DNA of 64,000 nt, from the NCBI RefSeq assembly GCF_038025025.1, contig NW_027117352.1:434001-498000 (forward strand). The letters are read 5' to 3'. The stretch is from Phyllosticta citribraziliensis. Taxonomy: Eukaryota. The position numbers were made by a program, and so were the translations under genes. Below, in pieces: positions 1 through 64,000 of this stretch; position 1 is the first letter of the stretch; the number at the start of each line of letters is the position of its first letter. The notes under the pieces are model-generated. The model was not told where the DNA came from and searched no databases. It saw nothing but the letters and a program-made list of their open reading frames with translations.

Positions 1-166
1 GCAGGTTCATGTTGGCCCGGTGGAAGTCGCCCAGCCTGGACTCGAGCAGGATGCGTCGAGCCATGCGCCAGCCGGTCTCCTCATCGCCCTCGCGGCATTT
101 CTGCCAGGCTGCCTCGCAACGCGCTTTGATGGCGAGGTTGAAGTTGGACTGGGTTGGGGATGTCAT
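1..166 (-). CDS. Hypothetical protein, 5' part only (runs off the window)
   Basis: gccATG at 166 opens MTSPTQSNFNLAIKARCEAAWQKCREGDEETGWRMARRILLESRLGDFHRANMNL, open to position 1. A pyrimidine-rich 5' region lies upstream on the minus strand. Confidence 0.55.
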   Translation of the reverse strand, partial: MTSPTQSNFNLAIKARCEAAWQKCREGDEETGWRMARRILLESRLGDFHRANMNL

Positions 167-1598
167 GGCGTTCGTGGGTGTGTTGAGAGAAGGGTGGCGA
201 GGAAGAAGAGAGGAGAGAAAAAAGCAGAGGTGTGGGCGCTGCTGGTAGGGAAGGAGTGATGGTGAGTAAGAGAAAGAGACAGGGCGGGGGGACAAGGAGA
301 ATTGAAAGTGACTGTCGCTCCTCCAGTCGCGCCGTTTGTCCTGGCGATACAAGGTTGCCTCAGGAACACAAACCCACGGTTTTACAGCTCTTTGCCCAAT
401 CGATGACTGTGACCTAGATGATATTTTCTGCCGCTATACTCCTACTGAGCTAAAGCGGCCAAGCACACTTGACTCTGGATGCAGCTTCTCAAGCGCCAAC
501 TCCTCATGCAACGGCTTCTCAAACATTCCTGCTTTTCAAGCATTGCCTTCTTCAGTGCAAGCTCTAGACAGGGAAAAGAATTGTATGAAGTTGTCCGGTC
601 CTCAAGCAAAGGCTGGTACGAGGGAAACAGTACTGTTGTTGTAACCAAGGTCGACCGATTATGCTAACCTCAAACAAATGGAAGCAGTGCGAAATCCGCA
701 CACCACTGACAGCAAGAGCTCACGCCGTGCAAACAAAAACTTTTCGGCACTCATATAAAATGTCGTCCACGACCACCACACCCAAGTCGCCGTGTAAGTG
801 GGCTGACCAGAGGTGACTGTCAACGGACAACGTCAAGTCTTCAACTAGACTGACCCGTCCATCCTTCTCCGCCTTCTTCCAAGCTCCCCGCTTCCCTTCC
901 AGCTTCCATTTCTCTTCAACCCCTTGGCTTACGTGCGCACTTACGTGAAACAGCTTTAGATCATCTCTGACATACGGGTCAGTGTCGTTCCGGTAAGAAG
1001 CAAAGGGTCCTGATCAAACTTCCATCACCAAGTTGAGCTTTGGGACTGACCAACGCGACAGGTGTTCTCAAACCCCCCCGGCGCTTCATTCACCAACGTC
1101 GAGAGCGTTTCGCCTCACAGCCCCACATAGTCAAGCCGTGTCTTTGGAAAGGTGCCGATCACAACTTCAGTGGTAGTTGAATCGAACACGGACACTTTCA
1201 GACAGGTCAACTTCAAAGCGCCACCGTCGGGGCCGTTAGGATGTCACGGATGCGTCGGTGACGTCTCCCGATCCAAAGCGCAACAAGGGCAAAGGCCCTC
1301 GGACCCTCGACAGTGACTACGCCTAGGTAGTACTCAAGTTGGTTGATGGGCAGGTAAGTATGTAGATATCGCTCAACCCAGCCGCCGCCGCCCATGCGCT
1401 CCCGGTGCAAATATCAAAAAGGACCAAATCATTGATCTGGCCGCTCTGCCGCCGTTCCTCTCTGTCTGCCTACTTACCTGTCTGTCCGTCCATCTGTCTG
1501 TCCGTCTGTCTGTGTATATCGAAATCCAAACCCAGCAAAGCCCAATCCCAACCCCAACCCCAAATCGAAGCCAATTCGAAGCTAATTGTGCGGAAATG

Positions 1599-1726
1599 CC
1601 CCTCTCCCTCTCCCTTTCCCTTTCCCTCTCCCTCTCCCTCTCCCTCTCCCTCTCCCTCTCCCTCTCCCGCGCCCCCTCTCGTCACACTGAGGAGCAACAA
1701 CAACAGCAGCAGCAGCAGCAGCAGCA
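1599..1726. repeat. Microsatellites (CCCTCT)n and (CAA/CAG)n downstream of cmkB
   Basis: Directly visible tandem hexamer and trinucleotide runs. Confidence 0.9.
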
Positions 1727-1738
1727 TCCACAATCAAA

Positions 1739-2608
1739 TTACCTCGCCCTCCACATGCCCTCCTGCGTCTCGCGGATCCGGCGCTCCTGGCTCCGAATCA
1801 TCTCCTCCGTCTGCCCGCGGCCATCAGCACGGCCATCAATATCCATGCGATCGCCGTCGGCGTCGCCGTGTCCACCACCACCACCGCCAGCATGCTCCGG
1901 ATCCGGCTGCGCCTCGCCGCCGACAATGACCTCCGGCACAGGCGGCGCGCCGCGGGGCGGCTCATTCGAGCGGGCGCCATCCATGACCGCGGCGCCGCCG
2001 CCCGCGCGCAGCTGATTGATGGCGCGAATGGTATCGATCGCGGCGTGCAGGGTGCGGCGCGCATTGAAGTTCTTCTTGACGGTGGGCAGCAGGTCCTCCT
2101 TGCCGCCGGCGGCCGTGGCGACGGAGTTGGTCGAGGGATCCGCGATCCAGGGGTGCGAGAGGGCGTCGTGCGACGACATGCGGTGCAGCGGGTCGACGGT
2201 GAGGCAGCGCCGGATGAAGTCGCGCGCCGTGCTGGACACGCCGCGCCAGTATTCCAGCGGCGTGAAGCTGTAGTCGGCCACCAGGATTGCTTGCATTTCT
2301 TCCAGGTTGCTGTCTCGGTCGAAGGGCGTGTAGCCGCAGAGCAGGAAGTACGTTATCACGCCGATGGCCCATATGTCGCTGCGCGAGGGGGTTGGTCAGT
2401 CAGATACGTTGAAAGTGGGGAGGGAAAAAAGAGGGTGGTCATACACCGGCTTCCCGTGGCCCGTCTTCTTGAAAATCTCGGGCGCCATGTAGCCCGGGGT
2501 GCCGCAGGTGGTGGTCAGGACGTGGAACTGCTCCTCGTCCATGATACGGCTGAGGCCAAAGTCGGCAATGAGTAGGTCGGCGTTGTCCTCGGGCGTGCGG
2601 AACAGCAG

Positions 2609-2642
<34 letters not shown>

Positions 2643-3127
2643 TGGTCGTGCAGGTACGCAACCGCCGACAGCGTCGCGCGGATCAGGTCGGCCGCGTCCG
2701 ACTCGTAGTAGCTGCCCTTGCGGCAGATGCGGTCGAAGAGCTCGCCGCCCAGCGCGAGGTCCGTGACGAGGTATACTGCCGGGCTGTCAGTCTGGTCGCA
2801 TGTAATGTCTGCCCATCCTCTCCCAAACTTACGGTTGTTCATCGTCTCGAAATAGTCCACCAGCGTCAGGATGTTCTGATGGCCCATGGAGACGCGCTTG
2901 AGCACGGCAATCTCATTGCGCACCATGTGCTCGCGGCCGGCCATCAAGCGCTTGTTGATGACCTTGGCGGCGTAGTAGCGGCCGGTGTCAATGTGCACGC
3001 ACTCCTTGACCACCGAGTAGCTGCCCGCGCCCAGCGTCTTGCCCGTCTTGTAGCGGCAGGGTTGGATGGCCGCCTGTTGTTGCGGCGTCGTCATCTGGGG
3101 CGCTTTGCCATTGGACGTTGCTGCCAT
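1739..3127 (-). CDS. cmkB: Ca2+/calmodulin-dependent protein kinase (CaMKI/CmkB type), 3 exons
   Basis: Motifs LGAGSYSVV, HRDLKPEN, DFG and CGTPGYMAPE, plus a C-terminal FNARRTLHAAIDTIRAIN CaM-binding helix. GT-AG introns at 2776-2832 and ~2379-2444. ATG at 3127 (the ORF track starts at an upstream TTG). Confidence 0.93.
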
Positions 3128-4637
3128 GGCTGTGGTGGTGGTGTTGCGCTGTGTCAATTGGTACGTGGTGTTGTTGGAGCTCCAGTCGACGCCTAGTCAA
3201 AGAGCCAGCTAAATAATTGATCTTCTTTTCAGCCTCCTTTGCCTTGGAATCGAAAAAGTGCTTCCTTCTCTTCCGGGTCTTGTCTCTCGCCTCGTCCCGT
3301 CCCGTCGGGTACGCGCCGTCGAGTCGGGTATTTTGATATCTCTTCCCAATCTAGCAACCGAGCAAGCAGCGAGCGGCGTTTTCCAAAAAGCGCCGTCTGT
3401 AGCCTCACAACCGTGTGGAAGCTATCCAAATCCAACACAAGACCAAAGATCTCCCAAATTCTCAGGTCTTTCCCTTTTTCCCCGTCTGTTCCCTCTTTTA
3501 TTCCTTTCTCTTCCTTTCCTGTACTATCCACAGCTCTCGAAACAAACCAGCCCGACCGTATCTGTGTCTCAAAAACCGACCCAACGACGACTGGGGCGGC
3601 GGGGTCCGCAGAACGAGTTCGACCGTCCTCTGCGCTTCTGGGCGCTGTGGTCGAGCTCGGATTGGAGGTCGAGTAGGGGGAGATATGGCGAGCGAGCGCT
3701 GCCTCCGTGGACGAGGTGCTGACGAAGAAATCTGGTCGCCCAGGTGATTGGGCGGTAGTCCAGGTAGGTATGCAGATTGCGCGCTGGCGGGCAGGCAGGC
3801 TGGCAGGCAGGCTGGCTGGGTCGATTGAGCAGGGTTCCGTCGGCCAGTAAGCAGGCAGTCAGTGAGTCCGAGCAGCTGGCGAGCGCGGTCGAGAAAGCGA
3901 GCGGTGCGCGGTGCAACAGGGCTGATATCGACGCTCAGATTATTCACAGGAAAGGCCGTGGGAGGTGGAGGAGAAGGCGGTGGTGGTAGCGGGAACAGTG
4001 GCAGCTCCGCAAGGTGTCAGTCCGTGTGTCCTCCATCAGGCTGAGATGGGCACCTGCACAGCTGCAGACCAGTGAGAGGTGGGCTGGCTCTCCGTCCCCT
4101 CCCTGTCCGCGGCCGCCGGGTAGCATGGGTGAGGTGGGGTGAGCCGTGAGGCAGCCCTGCCTCCACTCACCACAGCCCATCTGTCACGTCAAGGTAAACG
4201 CGTGTAAGCTTTGCGTGGCATGTATAACCCACAGCCAGAAACGTCATTGTCCACAAAACAACGTGAGTGTATAAAAATTCAGATCAGAAGTGCATTCCCC
4301 TCCTCATCCTCCTCATTCGCTATTTGTTTGCTTGCTTGCTTACTCTGTCTCTGCCTATACCTAGCCTGCCGCCATACCGAATCCCTCCGTAACTCGTAAA
4401 CTCCAGTCAACGAATCAACCGAGGAAAAAAGAACAAAATCCGCATCAATCCCTGCCCATCTCCCCTCGCGACTCCTAGACTACCTTGCGCAAGAAATGAA
4501 AAGGGAACAAGGAGGGGGAGAAGGGAAGAGTGAAAAAGACAAGAAAACGGAGCAAAAACAGCAGAACGCCATGGCCTCTTTCTCGCCTACACCAATAGTC
4601 CTGGGTAGAACTGACCTACTTCCTTCATTCGTGTTGT

Positions 4638-4710
4638 TGATGATGATGAAAATGATGAAGAAAACGACGATAGGGATGATATGATGATGATGATGATGAA
4701 AATGATATGA
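4638..4710. repeat. (GAT)n-rich low-complexity tract
   Basis: Visible gatgatgat runs downstream of BSD2. Confidence 0.75.
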
Positions 4711-5018
4711 TGGAGAAGAGAAGTGAGAAGAGAAGTGAAGTGTTTTGGCTCTTCTCTCACACACCCAAGGTAGGTAGTAGACACGCTGCTGCTGTGCGGT
4801 GCTGGGCTCTAAAATCAACGGGACCTCATCAGGACCGCAAATTTCTCAGCTAGCCCCGAGACGCTCCTCTCCTCTCCTCCCAACACGCCTGCCTACGCCT
4901 ACGCCACGGCACATGCACTGCCGGCATCATAACCAGCAGCAGCAGCAGCAGTAGCATTGGGTGCCAAAAACAAACGAAAATAACAACGCCGCCACGCCAG
5001 GCCAGACCACGCCAGCTC

Positions 5019-6257
5019 CTACACGGCCGTCCCCGGAGTCTCGCCCTCCGCAACGACCGGCACGTTCAACCCGCGATTCGAGCTCTGCAGCACCAGCTGC
5101 TCGTGCCTGCGCGCGCGCAAGAAATCCGACACGGACCGTATCAGGATGAACCAGCCGACGATCATGAGGATGTAGGCCAGCCACTCGCTCGTGCTGATGC
5201 CGCCCGCGCCGCCGCCCATGCCGCCGTCGCCGGCGCCCGCCACGTCGTCCGGGTCGAAGTCGACCGTGTTGGGGTCCTTGGGCGGGTCGCTGAACGAGCC
5301 CGGTGAGGCGCTGCCACTGCTGCTGCTGCCGCCGCCGCCACCAACCACGTCCGAGCCTGATGTTGCGGCGCCTTTCATTGTGAAGCCATATTGCACGAGG
5401 GTGATGCCGAGGCCGGCGCGGGCGCCGTTTTTGGCCGCGTGCGTCGTGTGGAGCAGGTAGGTGAGGAGGAAGCCGACGAGTTGGAAGGCCATGCTGATGA
5501 TGGCGTTCCAGATGAAGGAGAAGACGGAGCCGACGGGGAGGCCGTCGACAAACACTTCGTCCGTGTGCAGCCCGGGGGCGAGGATGGTGGTTTCCCAGTA
5601 GGGAGGCGTTGCGTCTGCTGCTGCTTGCTCATACGACTGGAGTATCGTCAGTACAATCCCATATCGTGGGACTAGGCATACGCACCGGAGGCTTCTCCTC
5701 CACTTCTTCGCCTCGCGTCGGCTTTGCGCTCAGATTGGCAAACACGCCATCGTTGCCCACGCCGCCGCCCACGACCCGCCCATTCGCGTTCGCGCCGGGC
5801 CCAAACGCCGGCAGCTGAGTGACGCGCCGCTCTACTGGCCGCGGCGGCGTGAGAGTGCGATGCTGCGAGCTCGACTCGCCACTGTCGCTGCTGTGGTCTC
5901 GGCTCGACTCCGGCTGGCCGCGCATGAGGCGCTGGCGGTCGTCGGGGCCGTCGTGGTCGTCGTCCGAGTCGTCATCGTCCGACGGGCTGGCAAACGTGTC
6001 TTCGAGTTCGCGGTCGGCCGTGGTCGGGGCCTTGGGCCGCGGGGACGACGAGCGGCTGTGGAAGGAGGGAGGTGGCGACGAGGGTATCGGGTAGTGCTGG
6101 TGCTGAGGTGACAGCGACGCAGCGGCCGGGGCGTTTTCTACGTGATCATCGTCGTCGTTGGCGGACAGCTGCAGCGGCGAGCGTTAGCAGGGGGCAAGCC
6201 GGGGCGGTGGTGTTGGGTTGGCGGTTGTTGTGGGCTTACCCGCTGGTATCGAGGCAT
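5019..6257 (-). CDS. BSD2: Metal homeostasis protein Bsd2 (NDFIP family Rsp5 adaptor), 3 exons
   Basis: The first exon MPRYQR ends at a gtaagc donor. The spliced product gives DGVFANLSAKP..KPPSYEQAAADATPPYWETTI and DGLPVGS..FQLVGFLLTYLLHTTHAAKNGARAG, with three TM segments. Confidence 0.92.
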
Positions 6258-6937
6258 CCTTCGACGTCGGTCGGTCGCAAAGGGCTCAGGGAGTAGGTAG
6301 TTGGGATCGGTCGGGTTGCGGAAGCGGGGTATCAGGAGAAGAGCAAAATGCAGGGCTCGTCGTAAAAGTGTAGAAAGGCAGACGAGAAAAGGAAACGGAC
6401 AGGATCGGCAAGGACGCGCGAGATGAGGAGCACGGAGGACGGAGGTAGGATGGGGTGGGTTAAGGCTGAGTGCAGTGGTTGTGTTGTCTTCCTTGCCGGT
6501 GGAGGGGCCGGGAGCGACGGACGGGCGACGGGGGGCGCTGTGTTGCGGCGGCTGTCTGGAGTGCTTCTAGACGACACAACAGCCTGGGACGAGCCGCGGA
6601 GACGAGGAGGCCGAGGAGCAGGCAGGTTGCGCAAGAGAGGTAGAGTGCAGGTAGAATCTGTAGAGATGGACAGGCGACAAACAGAGCGAGTGAATGGAGC
6701 GGAGGCTGGGGCTTAGCAGCAGCCGAACATGGACCAAAGACGGACAGACTGCGCCTCCGCCGGGCTCTGTTGGCGCTAGTCCCCAGTCGCGCGCGTCATC
6801 AATCTCATTGGATCTGCATTCTTGGACGTGTGTGCAACGAAAACACAGTCAAGTCCGCAACGACACTTCGCAACAAGCTCCCAATAAATCAATCTGCGCC
6901 CGGCCATTTCTCCAACTCCCCAAGCGCAGCCGCAAAC

Positions 6938-7354
6938 ATGTCGACCGTACGCTGCACTCCCATTCCACCCCATCACCGCCAAAATGAAAAAAATCAATTC
7001 TAACCACCACACGCCCACCAGACCCCCGTCGCCCGCCACTACGCGCGCATCATGGCCAAATGGCCCGCCGACCCACTGCGCCCAGCACTCTCCTTCCAAA
7101 AGGCACTCGCCGCGCACCAAAAGTCTGCCGCCACGCCGCAGCAGCAGCAGCAGAACAAAGACGTCAACGCCCTCTACTCGCTGCTCGACGACCGCTACAA
7201 GCGCGCCTACCCGCTGTCGGCGCGCTTCCTCAAGCCCAACTCCAAGGCCTCGTACTACGACGACCTGGTCGCCGAGCTGGAGCGGAGCACGCATCGCAAC
7301 TGGTGGCAGGGCTTCGTCACCAAGTTGAAGGCGCGCCTGCGGTTTGATTCGTAG
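6938..7354 (+). CDS. CBP6: Cytochrome b translation/assembly factor Cbp6-like, 2 exons
   Basis: A 9-nt exon (ATGTCGACC), then intron 6947-7021, then HYARIMAKWPADPLRP..VNALYSLLDDRYKRAYPLS..LKPNSKASYYDDLVAELE, which matches the fungal Cbp6 pattern as I recall it. Confidence 0.78.
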
Positions 7355-8565
7355 ACGAGGAACGGGCGTGGTAGAGAAAGAACATGGGACTGGGACATTC
7401 GGGAGTACGGCGTTTGGGTGATGCATGTATTCATTTGACGAGTTTGAAAAGGGTTATGTACGGCACTACATACAGTGTCCGGCGTGCGCAGACTAGCCGT
7501 TCGTCCGCATGGCATGAGAAGACGGATACATCCTCGCCATTGCAATGTAAAGTCAGGAATCGTTGCTTGCTATACACAAGGTATCTGGTAGTTGGCTGGA
7601 GGCTGGCTCAAGGCAAGAACACTCACTCATCGCATCGCATCTGTCAAACGGCGCCACGGCGCGGCGCGGCGCGCAAAAAAAGAGTGGAGACCGATGTCTG
7701 CCGCGGTGGAGCTGGAGATCTCCCTGTCTTGGCTTCGTGACGAGCGAGGCGACCATCGCCATCAACATCGCCTGCTCGCGCCGTTGGTCGCCCGTCTAGT
7801 GTTTCCTGGCTGGCACTTACCAGGACTCACGCACTGCCAACCTACGTAGCTCTTCTTGTTCATTTCACAATGTGGGGTTTTGTTGGTTGTCGACGCTAAC
7901 TCGGCCTGATATCTAATGTACAAACAATGCAGCGAGATGTAGGTAATGCAGTCGGCCCAATAACGCGGCCAGGCAGAAGAGGAAGAAACGACAAAACGAA
8001 AGACGCAGCGCCCCCGTCACCGCTGCAGTCAACCCTTTCCCAAGGCCGTGCCAATGAGGCAAGAGGACGTTGCGCGAGGACGACGCTACGTTACCATATG
8101 CATGACAGAAGAGAAAAGAAAGAGGAGCGGCACGAGCCAAACCTCTTTGTGTCTGCCAGATCTGACCTGGCATGAACCCGCCGCTTTACCCAACCAAACC
8201 ACACGCAGCACCGCTCATTATTGACATCAAGCATCCATCCCGTCAGTCAATCAGACGACCGTGTAAAGACAGCCGTCTCTGGATAAGAAAACCGACGCCA
8301 GAAGCTGTGCAAGTGGTCGAATGCTCCACGACAAAAGTGAAGGAAAAGGGTGACTGAAATGTCGACCCAGCAAGGAGAAAAAAGTTGCAAGTCAATGAGG
8401 AAGAGAAAAAAGACTTGCAAACAAAAGGTCTCTAGGGTGGTTGATGTGTCCACGCCGGATGCCCGCTTTCCTGTTTTGTGCAGAGAGAAGTGACCGAAAT
8501 TGAATGGGTGGAAGAAGCTGAGAAAACCAGGCAAAATTAGGACAGCATGACAGTCGCTTGACAGC

Positions 8566-10303
8566 CTATGTCATGTACGGAGCGCGCTGAATGGCAGGCT
8601 TCGTGTTGGCAAGACCGGCCGCAATCTTTTCACGCTCGAGCTTTTCCTGCTCCATCATGGCACGGTCGGCCTTGGTGACACGAGGTTTGCGGGTGGTCAT
8701 GCCCCCGCGAGAGCCACGACCTCCACGAGAGCCGCGACCAGATGCTGCGTCCCCACGTGTCGTGCCGCCTCTGCCTCTGCCTCTGCCACGACCACGAGCC
8801 ACGGTTCCATCGGCCCTGTACACGCATTAGTCAGACGCCAGAAGATGATTGGGAAAGTTCAAACCTTTCAATGGTTGGCTTCTCGCCTTGAACGAGCAGC
8901 GGTCCACTGTAGACGAAGAAGCCATCCTTGGCCATGAGGGCAGACTGAGTCCACGCCAGCTCCGTATCGTCGATAAAGTCGTCATCCTTGTCATAGTCCT
9001 CGACCTTTTTCTTTCTTTGCCGTTTCTTGCCGTCAAGCGTCAAGTCTTCCTCGGCTCCGCCCATTTCAACGTTGCTCTCGTTTTCAGAGAGGTCGACAGA
9101 CATGTCGTCAGCGGAGCCTCCCGCAGATCCCTTTTCCAGCGCAGCAGTCGCGGCGGCCATCTGGCGTCGACGCTCCTTGGCGGCGGCGATGCGAGGATGC
9201 AGGGCGGCGAAGCCATACTTTCTCTCCACCTCCTGAGCAAAGTTGATGGTCACGTTGTTTCTTCCCTTGAGAGGAAACGTCAGCCAGATGTTGGTGCCCT
9301 CTTCCTTGGGCTTGGTAGAGGGTGCGCCTCCAAGCGGCATGCCAGCAAGCAGGCCACTGCCGCTGGGCAGGGGAGGAGCTTCTTTTTGCTTGGATGCTTT
9401 GGGCGGAGCTGTTTGCGCTGGAGCCGACGAGGCCGGCGTGGATGCTGCAGACTCCTTCTTGACCGCGGGTGCCGGTTTGGTGGGAGCCTCCGTCTGCTCG
9501 ATGCCTTCCATGGGCGAAGCAGTCATTGGCGGTGGTTTGGAGCTTTGCGCCGTCTCACTCGGCGGCGGTCCAAAAGGATTCGGCCTTGCCGTAGGGGGAG
9601 CAGGTGACGCAGGCGCGGACGTGACAGACATTGGCGGGTGGAATCGGGACTGCTGCGACAAGTGGGATTGCGAGGGTACGGAAGGAGGATCAATCAACGA
9701 GTTGATCGAGGGCGATGCGCTTGCTCGATTGACGACACGGGCCGGGGGCGAGACGGGCGGCATGCTGCTCGCGTGAGAGTTTTGCGAGGCAGGGACTGTA
9801 GAGGAGCGGATGGGGTCGTATAGCTGGCCGCTGGATGCAGGGCGCGGGACTGACGAGTGGGCAGCGAGGTGAGTAAGGGCAGGGTTTGGGATGGGGTCCG
9901 GGGTTGGGGCGACCAAATCGGTAATCTTGGACTGCTTGTGTGCAGCGGCGGCGGACTGCTGTGGCTGGGCCGACTTGTCATCATCGGCCATCTTTCTTTT
10001 TTTGCGCTGGGTGGGAGGGGCATTAGGGTCCTTGGGAGCGCGAGGCTTGCGGGTGGGCTTGGGCTTGTCTTCGCCGTTTTGCTGTTTTTTGCGGCCGCGT
10101 TTGGCGGGCGCGGTGGTTGTGGGGGGCGCATGGTTGGCTTGGGAGGTGGTGTTGGCGGGTGCGGTGGTGGGGGCTTCAGAGGATGCAACACCAAGCGGCA
10201 GCGGCATGTGGCCGTTGTTGCTGTGGGCTGGAGTGGTAGACGAGGGGGCGGCCATTTCCGGGCTGCCTGGCGGGGAACTCAGTTCGTTTGAACTAGACTC
10301 CAT
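8566..10303 (-). CDS. HPC2: HIR complex subunit Hpc2 (HUN domain), 2 exons
   Basis: Motifs INFAQEVERKYGFAALHPR and YDKDDDFIDDTE...KDGFFVYSGPL. One intron near 8817-8864, followed by an RG-rich tail. Confidence 0.9.
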
Positions 10304-11366
10304 TACGAAAGAGTCCAGACGGCCCTGAACCGAAACAACGACGGGCTACACCAGCCAGAGACGACTCCACCACCGAGACGGAGAGCGGGCTGCGACGACG
10401 TTGCGAGTGGGCGGGCGATGGGAGCAGACGGTCGCAGGCGTAAAAGGAGCAAATGAAGCGGTGGAGCTTGATGGGCGGGATGCGCTGGCGGCGAAAAGAC
10501 GATGGAGCTGATGAGGGCGAACAGCCAAAAGAGAACAGGATGCAGAGGAGAGAGTTGAGAAGAGAGGAGGAGGAGGAGGAGGAGGTGGAGGAGAGAGAGA
10601 CGGCGAAGGCGAAGGACAGGAGGGCGTGCCGTAGACGTGGAAAATAGCTTGCTAGGCAGGCATACGTTTCGGCGACCCTAACCAAGCTGCCGCGGGGACT
10701 GACACCGACCTACGGTATTTACTGAATATCAGCCCTGCCACACTGCACGGCAGTCTCAGGCACGCCCTGTCCTGCGCTGCGACGCCTGCGCTGCCCTGCC
10801 CTTCCCTGCGTCGGCACCGCCCGGCGCGGCTGGAGAGAGGTGGTGCTCTGTCTGGAGTAATAAAGGGACACGGCAAACAGCCCGAGACATGGAGTTTGTT
10901 TCTTCTCACGTCGTTTTCTACTGCTGCACGAACATGATTTGATGACGGAAACCATGGTCGACACCAGCCACAGCAGCCACAGCAGCCACCCAGACGGGGC
11001 GCTAGCGCAAGCGGCTCACCGCCCGCGGCAGCTCACCAGGCACCGGCACTTGAACGGCTTGCAGTCTCCGCCAGTGAAGAGACGCAGTGTCGACATTCAC
11101 GGCGCCAGTCCCGGATTCACTATACAGAGAAGCATCGTAGAGTGGTGGAATAAACTCAAAAGTAGGTGCTGCAAAATGATGTGTGAGTAACCCGAATAGG
11201 AAATTGCCTGTTGTGCTCCTTCCTTGCCCGAGCCACGGCCCGCACCATCCGGTGGCCCCTGCGCCAACTTAGTCTGACCCTGGTCCACCGGCTCTGGGTG
11301 CTTACATGTACCTTGCCTTGGCTGAATGTTCTGCACACCATCTGCCATCCACCTTCACCACCCACC

Positions 11367-12809
11367 ATGTCCACCATCTCCAAGGGCGATCGCTTCCACC
11401 TCAACTTTGACGATCCGGAGCGTGGCCTTCTCGGCGACAGAGTCGATCCTGACAGCGACCATGCCGCTGACGACATTCCCGTCGCCGCGCTGTCCGCCTT
11501 TAGCTTCATTGGCGACGTCCAGGAACGAGCCGCAAAAGCTCCATCCGCCCCGTCGATGAAGGCCACTCCGACTGGCTTTCCCGCACACAAAAAGCGCACA
11601 CGCGTGTCGGCCTTTAAGAAGCAACGGAGTCACCGACCAAGCCAAGACGCTGACGGCGCAACTCCACATGCGCCTGCGCCTGCGCCTGCGCCAGTGCAAA
11701 AATCGCCGTCGCCACCCGCACCACAAAACGAAGAGACTTTTGACGAGACGGAGCGACGGCGCATAGATGAGGAGAATAGGCAGTGTCTGGCTGAAATGAC
11801 GCCTGACGAGATTGAAGCCGAGCGACAGGAGCTGTTTGCAAACCTCAATCCCAAGTTCCTCGAGCGAATGCTGCAGCGCGCAAACCTCGACCAGGGCAGC
11901 AACGAGACCAACTTCACCCCGCCTACTGACGCAACCACACAGCAACAGGAGCCATCCCGAAAACGCGACCCCGCCGCTCCCAAGAAAAAGGTTGCATTTG
12001 CAGAAGAAGAGCCTCTGGAAACCCCAATGGCTCCCAAGCCCGCAACAGTGGTAGACGAAGCAGACGAAGAAACCCAATCCGCGCCATCCATCTCCACCAT
12101 ACAAGAAAACTCCATGCCCCCAACTCCCTCAATACACTTCCCACAACCACCGCAGCCACCAACTCTCGACCCCAACTCGCCCAACTTTCTCGAAGACCTC
12201 CACGCCAAATACTTCCCCAACCTCCCCGCCGACCCATCGTCCCTCTCATGGGCCGCACCGCTCCCGACCCCCGACTCGGCCGCCGACCGCGCATCGCCGT
12301 ATCACCCCTCCCTCAGCACGCTCGACGCCGCCGACATCCGCTTCGACTTCAACGGCGCCATGGTGCCGCCGCGCGCCGCGCGCGCCCTGCCCGTCACCCT
12401 CGGCCTCCACCACCATGGCGCCGCCCCCGAAGCGGCGGGCTACACGGTCCCCGAACTGGCGCTGCTGGCGCGCAGCGCAGTGCCGGCGCAGCGCTGCATG
12501 GCAATCCAGACGCTCGGCCGCCTGCTGTACCGGCTCGGCCGCGGCGAGTTTGGCGTCGAGGGCACCATCGAGGTTGACGGGCCCGAGGTCCTCAACGAAG
12601 GCTACGAGGAGCAGCTCGAGGCGCAAAATGGCCGCGATTTGGCGGATTTGGCGAGGGGCTTGTGGGAGCAGGTTGATGAACATCGCGTTGTGGAGACGCT
12701 TAGTGAGGAGGTTAATCGGCGGAGTGGCCATTTGACGGCGAAGGCGTGTGCAGAGGAGGCGCTGTGGTTGTGGCGGAAGGGCGGCGGTAGGAAGAAGAGG
12801 GCTGTTTAG
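11367..12809 (+). CDS. RBA50: RNA polymerase II assembly factor Rba50 / RPAP1-like
   Basis: RPAP1_N-type IDEENRQCLAEMTPDEIEAERQEL and RPAP1_C-type RFDFNG..GLHHHGAAPEAAGYTVPELALLARSAVPAQRCMAIQTLGRLL. accATG at 11367. Confidence 0.9.
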   Translation: MSTISKGDRFHLNFDDPERGLLGDRVDPDSDHAADDIPVAALSAFSFIGDVQERAAKAPSAPSMKATPTGFPAHKKRTRVSAFKKQRSHRPSQDADGATPHAPAPAPAPVQKSPSPPAPQNEETFDETERRRIDEENRQCLAEMTPDEIEAERQELFANLNPKFLERMLQRANLDQGSNETNFTPPTDATTQQQEPSRKRDPAAPKKKVAFAEEEPLETPMAPKPATVVDEADEETQSAPSISTIQENSMPPTPSIHFPQPPQPPTLDPNSPNFLEDLHAKYFPNLPADPSSLSWAAPLPTPDSAADRASPYHPSLSTLDAADIRFDFNGAMVPPRAARALPVTLGLHHHGAAPEAAGYTVPELALLARSAVPAQRCMAIQTLGRLLYRLGRGEFGVEGTIEVDGPEVLNEGYEEQLEAQNGRDLADLARGLWEQVDEHRVVETLSEEVNRRSGHLTAKACAEEALWLWRKGGGRKKRAV

Positions 12810-13232
12810 GGGCTTCTGTGGGGTGTGGCCGGGAGTTGTTCTCCATTACAGGGAGATGGAGGGAGAGCAGGTTCAGAGTCGAAATGTTGGAAGCGGCAAA
12901 CCTGCTCTCGAAAATCGAAATGCACGTATCAAATGCGCTGCGGCACCGCTGGCTGGATGAGTGGAATGATGGAATAAAGCACTGAATGCCTACATGCGCC
13001 TATGCTATGATGTTTTTCATTTCGCACACAGTTCATGGAGACCAAACAGCAGTCTGAGACTGGGTTGTTCTCCGCCGACAACAACCAATTCAAGAACATG
13101 AACGCAATTAATAAAATGCGTATCCTGCATTGCAACTTTTTCCTTTTCCCTGCCCCCTTATCCTTCTTCCCCACACACGCTCCCTTCCCCCCATCCTCCC
13201 ACCACTTTTATATTCCTCACTCTCTAACCCCC

Positions 13233-14789
13233 TCACTTCCCCCCACCACCGACACCAACACCAACAGCCCTCAAAATGTCGTCGACGCCCAGCTCCGGCC
13301 CGCCCGGCACCAGGTCGCGCCACACGGCGTCGGCGACGCGCTCGTCCGCCGCCAGCGCCCGCCAGTTGGGCGACGCCGCGCCTGCCTTGAGCCACTTGAA
13401 GTCGTCGACCTGGTCCCAGAGGTTCGGCTGCACTGCAGACGACTCACCAGTGGCCTCGCCTGCGGATCGGTCTGACGCCTCGGCTGGCGCCTCGGCATAG
13501 ATGGACGGACACGGAGCAAAGCGCACACCCACACAATCCTCGATGATGGGGCGCGAGGCGCAGGCCAGGTAGACGGCGACGTCGCGGCACTCGTGCATGC
13601 GGAACTGGCGCGTGCTGCTGACGACGACGACGCTGTGGGCCAGGTTGGTCAGGTGGATGGCGCCCGAGACGCGGCCGCAGACGATGAGCGACGATTTGAT
13701 GTTTTTGAGCGTCAGCGCGGCGAAGGGGGCGGCTGCTGGCGCTGTTGCTGGTGGTGCTGCCGTTGCTTGTGATGATGATGGTGTGGTGGTGGTGGTGGGG
13801 CTTTGTTGTTGGTTTTGTTGTTGTGCTTCTTGTTGTTGCTGCTGCGCTCTCGTCGTCGACGTCGGCATCGACATGTCGACGATGCAGTGCCGCAGATTGG
13901 CGATCGTGCCCGACGACGTCGCGTGCGACGCGCTCTCCGGCAGGATGATGTGCAGCCCCGTGTGCCCAGAAATGGTCACGCTGTTGGCGCCCGAGAACGA
14001 GGGCTTGCGCACCGGCGTGCGCGACCGCTCGTGGCTCGACAGGTTGCGATTGACGTACGCGTCCTCCTCCTCGGCCGCATTGTGTCTGTCGTCGTCGTCT
14101 CCGGCGTCCGTCTCGGCGGGCGTGTGGACGGCGGGCGAGCCGTATGCGCTCGAGTCTGTCGTCGTCGTGCCGGAGCTGCCGGTCGTGTCGAGCAGGCCGC
14201 GGGCGGTCTTGGAGGAGGAGGTGTTAGATGCGGCGCCCGGCAGCTTGAGGCGTGCTTGCGAGGCCAATTCGGCGGCGTCTTCGAGCGAGATGGCGGACGG
14301 GTTCTTCTGGTGCGAGACGGCGGTTGCGACCTTGCGCGACGATTTGAAGCTGAACTTGGGGCGCGGCGCAAACGAGGCGCGAGCTTGGGCGAGCTTCTCA
14401 TTGAGCGCTTTTATGGCCTGCCAAAACGTCAGTATCGCGAGTTGGGCAGTCTGAGGGTAGACTCACCTCGGCGTAGGTGCGTTGGTCGTAGGCCGGAATG
14501 TAGGCCGCCGCGTCTTTGACCTCGCGCGACAGGCGTGCGATGCCGGCAAGGCAGTGGTCGACTCCATCGTTGCGCTCGCCTCCCGTCACCGACTTGTCTG
14601 CCAGCTGCTCGATTTGCGTCTGCAGCGCTGTGCCGACCGCCCGTCAAGTCAGTCCAGGTCTGGCGCGCTGGGACTGCCGCGCGGAGAAGAGGTGGTCGCG
14701 TGCTCACCCGTCACTTCATGCGTAAAGTACCTGAAGAAGCGCTCCTTGAGGTCTCCTTGCGAAGGCGGTTGCGTCTGAAGAGTCGTCAT
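13233..14789 (-). CDS. Tubulin-binding cofactor C, 3 exons
   Basis: N-terminal ERFFRYF, YIPAYDQRTYAE and PRPKFSFK. C-terminal TBCC beta-helix QFRMHECRDVAVYLACASRPIIEDC..FAP..NLWDQVDDFKWLK..SPNW. Confidence 0.9.
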
Positions 14790-16198
14790 GTTGGTGAGGA
14801 GGAGGAGGGGTAGATTCCACGAGAGGGGTCCGGGCGGTTCGAGGTTAATGAGGTTTGAGTTCGCCGTGCTGTGGTCCTACTGGGGACGAGGTATTTATGG
14901 CAACCCTGAGCCAGAAACCCCGCGCCGCTGCACGAGAGTCTTGATCAAATAATCTGCCGTTCACAGCAGGTCCGTCGATCCCCCCAGGTATCGTCTTGCT
15001 CGGTTTGTCCAAAGCGCGGCGGCACGGCGGGGCAGCGTCAGGGATGGCGGCCGGGTGCTGGCGTCGAGCGGAGACCATGTCCGCCCCCAGCCTGCGTTCA
15101 GCATAGTGCTACAGTCCAGCCAGCCAGGTGTCTCACGCAGGCTGTGCTGTTGACCACCTGTTTGCTTCTCTGCGAACTGTTCAACATTGATGGGGTGGTT
15201 GACGGAGACGGTGGCAGCAATGATGCGGGGCCATGAGGCGCCACGAAAGCTCTTTGAGCTCAACTGCACCGCAATGGCTAGGTAGCAAGTCTCCCCCTAT
15301 CACGGCTGCGGAGATGCACAGGCACAGCGGGAGATTTCATTCAAGCACTGAGCACGCCACCAATCCAGCAACTTCATCCCTTTTGACTTTGGGGTGAACA
15401 TCTCCGCTTGCTCCTATTCAACGTCCCTCCACAAGCCATCAGTCAGGGCCAGACTTACGACACGGACCCTTTACATTTGAACGGTTGAGACCGGTTCAGT
15501 GCTACGCGACAAATCGAAAGCAATACTCCTTGCCCCTCGAATAGATAGCATGAAATTAGCCCCTTAACTGGTTTAGTGGTGCCTCCAACCACAAATACAA
15601 AATCGCGACAATTGATGCGTAATTCCGCAGCTGCCGCTCGCTCAAGAAGGAGCCAAAATGAATTGATCAAAGTAGATATTGAGACAGGCCTGCCTATTTT
15701 GCTTGTTGTGTCATGAGATTCCGGCTGGGATCCATGGTGATAATGACGGCAGCTGGCTCTGTAGTAGCATCAATTGGACAATAGCGAGCAGTACCAAGGT
15801 GCCTTAACTTTTGGTTCCCCACGGACCGCTCAAGCGATATAAATTCGACGTTGATGCACCAGTCGAACAAACCTGTTTTGAGCAAATGGCGTTCTGGAAG
15901 CAGTATGCTCGCGATGGAATGCGAGACTGGAGGGATTGTAATTCGGAAATCAGTAATCTCAGAGGCGTCAGTGTCCTGGAAATCTTGCCATGAATGATTC
16001 TCTCGCTGCCAGAGCTCCTTGTAAGCAGACTTCACGTTGCCCGTTGGCAACCAGGATTCGGCCATCTTTGGTAAAACAACGCTTTGTACAGGTAAATGGT
16101 TCATCTCGCTGTTTGATGAAATCTTGAATGGACCCATGTGTAGCTCTACTCGTACTCCGCACTCCAGTCTGCTTCGCATCTCGTCTGATTTCCCACTT

Positions 16199-16940
16199 TC
16201 AACGGGGAGCCGGGGGAGCGGTAATCTCGTATCCGTACTTGTCTTTGAGCAACTGGCGTCTCCTGTCTTCGTAGCCAGGCATGTAGATTCCTGTGTCCGA
16301 TCAGCATCGACCCATGATCGCATATGGCCCATGGACGTACCGCGACCTTCACCGAGGTGTTCAACAGTCTCCTCCGACGGGTGTCTCCAGTTCCTCCTGT
16401 ACTGCTCGACCCTTTCAACTTGGTCCACATCCGGGTCCTTGCGAAGACCACCGATTGTGTGGCCGGTGTAGTGAAAGGTCGCAAGAATGGTCGAGAGGCC
16501 GACTCCGAAGCCCACAATCGCGGGGATACTCCGGTCTGTTGAGTGGAATCAGCGGGGAGCGACGGGATGCAGCTCGGACAATCTGGGGAGCATACATCGT
16601 AATCCAACCACGGCACCGCCAAAGAAGCCGCCAATGGCCTCGTTCCAGGTATCGTCCTTTCGACGCAAGTTGGCAGCCGAGCATCTGGTAAACTCGTAAA
16701 TGGTGCCCATGGCGGCTGCAACGATTAGCCACTGCACTCATGAGACTTGGGCGGAGCCATCTAACTGAAGTAACCCGCGGTCGCGCCAAATTTTGTAAAA
16801 ACACCCATCACGCCATAGTTTTGCCTTGCCAGAGTGTTTTGGGTGGCAGCCACAAAGACACCGGCCGAGCCCAAGACGGCGGCAGACTTCACGGACCGAC
16901 CAATGGTGTCCTTGGGATGGTAGGGGCCCTCGTCAGCCAT
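16199..16940 (-). CDS. NADH:ubiquinone oxidoreductase 21.3 kDa subunit (NDUFA11/NUJM, Tim17 family), 4 exons
   Basis: Segments YHPKDTI..QNTLARQNYGVMGVFTKFG, AANLRRKDDTWNEAIGGFFGGAVVGLR and ETVEHLGEGRGIYMPGYEDRRRQLLKDKYG. Confidence 0.9.
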
Positions 16941-17493
16941 GATGGATGGGGTTGGAGGTGGAAAGGTGTCAATGGTCAGAAAGAGTGCAGCGCGTCGCGA
17001 TACACAATGGTGCTTGGTGTTGAACGCACGACCGGGGGTGATGTCGGCGGGAGCGCGGACGGTGGTAATCAAGAGGAGCTGGGGCGCGATAGGTGGACAG
17101 CTGTTTGGCGGTAAAGGGCGGCAGAATCACGTAGCTCCATGTCCACTGCAGCGGCGCTGATGCCATGCCAATGCGGCAACTGCTACTCCAAACCCTCCTC
17201 CTCTCCCTCCTCCGGCTCGCGCCGTTTTCTCTACCTCTCCACCTCCTTCGAATACTCTCCACGCTACCTCCGCCAACCATCCTTCCTGCGGCCCCAGCTC
17301 TGCTTTGTCGACGCGTTGTTTGCCTGGCCGTTTGCCGCATACCCGCTCCAGTCACTCGTCCGCCGCTCTTGACTCTAGCTGCGGTCTCTGGGGCCTCGCG
17401 CGCCCTCTAGATCCTCTCCATCCATCTCTCCGCCACTGCCAACACCGGTGGTCATCCTTACTGCACCGATACGGCTCCGCGCCTTTTGGCCCA

Positions 17494-20400
17494 ATGTCTT
17501 TTCCCAATCCAGGTCGGTGCCCAACTAGCAGCTCCGCCAGACAGCCCTTGAAGTTGACCATTTCTACAGGGAAGACTGCGCCGTGCTTGATAGAAGACCT
17601 CTACAACTATGACCCGCGCCAACGAGCTCACTTTGGCCGCAACGTCCTCGCCGAGCCGCCGCCTCATCATGACCCAAACAAATCCTTTGCCGAATATCCT
17701 CCTACCCCGCCCAACTGCCGTCACCATCTGGTGCTGAAGCCGGACCAATGTGTCTTTCCGGAGAATTGGGATACGCGAACAACTGGTTCGACCGTCTACA
17801 AGATTGCCTCCATGTGCAGGCTTTGTCGTCACCACTTTGCCGTCACTCTAGACTTCCGGGGAACAAATTGCCGGAATCCCTGCCCAAACGAGGAGAACAA
17901 GCTGCACCATTTCCAGTGCCGCGGAGATAGCACCCGCGAGTATGATGCCCCTCAAGATGCTCCACAGGAGAGGTATCTCTTCCAATGCTCGTCCTTGGAA
18001 TGCAATGCCTGGATAAAAATCGAAGTCTTGCGCCCTCGCCTGGACAAAGCGGAAATCAACCTCCTGTCCAATCAAGAAGTCTTGGAGCAAAGGCTACAAA
18101 AAGCGAAGAGACTGGACCCTGGCAGGGACGAGCTGCAGGTTGCGCGTAGTATCGATGGATTCTACATTCTCTACGCTTACATCAAGGACGCCTTGACGAG
18201 CGATACTCCTCGCTCCATACCTGTGCGCAACCGGAAATTCTTGGTCACATATGGCGAAGATTGCGACCAGATACTGGAGCGATTAGGGTTCTCCAAACAC
18301 GCGGCGGAGACGGATGGCGGCTTTTGGCATCTGCCCTCTCCGACTTCGGACTGGGACCGTTTGAAGGGTGACGACTTGAGGGATAACTTGGACGACACAA
18401 TGTACGAGCTTGGGTCCTTTATGGACCTGTACCCCAAATGGTTAAGGGACGAGTGCAAGAGATATTCTCCTTCATCGACGCCAGCTCGTGACTTTATCGA
18501 GAGAGTACTTGGCTGCTTCAACTGTGGGTTTGCAATCTACTCTCCTGAGCCTTGCTGATGAAAATTAGTACCCAAGCATACTATTGCCGCCAGAAAAACC
18601 GCCGCAATCCATCCGTAAGTTCAACGGCCGGCGACCTGTTTTGACGGCTAACATGAGCACATGCAGATATTACATCGGCCTTGGCGCTCTTGACACTTTT
18701 GCGGACAGTCTAGTCATCTTTGCACATTCGCGTCAAGTCCAAGTCGATGTTCGGAACAAGTCCTACTATTTGGAGTGCCTTCAAGAGATTGCAAAGACAC
18801 GAGAGAGTGAAGAGCTAATGACGCAATGTGCGGTTGAGGAATCGACTGGCACCGTCAGCCGTAAGGACGTGGCGGAAGCGCTCAAGTACTTCGACTTTGA
18901 CATTGCGGATGTTGACAAACTTGAAGCCACTCACATCATCGGCTCTTTCCGCGCACGACTCTCCGACATTCCTGCCCGCCAGGTTCCAGAAGCACGCCAA
19001 ATGCTCGCCAAAATCGGTTCCTACAAGGACGACAAGGACATTTTCGACGCCGCCAACGATTCGATCGAGTCCTATGACCAGGCAATATCGTACTTGGGAA
19101 TTTCTTCAGACACTCCCGACGACTTTGTTGCCTCCACCGCCACTGTAAAGCAATCAGAAGACCCTTCAGAGAGTGAAAGGGTGACCCAAGCTGTAAAGCT
19201 CATTGCAGAACATCGACAAAGCACTTCCCTTTTTAGTTTCATCACCACGGGCGACATGAGCAGCACCGATGATGCCGAGACCGAAAAGGCCAAGGCGTAC
19301 AGCGCATTTGGGCTCGAGAACCACAAGGGCGGGATTGACCTGGAAACACTCGAAATTCAACTATCCAGCAGCAAGGAAGCCGAACCGTCAAGAAGTGCAG
19401 AGCTCGATCGTTATGCAACCATCATCAGAAACGACATTCAAGGCTCGACATCGGCACCACCACCACCTCCGAGACATCCACCAGAAACATGGCCTGTTGG
19501 GATTGAGAATCTCGGCAACACCTGCTACCTCAACGCCATCCTACAATACCTCTTTACCGTAAAACCACTCCGGGAGCTTGTTCTGAACATTGAAGATCAC
19601 TTGATGGAGGTTACTCCGGAAAATGTCGACAAGAAAAAGATTGGCGGTCGAAAGGTTACGGCCGAGGAAGTGCATCGCTCTCAAACCTTTGTGCGAGAAT
19701 TGAAGGAGCTTTTTCTCGCCTTGATCGTCACTCCAAGCGCGACTTTTCGTCCTCGATATGAGTTGGTCGAACATGCCCTGCAAACGGCGAACGCGGACGA
19801 GACGACTCAAATCTCAGACACGGATGACAAGAAACCCGAAATGGACAAGCCATCTACCGAATCCAGCACCGAAAAGACGGAAAAGACGTCGGAAAACGAC
19901 AAGGCCGGCTCCGATAGCAGCGAAGCGACACTGGTGGGCGACGGCGACAAGGATCCGGAGAAGCTACCTGACGCCGACGATGGTACCAATGTCAAGGAAG
20001 GCAACGACGCAGAAATACCGCCTCCTGACCACCCACCGCCGGTTCCGCCGAGAACTCAGCCCAGTCCGGCGCCCAAAGTTTCGTACACCATGCAACAAGA
20101 TGCATCAGAAATTCTGAATAACATTTTGACACATCTTAGCAATGCCATGCGCCCCGAAAGAGTCGATGAGGATGGCGAGCAGATTGACCTCGTCAAGCAG
20201 CTTTTCTTTGGAAAAGAGCGCGCTTTCAAACGCATCAAAGGAGAGACTACCGGCCATGTACTGCTCTTCAACGCCCAAAACATTACCGTCGTAGATAGGC
20301 CGAAGCACGTCTACGACGCCTTGGATGACTTGATGGACAAGAACATTGTCGAAGGTTCTGAAAAGACCGAGGAGTGGTCTGCGATTACAGAACTTCCCCC

Positions 20401-21262
20401 CATTCTCAAGCTTGACGTGAAGAGATTGGGATTCGACCGAGAAAAGGCGCAAACTACCCGCTCCGAACACCATCTGGCCCTCGACGATACCATCTACATG
20501 GAACGCTATCTCGACAACGAAACAGTCATGGAAAAGAGACAAATCTCCTGGGAGAGGAAGGCGCGCGTCAAGGCTCTGAAAGAGAGAAGAGAAAAGCTTG
20601 TTTCAACGCAAGTGAATCTTCGTCTACCAGACGCGCTCCTTGCCACTTCTGAGTACTTGTCTGACTTGGATGATAGTCGCGATTGCTCCATTCCCGCAGT
20701 GAAAGAAAAGCTCAATATCAGGGCCAAGAACCTGGACCATGAAATTGGAAGGGTTGACAGGAGGATTGCTCAGATCGAGCAGGAAAATGCTTCTCTATTC
20801 GCCGACCTGAAACAACATCCTTACAGGCTCCACTCATTGTTCATCCATCGCGGTAGTACCGGTGGAGGGCACTACCTGGTTTCCATTCGCGATTTCAAGA
20901 ACGACATCTGGCGCAACTACAACGATGAGACTGTCACAGAAGTCACCGACGTTGAAAAGAACATCTTTGGTGAAGGCGAACCCTACTCCAAGATCATCAC
21001 CACTTGCGTCGTCTACGTACGTGCCGACCTCAAATTCGGAGAGCGTGATCTCGTCGAGGCAATATGTCGCGAACCTCGACCTGAGCCTGAACCAGCTTCG
21101 ACGGACGTGGAGATGACGAGCTTCAAGGATGACTGGACCAATCTTCCTGTTACTGAGGGGGTCGAAGTCAACGACCAAAGCCAGAATACTGATGGGTGGC
21201 AGAGTACTACTGGGTACGAGAACGACTCAGTGGGAGCGGACAAGAAAAATGGTGCATGGTAA
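17494..21262 (+). CDS. UBP2: Ubiquitin C-terminal hydrolase Ubp2 (peptidase C19), spliced
   Basis: Cys box PVGIENLGNTCYLNAILQYLFT, a QQDASE motif, and His box YRLHSLFIHRGSTGGGHY..WRNYNDETV. Internal repeats and an N-terminal Cys/His-rich region are typical of filamentous-fungal Ubp2. Confidence 0.88.
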
Positions 21263-22500
21263 ATAGGTTCCAGTGTGTGCACCACTGCCCTTCTCGATGA
21301 AGCTTTACAAGGCGGACTTGCTTTTGCTGACTTGGAGTAGTGGTGGTCTGGAGATGGGTTGCCAAAAGTGGCGCGGACGCCTCAGATCGAGGGGTCCGCG
21401 CGATGCGGATTGCGACTCACCAAGGAAGAAACCCAGGCTGGCATGAGCATGTCGGGTTTTGCTCTTGAACACTTGTCTTTATCAGTAGAACAGCTTTCAT
21501 TTCTGCGACTGTTGCAGCTCGGACACTCGCATTGATTACCTTTTCAGGCACGCTCGATACCACAAATTTTTCCCTTTTCCACAAGATCCCCTGCCGCAGT
21601 CTTTGTCGGTGCAAGAAAGATTTCAACTTTGCGGTCTCTTACCACCAAACACAATCATGGTTGTAGAGCATCGGGAGCAGGCGAACGAGTAAAAGCCATG
21701 AGCGCTGGGATGGGTTGGGTGGCGATGCATCCATGCATTTTTCTTTTGCGACTTGTTGGTATTGAGAGTCATCATCCCCTTCACCCCCTATTCCCCTCCC
21801 CTGTTCTTTCCCCATTTTTTTCATGTCGGGCTTTGGATGCCCCTGGCGCAAAGGGTTGGGTTCGGGTTTCAGGGCTTGGGATCTGGTGCAGTTGTGCATA
21901 GACGTGGTGCAGCGTCCGCACCTGTTGTGTGCAGGAGTGGCGGTGGTGCACCGTTACAGTTGAATGGATGCAGGAGAATTGGATGTGCAATGAGTCTCCA
22001 AATTATGTGCGAACAAAAGATTACATCTCTTGTCGTCGAAGACTCGAAGTATGCTGCTGTCCCTTGATATCCTTGACGCCCTTCCCACCCACCGTCCCCG
22101 TCAAGTCCCCTCCCTGCCGCGCAACACCAACCGCGGAAAAGGGGACCTCACACGGGCCTCCCGTTACCACATCTACAAGAGCAGCGCTGAAACGAAAAGG
22201 CAAAAAGAATAGCAGCGCTAGTTGAGCAGATTGGCCAGGACTTGAGCCTGGGACTTGCCGTGGATGCGACTGTTGCCACGGCATGCGTTACCACTACGCC
22301 ACCAATCCACAAACGTTTGCGGTTGCTGCTGTATGGTGGGGTAGTGAGTGCACTTGTTTATATGCTGATTTTTAGCGCGCTGAGGGAGCTTTTGCGAATA
22401 GGGGTGGCGTGAACCAACTGTTTTATTTCTACTAACACATAGATGAATGAAGACCATAACCACCTCCACGCTCCTGTAGTACCGCGCCTCCTCACTTTCC

Positions 22501-25500
22501 CTATCCTCTACCCCCCTCCGCGCCCACCCTCTCCACAACCTCCCTAACCAAGCCCACGCGATCAGTAATGAGCACATCAATGCCGGCCCTAACCTGCTTC
22601 TCGACGGCCTCCACGTCGCCATTCGCGCCGCCATAGCTGCCACAGCGTAGCCCCTTACTCTTGACGCGGCGAATGAGGCCCGGGCAGATGCCAAACACGT
22701 CGGCCGCGAAGACGACCCCGTCGAGCCCCCACTGCCGCGCGAAGCGCACCGCCGACCGCACGCTCTGCGCGCGCACATCGTGGTCTTCGACCGGCTGCTT
22801 GCCGCCGTTGGTGATGAAGAGGATGGGGAAGGCGCGCTGCTTGTGCGCCAGGAGGATGCAGACTTCGGGCGTGAAGGAGGTGAGGACGATGGGCCGGGGT
22901 GAGGGGGTGGAGCTGGAGCTGGTGCAGCGCTCGATGGTGGCCAGGATCGTGTCGATGAAGGTGTTGAGGTCGTGGGAGATGGGGCTGACGCCGGCGCCGA
23001 GGGCTTCGTGGATGCGTGGGTACTCTTTGAGCACGCGCGCGAGGCAGACGTTAGCGCTGTTGTGAAGAGATGGTATTCAGGGCGGGGACTTGGTCTTACT
23101 GATCTCGATGTTGAAGCCAACGTCTTCGGGGACCTCCAGCAGCGCTTCTTCCAGCGTCGCAAACGTGTCTTGGATGAAGTGTCCGCGCGTGTTTGGCTTG
23201 AAGCCTTTGGCCTGGTAGTCGACCGTGAATTGCATCCTGTCCTGCACCTCTTTTGCTCCCTTTTCCTCGTCTCCAGTCAGGGAGCGGGCTCGTGAACGTG
23301 CAAGAGGCGGGGTCTCATGTGGAGATTGCACTTTCCCAAGCATGGAGAGGGGATCACCTCGAGGTGATTGTACGTTGCTGGCGTACATGAACTGCGTGGA
23401 TGAGTGAGAAAAGCCCAGCCTTTCCCGGGTGATGTTGCTCACCTGTTGGTAGGTCAAGTCGTGGATCGGGATGTCTGTCCCAGATTCGCTCAAAGAAAAG
23501 TCGTGGAAAAGGACCGGCACCAAATCCCGGGTAACCTGGACGTCTACGAGCTCCATGTCAGTCCAAATTCATGCGGGGGCGAGGCAGATCTACCAAACTG
23601 TAGATGGTCAGTACACGTCCATAAGGTCTTTGAGATGGGAGACATACCTCGACATGGGTTGCGCCATGCTTTGCAGCGGAAAGAAATGACTAGCCGAATC
23701 ATGTCAGCAAAGATGGCGGAAGAGTCACAGATGCAAATTACCCCTATCGTGTTTTCCCCAAGCTGGAGATACTTTTCATTTCCGTGGTTTTGGCCATTAC
23801 CTGTAACCGTGTCAGTTTGGCGTTTCGCTTTCACTGTGAGTGTCGAAAGAAATGAGACTCTGGGTGCCGAGGGACGGCTGCCCCCTAAGCGCAGCTATAG
23901 AAGCAAATCAATGCTCTTAAGCGCTGCTGTGGTAGCAATGAATGCTCCCTAGGTGCACTCATGTTGCCAGGAGGTCTCAATTCTTTCGACGCCCACTGTG
24001 CTGTGAGCCTTGCGTACCTCTATGCCCATGTATCTGTACAGAATCCCAAGCATGCGATGGCGTGGGTGCACTCAGGCCCGGAAATGGATCGATCCTTACA
24101 TAAGTAAAGGAGATCGAACCGATGAAGCTCATCGTGAAGTTCGAGAGCATATTTACGGAATGCTCCCTGATCAAACTCTCCCGTTGCGAACCGAAGCAAG
24201 ATCGATCCTCGTGAAGAGTGGCTGCGCCGCTGCCAAGAAGCACACCCTTTGTCCCGTTTGTGGACGTGGCACCCCATAGTCTAAACTCGACGTACGCCCG
24301 GTCAGGGTCACGAGAAGAGAATGACATCGTGTGGCTAGCAATGTCGTCCAAAAATGGGTACCGGAATATGTGACTTTTTGACGATGATAGAATTTCAATT
24401 GAAAGAGCTGCATCAGTGAACTTTTGTTGGAGCATCTCGAAGTCTTTGTCCACAGCCCTCCTGTTCTGCTGCATCGGGCCAAGAGTGAGCACGAAGACAG
24501 CAGAGTCAGGTGGAAGATCCACTTTCTGAGCTTCTGGAACAACGGAATGGAGAAGCTTTGGGGTCTCTATAGCTTCGCTCGGACGAAGCTTGTCTGCGAC
24601 AACCAAGTGTCCCCTGTATGCAGCGTGCTCTTGTGCTGTCCAACCGGCGTGGTCTGTCCGAGTCTTGTCCGCGCCAGCCTGTATGAACAGCTCAATGAGT
24701 GGAAGATTTCCATTTGCGGACGCCACGAAGAGAGGTGTCCACTCTCGGACTGAATCCGGACGGTCTATGCAGACAATTTGGCGGCGCGCAATTTTCAACA
24801 GCTCTCGAACGTAGTCTTCACGTCCGAGCCGGGCCGCCACGTGCAAGGCGGTCTCTCCGTTGTAGCTGGACTGATGTGTGATATCGACATCCTTGGTTGC
24901 AATGAAATGGAACATGGCGTCATTCTGTAAATGGACCGCTTGCAGTAGAATACTGGAAAGGATTGATCTGAAAGTCGACTGGTCGGCGGAGGCTTGTTCT
25001 TTGAGAATGGAAATGTACAGCTGTACTATCTCAACATGGCCGGAAATGACGGCTAGCTGTAAAGGAGTGAAGCCTTCAAAGTCTTTGGTCATGATGAGCT
25101 TGGCGAAGGCGGCTGAGGAGCCTTTTTCATACCCTTGCGAGAACTTCTCCATCAAAGAGCACATTTCGAAAGAGCCGCTTTCTGAACAGCTATGAAGCGG
25201 CAGCCTCCCAACCATCTCATCCGGGTTCTGGAGAAAATGCTGTCCCCTGGGCCCAACGTGTTGTAGTAATTGATGGAACAAGTGTGTCTCTTCCTCAATC
25301 ACTTGGTACACGGATTGGCGCGAGTCTTTGGAGCCGCCAAGGGGCGTCGGACCCTCACAGATCACTTGAAGCAGGCTGTGTAGATGTTCTTCTTGGTCCC
25401 ACACTTTGTTTTCACAATATTCGCCTTGGTCATCTCTGTGTTCGCATGAACCCTCCAGACAATCTTCTTCAGGTATTTTGGCCACAAAGCCTGACTCAAG

Positions 25501-26446
25501 TAGGAAATTGGCGCATTTCCAAGCTCCACAGTGAATTGCTAGACGGAAAAGGTCCCTTACGCCTGGAATGCGCGCGGATTTCCCTTGGACGGCGTTTTGA
25601 AATCTTTCCGGCGACAAAGGGATGTCGAGCTGCTGAAGCAAAGTAGGTGTGATTTCCACGACGCGCGACGTACTTGCGTCTGAAGGGTTTGAAGACACCT
25701 TTATCTCAACGGTTCGTTCCGGATCAGATGGTATTGACGGCCCAGTGCTTTGGTCCTTTGGTGTAAAAGCGTTTGAATTGGGCTGGCGATGTGGGGTGTC
25801 AATGTTGACCATGCGTACTGGCAGTTCTTCGATAGAAAGAAGGCATAGTACTTCGTGGTGGAAGCGATTCCAAGGTTTCGAGATGTCTTTCATTGGCAAA
25901 GACTCCAATCTCTTCGGACCCATGAGGGATAAATGGGTTTGATAGAAGAAACTCCAAGACATCGAGATATCTTTATTTTGAAATGACTCAAATATCTCCG
26001 AGTCTGTTTCCTTGAGTTTGTTCAAAATTCTTTCGGAAGCCTCTTGATTCCAACGAGCAAACAACTGGAGCTCCAAATAGTCATCGTACAGCTGAGAATA
26101 ATATGGTCCTGCATCTTGAAGTGCAAGAGGATGCACGGCTTGGAGAACTTCCGATCCATATTTGTCCAGACTGTAATGGCGACAAATATTCGACTCCTTT
26201 TCATGCAAGAACACGTAATGTTGCCAGAAAAAATCTTCCACAACACCAATACTCGCCGTGAAACAGGACTCAAAATCTAGATCAATGTTGGATTTGTTTC
26301 TTCTGCCCTTCATTGCACATACCTGTAAAGTCTCGCGGTGATGAGTTTGAGGCCCTTTTGAGAAGCACCTTCAGCCGATCGTACGGGAGATAGAACTGTT
26401 CCCATTTCGGCAGTTTGTACAGATTCGATTTTTCGCCAAACTTCAT
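22501..26446 (-). CDS. GDE1: SPX-ankyrin-GDPD glycerophosphodiester phosphodiesterase (Gde1-like, divergent), multi-exon
   Basis: SPX start MKFGEK..KWEQFYLPYDRLK and ankyrin repeats (GFTPLQLA, GETALHVAA, WTPLFVAS). Spliced GDPD domain: GHRG..LQLGENT..HVEFDVQVTRDLVPVLFHDF..GFNIEIKYP..VDVLITD. Confidence 0.9.
23832..24000. mobile_element. MITE-like insertion in GDE1 intron 23801-24017 carrying degenerate 32/33-bp repeat units
   Basis: Inverted repeat gtcgaaagaaatgagac (23842-23858) / gtctcaattctttcgac (23974-23990), 16 of 17 matching. It is flanked by a CACTGTG direct repeat (23832-23838, 23994-24000). The interior carries cctagggagcattca-type units on the minus strand. Confidence 0.65.
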
Positions 26447-27025
26447 GTTTGTCAAGAGTTGGGGGAAGACGGACGGGGTGTTGGAAGGGACGTCTTAGTT
26501 TTCGGTGGTCGAGGTTGTTAGGTGTTCCGGATCCACACGATCTGCGTTTGCCGTGCCACTTCCACTTCCCCAGTTTTCTGTGTCTGCCGCCAATCACGTC
26601 CATTTGTTTCGCGCCTGGAGCTCGGGGTATGAACCAGCACGGTGAGAGTGTTGAAAGAGATGAGAGCTCTTGGCAATGTGTGTGCGCCTGGGGCACTGAT
26701 TCGCTCCTTGACATGTATTTAAAGAGATATTTTGAAAATCGAATGAAGAAGGATAGCGAAGCATTCGTTCGCTGCTTCACCTGTGCTTAGGAAGGGTAGT
26801 TGTTCATTGTCGCAGCCAGACCAGGGGGTTCCATTTCTTTCGACATCCACTGCCAGTACACGAGTGGGGGAGATAAGCCCGGGTGATACAAGGCTGGCAC
26901 GATTCGAAGCCTCCAACCTCGTGCGCGTACCAGACTCCAGCACCAACTTGACCTCCTGGCTCAACGCGACCATTTCGATTGATCATTGTTACCGGAGTTT
27001 CAAATCCTAGCCTCGGACTGCTGCC

Positions 27026-29496
27026 ATGGATCCACTTTCCATCGCAGCGAGCGCGATTGCGGTAGCAACACTTGCCAAGCAGATATGCGGCGCCTTTTCT
27101 GAGATGCGATCAACGTCGCGGAGTCTTCCCGGTCGCCTCCATGCATTGAACAACGAAGTAGCTGATCTCGAACTCGTCCTCATTGAGCTGGCATCGTTGG
27201 CGCAGAGACGTGTGATTCTGTCCGACAGCAAACATTCGACCATTCCGCACCATGTCAGCCAGGCGAGTTCGAAGCTGAGAGAGTTGCAAAACATCGTCGA
27301 GCGGCTGAGTGCAACTAGTCGAGAGAGCAAGGCGTGTTATTTCCTGGTCCACGTGTGGCGGAAAGAGAAGGGCAAGCTTCTGGTACTGCAAGAGGATATC
27401 AGGTCGATCAAGTGCAACCTGAACATTGTGCTTGGTGCATCGAACTCGTACGTTTCAATCCATCGATCAGTCGCGGGTAGCTTTGACAATCTTCCCGCAG
27501 ACAAGACATTATGCAGATGCGACTGAATCTTGCGGCCCTGTCGGTCACGACGACCCGATCCACGCAAGAGCAGATTGCTTCGCAATGCCAGGTGATGAGC
27601 AGTCTTAGCACTGTCGACGACCGTATATCTCGCGTGGAAAAGATGTTGCTCGCTCAGGCCGATCAAGTCCGAGAAAGTCAAAGGACCCAATTCGGAAGCT
27701 CGTACAACATGTCTGTCCAGAGGCGCGTCTCGCCGGCAAGAGGGAGAGTTCAGAATGAATTTGCACAGTCTGGAGGAGTTGGAATTCGTGTCACGCCATG
27801 CACGGTTGCTTGCCGTCCTGGCTGTGCCTGCGCATGTCATGCCGCGCAGAAGGTGACATCACCCCGAGTGTTGAATCGAATATTTGGCCACCTCTTCCTT
27901 GGATACACTGACATTCCATATTTATCACCAAAATGCTCCGAGGGGACATGTGGAAAGAATCGCGGCAGCAAGCTCAGTGTCGAATACTGGTTCCCGATGG
28001 GTTACATATCGTCAACAATTGTCCGGATGCAAGTTGGCTACCAACCCAGCACTGGTGCCTTGTTTCAGCTCCAGACTCTGAGAGCTGTCCCGGATGACGC
28101 AATGTGCATCAAATTTGCGATGAGTGGAAACATTGAGGGGCTGCAGCATCTTTTCAGCAGGGGCTTAGCATCGCCCCGAGATGTCAGTCCCGGCAGAGGC
28201 TACACGTTGTTGCGATGGGCTCTTTACGCAAAGCAATACCGGACATGTGAATTCCTAGTCAACGCTGGGGCCGATCCTGATTACCGGCCAGTCGCGGCGT
28301 CCGACAACAGTCCAAGGATCAAGGCCAGTAACTTTCTGCTTGAGGAAGGTCTTCCTGAGGTCGGAGTGGACGCTCTCCGGTTGATCACCAAGGGAGGATA
28401 TCACGAAGATTTTGTCGATGAGTCAGGTTTCACACTGATCCATCGAATTGTGTTGGGCTTGTCGCTGCATATCCTGGAAGAAGAGCTCGCACAGCATCCG
28501 GAAGAAATCAACACCCAAGATACCATGGGTCGGACACCGCTGGCTTGGGCGGCGGCAAGAGGAGATGCTCGTGCCGTGCTGACGTTGCTCTCCCATGGTG
28601 CGGACCCGAACATTTTGGACTCGCAAATCTCGGGGCCAGTGTCGAATGCAGCGGCGCGGGGATACTCAGCAGTAGTTCGATTGCTGCTCGAGGCTGGAGC
28701 ATATCCGGATCCCACAACTCCATCAGGCGTGCAGAAAGGCAGTCCTCTCCTCGTCGCGGCGCGCAACAGTACCGATATCGTCCTTCTCAAATCACTGCTC
28801 GACTTTGGAGCAGAGGTCGATGCCAGAGGCACAGACAAGCTCACATCGCTCATCCATGCCGCACGTAACGACAACGCAAGTTTTGCTTCGCTGCTTCTGG
28901 AGTATGGCGCTGATATTAATGCCGCCTCGACAACGGGAGCCACTCCTTTGACCACAGCCATTACGCATAACAGTCATAACGTCCTGCGGCTGGTGTTGGA
29001 TCGCTGGCACGAATACTCGGATTGCCCGCGGCTCAGAGGTCCACATTTGCTTCCCATAGCTGCGACATATGCAGACATGGGGACGTTGCAGATTCTGGCG
29101 GAGACGGATCATTTGAAACTGCGGCACGATCGAAACTATGCTGTCGGCGATTTTGCATCCCGTCTGCGTCAGCGTCCCGACTTTTCGGAGAAGCTTGCGA
29201 TGGCGTTCGACACGCTGCTGGACGTCATCAACTGGTCTCCGCCCAAGTTTGAGAGGAAGTGCCCCGAAAGTCTGCTTGAAATGGGTGTGCTCAGGCCCAA
29301 GCTTTCTTCGCAGTTTTCTTCGCAGACAACTTTGGTGGACGATGAGGAAAGTCCTAGCTGTTTGCGCTTCTTCTCTTGCAACACCTCACCCATCATTGGC
29401 GGATCGGACATGTCGTCTGAGCGGTCCTACGACTCTGAAAACGACGATGTCTTTGCAGATGCGCACGAGAAGGGAGCTGGAAGACATCCGGGTTGA
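27026..29496 (+). CDS. HeLo-like/SesA-type N-terminal domain + CxCxCH motif + ankyrin repeat protein, 2 exons
   Basis: N-terminus MDPLSIAASAIAV..LPGRLHALNNEVADLELVL and a CRPGCACACH motif. Ankyrin repeats GRTPLAWAA, GSPLLVAA, LTSLIHAA and GATPLTTA. Intron ~27449-27516. Confidence 0.85.
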
Positions 29497-29819
29497 GTCG
29501 AGTAACGTCAAGCGATTCGGACAGAGCTGGCGAAAGAGGCAAGGCGAAGGTTGATTCAGCTGTGAAATGCGTCTGGAAGGATAGAGACAAGAATGCCAGA
29601 TGAACGTGATTGCTTCGGCGAGCCACATGACTTGCACAAGATGAAGCACATTGTGACAATAGGAGTTGAGCGGACGGTAGGGTTGTAAGAGTTGCGCATT
29701 GTGGAAAGTCGGTGGTGACGACGGGAACACACGAGCTGGTGGTGATGGATCCAAGGTGGTCCATGCGCCAAACTAAGCCATGTTCGGAAATACAAGCGAC
29801 ATGACGGAGTGTGCGCTGG

Positions 29820-29940
29820 GTGGGTGGTTAGGTAGGTAAAGTAGTCAGGTACCTACAGTAGGTATGTAGGTAAGGTAGGCAGGTAGGCAAGTACCTACAT
29901 AGATGCACCCACAGGGAGGAATCTAGCTAGGTATGTAGTC
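29820..29940. repeat. GTAG/GGTA-rich low-complexity tract between convergent genes
   Basis: Visible ggtaggta/gtaggc iterations. Confidence 0.6.
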
Positions 29941-29990
29941 TCCTCGCAACGGGGCAACGGGCAGGAAGCCCTTCTCTCCCTCCCCACGAC

Positions 29991-31261
<1,271 letters not shown>

Positions 31262-31819
31262 TCACAATAGAGAGGGCTGGGATGAGGGGGAGCTACTGTT
31301 TGCTGGAGCAGCTCTACCTGCGACGGGGTGAGGATGGGATGAATCAGCTAGCCCGATGAATGCCGGCGGATGGCTGCGGTTGAGCTGACGGACGGAGGGC
31401 AGCAGCCAAGCCAAGGCAAGCAAAGCGGGAGGCTGGGAGAGGGCGAGAGTGAGGTTGAGGTGAGGGTGAGAGGTGGAAGATGTTATCGTTCAGGAACATG
31501 TGCCTGACTTAGGTTGGTTCCGCCGGGTCGCGCGTGATGTGATGCAGCCGTTGTCGACGTCAACTGCCGACCGAGCTCCTGATTGGCTTGGCACCCTTCG
31601 AATTACTACACGTCTCTTGAATTATTCGTACACTCTTTCTCTACCCCTCCCTTGCTCAATCCCACAAATGCAAGGGTGACAAAATGACAACCGAGTTGTA
31701 AACAGCTCTAGCGACTTAGCTAGGTGATTGATGCAATGCCGGTTTAGCATGCGAGCCCGTCCTTCGTCAATGAAACCCCACCGCTCTACCATAACAAGAA
31801 AGATCAGGAAGAAATGCAA

Positions 31820-33614
31820 TCAGGCCTTCGATGTCGTCTGATCCCGCAGGTAACCCTCCACCTGCTTGTCCTCCATCTTGTCCACCCGCTCATCCTCTGC
31901 TGCCGCCGTCTTTTCCGCATCTTCGCCCTCCTTTTTGCCGTTGACGAGTCCCACGCTCGCAGCCACGGACCCGGCCGTCTCCTTTGCTTGTTCTACAAGA
32001 CTCTTGCGCTTGCCCTCGCCTGTCTTGGTATCAGTCACATCCTTGGGGGCTTGTCCGACCGTGCTTGGCTCCATCATCACCGTCTTGTCACCATGGCCAT
32101 GGTCGTTGACGGCGGCGTGCGGCGTTCCATCCGCGAGCTGGCCTTCTGCGTGCGTGCCGTTTTGGCCGGCGAGGCGGGCCTCCGAGGTGCCCGTCCTGGC
32201 TTCCACCGTGCGGTCGGGCAGGTTGAGGTTGATTGCGCTGTTGCCGGAACGCGGCGAGTCGCTGGGAGGAGTCTCGAGGAGTTCGGCATTCGGGTCGACC
32301 GCCGGCTGCGTATATGTTCCCGTCGTCGTCTCCATCGGGTTAAGCTTTTCAATCAAGGGCGTGGCGCCCGCAACGGCCGAGCCGTGCATGGCCTTGAGGC
32401 TCGTGTTGGGCGCGTGCAACGAAGCAACCACCTGGCGGCGAGGCTGGCCGCCCTCGCTTCCCACTGCAATCGCCTGGATCAAGCCGCCCGACGTCTCTTC
32501 CCACTTGATGGGACCCATGGGGATTGTGTCCTTGCCGTCCTGCTTTGCCGAGTTGATAAACTCCAAGCGTTCGATGATGCTCGGCTCCAGGTTGGGCAGC
32601 TGGCCGAATTCGTAATCCAGCTTGCCGCCATACCGCTTGGGGATGTTTTCGGGGTCGATGTACTTTTCCAGAGTCTCCTTCATGTTGGAGCTTGTGAGGA
32701 TGAAGATTTTGGAGACGGTGATGGGGTCAAACCACCGCTTGATCCAGCTCCAGACGGTGGGGAAAAAGGCCGGGGCGCCAATGATGAATATCCGGTCCAG
32801 GGTCTCGGGGTAGTGTGCTGTTGCCAGTTGCGAGGCGTCTTGCATGTGGTTTTTGAGGTTCCAAAACTGCTTGAGGCCGACCTTTGAAATATCGACAATG
32901 TTGTTGCTCTGCGAAATGGGTGTCTCTGGATGACTCCGGTCTGGCATGGCCGAGCACAGGGGCATGACGAAGCGGGTAAGGTTTTCGTAGAGGGCAAACA
33001 GGCGGAGCAGCCTGCCGGGGACCTTGCGGTCTTTTGTGGTGTTGCCGCCGTCGGCCTTTTTCTGGCTGGCCTCGTATGCGGCAATGTTTTTGGAGTTGAG
33101 GTGGGCGACTTCAAAGAGGTAGACGGGGATGCCCCGCTTGTCGCGGCGACCAGTCCATTGCGGGTACTAAGGACAGTCAGCGTCGTCCGGGACCAGAGCG
33201 AAACTCGGGCACTCACCAGGCGGCGCGTCTCGTCGTACTCCTTGACGTCAATGGTGTCGTAGAGGTTGTCGAGGCGGTTCTCCTTGCGCCAGTCTTCGGT
33301 CTCCCTGAATTGCTTGAGAGCGTCGGCAGGGCTAAACTTGCGCGCTCTCAGGTACCGGCTGCGCTAGGCGTCAGCAGGCGCGGGGGCTGAGACTACATGT
33401 ACTCGCACAAGACTCACAGCATCGTCTCGTCGTCATGGCTGGGGATCTTCTTGTCGTCGACGCCGGCGGGACGGTAGTATCCGGCATCTTTGCACAGCTC
33501 CTTGAACTTGTCGAGGGCCGTCTCCTGGTTGGCCGTGAGATGGCCGAGGTGGGCAGCGGGGTACTGGTACGAGTCGAAGCGCGACAGCTCGGCGCTGGCG
33601 TCGTCTTGGGGCAT
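31820..33614 (-). CDS. CRAL-TRIO / Sec14-like lipid transfer protein, multi-exon
   Basis: Segments HLGHLTANQETALDKFK..HDDETML|RYLRARKF, YPQWTGRRDKRGIP and ATAHYPETLDRIFIIGAPAFFPTVWSWIKRWFDP..IPKRYGG. Confidence 0.92.
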
Positions 33615-35893
33615 GTTGGAGAGGCGGTACGAAGGCGATGTGGGGAGGCGAGACGAATGTTTAAAGAAAGGGTTTTGCGAGGTTCAAGGACGAGGAGGGC
33701 CCTGCAAGGCTTGAGATGTGGTCGGCCTCTCGCTCATCCGCGCAGCCGCCCCGAAGATGACATACCATGTACCACAGTGCGCTCTGCTCCCATTCGGGGC
33801 GACCGGCTCCCACCGGATTCTCACCTCATCAGCGGGCGCACAATGGCTGTCCACGTCGAGCAATTCTCGTCCATCTGACCTCGATGCGCCAGGTCGCCGA
33901 CGGCGCCGTTTCGACAAAGACTGACAATAAACAAGACGGCGAGCGGGTGCGGGCGCCGGGCCGCTGTGCGTGAAAGACGGACTGCTGTTCGCGGTCAGGG
34001 TGCTTGATCCCGGGACCCCAGGGCGCGCCGGCAGCTGTCAAAAGGTCGCTAAAGACGTCATTCAGGCCCAAGCAAAAAGACTCCGAGCGGCGACACCGAA
34101 GCGGACGAGCGGACGGCCGACGAAGAGCATTGCTTGGTTACCGCGGGGCCGCCTCCTCTCCGCCCTCCGCATTACTCTCTCTCTGCTTCACGTTCTCTCA
34201 GATGACGCTCTATAAACATGGCCGCGGCCCCTCTTCGACTTTGCATGCGATCCAGATCCGAGATGGCCAAGGCTGCCCCCTCTCAATCCGACCAATCACC
34301 TTGTCCGCACAGCTCGTGTCCATCACAATTTTTGGGTCAGTCTGAAAGAGCCTGGAGATCAACAGCCATCTTTTGAGCCGCCCAGCCCTGTGACTGCGGC
34401 TCGCTGCTTGGACTTTCGGGAGCTGTTTGGACATGGGCGGCTCTCTGGTATCCCCTTGTGTGCCTACTCCATTTGATCGGATCATGAGCGTGGAAGTCGT
34501 TGTTTGGCAGCTGATTCTACAGTCTTTGGTCAGACGATGCGAAGGGCTCTGTATTCCGTAGTCCGTTCGACTGCCACGCTTGTCACTTTGCAGAGCATCA
34601 ACAAGGAACAGACGTCTCCCGTAAGCTCCAGCGTTTCGACAAATTATTAGAGTCTGGCGGCTCCCACCTCTCATCCGGCGTTTTGGCACCGTCCAGTCTG
34701 AATTTGACAGAGACGCCATCGAGCGCAATGGCTGCTGTCAGCCTCCGGCGCACCGAGAACAAATCAACCAATCCCGCGCACTCCTGACTGATCCGCAACG
34801 CCTCGTGGTCAGCAACCCACCACCAACACAAATAGATGTTGCTTGTTCGAAAAAAGTCTCGCTCGCGCCATCAAAAACAGCTGACTACGGCCAAGATCAC
34901 AACGTCACAATCGCCGAGCTTTGCCAGGAGCGGAGCGAGACAGACGCGCGGGAGTGCACCGGGCCGGCCGTGCCAAGCTGGTTCCTCGCGACGTCGGAAG
35001 GATGGCCCCGAGGGCGGACCTTCCTGCCGTTGGGCCGAAAAGAAGGCGTTGGAACTGCCGGTGATGATGGGCAGGGGGGCAAGGGGGCGGCTGGAAACGG
35101 GAGCGTGGGTCATGGTTGTGGCGGCTCTGCAGGGGTCTGAGAAAAGGGTTGGTGATTGGTAAGGAACGGTCGCGGGGTTGCAGGAGAAAGTCTGTCAAGG
35201 GGAGTTGGGGTTTGGGAGGGTGAAAAGTGAAAAATCAGCATGGCAAGAGACGGGAACCTTTCATCAACCAAGTCTCGTAAGCAGAGGCAATGCTATGGCT
35301 TTCTCATGATCCCCAGTTGGTGAGTGGTATACTTTGCCCCGTAAGCTGAGCTGTCGCCAGGTCTTGTTTCGAATTGTCTGCGATTGCAACTCATCAAGCG
35401 ATGGCAATCTTCGTCTACCTGGTCGCCGTCAACGAGATCATGTCGAATCGCGCGACAAAATTGCCATATCGAGCACAACGGCATTCGAATTGCGGGGACG
35501 CCACGTTTAGTACTGTGGCTGATGGAGTTGTGGCGATGCGCTCAATGTCGTCATCCCCAGGCGACCCTCGGACCCCTCCTGAATGCCCTGGAATCCATCG
35601 ATGGTCCCCAAGTGAAGGCCCCGAATTTCTCGTGGACAACAGCGAGACGAGAAACTGCACATGAGAAATTGCTCTCCGTCGACAACCGGACAAGCAACTG
35701 CCAATCCACAGTCCAAGACAACAATCAATGAAACAATCAGACAGCCAACCTTAACCCACCCACTATCCGATGGCGGGGCACTTCCGATCCGAGGGCCCCT
35801 CGGCGGAGAGCTGTATCAGTACTTGAACAACACCCACAACCTGCTCTCCAGATCCCTCTCCATCCCACGTCAAGCAGCAATTGAAGCGACACC

Positions 35894-36684
35894 ATGCCCA
35901 ACGTGACCGAAGACGCCATCATTCCCCTGCGCTCCGGCGTCGACCTCGAGTCGCCCGACAGCCCCGACGCCCAGGCATGGCGCAAGACGCTGGCCATTCT
36001 GGCAGAGCAGCCCGGATGCGTGCGCCTAGCCACGGGCCTGCAAGTCGAGAATCCAGACGTGATGCAGATGCTCATTGGTACGCCTGCGTCTCCGCGACCG
36101 ACCGATGATGTCAACACACCCAATTCGCCCTTGCCCTCCTTCAACACCAACATGGCCAAAGCGCTGACGGACGAATAGAGTGGAACAGCGTCCAAGACCA
36201 CGCCAACTTCATGGCCGCGCCTGCCTACGAGCCCTTCTTCAACAACGTCAAGGCCATCATGTCGCCGACGGCCGCGCCCACCCTCACCCACCACACCCTC
36301 TCCGCGCACGCGTTGTCTCCCTCCGACGCCCCCGTCACCGCGTCGCCCGTCACCGAGCTCGTCTCCTTCTACTTCCCGCCCGACTTCGCCGAAGCCGACT
36401 TCGACGAGCCGCTGCAGGTCTTCGCCGACGCCGCCGCCCAGCACGCCCAGGGCCTGCGCGCCTCCGCCCACGGCTGGTCCGTCGAGAGTGACATCGAGCA
36501 TGCGAGCCTCGCCGCCGCGGGCGGCAAGGGCAAGGTGTGGTTGCTGGTTGTCGGCTGGGATAGCATCGATGCGCATATGGCGTATAGGCAGACGGACGCT
36601 TTCCGCGACACGATTGGCGGGTTGAGGGCGAAGGCTAGTGGTGTGGAGATGCACCATGTTGTTTTTAAGGAGTATCAGGGGTAG
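35894..36684 (+). CDS. Dimeric alpha/beta barrel (ABM-like) protein, 2 exons
   Basis: Two repeats: QPGCVRLATGLQVENPD..EWNSVQDHANF and GWSVE..LVVGWDSIDAHMAYRQTDAF..MHHVVF. Intron ~36078-36178. Confidence 0.82.
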
Positions 36685-37840
36685 GCGGCAGTTCGTGCGC
36701 AGTTTGAGTGTTTCCTTGTCTTGGATGGGTTTCTTGCGGTATATGAGATTGGTTTTGAAAGCGCCGCAAAATTGATACTGAGCGTTAGTATTCCGTCGTT
36801 TGAATGCAACCAACGGCTTCGGCAACATGTAGAGAAGAACACAAACGGCAGGCTTTTTGCGTGGTTTTGGCTCACCGTACCAAAACGCCTTGAAGCAGTC
36901 GACAAAGTGCATTTTTGGATTCTCCCAGTTCAACACTAAACGCGTCTTGCCAACAGCCAACCAAGAGCGGGGCCAAACTGCCTTTCTTAGGTTGCCTTCA
37001 AATCTCCCGCATGCATATTCTGGTGATGACATCATGGAGACAAAAGATTTGTTACAAAGGATAAGGTTGGACTGACAGACGCACATTGTGGTGGATTTGA
37101 GTGGTGTGTCGTCCCTGTAAAAGATAGTTTGCGTGGAGAATTCGCGTGCATTCACAAGCAGCAGATAGACCCCCTTGGAGTGGGCTGCCCAGGATGGATC
37201 CGGATGTTGACGCGTGCATATAAAGAACAGTGTCACTGGCACGCCCCGCCCTTCCATCTGCCCGTCCTTACGTGACTCGCCTTCTCTCTTCCGGCTCACT
37301 TCCTGTGTATTCATGCCATGTCATGCCTGGCCTACCTCCCAGTCTACCGACCGACCTGTGTACATGTATAAGTACCATGTATGTCAGCTACGTGCAAATA
37401 TACCAAGCTACACCACATCACACCATTCGGCTACCTTTTATCAGCCGCGGGCGTGAAAGTCAGCGTGAGGGTCTGACAATGAGAGAAAGAGCGAAGATTA
37501 TCAGGGTGGAAATGGTATGGCGTGGAACAGACTGCACGAGAACAAACTGCACGAGAACAGACAACTTTTCAGTACTTCTCCTGAGTTTGAAACAACCTAT
37601 CACGCCCTCTTTTGTCTGGTCTACTGTACATAATTCATGCAGTGCCTACGCAGATCACAGGACGAGAGGATGAAAGACAGGGAACGATTGTAAAAGTACA
37701 TGCATTTTTCTAGTGGGAAATGGTCAAGCAAGCAAGCAAGGGGTATTATAGACATGACACATGACGGGGGGCCTCCGGTGACTTTTCCCCTGAGATACAT
37801 CCGCACCCCCTTCCCCTTCTCCTTTTCCTTCTCCTTTTCC

Positions 37841-39588
37841 TTACCGCCCCCCAACCTGCCCGCTCGGCAGCGGCCTCACCCACACAACCGCCACACTAAT
37901 CGCCATACTAATGACGCCAATAATCCAAAAGCAGCTGGCGTAGTCCTTGCCGTGGTACCTGAAAATGATGGCAAACACGATGCCGCCCAGGTTGCCGGCC
38001 GCGCCCGTCACGCCGCTGACGATGCCGTTGGCGTACGGGTGCACGTGCGGCACCAGCGCGAAGTTCAGCCCGTTGGCGCCCTCGAGGAAGAAGGCCGCCC
38101 CCGCCACGAGCCCGAACATGGTGCTCTTGTCCTTGGGGTCGAGTGCGCCGATGATGATCAGGAACGCGCCCATAAGCACGATGTAGCTGTGGAGGAGCAG
38201 TTTCTTGGCCCACAGGCTGCCGCCCGTCGAGCGGTAGGCCACGTCGGATGCCACGCCGCCCAGCGGGCGGAACACGGCGTTGAGCAGGCCGAACATGGCG
38301 GCCCAGTTGCCGCGGTCCTGCAGCGAGAGCGACGGGAAGTTGACCGCGTAGTAGTTGCTCAGGATGCTGTTGATGCTGAGCTCGGCGCCGAAGCTGCAGA
38401 AGTAGCACGCGGCGAGGACGAGCGTGGCGGGGGAGAAGGTCACGGCGAGGGCCTCGCGGAGGGTCGGTTTTTGGATCACTTCCGACGCGGCGGCTTCGAG
38501 CGTCGACGTGGACAGGTTGTTGACGTCTGTCGCCGAGGCTTCGACGTCGGGCGTCTCTTTTGCGTCTTTGGTGGCCCCCTTTTCGGACGAGTTCGAGGGG
38601 GTGTGGGTTCCGTTGAGGGTTGGTGTCGCACTGATGCCCCCTGGTACTTTGACAATGTTGGAGCCCCCAGTTTGATGCACAACCAGATTCCGGTCTTCCC
38701 ATTTGCCTGTAGGACAGTCGGGGCATAGCAGAAGTAGGGCGATTGCCGTGGTTGTGATCAAAATTCCCGGAACCACAAAACTCACCCTCCACGCCACGTG
38801 TGGCCGCAACCCATCATCGACAAGACTCTCGTAGATCGACACCATAGCAAAAAAAGTAATGCCGCCCCCAGAATTTCCTAGTCCACCGGTTAATGAGTTG
38901 GCTGTACCGACAATGTTCTTGTCGAAGAAGCCCGTGGTCCATACCTGGCAGGGGACGAAGCTCCCACCAAGTATACCGACGAAAAACCGGAGAACCAGCA
39001 GTCCAGAAGCATTGTAGACGGCGCCAGCAAGGAAAGTAGGGACGGCGCCAATCAGGAGGCATCCGGCAAAGGTCCAGCGGGGCCCGAATCGATCGCACGC
39101 CGTGCCGGCAACGAGCCGCACCAGGAGTCTGTGGGGAAAACGACGATCAGCACACAAGCTTTTTTCCCTCTAAAAGGGATCGCCGGGGCCGACGACGGAG
39201 GGGAGCTTAACGCACGTGGCAACCAGGGCTATAATGTTCGAGTTGGCTATCTCCACCTGCGAGAGCCCGAGGTCTGCCTTGATAATATCGCTGAGGAGTG
39301 GCGGGAAGGCATACCTTTTTTGGTAATATTAACAGGTTAGCGAGTAGGCAGACAGAGAGATAAGTGGCGGGGATGGGGAGCAGGGGGTGCCGCGGTGTTG
39401 GGGCGGAGCGGAGTCCGCCAGGTGGGTGTAAATACTGACCACGACCAAAAGGCAATCATGAAGCCGAACCACGAGAAGAAGAAGACGCGGCCATAGAGGT
39501 TGAAGGGGTTGAGCGCAGGGATGGAGCGGGCCTTGTGGTTAAGAGGGTTGACGGCGGGCGCCCGATATAGCAACGAGAGGTCGAACAT
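37841..39588 (-). CDS. High-affinity nitrate transporter (NRT2/NNP family MFS; NrtA/NrtB-like), 3 exons
   Basis: Segments [46 protein letters not shown] and [23 protein letters not shown], plus the nitrate signature GAAGNLGGI. Confidence 0.93.
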
Positions 39589-39969
39589 GGTGTTTGACCC
39601 GAACGAGCTGCTGTTGCCGGAACTTTTTGTATGTTGGATGGGACTCTGGACAAGGTGGTCTGACAGCAGCAGGAGAGAAGAGCTGGACAACGACGTCTGT
39701 GCTAAGTGGCCACGCTTCCGGGCCTAAATAGATGATCTGAGCGTGTCGTAGAGCATGGCGTGCGTTGCAACAGATGGACTCATGTATCTGGATGAAGCAT
39801 CTCCGGTTTGGCTACCTCATGGCATCCGAGCAGTATGTCCGCGGGCTCTCAGTACTCGCTCAAGACCCCGGCAGCCACGAGGTTCGGCTGTGCAGTCGTG
39901 CAGTCTTGGAGGGCAAGGAAAAGCAAAATTCGGCGAGCTGAGTGGGCGAGGGCGTCCGTGCTGAGGGAC

Positions 39970-40330
39970 TACTGATAAGGAGCCGTTGTACCAAGGGACC
40001 GCGGGAGAGCCATCCACCCCCAGACTGCGCTTGGGATACCCCTTCTGCAGGCGGCGCTCATTGACGTCGTCTTCAGATCTCCAGGCTTATCTCTCGCTCG
40101 ACCTCTATACCCCTGCGTGCAATGAGCAGTAGCGTGTCGGAACCTTATCAGTTGGCCCAGTCAGCCAATTTCAAACCGCATCAAGAAGCTCTCGACAGCC
40201 CTTCTCCGCGGTGTTGACTGTCGACAGCTTGGACTCGGGATCGAAGTTTGAGAGAATGATTTTAATGGAGCCGATGCTGTCAATGCCTTGCCATCATGAC
40301 CGGCAACCACGAGCAGATGCCGCGGAGCGC
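39970..40330. promoter_or_regulatory. Two NirA-type sites (CTCCGCGG) and clustered AreA-type HGATAR sites upstream of the nitrate transporter
   Basis: CTCCGCGG at 40204-40211 (+) and 40320-40327 (-). TGATAA at 39973, TTATCT at ~40087, TTATCA at ~40145, and another TTATCT at ~40584. Confidence 0.7.
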
Positions 40331-41491
40331 GCCTTGTTTTGACTGGCTTTTGGACGCGTTGCTTTACGGATCGGTTTTTAGCTAGGACTGAATTGACTGG
40401 TCCTAATCCGTCAAAAAGCTGCTGTTGGCAGTATTCTCAGGGCGAATCCGTGGTGGCCGTTTGGGAATGCAGACCTGATTGCAAGGCACGCAGGGAATGA
40501 TGAGGTTGCCAGAGGCGCCGTCGTCGTCGGCATCGGTTAGCTTCCGCTTTGGCGTGGGATTCGACGGGAGCGGCAGGAAACCCTTATCTCTGGGCGCTAT
40601 CATCCAATGAGCAACCTAGAGATGACCCTGGTCGACAAGCTCTCCCGGCTGGCTATCATGTCACGTGTCAACCACGTCGGACTGTTTGTTGTTCATGACT
40701 GTCTATGTTGATACGTTTTAACGCAGCTTGCTGAGTTGTCTGCGAACTGCATCAGTGTCTTTCTTGTGCATCGTGGAGTGTGGCGAACGACAAACGCAGA
40801 GAAGGAATCAAACCTTGTTCTAGCAAACGATTGTTAACTCTTTACCTTACCACTGTTCAAAAGACACTGTTTCGGATCCAGCCTACAGGCGTTACGTGGA
40901 ATTCAAAACATCTCCATGCAAGACGAGTGAGGCGGGAAAACAGGTAAAACGTCTGTCGTTATTCTGATAGTTGACCAATTGCAACATACTTGGAAAATGA
41001 GACAAACTCATGACAGCCGAAATACCAAGCAGAGTCCGATAAGATAATCTTGGAAACACGCCAGTAAGGCCCAAGGCGGACATGTGGACCGTCTCTGCTT
41101 ACAGTCCCGCCGTACAGCGCATCTCAAGAACAGATGACTTGAAGCCGCCCTTTTCCGCGCCCACGGACTGACATGCTCGCTGGTTTGAGATGAAGGAAGG
41201 AAAAAAATCAAGAGTCGAGGTTGAGGGCCCACCGGAAGGAGTCCCACCGAAAATGTAGATCAAGAACAGACATGTCCGCGGACCAAACTGCCTTGCCCCG
41301 CCAGTTCACGACGGCGGAGCAATTCTCCAAACAAACCCATCTCCAGCGCCATGCACATGTCGAAACGAATTGATCATTACATCGTCGTCATCATGAGTTT
41401 TGGCATGGCCGTTCCGTCGTCAAAAAAAAAAAAAAAAGGACTGCCCGCAGTCTCGCCACCATGGGAGCTCGGGTTTGTCACGAGACAAGGC

Positions 41492-43234
41492 TCATGCCCG
41501 TGGCGCGTTCGAGTCAGCCGCGGCGGCTACAGTCTCTGCTCCCAATTCCCAAGACTGGGGCTTGCGGCCCCAAACGACGTACCTGTGTCGAGCCGCGGAG
41601 TTAGCAAAAAAGGGTCTGGAGGCGGCAAACGCTGACCCACGCTGGCCCAAGAGCGTGGCGTCAGTCTCGGGAGCACTTGGGACGCCGACGGCGAGCAAGG
41701 CTCATGTAAATGTTTTGGTCATGGCTTACATTTTGTGATAGGCGTGCACGTTGCGGTCGGAAATGGCTTTTCGCACTTGGACGAGGTAGACTTCGATTTC
41801 TTCCTTGGTCCAACCAAGGCCCCGATGGAACCACGCAAGAGTAAATGCCTGGAGGCCTTCGAGCAGACCGTTCTCGTTGAAGCGGCCCAACATCTTGAGT
41901 TGAGGGTCCTTGGGCCAGGGGTTGATAGGAAGTTTGAAAACTTCTTCGTGGATGTCGACAAAGCCTTGCTGTTCATACCAACGCTTCAATTTGTTGGCAA
42001 TCCGAAGAGGCCTTCCGATGTTCATGGCTGCGCTGTCTTGCGTTCGTGTCCACTCCATGAATGGAAAGTCGTCGCTCATGGTGCCGTCGTCACAGTAGAG
42101 CGTCGGATACACTTCCTGCGATTCCATCCAACCTCCAGGCTTCAAGTATCGATACGACTTGCGAATCACGTCTCGAAAGTCTTCAAAGCATCCCAACAGC
42201 AGTCTCGTGTGGATGTAGTCGTACGTGTCGGGCTGGATCAACCAGTCGTCCTCTGCGGCGTCGTCAATGATGAATTGCACATTCTCCGGTACCCCTGGAT
42301 TCTTGTCAGATACAAGTTCGACAGCAATCACGATACGCACATTCTGGCTGTATAGGAGACAAGTCTGTGCCCGTCACCTGCGGCCAAGATTAGCAACTGG
42401 TTACGCCCACCAAAGCCACCGCTCCTACTTCGCAATCTGGAAATTCGTTCGCTAGAGTCGTCAGCAAAGCGAGTCGAATGGGGATGCGGGTTGTTGTACC
42501 CATCTCTACAGCCCATTTGCCCGTCCCGGTGCCAACGTCTGGCGCACATGTCAGTACCGAGTGGCCGGTCGCATGGTGGGGCAAGGTACCAAGTATCTTT
42601 CTCGGGTTTTGCAGAGGGGCAAAGTAGTTGCGCATTCCAAAGAGAATTTTGAGAAGCTCATGTTGAAGCTCGAGTCGCTCTCTTTCGGGCTACGGGGGGG
42701 GGATGTCAGATTGGCAAGGTGGCGGGACTTGGTCTCTATACCTCGTCGTTAGGGTACAAGTAGGCTACAAGGCATCGTTAGTCGTAGAATCGTCAGGAAA
42801 GATGGAAATGGGCGTGACTGACAACCCGCTGCATGACGATGATAAGTTCTCCCGTTTTCGCGAATGTAGTCGTAAATGTCGTCGCGGACCGATTCAGTGT
42901 TGCTAGGCAGCGTCAACGAAACAACGGCACTTGTCGGTGGACGATGACGAGAGCGACGGCTCACCTTTCCCAGTTCTCTTCTCTCGACGAAGAGCTGTCG
43001 GCCTGTTTGAAATGGCATCTTAGCAGACGAGATTTGGCAGCGCAGGGCGAGTGCGACAAAGGGCAAAAGGGCAGGATCGCAACAGTGCGGGGAACGACGA
43101 GGGCGACGATCAATGGCGCGATTGCAGAGGTGACGATCGAGAGCAGAGCACAATGGCAAAGGACGAAGCAGAAGGAAAGACAGAGATATGGATGGAGAGA
43201 GAGAATGGAATACCTCGAGGAGATTGTTGGCCAT
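41492..43234 (-). CDS. LaeA-like class I SAM-dependent methyltransferase, about 8 exons (start may be at 43291)
   Basis: The spliced product contains YDYIRENGRTYH, DVGTGTGKWAVEM, GTDLSPIQPEWVPENVQFIIDD, YRYLKPGGWME and YVVWGRKP. Confidence 0.88.
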
Positions 43235-43809
43235 GTTTTCACGACAATGGCGATTCCCAGTGTGCTGGCTCGGCCCAGTGGTCTGGGTCATGGCGGCGCG
43301 GAGCCGAATTGCTGGGTAGTGGTGGCCTTTTTGCTTATTCAGCCAAAGTCGTGCCCTGTGGCCCTGCGGGTCGAGTGCCACTCCACCGCACAGCAGCCAC
43401 CTCCCATCTTCACCTCCGTGCAACCACCTGGCCCCTGACCACTGCAGCGCCCGCATCTGCCACTCATTCCCTTCAACAATCGACTCCATCGACCTCCATC
43501 TCCACGTTCCTATCCGAATCGCCAAACCCCTCTCCTGACCCGGACGTCCCCTCACCCACTTGGCTCTGCCGGCCGTCGTACGACAAGTCAACAACATCCA
43601 CGAGACCGCGTGCTGACTCGGATTCACGTCGTACCAGTCGCCGTCCTTGCTTCGATGCAAGCCCTGTCATCTCAGCCCAGTCTCATCACAAAACACAAAG
43701 ACTCCATTTCATTCCCTACTTGAGCTGTCTCTGAGATGCTCTTGATCGTTCCGTCGTAAAAGGCTGATCCGTGTGGACCACATCGTCAATCGTCCATGCA
43801 AAGCAGCAC

Positions 43810-44248
43810 TCAGTGGATTCCGCCCTTGTGACCGGCCTCCTTGGCCTCGGCGCTACCCTTGACAAAGGTGCCATCGTCGCGACGTCCGCTCTCGCCCTCA
43901 GCCTTGTCCAAGTCAGCAGCCGGATCGTCATGTTGTGCGCGTTTCAACTTGCCAGTTCGCCGTGGGCGTGCAGGCCTCCAATGTGACCCGCGTCCTTGGC
44001 AGCGTGGCTGCCCTTCATGAAGGTTCCATCGAGGTTACGGCCGGTGGGGGCAGAGTCCTCCTTCACAAGGGTTAGTGAGGATCGAGGCATCGGGGTCGCT
44101 GTTCATACCGGGTGGTGGGCAATGTGGCCGCCCTTGGCCGCCGCCTGCTTGACCTGGATTAGGTCAGTAAGTGGATAGGTGAGGGACAGCATGGGTGACA
44201 GACATCCTCAGTAGGACGGTTAGCAAAGTTGCCGGGGTTGTCAGACAT
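43810..44248 (-). CDS. CON-10-like / KGG-repeat small stress or conidiation protein, 4 exons, 96 aa
   Basis: Exons 44248-44204, 44153-44109, 44060-43953 and 43902-43810 give MSDNPGNFANRPTEDVKQAAAKGG..GRNLDGTFMKGSHAAKDAGHIGGLH..GRRDDGTFVKGSAEAKEAGHKGGIH. Confidence 0.8.
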
Positions 44249-44640
44249 GGTTGATGGAAGTTGTAGTAGGATTGTGAGAGTGATTTGGCAGTGGAATTGA
44301 TGGAGATGTCGGGGCAAAGTGAGGTGTTTGGTTGACGAGCAGCAGAGGCATGAAACTTGTTTATATGCCTGGCTACGCGACTTCCCCATCAAATGCCTCC
44401 AAACAAGCTGGCAGCCAACTCGCAAGCAAACATGCTGATAGTTGCCATATCCCGTAGCTGTGACGTAGGCGTTGGCATGGATATCCAGGCAGTCGACCTG
44501 CCAGCGCCGCAGAGTGCCCATAGCTTCACTTCGGCTTCACGCGAGTACGCGCGACGCGTTCCCTCTCTGTGCTCCTCACCCCGCGTCGTCCCCCGTCACT
44601 CAGCAACATCAACCACCAATCATCCAACCCACTCGCCATC

Positions 44641-45945
44641 ATGTCACTCAAGCGCAAGGCAGCAGACGCCGTCGCCGCCGAGGTCAAGAAGCCCAAAGCC
44701 AATGGCAGCATCACATCCTTCTTCGGTCCTCCCAAATCCGTCTCGACGTCCACCACCGCGTCATCGACCGACCCGGCCAAAGCACCACCATCCAAATTCG
44801 ACAAGGAAAAATGGCTCGGTACCTTGAACGACGAGCAAAAGGACCTGCTGAAGCTGGAGATTGACACGCTGCACGAGAGCTGGCTCGCACACTTGAAGGA
44901 GGAAATCACGTCGTCAGAGTTCCTCAACTTGAAGCGCTTCATCAAGAAGGAAAGGGATTCGGGCAAGACAATTTTTCCACCTGAAAAGGACGTCTACTCA
45001 TGGTAAGGTTCTCCAGGCGGCAGCCCATAGACGCGATTCAACCTCTGACTCTTTCGCATCCAGGTCGCGCCACACGCCTCTCAACACGGTCAAGGCCGTG
45101 ATTCTCGGACAAGACCCTTACCACAACCACAACCAAGCGCATGGCCTCTGCTTCTCCGTGAGGCCACCGACCCCCGCGCCTCCCTCTCTCAAAAACATGT
45201 ACATTGCGCTGAAGAAGGACTACCCGTCGTTCGAGGCGCCGCCGAACAAGGGCGGCTTGCTGACGCCTTGGGCCGACCGCGGCGTGCTGCTGCTCAACAC
45301 GTGTCTGACGGTGCGCGCGCACGAGGCCAACTCGCACAGTGGCAAGGGCTGGGAGCGCTTCACGCAAAAGGTCATTGACACCGTCAACCGCACGCGCTCC
45401 AACGGCGTCGTCTTCTTGGCCTGGGGCAACCCGGCGCAGGGCCGCGTCAAGAGCATCAACGCGCAGAAGCACCTGGTGCTCAAAAGCGTACATCCGAGCC
45501 CACTGAGTGCGTCGAGAGGCTTTGTAAGTACCCACAACCCTTTCCTGTCTTTGATCCCTGTCCAGTGATGAGGTGGATCATGCTCTACGACCCCGATCCG
45601 CCATTCAGATACTGCTGAGGTTGCGCTGCGTCCTGCTTCACTCTTTCACATCAGCCATCTTGAGTTCTCTGTGTTTGTGCCTCTGGCAACGTAACCGGGC
45701 GCGCGGATGGTCTGACGAGTGACGGGACGCTGCGCATCAACCATGATTTCAGCTTAGAGAGCTCTGAGGACACCCTTCGCTCTCGTCTTCTCGCGGAAAA
45801 AAGTGAGCATTCGCTGACTTGTGGACTCGAACAGTTTGACTGCGGCCACTTCAAAAAGACAAACGAGTGGCTCAAGCAGCGCTACGGCGAAACCGGTCCC
45901 ATCGACTGGAACCTCAACGTCCCGCCCGAGAAGGCGGGCGTTTAA
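44641..45945 (+). CDS. UNG1: Uracil-DNA glycosylase, 3 exons
   Basis: Motifs ILGQDPYH, PPSLKN, GVLLLN, FLAWG and HPSPLS, then FDCGHF..NEWL..IDW after the 310-nt intron 45524-45833. Confidence 0.95.
45559..45772 (+). ncRNA. Intronic box C/D sno/scaRNA (~210 nt)
   Basis: Terminal stem tgtcc/ggaca, box C GTGATGA 45565-45571 and box D CTGA 45764-45767. An internal D' CTGA (45615) and C'-like ATGATTT (45743) close a long stem (ggttgcgctgcgtcc / ggacgctgcgcatcaacc). Confidence 0.82.
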
Positions 45946-46654
45946 TCGACCACTGAAGCGAAGAACAAACGGACCAAGGTCTCTAAATCCTTCCGGACGA
46001 CTCGTCCCTTTTCTCTTTTCCTTGGTTTCTCCTCTTTTTCCTTCTTCCGCCTTTACTTTTTCTTCTCTCTCTTTCTCCTTGGGATCAATGTTTCTTTTTC
46101 ACCTTCTCTACAAAAAGTGATGTCTCTTTCACTGCAACAAAATGACGCAAGACCAAATGGAATGGAATGGACAGGCCATCGTGCAAATGGATGCAAGCAA
46201 GCAAGCAAAAAAAGAATAGAAAGAGCGCATGAAACGAACTCACATGCTACAACCAAATCCTCACACCGAGGCCGGCCTCGAATTGGATGGATGCGGTGGA
46301 TTCAGTGTACGTAATCATCGCGCCCTTCTCGCGCGAAGACGAATGTCAACGAGACAACAAGTATCAGGATTGTTGACGCCAGTTCTCAAGATGTGGACGT
46401 GACGCTAAACGACCGCTCCTTAGTTGTAGCCTCCTCCCTCTCCCCAAGTCTACATACAGTGCCTTCATTACGCCATCTATCGGCGTAAAAAGTCCCAACA
46501 GCCTGGGCTATCAGTGTCTCCCCTCTCTTCTGGGGGTTTCTCCTTGCTTGTCTTGTCATCTTCCAAGCAAGCTCCATGGCCTCATCTACAGGAGTGAATG
46601 TCGATGAGACGACGACTGCACATCCGCCTGACTAATGACACCGCGCCCATGTTT

Positions 46655-46720
46655 CCGTTCAGGAAGCAGTCATCTATTGTAGCTGTCACGCTCGGGGAGC
46701 AGTCGTACAGCGCGCCAATT
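46655..46720 (+). repeat. 33-bp repeat cluster 1 (2 units)
   Basis: Units start at 46655 and 46688, with core aggaagcagtcatc / ggggagcagtcgt. Confidence 0.75.
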
Positions 46721-46848
46721 GCGCGGACGCACCGAGGGGCAATACAACAAGCAGATCGCGGACGAGGTCCTCTTCACCACGACGCCGGATTGCTTCATAG
46801 CCCGAGAGAGCATGTTTCCGAGGCATGACGACTAGGCAGCATCCACGC

Positions 46849-48370
46849 ATGGATCTTGGATTCGCACCAAGAGACTAAAATGCCTACCAACAAAACAACG
46901 TTTTCAGCACTGGTTGCGCGAGTAGTGAGGCCGAGCGCTGCTTAACAGCATTAGATCTCAGCAAGCTACTCTACGAATCCGCACCAAGTGGATGGGACAG
47001 TGTCAAACTGGGGTACCACGATTTTCGGGAAATCTCAATTTCCCTCGTCTGCGTTGGAATGCTCCGGAAGTCACCCAAGGTAAAATCCGAGGCCATTAAG
47101 AAAAAGGACAATTACTAACCAATCTATTTATACAGCTCGTCTCAGTAATACCAATACGGATTGAGTAAGACTAAGCAGAGTCAACAGACCTGAACAACCC
47201 AGGGCCGCCAGAGTAATACGCCCTTCTCATGACGACTATTGACGACGAGACAATCGTTGTGCCTCTTCGCCTAATTCAATTTGGCTCAAGCCCAGTTTGG
47301 GATTATACCTATGATAGGCCCACAATGAACGCTGGACTGCGGTTCTCCAACGTCCTCGTACGACAGGCCAAGAATGGAGGCAAAGAATGGAGGCAAAGAA
47401 TGGAGAAAGCACATGGAGAAACTCAAGGGAGCGCCGGTCCTCATCTGTCAAGATGTTATCCCGCTCATGCGCCTGGCCAATGGCACTACGCCAATGTATA
47501 CTCCGAGAGTATTCAACCACCTGTTCGTCTTGAGTGTCGTGGAGAACCGCAACACCAATCGGGAGCCCACCGGTCCCCGATTCAGCGATCTCGGCATCCT
47601 CGTCGACGAGCCACTGGACGTGGCACACGGGCTGCAACAGACACAAGGCACTGCGGAGCTCAAGCTTTCTGAAACTCTCCCAGTGGATGACTTTGAAATC
47701 CAGGAACCTGCTGACTTCATCGTCCCGCAAATTGATACATCCGGAGCCATGGAGGAGATTGACGACGAAGTCGTCGACGCAAGACTCGTAAGGTTCACCG
47801 AGAATGATCACCAGACTGGCCACCGCAGAGAGGAGCGTACAGAGAGGTGAACTCCTCGAGGAACAGCAGGCCATCCGAGATGATGACGACGACGACGAGG
47901 AAAGTCCCAGCGAGGACGACGGCTCCGAAGAGGATCAGGATCAGCCCTTTAAAAGATCTTGGCCAGCTACGTAGGCCACACCGTCCCTGGTGCGCTCCAA
48001 TGAGCAAGGTCACGACGGGACAAACGTATACGCTGCGTATATCGACCGCCGCCGTGCCTGGCAGTCCGTCTGGAGCTGCTCATGTGGACGAGCAGAGGGC
48101 AGTCTCAGTTGGACCTTCCATCATCAGTGCATGCACAGCATGTTGCAGGACGCCGATTCGCTAGGCATGCAAGTTGCAAAGCTCGAACTTGAGCTGAACG
48201 CAGGCGGGCTCGACGAGGAATATTTTGACCACTTCACACAGTTGAAAGGTTGCGGGCTGTTGAGGGGGACGAGGGCGGGCTGATAGATGCTGAATTTCTA
48301 TCGCTACCCATGCCGTGCGCGCCTATCCCCGTCCAAGTACGGAATAACGATTCGCGACATCAAGAGTGCC
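46849..48370 (+). pseudogene. DEDDh exonuclease-family gene copy A (5' part, truncated after motif I)
   Basis: Coding-like frames with an intron at ~47080-47135 and a 13-nt duplication frameshift at 47370-47405. An acidic linker is followed by AYIDRRRA..EGSLS..QCM..LELELNAGGLDEEYFDHF..LIDAEFLSLPMPCAPI, homologous to copy B. Confidence 0.65.
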
Positions 48371-48406
48371 AGAGTTTGCGCACATCATTCTGCCGCTTGC
48401 ACGGGC

Positions 48407-48511
48407 ACTCCTAAGGAGCAGTCGTCCTCTATAACAGACACGCTCAGGGAGCAGTCATCCACTATGACACGCACGTCTAGGGAGCATTCATCCGCCGCAT
48501 CAGTTACGCCT
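48407..48511 (+). repeat. 33-bp repeat cluster 2 (3+ units)
   Basis: Units at 48407, 48440, 48473 and (48506). Confidence 0.9.
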
Positions 48512-48524
48512 ACAAGAGTGTCTG

Positions 48525-49512
48525 TCAGTGGTCACATGAACAGTGGTGGTATGCCTGGTCCTTCGTTTCAATCAACCTCTTATGTCGTACGTGCTCTTCA
48601 AAGGTGCGGTGTTCTGTCCTGGCGCCACCTTTGTAGATGGCCTTGCAGTGGCCACATCGAATCTGCTGATCTTTCGCTGGCATGTGACGCAGAGCATGGA
48701 AAAATCGCTTGCAAAGCGTCGACATCCCTAGGTCTTGAGCGAGAATTTGTGCATCCTCCAGAGACATCATCAGTCTGGATTGGGTCCTCGAGGACTTGAA
48801 CCTGTACGTGGTCGACTAATTTTCTTTGAGTCCGTTAAGGATGTTCTCGCTGGCGTAGTCTTTGACTTGAGCTTTACCGTTGGAGCGATAGAAACCCGCA
48901 GCGGCAATCATGCAGGCGACGAAGCAGCTCTTGCTATCAGCTTCAGCAGTGAGCCTTCGGTTGACGGGATCTTCGCCGGCGAAACGCATGCGGACGCTTT
49001 GAAAAGGCATGAAGATGACCTGTTCCCGGTCTTTGTCCAACGGTAGGCTAAGCGGTTCTCCGAATAGACGAACAAGATGCGGCTTGACAGCGTGTTTGTA
49101 TCCCTTGGGGAGGACGGGTTTCGGCACCAACGCTCTCTTCTTTGGTGGCGGTGTTGCTTGCTCGGGGGTTGTCTCTCTCAACTCGGCTGCGTCGTTGTCC
49201 TTTCGCTTCTTGCCCTTCGTTGTTGTTGGTTGGGTTGCAGTGGGCCCAATTTCCTGAGATCGTCTCACATTCGCCACAAGTCTCCCGCTCGCTGCCATCG
49301 TGATTTATGAAGTTCTGGAGGGGCTGCTCGTGGTAACCTGCCCTGCAGTACTTCATTTGCTGTGCCGGGCTTGAGACGTTGGAATCGCAGAATAAGCACA
49401 GTCCTGTGTCACGGGAGAGCCGATGAACAGCTCGAGGCTGCGCGCATTGCCTGCATTGGAAGAATTGTTGCCCAGAGTTGGACAGAAGTACGTCGGACAA
49501 TGTAGAAGTCAT
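48525..49512 (-). pseudogene. Tandem Cys zinc-finger + basic linker + APSES/KilA-N-like + C2H2-like protein (one frameshift, one TAG)
   Basis: CRQC..P..CLFC and C..H..P...F..TCGEC, then a 1-nt frameshift near 49268 into KGKKRK/PPPKKR. MIAAAGF...(TAG 48816)...MMSLEDAQILAQDLG resembles APSES helices, followed by CGHC..FEEHVRH. Confidence 0.6.
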
Positions 49513-49617
49513 TGGAGAAAAGCACAATGATGTATGTGGACAAGGATGCAGGGCGTTTCTGAAGTGGCGAAAGAAGATGGAAAGGAGTTCAGAGGTAGTG
49601 GTCTGCGAGGTGTTGAG

Positions 49618-49722
49618 GTGCCTTGGGAGCGGTCATCCGCGGTGACTGTCACGCCCAGGGAGCAGTCGTGGGCTGTTGTGGTCACGTATATGGGGCAGTC
49701 GTCCGCTACGTCAGTTACGCCT
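49618..49722 (+). repeat. 33-bp repeat cluster 3 (3+ units)
   Basis: Units at 49618, 49651, 49684 and (49717). Confidence 0.9.
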
Positions 49723-50153
49723 GTCCGCTGCACGAATAGAGAGTATTCACGTATTTGAGTTATCTACCCACATTCATATGCTCATCTATAAGCAGAGGGT
49801 AACTACACATGCCGGTCATTCTCCGGGGTAGGTGACATCTTTGCAGTGAGAGGGTAAACGGTGAGATGAGAGTGTGACTTGAAGAATTGAGCTGTAGATG
49901 AGTATTCGCAGAATTTAGGTGCGCTTGAAGAAGTTTTATGGGGATTACTTCACAGCGGCGTCATTCACTTTCGGTTTCACAGCCTTTCACAATCTTTCGC
50001 GAACTTAAAGTCTTGACCGTTCTTTCCCACCGCAGACCTTTCACGAAGTCCTCCCCACACAGTCCTGGAATTTTATCCTCACCCATCTTACATCTACAAC
50101 CATCCTCCTTCCAGCCAGACTCCTAAATTTTTACGACCTTTCCTATTACCAAG

Positions 50154-51846
50154 ATGGACCATAATACACTTGCAGCAGGTATTGATGAGTGGGCCAACGG
50201 AGCAAGGGACGATGACGGTTTCTACGATAGGCTCATTGAGCTCACCCAGGCGATTACCGACGTTTGGAACGTCGGACCCAGGCCCCGTCCAAGGCCTCTC
50301 ACCCCCGGTGCAAGTGTCGAAGAGGACGTGGAACCCACCACAAGCGCGGTGTCGTCGGCCGCTGATCCCCACCCACCAAGTCCTGCACGTGGACTGTCGT
50401 CTTCTTTCTCGCATGGAAGTCCTGCTCTGCCGCCTTCTCCGCAGCCTCTGGGGCTTTCGCCGTCTTTTCCAGAGGGAACACCAGCTGCGTCACCTCCACA
50501 ATCGCCCAAGCAGTCATCCCCAGAGCCTCCTCTGCCACCATCAACGCCGGCGCGTTCTGAACTCCACAGTACAACCCCAACTGCGGAGCCTCCACCATCA
50601 CCTACTCCCTCGGTCCCCCGCGCAAGCTCTGCGGACCAGTCCCTCCCACCACCGCCTCCCAAGACACCTTCCTCAAAGAAGAAGAATGGAAGACGCGCTG
50701 AACAAGTATGTTTAGCTCTTGATCACTCATTTATTTCTTCAGCTCACATGTACGTAGGGACCTACACACCAAGAGTTGACGCATTCGGCGACCGCCCTTG
50801 TCGCCTCGGCCAAGTTCCCCGAGTCATCCATGAGGTTTTACGACCAGGGCCCCAACATCGTTGACTGTTGTCGGCAAGTGCTGCAGAGCACTGCCGATAG
50901 CACAATTGCCGGCGAAGTCACTGCAGAAACGCTGAAAGATCTCAAGTTTACGCGGGATGTCCTCGTTTTCCTCTCCAAGATTTTTGGAGAGCCTGGTGTC
51001 AAAGCCGTGCGAAAGACCGTGGGAATGCTGCGCAACAGCACTGGACAAAGGCCAAATTTCCAGCCAGCCATCACCGAGAAGCCTTCCAACGTCCCGGCCG
51101 AGCTCCAGCTGTGCCTGAATCTGCTCCACGCCAACTTGCATCTATTTGCCGAGCTGAAAAATGCCGAGCTTTTGCCTTGCAAATCTGCGACACGCGTTGC
51201 CAGAGTCTGGCACCAAATCAAGTTGCGGCTCAACGCCAAAGACCCGGAATATGTTGAGTTCATCAAGAATGATCCTGACATGGTCATGCTGAAGAAGCAC
51301 AAGCCAAACCGCAATGACGACCATCTTTGCATGGGCTGGTTGGTCCTGTAGTACCACCCAGACTCGAGGAGAGATGGTATAATTGATCAAGACGAGTTTG
51401 ACCTAGTGCGAGACCGGATTGTGTACAAAATTGGGGCTGGAGAGCACCTGATGTGCTTTGAAGAGCGCCTCGGAGATGAAGTCTTCTTGTTGTTCGTTCA
51501 AGGATGGAAACGGCTGTGAGTTAATCCCACGATCATGAAACGCCTTCGTACTAATTAAAACAGCTTTCGCAAAGGCCGTCAACACATCACGCACGCAATT
51601 GTCAAGAACTTTCTGCTCCGCGCTTGTCCCGACCTTAGTACCCTCCTCGGTCGCCTTCGCCCGGTCCTCCAACAGCTGGATTTCGAAGGGGGCATTATGC
51701 CCACTTACGGTTTTGACGCCATTCATGCCCTCAAGGCTGACCCTCTCTCCCTGTACACGCTCATGCAGACTACCAACAACGGCCTTGAAGCCAATTCCTC
51801 TCACCTTGCCCTTGAGGACGGCACAGACGGCAACGACCATGCTTGA
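50154..51846 (+). pseudogene. Unknown-family protein copy 1 (3 exons, single in-frame TAG at 51349)
   Basis: ATG at 50154, introns ~50706-50757 and ~51515-51563. The frame stays open on both sides of the TAG to a TGA at 51844-51846. Homologous to 53337-54421. Confidence 0.72.
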
Positions 51847-52030
51847 ATGAGAGATGTTTGAGGTAATCGCGACCTGGCCTGCCGGGGCAGGCTACTGCAC
51901 GGTCCAAAACTCAGAGCTGAGGCGAGGGAGGTTATTGAAAACGGGAATGATGAATTCGAATCGCTGAATCCGTAGCGAAGACTGAAAGGAAGAAAGCTTT
52001 ATTTCCAGCCGCCTGAAATAAGATTCGTGC

Positions 52031-52190
52031 CAGTTACCCTCCTTCCTTGAACAAAGCCATGTGTTTTGAGCAAAAAGCGAAAATCGAGTGCCGAAGTCAG
52101 ACCCTCTCCTTCAGTAAAACCATGTCTTTTGAGCGAAAAGCCAAAAGCCAAAAGCACAGTTAGACCCCCCTCCCTCCTAAAGTAAAGCCG
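52031..52190. repeat. ~63-bp tandem repeat, about 2.5 copies
   Basis: aaagccatgtgttttgagcaaaaagc / aaaaccatgtcttttgagcgaaaagc, with repeated agt(t/c)a..ccctcc heads. Confidence 0.75.
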
Positions 52191-52245
52191 CCCCGAGAAA
52201 AATGTGGAAAGCAGACGCCGATTTCGTCACCCTCCTGCCATACGT

Positions 52246-53150
52246 CTAGGAGACTTGGCAAACCTTGACCATGATGTGGTACATCATAAGTGTATCGCCC
52301 GCGCTCGTGTGCGCAGTGATAGAATCTTTGCATTTGCAAAGGGCCTGGTGGACGTTTGACTGTGCAAATGACGCTTTCTTTTCCATTTTGCCTCTGAGTC
52401 GCTTGACGAGCATGAGCAAGTCGATTCACAGGAGCGGCGCCCCATCCACCCAGCTTCCGTAACCTAGGATATGCGTTGTGGAGTGATCGTAGCCGGCCTT
52501 GAGGACTTTCTGCCGTATGCTTGAGATTGTGACACCGCCAGACTTCCGTCGGTGTTTCTCGACCGTGGCTTCGAAGAGTTTCCGTGGCCCTACAGTTGCA
52601 AGCTTGGATAGAGCAAATTCGACGAGGCGCTCCTTGGTGGGCCATATTCAACCCAGGGGGCGTCGACAATGACCGTTCCGTCCATAATGTCACGGATTGT
52701 GACCTGCAGCAGAATGGGCGCATATGGAAGAGGCATCGCTAGAAATTCAGTATCTAGGAGCCACCCCTGGTGGCTTTTGCCGCCGTGTATCTTTTTCAGG
52801 AGCTTGAAATGGCGACTGTACTCTCTGTCGAGGTTGCTGGCTTTAAGCTCGAGCTCAGTCGAACTGGTCTCGATGCCTAAGTCTTGCGGGTCATGGTGTT
52901 GCAACATTTTTTCCATGCATTGGACATGTTGAGGGCAACTCAGGCTGCCTTCTTGCCGCTCGTAAGGGCAAAGGGCGACGAATTGGCATGCGCGTCGACG
53001 GTCAATGTAGCTCGCCTGTATGAATAATGGTCTCTCACTAAAAGGCGCCCACCAAGGGAAGTTCGGCCTCGCTGGGCACGTTGAATCTTCATCTTCTTCG
53101 CTTTCAGCCTCTTTAAGAGCTTCAGATGGAGTGCAGACTCCTCTCGTCGA
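52246..53150 (-). pseudogene. DEDDh 3'-5' exonuclease gene copy B (3' part)
   Basis: Motif I WLLDTEF (52746-52754), motif II-like GYGSWVD, IDLLMLVKRL, and motif III AHTSAGDT (52294-52311). Frameshifts and a TGA interrupt it. Confidence 0.72.
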
Positions 53151-53179
53151 GATAATAGCGTTCAGGATACCCTGGATAC

Positions 53180-53311
53180 AGCTACTGTGATGAACGACAG
53201 CTCCCTATGTGTGAATGTGATATTAGATGACTGCTCCCTAGGCGTAAGCGTCACAGTAGATGACTGCTCCCAAGGCGTAAGCGTCACAGCAGATGACTGC
53301 TCCCAAGGCTC
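53180..53311 (-). repeat. 33-bp repeat cluster 4 (4 units), bracketed by an 8-bp inverted repeat
   Basis: Units start at 53311, 53278, 53245 and 53212. AGCGTTCA 53157-53164 / TGAACGCT 53329-53336. Confidence 0.92.
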
Positions 53312-53336
53312 CATGTTATGATAAGAAATGAACGCT

Positions 53337-54421
53337 CGTGAACGTGGCAGCTGTTCGCATCCCAAAAAGTCCGTGTTCAGGAGCGATGCGTGGACATGCT
53401 GCGTGTGCCGGAGCAGGTGGAGACAATTATGCATCTCAACCGGGGCAGCGTCGGAGCCATCGGCCATGATCAAGTCACCTTGCCTGTAGCCGCTACTGCA
53501 ACGCAGCAGAGCCACGGTCTTTTGAAGGGACTTGATGCCCGGCATACCGAACACCTTCGTTGCGAAGATGAGAAAATCTCTGGCAAACTCCAGGTCCTTG
53601 AGCGTCTCAGCGGTCACCTTGCCAAGCAGATCTTCCAGCATGGCGCGACTGCATTCCACCACAGTCTTGCCGTCGTCGTAAAACCTGAGGGACGAGTTCG
53701 TGAACTTGGCTTTTGCAACCATGGAAATAGCATCTTGCCTCCACTTTTCGAGCTCAGGTGACTATGGAAATGTTAGCTAAATGAATCAAGAAATCACTTA
53801 ATAGTAGATTCCTACCTTTGGCTGGCTTGGAGGCTCGCTGGTACCAGGAGGGTTGTGAGGAGGTGAGGGCGTATGGGTTCCCAATGATGGAGTCTTGGGG
53901 CGTTGGGAAAGCTCGCGGTCCGATGGCGGGCCACGAGAAGGCGAGGGCGCAAAGCGATCATCAAACTCTGGAGTTGTGGGGCGATGGGACGGCTCGCGCT
54001 CTGACGGAGGGCTACGACGAGGCGAGGGCGCGGGGGGATCCAACTCGGGAGTCTTGAGGCGTTGGGACGGCTCGTGGTCTGGTGGAGGCGCATGGGGGTC
54101 GGGAACGCCGAAAGTTGCAGTATTTCCAGAGGGAGCGTGGCTCTTCGGAGAGGCGAAAGGGGATCCAGTCGTGAAGTGAGCGACAGAAGACGACGGGCTC
54201 ACGGATGAGCGCAGACGAGGCTCACTGGCTGGAAGTTCGTGGTCGACCTCCATCTCTTCCGTGTGGTCGCTCAGGTGAGTCGGGCAGCGGGGTCTGAAAC
54301 CCTTACCCCCGAGTTCCATCAGGTCATCATAAAGAATGTGGACCCTGCAGTCAAACTCGTTCTCATTGGTTCCATTGTTGATGCACGCTTCCATTTCCCT
54401 GATGGCAGAAAGGCGGTCCAT
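53337..54421 (-). pseudogene. Unknown-family protein copy 2 (3'-truncated)
   Basis: MDRLSAIREM.. N-terminus, Pro-rich repeats and a phase-0 intron at ~53762-53814. AKFTNSSLRFYDDG..GKVTAETLKDLEFARDFLIF aligns with copy 1. Confidence 0.72.
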
Positions 54422-54899
54422 TTTCCTGGTCGACGCGTTCGGAGGAGAGGGGAGGTTGATAATCGTGGGTTGGCAGTGAGTAATTTGAAGAGACGGTGAT
54501 GATGAGTGAGGATAGAGCAAAGAAAGAAAAGAAGAAAGTGGGAAATGCAAGCTAAGCAGTGGCATTCGACAATGGGAACCGAAGTGAATGATGGCGGGTC
54601 ACGGCGCTACGGCAAGGTCTGATGAGATGTTTTCCGCCGACCAAGTCGGTAGGCTTGAGGTTTGGAGAAGAGGCCTGCACCATCAACTCCGCTAACACCA
54701 AGCGCCAAGCGCCAAGCGGTGTCAAGAGCAATTGAAACTTCCGGCACTACGGCCGCGTCTAAGGAGCGTTCGTGTGCTGTGTATCAACAAGCCTGGCCTT
54801 CTTAAGGTCTGGAGGCCTATGTACACGTTAGCCGAAGAAACCAAGGGGTGATCAATAGCTAATCATACCTTGCCTACGCTTCCATTACTTTCCTTAGTA

Positions 54900-57110
54900 G
54901 TAGAAGGCCTCTTAGAAGGTATTGGTAGAGGGGATTTGCTAGCGGGAGTCTTTCCAGCATATCGTGAAATGCGTGCGATTGCATGGCACGGATACCTTCC
55001 ACGTCAAATAAACTTTGACGGTTTCTAATTGATGGACGGTTATTTCAACGGTGAAGGGAAGAGACACTTTGTCGGGGAAGAGGCTGGCACAGGTGTCGCC
55101 AATTGCCAAATATCTGGGCACTCCCTCCTCTGTATGTCCGTGGGCTCCGTAGAACAGCGTTGAGCCGCACTGCTCGCACGCTTCTTATCTATGCCTGCTG
55201 CTGTCCTTCTTGAAATAGCGTCGAAGGATCGTTTCAATTTTGCAGGGGGCCTTCTCGCTGGTCTCGATGGACTCATCGACGTATTCCAGGATTGCGTGTC
55301 GGTATGAAACCTGTCTGGGTAGCTTGTGCAGGCATTTCTGGCACCAGACAACATCTATCGAGGCAACGCACAGGTCTTTGAACCACTGGGCGACGTTTTT
55401 CCAGGCGTATGCGGCAGCGAACCGCTCGTCAGGCTGCGCGCCGTTCTCTCGGTTGTATGGTCCTCGCCGGAGCCGGTCACGGAATGTGTCAATGTCCTTC
55501 TGGATCATTGACGACATTGGAAGCTCTGCGAAAGCCTGGAAAGTTGTTGCCAAGTGCGAGGGGGACGTGGCCTGCATCTTGTGCAGCTCGAGGACGCAAG
55601 TGAGCTTGAGCAAGCAAGACGTCAATGTGGCAAGAGTTTCTGCCATCGTACTTTGGCCCGCTGGTGTTCGAGCTGAACTTCCACAGGGCCTGCCGCTGCT
55701 GCAACTGCCCCATGTCCCGCACCAGTTCTGCCAATTTTGTGGCTTGCCTTTCGACTTCGCCTTCGTTGGGGCATTTATCCGACTCTGGACTTGCAATGGT
55801 CAAGTCGACAAGTTTCGCCGTCGGTCTGACTGGTGAGGGCAGGCCGGCGAGGACTGTGTCCTCGTTGCCGCTTTCTACTGCCAGGGACTCGATGTCGTTG
55901 TGCGCTGGCATGGTCAATCCATGTGTGTTATACGAAAATGCTTTCTTGGGACTTACCTTGAAGCAGGGTCTTCCACACCAAATCCAAGCTGTCCGGGGAG
56001 GAGGAAATCCGACGGGGGATCTTTAATTGGGTTAGTCAAGTGATATCATGCTAGGAAATTTCTCACATACCTGTCCCAGAAATAGCTCTGGGCTTTCATC
56101 CACATCCTGCTTCTTTGGGGACTTGAAACTGTTTGCCTGCTGGAGTTCTCTTCTCCGAGCTGAACTCGACCGTCTTCCACAGCGACAATGGACTATTGAC
56201 CACCAAGAAACGCGAATACTATTCTGATGCCCCGCGCAGATCTGTCTTCGACATCCCTTCACCGACGCTTCTGGCGCTTGTAAGGGGACTTCAGGTTCGA
56301 AGAGAACCCTCCACGTGACGCTCAACGTAGCGGGGAGAACATCGTGTTCTCGAAAGCGTGTTGGCTTGGGGGGGTCTTGATGTCGAAATCGGGCTTTCAA
56401 AACGAATCTGGAACTCAATCGTAAGCATTCATTCGGATTGCACGCTTGTCAGTCTTACCAGGCTTCTTCTCGGGAGTCTCTGGGTCGGTTGTAGACGATC
56501 TAAAGCCATGCGATCTACCGGGCTTTGTGGGAGTCTCAAAGTTGAAGTTGAAGTCAATCTTCCCTGGGTGAGCGATCTTGGGGAACTTGTGCGGTCGACC
56601 TAGGCTATGCTCCTTCGGCTCTGGAGTGTGAAAGCTGCCATCACTGATTGGATCAGGGTCTTTGTCGGCGGGCTTTTTGGCATCAGGAGACTCAGCCTCC
56701 GTATCGGTCTGAATCCCCCGGGAGGCTTGGAATGCTCTCCAGTCAAAACCTGCCTCTTCAAGTACGGTGAGAGGCATGCCGTTGTCAACTGCAGCTAGAC
56801 GTTTCATCAGCCTCAAAGTTCTTGACTGGCGAAAACTACTCACTTTTGATGGCCATGGACAAGCAATTGCCAGCTTGCTCACTGGTCTTGAGATGAGAAA
56901 CCAGCCAAGTCAGGTCCTGGAGCGATGTGTTAGCAGAACTCTTTTTTCGGTGTATGAACCAACAACCTTCTCGAGGACCTCAAGCTTTTCCAACGCCTCG
57001 TGCTCCTTCCGGATCCTTTCCTGGTGAGCAAGTCTCTTGCTGTTGACATCGCTGGCCAAACTGGCCAGTTGCTCTTCCTTGGACATGCTTTTTTTCATTT
57101 CGCCGGCCAT
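54900..57110 (-). pseudogene. Spliced gene with N-terminal coiled coil and C-terminal USP/papain-like protease domain (degenerate)
   Basis: Introns ~56021-56070 and ~55905-55956 join the frames correctly. Cys-box-like GRNSCHIDVLL, two CxxC pairs (CQKC, CEQC) and His-box-like THFTICWK. Frameshifts, and stops at 55185 and 54939. Confidence 0.55.
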
Positions 57111-57339
57111 GATAGTGTGAGGGAAGTGAGGTCGAAGGTTGGAGGTAGAGGGCGTGAGGGCGTTGCTCGTGGCGGTCCAAGAGGCGATGCAAAGCTAGGG
57201 TGAATGGTGCAAAGGACATGGGAAGTTTGAGCAGCAAACAGTGTCGCTGAGCGACACGACCTACGGCCATTCACTTCCCATTCACTTCCGCCGCTCGACT
57301 CTGAGTCACCATCTACCCTTTCCCACTCGGCTCTGCAGC

Positions 57340-57437
57340 GCCCGCTCATCACCGCCCGCTCATCACCGCCCGCTCATCACCGCTGGCCTGCTTTTGCAAA
57401 CTCCCCAATCTCAACTCTCAACTCTCAACTCTCAACT
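57340..57437. repeat. Short tandem repeats (14-mer x3, 7-mer x4) in a divergent promoter
   Basis: gcccgctcatcacc x3 and tctcaac x4. Confidence 0.85.
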
Positions 57438-57502
57438 CCCACTCTTCCGCAAACCTTCCATCACCACACACTTACCGTCAACCCTTCGGAAACAACTACA
57501 AG

Positions 57503-57980
57503 ATGGATCGTCACACTATCAAAAACGCCATGAAGGAGTACGCCCATGGTGCGCGCAACAGGGAAGAATTCGAGGCCAGGATCCGTGACATTTTCGAAAT
57601 CATCAAGGAGGCTCGCGACAAGGGCCCCAAGCCGCGCTCCCCATCTCACTCGAGCAGCCCCGCGGCCAAGATGGAATCGGGCGCTGAGGGCTCCGCTGCT
57701 GGACCATCCGCGACCGAGACCCCCGTCGCCGACCAGGGCGCCTCCGCGCAGCCGACGACCTAGACGGTGGTGCGTCCCCGGACACAACGACGGCCAAGCG
57801 CCAGAGCGGCAGAAAGCCAAACTGAAGGTAAGCGTTGCTCGCCCCACCACTCTACTGTCTCGTTGGCTCACAGGTCTGCAGGTGCTGAACGGCGAAGATG
57901 GCAATGACGGCGCCGACGACGGTGTGTCCGCTCGCTCACGGTCCACGATCAAACACACGGCTCGACAGAGGCGAGGCTAG
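57503..57980 (+). pseudogene. Unknown-family protein copy 3 (N-terminal domain only recognisable)
   Basis: MDRHTIKNAMKEYAHGARNREEFEARIRDIFEIIKEARDKGPKPR aligns without gaps to copies 1 and 2. TAG at 57761 and a gtaagc intron donor at 57828. Confidence 0.62.
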
Positions 57981-58264
57981 AGGAAGGAAAGGCAGCTGGA
58001 AAGTGGAAAAAGACAGGTCTACAAGTGCGCATGGAAGGAGAGAAAACACACCATATCATCCGTAGCCCTCCTGTCCACACACAGCCCTCGGACAAAATCC
58101 ATGCCCTCTGAACCCAATCATCAAGAACAGTCCCCCGTCTCCAAGTGAAGAATGAACACGTACGCAGCTCCCTTCCCTCCCACCAACACTCAATGTACAA
58201 GAGCCATGATCGTCCTCCACCGCCGCGCCAGTATGTCTGCGGCTGCCAGTTCACGAGCGCCGTT

Positions 58265-58350
58265 TCGCCTGCAGAATGATCGCCTAACATCACAGTCACG
58301 TCTTGGGAGCTTTCAGTAGTCACAGCAGTCACGTCTTGGGAGCGTTCATG
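58265..58350 (+). repeat. 33-bp repeat cluster 5 (3 units)
   Basis: Units at 58265, 58298 and 58331. Confidence 0.8.
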
Positions 58351-58479
58351 GAACGGTCATCTCTCAGATTGGCTTCGAATGGAGTCTTCAGTTCTCTCAT
58401 CTGATTTCGTCAGGGAGGCAATGAAGAAGGACAATGAGAGAAATCCATCCCCTCCCCGACCCTGAAAAGGTTCTAGGGC

Positions 58480-59778
58480 CTAGGGGGACGGCGGGAGGGA
58501 AAGGAAACAGAAGGCCATCCCAAAGGCCGCGACCGAAAACAGACAAAAGAACAAAACAAAACGAACCAGGCGCGCTCCCCTCCTCCCCCCCACCTCCAAA
58601 AGACACTTGACGAGCCAAACGGCCGTCATCTCTCCTGCCGTGTCCGCGGCAGACGCAGCAACAAACGAGGCCAGCGAAATGCCGGCCAGCCGTAGCTGGA
58701 GAAGCGCCCGAGAGCGCAAGTCGGCCTCCGGGGAGACCAACACCAAGGAAGAGGACGGAAGGGGAAGAAATGCAAAAGCCAGCCCGAAGGCCGCAGCCGT
58801 GAAAAGACAGAAAACGAACAAAAACGAACGATCGACCTCCCCTACTCCCCCCTCCTCTTCCCCATCCACACGCCTCTTTCGCCACCAAACGGCGGCCTCC
58901 TCTCCTGCCGCGTTTGCGGAAAACCCAACAGCAAACAATGCCAGCGACACGCCGGCTAGTCGCAGCTGGAGAGCTGCTCGCGCATGCAATTTGGCCTCCT
59001 GGGAGACCAACTACCACCACACAGCACCGCAAGCTAACCACACCAGCAGCGCAGCGTAGAGCGTGGCCCAGGGGACAGAGTCCGGGGGACAAGACGCAAG
59101 CGTGGGCACGAGCGAGGTGCGCGGAACAAAAGGAGGGACAGAGAGCGAGCGAGAGAGCGCGGGCGTGGTGTTACTGTGGAGATTGTCAGTAAGCAATCTC
59201 AGCGTTGAACGGTGAGATTTGAATGTTGACTTACCTCTGCCAAAGCGGGAGCACCGCAAGGAGCGCGTAGGCTAGTTCCATGGTCCCGGCGACAGACATG
59301 TCGGCGGTGGGCAGGGCGCGGGCACAAGCGAGGAGAAGCAGCGAGGCTTGGTAGTATGGAGGCGGCGGCACCGAAAGCTCACTCCGTTAGGGAGGAGAAG
59401 GAGATGTTGGCAGATTGCCTGGCCAGCTGTTAGTTGGCTTCGCGAGACGAATGTGCAATAAACATACCGGTGACAGGGACGCCGCAAATGCTGCTGCGGC
59501 TCAGGCGCGGCCTTCCGGGAGACTCTCCCCCACCAAAAACCACCACCAACAATGCACACCGCCAGCGCGACGCTGAGTGCGACCCGGAGGGCCGTCAGGT
59601 AAGTCAAGCCAGCGCGAAGCCTGGCCGGACGCGCCCCCCGGGTGCGCTCCTGGGAACGTCGTTTCGAGAACTGCCAGCTACCATTAGCATGATGCCCAAG
59701 ATGTGGAAGTGGAGAACCATCTGTACTTACGGGCAGCCAAACTGGTAAAAACACGCAGGCCAAAATAGCCGCAAACAT
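58480..59778 (-). pseudogene. Putative polytopic membrane protein with an internal 270-nt duplication (5' end uncertain)
   Basis: Canonical introns ~59175-59234 and ~59428-59467, hydrophobic segments and an in-frame TAG at 59011. Duplicated unit VSxEAxLxxRAxLQLRLAGxSLA. Confidence 0.4.
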
Positions 59779-62700
59779 TTTCTGCCCAGTTGGCACAGCC
59801 GGCACGGTGCGGACCGGGGGAGAGAGAGAGATTTGGAGAGAGGGAGGGAGGATGGCCGAGAAGGGCGCGGAGGGCGGCGGGCAGCAGCTGGCAGAGGCGG
59901 GTCGTAGTAATGGGTGCTGCCCGAGAACAAAGAGGTGCTTCAAGCCATGAGTGTTTGATGATGGAGAAGAGAGAGAGAGAGGAAGAGTCGGGGGGATGGC
60001 AGATTCATACATACCTGGGGTGTCGGGCCTCCTCGGTCGCGTTGACAACGACGGCAGCAGCAACAAGAGGCGGAAATAGCACTTGCTGTCCGGTCGTCTG
60101 CCCACCTCCGTCCGGTCTGGTGGCAGAAGGGAAAGAGGAAAAAGGCTCCTGTCGCCCGCCCGTGAGAGGCATCCATCGCGAGCGTCAGCCAGCCTGCGCT
60201 GGATGCTGGATGCTCGAGACGATGAATGACGCCCTCTTTCTCCCCTCTCTTTCCCCGACGCCCAAGTGCTTCTTTGCCACCCTTGCCACGAAGCGCATGC
60301 TCGAGTGATATCCGCGTCTTGCAGTACGGTGAGTGAGCTCTTTGCACGCAAACAAATCCCTCATCAGCAGCAATCTGCTGCGCTGCTGCTCTTGCACCGG
60401 CCATCGCAACGGCAAGAGAGAAAATGAGCACAACAAAAAATGCGTCGAGGAAGGAAAAGCGGCATCCTGTGTCTTGCCTGCCCTCTGCGTTTGCATCTTT
60501 CATCCTCCCAGAAAATTGCCGGAATCTGGGGTGGGATGCGAGGAAAATGGTGGAAGCTTTGCAAGCGGCCTTGCATGGCACGGCACGTCTGGGCAACGGG
60601 CGTTGTTGACAAGGGGAATTTCAGCTGCAGAGAGCATTGTCAGGACCACCCAGTAGCGCTCCATGAGAACATCGTAGGAGGATAGCTGCAGGGAGAGGAG
60701 GTGTGGTCGCAGAGGGCGGTCAGAGGAGGCATGGAAGCTACCCACCTACCTGTACCTTGCCAATGTAGCCGTGTACCCTCCCCATCTCCGACGCCTCCAT
60801 AGCCGTGCACCAACAGCCATCTTGGACGTCAAATCCAACCCCTACTCACGAAGCCCACCACCCCCTGGCGAACCCGTTTCCCCGTCTCCACACCTCGCTC
60901 GCTCGCTCGCTTGCCAACGGCCCCTGCATATGCATGCACTCGCTCGCCTATCCGGGCAGCGCACCCCATTGGCTGTGCGATGCGTCTGGCTGCGAGATGC
61001 ACGCTCGCCACATGCGCACGCGGGCTGCAAGATGCGTGCGTACATGGCTGATTGGCGGCGGTTACCGCACGCACGCGGCGATGGGGGACGAGGTAAGGGG
61101 CTGTTGGCGAGACGGCTGCCTTTGGGCAGGGTGGCAGACGAGTAGCTGGGGGTTGGTGTGCAGCGAGGAGGAAGATTGTGTGACCAGCGGCTACGAGACC
61201 AGAGAAGATGCGCGGTGCTTGTGGTGCACGAAAGAAAGCCAGCGTCGAGTAGGTGGCGTAGACAACCTGCGTAAGCGAGCATGTAGACGAAGGCCCTGGA
61301 AGAAGAAGAGCGGCGAGCAAGATGGAGCGGAAAAGAAAGAAGAATCGTCATGTCCACACGAGATGCGTGGCTGGCTGAGCGCGACAGTGGCTGTTGTAGG
61401 GTTGGTTGATCTGCAAACGCGCTACTCCACGGCCTGCTTTTGTTGGCCGGCTGCTTGTTGATTGCTGCGCGGCTGTCATGTTACAGATATCGATTTTGTC
61501 CGTCGCACGCTTTATGCGTGGACGTTTGATGACGACTCGAGCTTTGGCGTGGGAGGGCTGCCAGCTTCCTTACATAGCGGCGCTTGCATTGCTCGCATTC
61601 TCCGCCGCAACTCAAGGATGCTTGCTCGTTGGAGACTCGAAGTTGATTTGATGGCGGACTTGCGGTTGTAGTACTGTTCCATACAGCCAGCTTGGCCAGA
61701 GAGCGATGACGAAGAAGAGAACGCGCCTTGGTTCTGTCCAACGTGACCGAGGGTCGACAACCACCGACGTCTGCACACCAAGATTTTTGCTAATTTTCCT
61801 AAACAAGAAAACTCGTCAACTTCTCACGCCATCCGTCAGTCTCCTTGCCTTTGCGTATCCAAACGTTGCCACAAGAAAACCTGGGCGGCAGAAGAGAGGC
61901 GTCACACAGCGCGCAACGATGGACTTGCATGCGTCGACGTCGAGCAGAATGTGAGCAGCGCGTCGCCAATCGCCAGTCGCCAATCTCGACGCACCGTTTA
62001 CAGAGCGCAGCCCAGCCTTGTGCTACCGTCGTCTACGCCATGCCGTGTTCGATGCGCGCGCACAGATACTTAGGTCGGCGTCTGCGTCTGCATCTGCATC
62101 TGCGTCTCCACCTGCGCGCCGTCCCGTCAAGCCGTCTGGCCCAGTAGTGTTCCCGGTCGAAGGCAGGGCGACGCAGGCGCATTGACAGCAAGGCGTGTGC
62201 AGCGGAAGCGTTTACCTGGTCTGCCGTCGACACCCCTTGCGGCCGGAGCTGCCGGGTCGGCGCGCCGCCGTATCGCTTATTTCTTTTGCGTCCGACGCGT
62301 CGGGCCAGAGGCGCGGCATGATCAAACGAGGCTCCAGTCCTGTCTGAGGCGAGGAATCAGTGTTGGCGAGGAGGCGCGGAGAAACAGCAGACGCAGGGCT
62401 TGGGGGCGCAAGTGCTGCCCGATTGCGAGCCGTCGGCAGCAAGGCTCAGACGTGGTGCACGAGACGAGAAAACGGCACGTTGCGTAGACGAAAAGGGTCG
62501 AAAAAGAAGTAAAAGGATACGCAGGTGTAAGCAGCCGTTGGGGCGAATATTCAGCCCGTGCTCGCCAAAGGAGTAGGCGTGCATGGCGTGTCTCGGAACA
62601 TATTGAAAAAGCGGTTGAGGGCGCAGAACAAAGTCGTTTCTGGTAAGACGACGACGTTTGAAAAGGTGCGCCTCTGGTGTTGCTTTTTCCCGACCCGGCG

Positions 62701-64000
62701 GACTGGAGAGACGGCCAGCCAGCCACGCGCGCGGAGATGGACTTTTGTTTTGATTGCGGCATGCGCTTTCTGCTCGACTGGGACTTGAGACTGGGCTGAA
62801 TTGCTTCTTCTGCGCGGTCAGCTGGAATTGCTTTGGAGGCGATAGGTATCCAGCTCTCTGGTTCACCCGCAAGCCAAAGAAAAAGAAAGTGTTTTGATGA
62901 CGGCGCATGTCCGGCGGTCGACGGGGGTAGTTGCAGAAACCTGGGCTGTAAGTGCAGTGCCCATCTACTTTGGTGTTTCTCGCAATCTCAAGTTGCCTTT
63001 GCAGCTGAACGACTCCTCCTCCTCCGAGCTCTTGCACCTCGACGGCGTTGATCTCCTGCATGTCGACTGAGCCTGAAAGTTCAGGCGCTGAGCCACTACG
63101 TCATTGCTCATGTCTCCGCAGCACCACCCGACGTTCCAAATGAAACGCACTCCACGCGGACCCTTCAAAGCGTCGCGAGTCGTCCCTTTGGCGCTGATCC
63201 ACAGGCGGACCTGGGTCCTGATCGATGTGCGGTGTAAGGTACCGTTCCTGAGCCGTTCCTGAGTCTGGCTGGCATGACGGCCTTCACCCCAGATCCCCGC
63301 CCATGACGCAACGGGATCAACCTGATCGACCTCATCACGGAGAACCTGCCCAACTCAACCTCAATCTGCCTCAGGTACCGACGTCTCCATCGTCATGTCC
63401 TCCATCGTGAGCCGTCGTCCCTCTTTCCCCCCCGCTGACCTCATGCCTGATGTGATGTGACTGAACCGCCTCATCTCACCGATCTCCCGACGCTGGCTGC
63501 CCGCCCTTGACAGTGCCCCACCTGTGCCCAGTTGTCTGTCAAGCGCATGTCAGTCCATCGATGCCAGGGTGGCTGCATGGGCCGATTTCAGACAAATGGC
63601 GGAAGCAGGTGGGGTCTGCGACAGACGCGCGTTGGCGACGGTATTGATGCGATGTGTAAGTTGGCAGACGCCTGCCGCGCCAGATAGGCGTGTAGGGCGC
63701 GCAAGAGGCGAATGCGAGCGATCAGTTGAGTAAAGGCTGGCGCGCATGCTGTCATGCCTGGGCAGAAGACTGGAGATGGTGAAAAAGGCACGCGACCAGA
63801 CTGCGTGTCGTTTGCTCGATGCGCCAGCGAGTGGAGACCAGGAGAGATCACGCCAAAGAGAGCGGGAGTGCTCCACTCCACCCCTCTCCACTCCGCTCCG
63901 CCAGCTCGCCTGTTCTTTCTCAGTAGCCCACCTTTTCGTCGTTCGTCTCCAACTCCAACGTCCTTCAATGACTGCAGCCACAGCGGACAAAGTCCCGTTT

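Follow-up and report, generated by a model that had tools for sequence, protein, structure and literature searches.

Downstream of the fungal uracil-DNA glycosylase gene UNG1, the analysed window (64,000 nt of Phyllosticta citribraziliensis contig NW_027117352.1) contains a run of about 12 kb of broken and duplicated genes from very rare families, split by short 33-bp repeat (R) arrays. We interpret this island, with moderate confidence, as a rapidly evolving, lineage-restricted cluster of a Phyllosticta-like fungus, in which a unit of three genes was duplicated long ago, both in tandem and in inverted orientation, and whose copies are now decaying. The putative unit would comprise an all-alpha "orphan" protein, a candidate DEDDh-like exonuclease that has an N-terminal domain of its own, and a USP-like Cys/His protein, and a small BED-zinc-finger gene would sit among its copies. 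The copies appear to decay by truncation, frameshifts and nonsense codons, and the island is therefore probably inactive at present.

A Pfam scan showed ordinary families throughout positions 1–43.7 kb of the window, and the UDG domain of UNG1 lies at 44933–45565. From 45.9 to 58.5 kb, only 1 of 131 ORFs of at least 55 aa had a Pfam match at E ≤ 0.01, in agreement with the first-pass annotation, which had housekeeping genes ending after UNG1. No Pfam family was detected at E ≤ 1e-5 in the 12 ORFs of at least 150 aa at 58.4–63.1 kb. The gene order and strands given in that annotation were retained (Table 1), with the addition of the orphan-4 fragment, which adjoins a weak R site. Its statement that all genes are disrupted holds for every island gene (by truncation, frameshift or in-frame stop) but was not confirmed for the membrane gene at the right flank, which has an open spliced frame. 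The introns it had reported are evident from canonical signals in orphans 1, 2 and 4, at an identical position, and in the USP-like gene.

Table 1. Features of the island and its right flank, in window coordinates.
Feature	Position	Strand	Basis or remark
R site J1, one weak unit	46399..46423	-	nhmmer E=0.033; family D3 copy
R array J2, 2 units	46654..46726	+	in transcribed UNG1 3' region (X2 contig 46424-46840)
DEDDh-A pseudogene	47229..48400	+	TRF, tblastx, tblastn, P0008 matches, X2 contig 47134-47974
R array J3, 3 units + 'TACGCCT'	48406..48511	+	
Zinc-finger gene	48528..49512	-	N-terminal Cys-rich ORF from ATG 49512
R array J4, 3 units + 'TACGCCT'	49617..49722	+	~100 nt upstream of zinc-finger gene ATG
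Orphan-1	50154..51846	+	exon 1 50154-50704, intron 50705-57, exon 2 from 50758
DEDDh-B pseudogene	52249..53150	-	three-frame reading; tblastx to copy A
R array J5, 3.5-4 units	53182..53312	-	between truncated orphan-2 and 5'-truncated DEDDh-B
Orphan-2	53313..54421	-	intron at orphan-1's position
R site J6, one weak unit	54755..54781	+	nhmmer E=0.024
Orphan-4 fragment, ~140 nt	54800..54943	-	end of exon 1, intron, start of exon 2; tblastx to 50631-50774
USP-like pseudogene	54942..57110	-	three-frame reading; alignment to P0006
Orphan-3	57503..57763	+	family N-terminal part only; divergent from USP-like gene; tblastx, tblastn
R array J7, ~1.7 units	58297..58352	+	one extra canonical 33-nt unit in a relative (run X3)
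Right flank ('membrane gene')	58357..60624	-	spliced transcript, five CT..AC joints in X2 contigs

The orphan family proved genuine, though very rare: among 1.84 billion (1.84e9) cluster representatives, 11 hits were obtained, nine of which are true members. Its named relatives are Phyllosticta proteins, and three members are apparently full-length (P0005, P0009 and P0011; 386–552 aa), P0005 being from P. citribraziliensis. Orphan-1 contains a second intron near 51515–51560 and an in-frame TAG at 51349–51351, which is Q in the relative P0005; apart from this it aligns collinearly with the full-length homologs. Orphan-2 carries an 81-bp coding tandem repeat in exon 1, and its exon 2 ends at R, with the last ~230 family residues missing. 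The N-termini of three orphans match one another, and the C-terminal parts reach 59% aa identity (tblastx).

DEDDh-A opens with an N-terminal domain, continues through an acidic linker and a Cys/His-rich stretch, and is cut off at R after an ExoI-like motif (LIDAEF). Its frame is lost by a 13-bp tandem duplication (47365–47405), with further frame changes near 48245 and 48340, and P0008 matches it in two frames. DEDDh-B lacks the N-terminal domain, has R at its 5' edge, and contains in order an ExoI-like (LLDTEF), an ExoII-like (ILGYGSWVD) and an ExoIII-like motif (HTSAGD, H-x4-D). These three line up only across one frameshift, near 52640, and one in-frame TGA (52426–52428), between the ExoII-like and ExoIII-like motifs. 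Positions 48026–48351 of DEDDh-A and 52689–53021 of DEDDh-B share 37–48% aa identity (tblastx).

DEDDh exonucleases are defined by a motif set of D-x-E, a central D and H-x4-D. Read across its two lesions, DEDDh-B would show the motif order of the DEDDh 3'-5' exonucleases (RNase_T, PF00929; fungal DEDDh_C, PF21762), with spacings here of ~100 and 50 residues. In contrast to these enzymes, both island copies are broken, and neither piece matched any Pfam family or, by phmmer, any PDB sequence at E ≤ 10. Sub-threshold Atlas leads for DEDDh-B were RNase_T (0.76) and DEDDh_C (0.75). The name DEDDh, taken over from the first pass, stands here for a motif-based candidate that the Pfam and PDB sequence searches did not recover.

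The USP-like gene has at least four canonical introns and a Cys-box-like NSCHID; CxxC pairs and a His-box-like THF follow after an in-frame TAA (55185–55187). It further contains a 1-nt frameshift near 55617 and several frame changes in 56100–56400. A second paralog, P0006, is only 33–39% identical to the window copy; it contains a His-box-like GGHFVLYW...W-M-Y-N-D, and reads NSYHID, with Y in place of the Cys-box cysteine. Ubiquitin-specific proteases are recognized by a Cys box and a His box with the catalytic Cys and His. The likeness of the island gene to this class (peptidase C19; UCH, PF00443) lies in motifs alone, namely the Cys box, two CxxC pairs and the P0006 His box. By contrast, there was no UCH match in Pfam, a PDB profile search found no USP, and hhalign against the genuine UCH ORF of the window (18569–21259) gave a probability of 0.09, so the earlier label is kept for its motif resemblance only. 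An AF2 model was unusable (pLDDT 36).

The zinc-finger gene shows a probable frameshift near 49260, followed by a 160-codon ORF, an in-frame TAG (48816–48818) and a last 96-codon ORF (48528–48815, minus strand) with a BED zinc finger. This match to zf-BED (PF02892), the only Pfam hit of the island, is marginal (E=2.9e-4 on this ORF alone, 21.2 bits versus a cutoff of 20.6 bits), and scores 19.1 bits on the 259-residue read-through. The gene had been called APSES/KilA-N, an identity for which we found no support: Pfam gave no KilA-N/APSES match (E ≤ 1) to either the ORF or the read-through, the PDB search gave one chance-level hit (E=1.4), and Atlas offered no KilA-N/APSES-related family (pLDDT of the gene's own model, 0.42).

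R occurs at seven sites spread over 46.4–58.4 kb. Two cores at 33-bp spacing matched 8 times in the window and in none of 100 shuffles. An nhmmer profile built on 13 units gave 13 strong hits, all within 46656–58329, and four weaker hits (E 0.003–0.033), three within the same interval and the fourth at 23936–23955; the repeat clusters noticed in the first pass are therefore real. The arrays are discrete three-unit elements of ~106 bp, with a right end common to J3 and J4 and a left end common to J4 and J5. They occur in both orientations (the inverted repeat I1 has 83-nt arms, 75% complementary), and are 71–80% identical in DNA, while neighbouring genes keep no DNA similarity. Each unit has a conserved core of 10–12 nt, GGGAGCAGTC(AT). 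Column entropy is ~0 at core positions and 1.0–1.7 bits in the spacer, a conservation that is partly an ascertainment effect because the units were found through the core. No 3-nt periodicity was seen (0.86/0.89/0.94). The conserved core and the lack of codon periodicity suggest that R is an array of predicted protein-binding sites.

An R site is found 6–20 nt away from each of four truncation points, namely the 3' ends of DEDDh-A and orphan-2, the 5' end of DEDDh-B, and the orphan-4 fragment. J3 starts 6 nt past the end of the DEDDh-A homology and lies 14 nt from the BED gene stop, and J5 is annotated in public gene models as the C-terminal tail of orphan-2 (P0002 tail). Not all truncations adjoin the repeat: for the end of orphan-3, the closest R is ~530 nt away. 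J1 is inside the UNG1 3' UTR intron 46307–46423 (GT..AG joint 46306->46424 in a spliced X2 contig). An R-like stretch of 44 nt occurs between unrelated flanks in one X2 contig; R thus exists outside the island too, which would also fit a dispersed element.

The recurrence of two families, DEDDh and orphan, as diverged paralogs was confirmed. Within the window, blastn found no DNA similarity besides R and internal tandem repeats, and this, together with aa identities of 37–59%, indicates that the duplications are old. The minus-strand features are arranged as USP-like, orphan-4 fragment, orphan-2, R, DEDDh-B, and on the plus strand orphan-1 comes after DEDDh-A. The Phyllosticta citrichinensis models P0006 and P0012 contain orphan-2, DEDDh-B and USP-2 in succession, an order read from fused gene models and not from DNA. 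Their orphan part is an orphan-2 ortholog (91% identity), and the DEDDh-B stretch is identical at 15/15 residues. In these models an orphan gene, a DEDDh gene and another USP-like paralog are neighbours, and the island therefore resembles a set of diverged copies of one unit of three genes (orphan, DEDDh-like, USP-like), which we infer to be ancestral. We read it as what is left of at least 2–3 old copies, rearranged and truncated.

Apparent orthologs within the genus are 66–83% identical in aa, and coding tandem-repeat number differs among relatives. Lesions are species-specific, with the orphan-1 TAG at 51349 found here and a frameshift near 50980 in the species of P0008. The public gene models P0001 and P0004 skirt the stops of the island via implausible introns.

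The gene set recurring as diverged copies also speaks for the relic proposed in the first-pass annotation, in which the island would be the nested, deleted remains of a multi-gene selfish element. On this view R would represent repeats at or near the ends of the element, and the BED gene would be a remnant of a hAT-like transposase or of another DNA-binding protein encoded by the element. The R arrays with discrete common ends in both orientations, and the presence of R at gene breakpoints and at one or more other transcribed loci, point the same way, as does the sole Pfam hit of the island, since the BED finger is the DNA-binding domain of hAT transposases. In hAT, however, the finger is N-terminal, and further hallmarks are a DDE/RNase-H-like transposase with a dimerisation domain, short TIRs and an 8-bp TSD, whereas the island has a C-terminal finger, no transposase core, hAT dimerisation domain, TIRs or 8-bp TSDs, and an R that forms 33-bp phased arrays, not short subterminal motifs. 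No transposase catalytic, hAT dimerisation, tyrosine recombinase, RT or Rep/Hel domain was found in sets of 131 and 26 ORFs, and no DUF3435 in the 131 island ORFs, in the first 26 island ORFs or in 83 ORFs of at least 150 aa outside the island, as the first reading of the island had it. Neither the island nor any of its units is bounded by a TIR/TSD pair, and no single gene results from joining the sequences that flank the inverted R pair 48406/53309. A transposon family is expected at hundreds or more of cluster representatives, against ~9 found worldwide, and with copies 37–59% identical any spread would be ancient. There is no RIP signature: TpA/ApT is 0.57 and (CpA+TpG)/(ApC+GpT) 1.27 in the island, equal to those of the flanks (0.50–0.54 and 1.21–1.34). 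The relative X3 has some contig depth in 28 of 30 bins of 44001–62000, and none of the joints listed bridges an empty site. No viral relative of the island genes was found. Multi-gene elements are known from Pezizomycotina, namely Starship and ToxhAT (excerpts of PMC11162782 and PMC12506042), and class II ones from Dothideomycetes, such as the 14-kb ToxhAT (same excerpt of PMC12506042); these are fungal, contain several unrelated genes as the island does, and, for ToxhAT, are of similar size. Unlike them, the island has no DUF3435 tyrosine-recombinase 'captain', DUF3723, hAT transposase or defined ends. The BED-finger protein of the island is also like hAT and hAT-derived BED proteins (CGGBP-like domestications; excerpt of PMC8097297) in being small and BED-ending, and the repeated short motifs near its gene could be its binding sites. 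As nothing was found that shows past mobility, the multi-copy part of the proposal stands while the selfish or mobile part is not supported, and we consider such a relic unlikely.

A further reading, to which we assign a similarly low probability, is that of a conflict- or allorecognition-type module (nuclease, deubiquitinase-like protease and partner), working or recently so, with dead copies here and live copies in relatives or elsewhere in the genome; modules of this type change rapidly and are duplicated and lost again and again. The existence of full-length members (P0005 in P. citribraziliensis, P0009, P0011 and, in P0006, a USP-like part with an open frame), the fast divergence within one genus, the independent lesions, the variable tandem repeats and a spliced-run contig covering DEDDh-A are consistent with it. 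Against it, no member has a confirmed biochemical identity, and P0006, which has Y in place of the Cys-box cysteine, is not necessarily proteolytically active. That the genes are intact and the lesions assembly or sequencing errors is very improbable. Several lesions are indeed single-base frameshifts, which assemblies can introduce, but X1 contigs over 52582–53030 and X2 contigs over 47134–47974 show no differences, the frameshift near 52640 and the 13-bp duplication included; X1 and X2 are identical to the window and may be the source strain, and hence give no independent confirmation. The avoidance of the same stops in P0001 and P0004 also argues against errors, and the truncations at R remove hundreds of codons, beyond any base error.

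The preferred reading, a decaying duplicated cluster, has counterparts in segmentally duplicated lineage-specific fungal clusters, which likewise combine tandem and inverted old paralogs, truncations, frameshifts and nonsense codons with surviving introns and lesions differing between sister species. The island differs from these in that every family is unnamed and extremely rare, and in having a dedicated 33-bp repeat element at its breakpoints. Spaced 33 bp apart, or about three helical turns, the R cores would all face the same side of the double helix, and the BED-finger protein, encoded between two R arrays, is an obvious candidate binder. R resembles the iteron-type phased binding-site arrays of plasmid origins in its 2–4 direct units, 10–12-nt core, variable spacer and period near a whole number of helical turns; with R being eukaryotic and chromosomal, and its binder only a candidate, the analogy is one of form. 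Exchange or repair at R arrays may have produced the gene-truncating deletions.

The ORFs of the right-flank transcript matched no Pfam family. Its spliced translation gives a ~311-codon open frame from the first ATG, with four hydrophobic stretches, and joining its exons by the spliced contigs of run X2 yields one open 351-codon frame over three splice junctions.

Pfam families are no longer recognized from 45.9 kb of the window onward, in agreement with the first-pass annotation, which had housekeeping genes ending after UNG1. ORFs in 1–45.6 kb carry ordinary families (kinase, RPAP1, TBCC, UCH, GDPD/ankyrin, CRAL_TRIO, MFS, UDG); the window as a whole, a segment of a fungal chromosome, has a GC content of 0.50–0.62. 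Between 45.9 and 58.5 kb, a Pfam match at E ≤ 0.01 was found for 1 of 131 ORFs of at least 55 aa, and between 58.4 and 63.1 kb for 0 of 12 ORFs of at least 150 aa (E ≤ 1e-5). Searches with Rfam (E ≤ 0.1) and a tRNA scan gave no match and no tRNA gene. Named relatives of the island proteins are annotated as 'hypothetical protein [Phyllosticta citrichinensis]' or 'uncharacterized protein [Phyllosticta citribraziliensis]'. The records available from a literature search, whose terms did not include the 33-bp repeat R or the orphan, DEDDh-like and USP-like families, held no description of the island.

Comparison of the region with itself by tblastx confirmed that it contains recurring paralogous families, as had been noticed from the sequence, and blastn detected no DNA similarity apart from R and internal tandem repeats. 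The members of the orphan family are listed in the table. One frame of orphan-1 is collinear with the full-length public protein P0005 across 329 aligned positions, interrupted only by an in-frame TAG at 51349, the counterpart of a Q in P0005. Two other in-frame stops are read as falling in a second intron, a reading based on the family alignment and on the GTGAGT with which that intron begins. Orphan-2 lacks the last ~230 residues of the family. Its exon 1 contains an 81-bp tandem repeat (53889–54088) encoding a 27-residue proline-rich unit; P0002, a close relative, has more copies of this repeat, and a contig of X3, a sequencing run from a relative, skips 102 nt there. The orphan-4 fragment spans the intron, with the 3' end of exon 1 and the 5' end of exon 2 on either side. 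Two perfect microsatellites, with units of 14 bp (3.2 copies) and 7 bp (4.3 copies), lie at 57339–57438 in the short spacer that separates orphan-3 from the divergently oriented USP-like gene.

Members of the orphan family in the island
Feature	Position	Strand	Remarks
orphan-1	50154–51846	+	canonical 53-nt intron
orphan-2		-	intron at same place as in orphan-1; breaks off at R
orphan-3			N-terminus only
orphan-4 fragment	54800–54943		140 nt; weak R site adjoining

The orphan family is real. A profile made from two orphan sequences matched 11 proteins among 1.84 billion representatives, including six from P. citribraziliensis or close relatives and three diverged full-length proteins (P0005, P0009 and P0011). 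Two of the 11, P0007 (2428 residues) and P0010 (1247 residues), were rejected as relatives: both are built of a ~66-residue repeat, reach E-values of 1e-25 and 1e-13 through 21 and 11 weak stretches, respectively, draw spurious Pfam matches with 0 stretches, and look like translated satellite DNA. A word-based protein search with the family alignment recovered only P0005 from 8000 scored candidates, which were probably swamped by proline-rich words. The AF2 model of the orphan protein is all-alpha, with a mean pLDDT of 55.9 and a core of 70–91; Foldseek found no PDB structure at E ≤ 0.001, and the best TM scores were 0.11–0.15.

The other island genes are also broken. DEDDh-A shares its N-terminal domain with P0008 of a relative, where the domain likewise comes first. 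A 13-bp tandem duplication puts DEDDh-A out of frame, two further frame changes follow, and homology ends 6 nt short of R. DEDDh-B begins at R without this N-terminal domain, and its ExoII- and ExoIII-like motifs are reached only across one frameshift and one TGA read-through. The designation DEDDh is based on three motifs of copy B, whose order and spacing are those of the family, and on two sub-threshold Atlas leads. No match to the DEDDh-like sequences was obtained in Pfam or by phmmer against PDB (both E ≤ 10), and a word-based search for near-length proteins with the DEDDh-B ORF retained 0 of 92 candidates.

At least four canonical introns survive in the USP-like gene, which also contains a 1-nt frameshift inside a Cys-box-like motif, an in-frame TAA and more frame changes upstream. 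It was named for look-alikes of the Cys-box, CxxC and His-box, which are clearest in P0006, an open paralog from P. citrichinensis. It had no Pfam match and no PDB profile match, hhalign against the genuine UCH gene of the window failed, and the AF2 model was unusable (pLDDT 36). A word-based search with residues 205–492 of P0006 found only P0006 itself and P0012, also from P. citrichinensis. In the zinc-finger gene, a single in-frame TAG stands between a 160-codon ORF and a 96-codon ORF. A zf-BED domain on the latter is the sole Pfam match in the island; no support was found for the APSES/KilA-N assignment in the first-pass annotation.

Gene order in relatives, read from fused public gene models, suggests that these genes come from a unit with the order orphan, DEDDh-like, USP-like, present in repeated copies. 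P0004 of P. citribraziliensis fuses orphan-2 with DEDDh-B. In P0006 and P0012, an orphan-2 ortholog (91% identity) is fused to DEDDh-B sequence, namely a stretch identical in 15 of 15 residues and a DEDDh-B 3' region, and to a second USP-like paralog, which is 33–39% identical to the window copy. P0008 joins the DEDDh-A N-terminus with an orphan-1 ortholog that is frameshifted at a site different from the orphan-1 lesion in the window. The fused models point to the repeated unit together with the minus-strand order in the window, namely USP-like, orphan-4 fragment, orphan-2, R and DEDDh-B. The observation in the first-pass annotation was carefully made and is largely correct. The interpretation attached to it is half supported: the '2-3 diverged copies of a multi-gene unit' stand, but the models are no evidence of movement of the unit.

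The result is mainly a correction, in that the few 'hypothetical proteins' annotated over ~12 kb are in fact broken paralogs. In P0001, P0004, P0006 and P0008, automatic models step over in-frame stops by implausible introns and merge neighbouring pseudogenes into single 'hypothetical proteins'; the TAG of orphan-1, for instance, is removed by a 210-nt 'intron' in P0001. Such public models mask the decay of the locus. Three or four very rare protein families emerge from the analysis as companions within Phyllosticta, and the rearrangement breakpoints are marked by a discrete element of 33-bp repeats. Were intact copies functional, the locus would gain in importance, as a new nuclease-plus-protease module.

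The clusters of R reported earlier were borne out by Tandem Repeats Finder, a shuffle test and a profile. Arrays lie at 48411–48493 and 53196–53309, with further copies at 46.4, 46.7, 49.6 and 58.3 kb. Two cores spaced 33 bp apart occur 8 times in the window and in none of 100 shuffles. All 13 strong matches to a 13-unit profile lie within 46656–58329, and weaker matches are at 58330, 54755 and 46399 in the island. Far outside it, near a GDE1-type gene, the minus strand at 23936–23955 and 24158–24167 carries a weak R-like match (at 23936, E = 0.003) and two one-mismatch cores. The exact cores in the window are all inside arrays (6 of 6), and with up to one mismatch the core is matched 17 times, compared with 6.4 expected.

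Aligned in register, the arrays at 48406 and 49617 share a common end, '..CAGTTACGCCT', and those at 49617 and 53182 share a common start, 'GGWGCCTTGGGAGC', which identifies the arrays as copies of a discrete ~106-bp, three-unit element. In the core GGGAGCAGTC, column entropy is close to 0; in the spacer it is 1.0–1.7 bits. An open frame through R reads T-P-R-E-Q-S-S-x-V-T-x, and public models translate it as a protein tail (P0002). Entropy does not differ by codon position (0.86/0.89/0.94), so this frame is not evidence of coding; R as a coding repeat was ruled out by the absence of third-position bias. As single-stranded DNA, the arrays fold no better than shuffled sequences (z -0.1 to -1.25), indicating that they are without structure. 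A metagenome scan for two cores 33 bp apart returned at least 119 loci; 0 of the 119 listed matched the 13-unit profile at E ≤ 0.01, so those listed are chance or unrelated repeats.

Such evidence as is available does not favour the putative reading of the island unit as a selfish or mobile element. The island does encode a BED finger, R elements with discrete ends are found in either orientation, four truncation points have R no more than ~20 nt away, and an R-like sequence is present in another context on one transcript contig of run X2. The R arrays also retain 71–80% DNA identity, whereas the adjoining genes have no DNA similarity left, which implies that R either postdates the duplications or is constrained. 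Several results speak against mobility: the island ORFs yielded no transposase, recombinase, RT or Rep/Hel, no bounding TIR/TSD pairs were found, a RIP signature is absent, the families are tiny, and IMG/VR scans with the USP-like alignment and the DEDDh-B ORF found no relatives. Of the 30 bins in 44001–62000, 28 have some depth from contigs of the relative (85–99% identity); among the joints listed there is no empty-site joint, and among those of X3 no bridge from UNG1 to the right flank. If either the unit or R proved to be present at many loci, this would be a new kind of fungal multi-gene element.

For R, we favour constraint on a putative protein-binding core, with exchange or repair at the R arrays as the proposed cause of the deletions that cut genes. 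We consider improbable a previously undescribed recombination system made up of the BED-finger gene and the R element with its three phased 33-bp units and defined ends, in which R arrays would be cassette boundaries where orphan/DEDDh-like/USP-like units are duplicated, inverted, swapped and deleted. Such a system would resemble integron-like or foldback-like shuffling of a multi-gene conflict module, in a eukaryote (Dothideomycetes).

None of the listed sequencing runs is recorded as RNA; the spliced contigs of run X2 are what RNA would give. These contigs leave 49.4–52.4 kb and 53.6–57.2 kb of the island uncovered, gaps that are no evidence for or against expression. On the left side, spliced contigs (45523–46840) lead across a 311-nt intron into the UNG1 C-terminal exon, which begins at 45835, and the transcript extends ~900 nt beyond the stop. 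The 3' UTR contains a second, 117-nt GT..AG intron (46307–46423), and R units sit within this intron and in the UTR itself. In X3, places within 44001–46000, the housekeeping flank included, are covered twice, by contig sets that differ in depth and divergence; this run seems to represent two haplotypes or strains of a relative.

On the right flank, the 'membrane gene' differs from the island genes in that its disruption, part of the first-pass annotation, is not supported. Spliced X2 contigs define five introns in it, and the exons once joined read open for 351 codons and encode four hydrophobic stretches. An X3 contig skips 58462–59583, so the 3' end of this gene is not conserved. The 3' UTR of its transcript contains a ~270-bp tandem duplication (58479–59016, 70% identity). 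The region 60750–64000, with no ORF that has a Pfam family or a protein-like look, is covered by a 5.3-kb X2 contig that continues past the window end and is tied to the membrane-protein exons via a CT..AC joint; a long non-coding stretch or a leader is a possible reading of this region.

Follow-up and report, generated by a model that had tools for sequence, protein, structure and literature searches.

We found that the 33-bp tandem arrays of a gene island at about 46.4-58.4 kb of the window, the whole stretch analysed here (64,000 nt of Phyllosticta citribraziliensis contig NW_027117352.1), are internal tandem repeats of a genome-wide MITE family, family A, and are neither island-specific nor coding. 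We are highly confident that the arrays derive from this family. In our preferred reading they are end-trimmed MITE relics that have been tolerated in a dispensable pseudogene island, to which we assign a probability of roughly 0.75.

Repeat arrays of the island

A preliminary description had reported five arrays with a strict 33-bp period, and all five were recovered in place and above chance. The island region contains the following repeats and remnants:

46378..46429, minus strand: weak additional array (unit score 17.3 at 46429), 1-2 units pointing away from array 1
46648..46724, plus strand: array 1, two family A units, without TIR (model 38-114, E 3.8e-8)
48384..48512, plus strand: array 2, three units and a partial fourth, without TIR (E 6.8e-10 and 1.4e-5)
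49619..49721, plus strand: array 3, three units, without TIR, intergenic, ~430 bp before orphan-2a (model 46-148, E 2.6e-12)
53166..53337, minus strand: array 4, four units and a degenerate fifth (model 43-157, E 9.5e-19; model 54-134, E 4.2e-9)
54718..54780, plus strand: one-ended MITE remnant with eroded left TIR (model positions 8-27), spacer and first unit (model 8-70, E 1.3e-7)
~58263..58360, plus strand: array 5, two to three units, without TIR, ending at an LTR fragment (E 3.8e-6)
58361..58412, plus strand: 3' end of an unrelated LTR, immediately downstream of array 5

The nhmmer profile was made solely from two-TIR copies (55 elements) and is thus independent of the island arrays. It matched all five of them with E-values from 9.5e-19 to 1.4e-5, the best match in the reversed window having an E-value of 5.6, while the weak minus-strand array reached 0.14 and is not significant alone. 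All nine core-dimer matches in the window fall within 46.6-58.4 kb, whereas the genome-wide rate predicts 0.21 per 12 kb, and arrays are about ten times as dense in the island as elsewhere in the window. Except for the remnant at 54718-54780, the arrays of the island carry no TIRs; array 4 retains the right-hand spacer of the MITE as far as the inner edge of the lost TIR. A spacing of 33 bp was found in 92 of 101 adjacent pairs less than 40 bp apart, but the period is not strict, since 32-bp spacing also occurs (28 matches vs 5 in the control). At the site of array 5, the sequence of a relative is longer by one 33-bp unit (33 letters at 58271/58262 in run X3). The remnant, the weak array and the degenerate fifth unit of array 4 had been overlooked previously, as had two near-complete MITEs at 23832-24000 and 26638-26854.

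Structure and spread of family A

The suggestion that the arrays belong to a small non-autonomous element was borne out by TIRs (159 matches genome-wide, none in the control) and a 4-bp TSD. Family A MITEs consist of a 27-bp TIR (CAC...GTG, beginning CACAGTG), a short spacer, one to five head-to-tail 33-bp units, a further short spacer and the second TIR, and intact copies measure 115-266 bp. Across contigs, 552 dimers of the unit were counted against 9 in the control, which gives no support to the view that the arrays are special to the gene families of the island. An exact 4-bp TSD was present in 14 of 32 TIR pairings (0.78 after shuffling) and in 10 of 25 pairings of a second set chosen by TIR alone (0.55 after shuffling). 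Exact 3-bp duplications were found in 4/32 and 2/25, and exact duplications of 5 or 6 bp in none of either set. For the pooled two-TIR copies the count is 25 of 55, with a G+C content of the targets of 71%. For neither of two longer family A pairings in locus L067 (787 and 1115 bp) was there a matching TSD. TIR, TSD and a short, non-coding sequence dispersed in high copy, the marks of a MITE, are thus all found in family A. Two copies at different loci are 98% identical, each with its own TSD; judged from sequence, this suggests a fairly recent mobilising enzyme.

Two members lie in the window outside the island:

23832..24000, minus strand: intact family A MITE, 169 bp, both 27-bp TIRs, three units; the 4-bp flanks differ at one base
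26638..26854, plus strand: older second family A MITE, both TIRs eroded (E 1.3e-28)

The first appears to lie within an intron of a GDE1-like gene.

Loss of ends and clustering are common. Among 98 arrays in the fetched loci, a sample of mixed ascertainment, 36 have both TIRs, 27 have one and 35 have none. A scan found no partner TIR in 15 of 40 loci picked by their TIR, and all 40 are MITE-sized or one-ended. Sixteen of 72 arrays have a neighbouring array less than 6 kb away, where 2.6 were expected. In the AT-rich stretch at 970-1000 kb of C5, a RIP-tolerant scan found neither TIR nor unit above control, and the exact TIR had no match in metagenome contigs. Literature listings and abstracts yielded no description of family A; Repbase, subscription journals and supplements may hold one.

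The repeat unit

The core of the unit, GGAG-CA(T/G)-TC(A/G)T, is similar to the inner end of each TIR, and its 33-bp register can be seen to continue into the right TIR. The units therefore probably arose by amplification of subterminal sites at which the mobilising transposase acts. The earlier proposal of putative protein-binding sites about three helical turns apart is plausible. A second MITE family, family B, has a phased core equal to that of family A between unrelated TIRs, which speaks against a site used purely by a family A transposase. A candidate 3-bp TSD of this family was exact in 4 of 8 cases vs 2.0 after shuffling (p 0.10), and a 1.7-kb pairing of family B TIRs in locus L123 could be resolved into two small elements that are separate from each other. 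When A was scored against B, A was higher in 18 of 18 cases, a comparison that is partly circular because the unit matrix included island units.

Gene junctions

The arrays lie among the following genes:

47115..48386, plus strand: DEDDh-A, broken gene (stops, frameshifts) with the N-terminal domain and first exonuclease motif, without the C-terminal part
50154..51846, plus strand: orphan-2a, longest orphan-2 copy in the window, with paralogs on C5 and C11
52270..53012, minus strand: DEDDh-B, exonuclease domain, frameshifted, without the N-terminal domain
53342..54421, minus strand: orphan-2b, 3'-truncated at array 4
57503..57763, plus strand: orphan-3, like orphan-2b at the N-terminus only

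DEDDh-A ends at array 2 without the C-terminal part of the family profile. As described before, the array begins just past the end of its homology, the profile match starting at 48384, directly after TIRDIKSARVCAH of DEDDh-A. Array 4 had been taken as the joint between orphan-2 and DEDDh-B. This holds on the side of orphan-2b, where the array start (53337) lies 4-16 bp past the end of homology (53354 vs the C5 paralog, 53342 vs orphan-2a), but firm homology to DEDDh-B is found from 53012 only, about 150 bp off. The gaps of 4-16 bp at array 4 and ~0-27 bp at array 2 are too short to hold the TIR plus spacer, which take up 42 bp.

Arrays 2 and 4 are the only ones with a breakpoint within ~30 bp. 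Two of the five arrays are thereby placed at a breakpoint; the deletions beside these two agree with insertions accompanied by deletions, but the other three arrays mark no breakpoint. Array 5 is indeed downstream of the truncated orphan-3, but more than 600 bp past the homology of the latter to orphan-2b. The view of array 1 as the left edge of the island is weakened by a spliced contig of run X2, which runs on from a UNG-like gene to 46840 and spans the array. The contigs of this run carry no expression level, uncovered parts of the island are uninformative, and copies elsewhere probably account for the depth over arrays 2 and 4. Gene models of Phyllosticta can run into or across such relics, as in P0001, which joins two broken genes across array 4.

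The DEDD label was backed by a fold search with a family member, P0004, whose predicted structure has a DnaQ-like fold and matches REXO2 and ISG20L2 (E ~8e-4). Sequence searches with the DEDD family in Pfam and PDB gave nothing significant, Pfam being blank for 13 DEDD relatives, and the Pfam search of the island ORFs gave no match. The orphan-2 fold model (pLDDT 61) had no structural match. Atlas searches returned weak leads only (DNA polymerase B 0.90, integrase SAM-like 0.88).

Origin of the arrays

We propose that the island arrays are old family A copies trimmed at both ends. Such copies would have inserted in a local cluster and then lost one or both ends, as many copies in the genome have done. 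At arrays 2 and 4, the deletion ran from inside the element into the gene, as the flush junctions of this one genome indicate; its likely cause would be aberrant excision or cleavage at a single end, with resection during the repair that followed. For these two arrays we lean slightly towards this deletion mechanism. The lesions may have persisted because the island holds dispensable lineage-specific genes. Excision normally takes out the middle of an element and leaves its ends. This is the opposite of the island arrays, and two separate trimming events per array are therefore required.

Ordinary deletion bias in unselected DNA could yield the same picture. The arrays might thus be MITE relics shaped by ordinary deletions that arose spontaneously in dead DNA, without the action of a transposase, which we regard as possible but unlikely. 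They would then stand at junctions through repeat microhomology and since only the conserved core stays recognisable. The genome-wide frequency of end loss, the variable deletion ends, the TIR-poor arrays found beside ordinary genes and the fact that two of seven island remnants adjoin a truncation all agree with this. Two of four gene breakpoints, however, lie within 30 bp of an array edge (rough chance ~0.03, given 14 edges in 12 kb), and at the DEDDh paralog on C4 the N-domain match ends at 6541 where an array begins at 6504. Moreover, several one-ended copies break, by eye, at the inner TIR.

It is improbable that the island is a decayed large cargo element, Pack-type or giant, and that the arrays mark sites within it, be they inner ends left by composite capture or VANC-like targets of a protein that the element encodes. 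Phased motif repeats do serve as anti-silencing targets in the system treated in passages of PMC5735166, and arrays are similarly dense, at ~5 per 10 kb, in the island and around the DEDDh paralog on C4, a locus picked by protein homology and not by arrays. The density is 1.2 in the orphan-2 region of C5, 0.43 elsewhere in the window and 0 on either side of the C4 locus. Yet no outer TIR pair of family A or B was found around 46.4-58.4 kb, where erosion is possible, and no DNA-level copy of the island was found elsewhere. On C4, an orphan coding fragment lies between two arrays that are 92% identical and in direct repeat, but the search for the donor gene of one C4 fragment found only that fragment itself. 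The DEDD family is patchily distributed across Pezizomycotina, and the C5 region carries SNF2, two AAA_11/12 helicases and a His-Me finger; against this, paralogs of the island families sit in differing gene company, and the RIP-like copy on C5 is collinear and free of arrays. Of 13 TIR-poor arrays sampled at other places, none has a DEDDh or orphan-2 homologue within 5 kb, and orphan-2 lacks a fold match. A profile search with PF11917 (DUF3435, Starship captain) was blank, as was its control.

More doubtful still is an origin as filler DNA, copied during break repair from a nearby or abundant MITE template and never furnished with TIRs. Flush junctions without TIRs would fit, and the array lengths of 60-170 bp come near the filler range of 1-123 bp given in a passage of PMC4423477. 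The remnant at 54718-54780, though, keeps a TIR and array 4 its right spacer, and similarity among the units of the island (58%) does not exceed that among MITE units (62%), which gives no sign of a local template.

Fragments of an 11-aa coding repeat can be discounted almost entirely: the repeat has a mostly open frame in sense and another in antisense, arrays 2 and 4 continue in frame from upstream ORFs and a seven-unit array on C10 lies inside a 303-codon open frame, but the units lie between TIRs with TSDs, the NCBI model of orphan-2b skips array 4, and there is no codon periodicity (entropy by codon position 1.00/1.04/0.96), no avoidance of stops (11 units with a stop vs 10.5 and 7 vs 7.1 expected from column shuffling, n=173) and no lowered pN/pS in the open sense frame (0.87, the highest, vs 0.66-0.76 in the other frames).

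Implications

A wider reading, which we consider quite unlikely, is that the phased GGAGCATTCAT 33-bp array is a portable cis-module used by two MITE families through one shared factor, break-prone after TIR loss and able to shuffle gene fragments. The putative factor would be a transposition enhancer or an anti-silencing protein. The core shared by families A and B offers a concrete DNA bait in the search for a binding protein. If the placement discussed below is true, family A would point to a hitherto undescribed Chapaev/RAG-like transposase of ascomycetes, acting on RSS-heptamer ends and giving 4-bp TSDs. CAC...GTG termini with a 4-bp TSD in a Dothideomycete lie outside the fungal CMCT lineages named in PMC12730594.

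Comparison with known systems

At the sequence level, the termini and TSD of family A match hallmarks of Chapaev/CMCT elements. The ends 5'-CAC...GTG-3' agree with the definition in a passage of PMC4079192, and 4 bp falls within the TSD ranges of Chapaev (3-4 bp) and CMCT (2-5 bp) given there and in parts of PMC12730594. The fungal CMCT lineages named in the latter differ in having TSDs of 2-3 bp (EnSpm 3, ESTA TA, Plavaka 2-3). Fungal EnSpm/CACTA was rejected, as 4 bp dominates in family A. The passages of PMC5751038 drawn on here place CMC expansions outside Ascomycota and do not name Chapaev. Chapaev is also marked by a DDE transposase with C(2)C and H(3-4)H motifs, but neither a transposase nor an autonomous partner of family A came to light; profile searches of the own genome with PF02992 and PF12940 gave no match, nor did their controls.

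With Transib/RAG, as described in part of PMC1131882, family A shares the RSS heptamer CACAGTG as its first seven TIR bases and G+C-rich targets, but its 27-bp TIR is shorter than the 38-bp heptamer-spacer-nonamer terminus. Transib itself was rejected on the TSD of 4 instead of 5 bp, and a RAG1 profile search was blank.

Emigrant/Lemi1 elements, according to sections of PMC1636448, are likewise short, non-coding and high in copy with TIR, TSD and TIR-related internal motifs, and their subterminal repeats are bound by the transposase. Family A differs in its superfamily signature and in repeats that form a 33-bp array of variable number filling the element. Excision that deletes flanking DNA is described in a portion of PMC4423477. 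Closely spaced insertions, frequent loss of one end and gene fragments between remnants recall Pack-CACTA, as portrayed in part of PMC6379663, but the island shows no outer TIR pair, mobilised composite or donor gene. As in the VANDAL/VANC system (passages of PMC5735166), a short motif has been multiplied in one direction by tandem repeats and is shared with an unrelated family, a likeness of sequence, although here the elements that host the 33-bp arrays are tiny MITEs.

Structure and spread of the 33-bp repeat

Using pattern searches, we found all five of the arrays claimed in the preliminary description, each with a 33-bp period, at 46648, 48384, 49619, 53166-53337 (minus strand) and 58263 of the window (arrays 1 to 5). 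They lie in an island of broken genes (DEDDh-A, DEDDh-B, orphan-2a, orphan-2b and orphan-3). A two-core pattern matched nine times in the window, always within 46.6-58.4 kb, where 0.21 matches are expected at the genome rate. The window (G000:C15:434001-498000) belongs to the genome (31.35 Mb, 22 contigs) of P. citribraziliensis, the species named by protein hits at 99-100% identity; PMC9073689, in its available text, describes the species solely as a citrus endophyte. The whole genome gave 552 matches versus 9 in the reversed control, which makes this repeat a family spread across the genome; a variant of the pattern with 32-bp spacing gave 28 versus 5. Clustering is general, since 16 of 72 arrays have another within 6 kb (expected 2.6), the 72 being obtained from the first 100 of the 552 matches (contigs C1-C14) by merging adjacent ones by eye.

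A sixth array, at 23832-24000, has a 27-nt inverted repeat on both sides, and a search with this repeat returned at least 78 matches, from 40 of the 62 candidates scored. The relatives, here called family A, have a common layout. A terminal inverted repeat (TIR) starting CACAGTG opens the element, the first unit follows about 42 bp in from the element's left end, there are one to five units, all oriented alike, and the right TIR usually comes 13 bp past the last of them. The 27-bp TIR, with up to three mismatches, matched 159 times and never in the control. In loci picked by TIR, the spacing was 33 in 92 of 101 adjacent unit pairs less than 40 bp apart. An exact 4-bp duplication was present at 14 of 32 TIR pairings, two long pairings and one alternative pairing included (shuffle mean 0.78, maximum 5), and in 10 of 25 from a further 40 loci, selected solely by their TIR (shuffle mean 0.55); exact 5- or 6-bp duplications occurred in neither set. 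The pooled two-TIR copies are 115-266 bp long, and their 4-bp TSD is exact in 25 of 55 and within one mismatch in 35 of 55 (71% G+C). Hence the small non-autonomous element proposed earlier is supported by TIRs, a TSD and a shared plan, and all three features tested for MITE membership were found. In the profile alignment, the left TIR carries an inverted copy of the core GGAG-NNN-TCAT at its inner end, and at the right TIR the core recurs in register, one base shorter. Nearest-neighbour identity has a median of 76%, and the copies are mostly old, but two of them are 98% identical and differ in their TSDs.

Some TIR-less arrays carry different spacers. A search with one such spacer gave 52 matches, and the 25 fetched as loci (L175-L199) define family B, of about 110-260 bp, whose TIR of ~35 bp is unrelated to that of family A. 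Examples are:

G000:C13:181080-181319, family B element
G000:C7:1576357-1576534, family B element

The core is that of family A and the unit consensus agrees at 20 of 33 positions, a match partly built in by the way units were picked; of 50 pairs, 30 have a spacing of 33 and 13 a spacing of 34. One 111-bp element has no array. The TSD is possibly 3 bp and GWC-biased. Common descent explains the array most simply; a putative shared binding factor is the bolder explanation.

Family A relics in the island

A nucleotide profile built from 55 two-TIR elements, none island-derived, matched arrays 1-5 at E values of 9.5e-19 to 1.4e-5 (best in the reversed window, 5.6). The island arrays are members of family A. 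In array 4 the right spacer survives as far as the inner edge of the TIR, 54718-54780 holds an eroded left TIR with one unit, and neither the TIR scan nor the profile detected further TIRs in the island. End loss is common in the family: among the 98 arrays listed in fetched loci, of mixed ascertainment, 36 have both TIRs, 27 one and 35 none. The scan found no partner TIR in 15 of 40 TIR-picked loci, two of which (L157, L159) look full-length with a TIR indel. In contigs of a relative, array 1 is covered and array 5 has one 33-bp unit more. Other features in and around the island are:

45835-46840, plus strand, spliced contig extending from a UNG-like gene through array 1, intron ~46307-46423
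53847-54088, roughly 2.5-3 tandem copies of an 81-bp repeat within orphan-2b's proline-rich part, apparently coding and unrelated to the 33-bp unit
55040-57111, minus strand, orphan gene of several exons, with pairs of Cys close to its end; Atlas gives a weak lead (integrase SAM-like, 0.88), and in a contig of a relative 56186 is linked to 57289 with a shorter middle
58361-58412, 3' end of an LTR whose family has at least 12 further copies (L094-L106), many of them shifted towards AT as RIP would do; a 1335-codon ORF, copia-like by eye, lies between two of the copies on C5
58575-59011, 167-bp direct repeat, 71% identical, 270 bp between

Gene breakpoints and loss of ends

The DEDD label is sound, as the predicted model of a family member resembles REXO2 and ISG20L2. 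The family profile has 444 positions; homology extends to 393 in the C4 and C5 paralogs and to 407 in DEDDh-B. DEDDh-A ends at 270, followed by TIRDIKSARVCAH and array 2 at 48384, as had been claimed. The array 4 junction was borne out on one side: orphan-2b homology stops at 53354-53342, flush with the array start at 53337, whereas firm DEDDh-B homology restarts only at 53012. Neither the gap at array 2 nor that at array 4 could hold a TIR and spacer, so deletions ran from within the element into the gene. Arrays 1, 3 and 5, also described as truncation or junction points, lie at no gene-truncation junction, and neither does the 54718 remnant. The island is old, because P0003 of P. citrichinensis matches the N-terminal part of DEDDh-A and orphan-2a in the same order at mostly ~70% identity. 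P0001 and P0003 are public gene models fusing separate broken genes over array-containing intervals.

With 10.5 bp per helical turn, 33-bp units lie about three turns apart. They are probably amplified subterminal transposase sites, by analogy with Emigrant (PMC1636448, available text). The ends were probably trimmed with flanking loss through aberrant cleavage and repair, as in precedents from the available parts of PMC6379663 and PMC4423477, and the island may tolerate such lesions because its genes are presumably dispensable. Ordinary deletion in dead DNA is a serious, though less likely, rival for the trimming step. The odds of the rivals overlap, because this one and the filler-DNA account both accept a MITE origin.

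Arrays and island genes elsewhere

Per 10 kb, the island holds 4.96 remnants and the C4 DEDDh paralog 5.0, with none in either C4 flank; C5:705-755 kb has 1.2, the surroundings of the C11 orphan-2 paralog 0.67 and window 1-46000 0.43. On C4, two arrays, 92% identical, stand on either side of an orphan coding fragment within the DEDDh gene. These densities and the C4 arrangement speak for the proposed link to the island families. Against it speak the arrays chosen for missing one or both TIRs, 0 of 13 having a DEDDh or orphan-2 homologue within ~5 kb, and the collinear RIP-like C5 DEDDh copy, which has no detectable arrays. Near one of the 13 is an SNF2 fragment. Of 222 ORFs in the neighbourhood 30 were scanned, among them ordinary enzymes and a permease. 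Further loci are:

G000:C4:1444.4-1448.9 kb (L118 2400-6850), DEDDh paralog interrupted by ~1.5 kb of orphan coding fragments set apart by TIR-less arrays, closing in a long purine-rich simple repeat
G000:C5:970-1000 kb (L120-L122), at least 30 kb of ~30% G+C with a high TpA/ApT ratio, containing the RIP-like DEDDh copy
G000:C5:703-755 kb (L123-L128), SNF2 helicases, two AAA_11/AAA_12 helicases, a His-Me finger, an orphan-2 paralog and many Pfam-less ORFs
G000:C10:376.0-376.3 kb (L213 4872-5070), TIR-less array of 7 units inside a 303-codon open frame
L212 4904-5250, TIR-less array of about 10 units

P0004-P0019 form a Pfam-less fungal family, patchy in Phyllosticta and Aspergillus, with an N-terminal domain, a Cys/His cluster and a DEDD exonuclease fold.

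The L123-L128 region looks like decayed mobile cargo; that the island itself is a decayed cargo element is unlikely. Nor are the arrays likely to be filler DNA. An 11-aa coding repeat, another possibility raised in the preliminary description, can practically be dismissed: across 173 units of loci picked by TIR, the three codon positions have much the same entropy (1.00, 1.04, 0.96), stop-bearing units in the two open frames equal column-shuffle expectation (11 versus 10.5 and 7 versus 7.1), and pN/pS is not lowered, its value of 0.87 in the open sense frame being the highest of six frames.

Comparison with known systems

Family A probably works like a CMCT element. Fungal CMCT lineages in the available text of PMC12730594 have TSDs of 2-3 bp, whereas that of family A is 4 bp. 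Both DNA hallmarks of Chapaev (PMC4079192, available text) are present. Transposase profile searches of the same genome gave no match, the control searches being blank as well, and without a transposase we do not file family A under Chapaev. The start CACAGTG equals the RSS heptamer, but Transib was rejected since its TSD is 5 bp (PMC1131882, available text). Chapaev is not mentioned in the available text of PMC5751038, and the Zymoseptoria MITE families in that of PMC4522978 have TSDs of 2, 5-6 or 8-9 bp; the supplements of the papers cited here could hold a matching family. None of the papers listed by literature searches, judged by titles and abstract openings, describes family A. The finding is real and mostly ordinary: the arrays are relics of a fungal MITE family that is undescribed. 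It is set apart by its Chapaev-type ends, seen here in an ascomycete, and by the phased core common to two families with unrelated termini.
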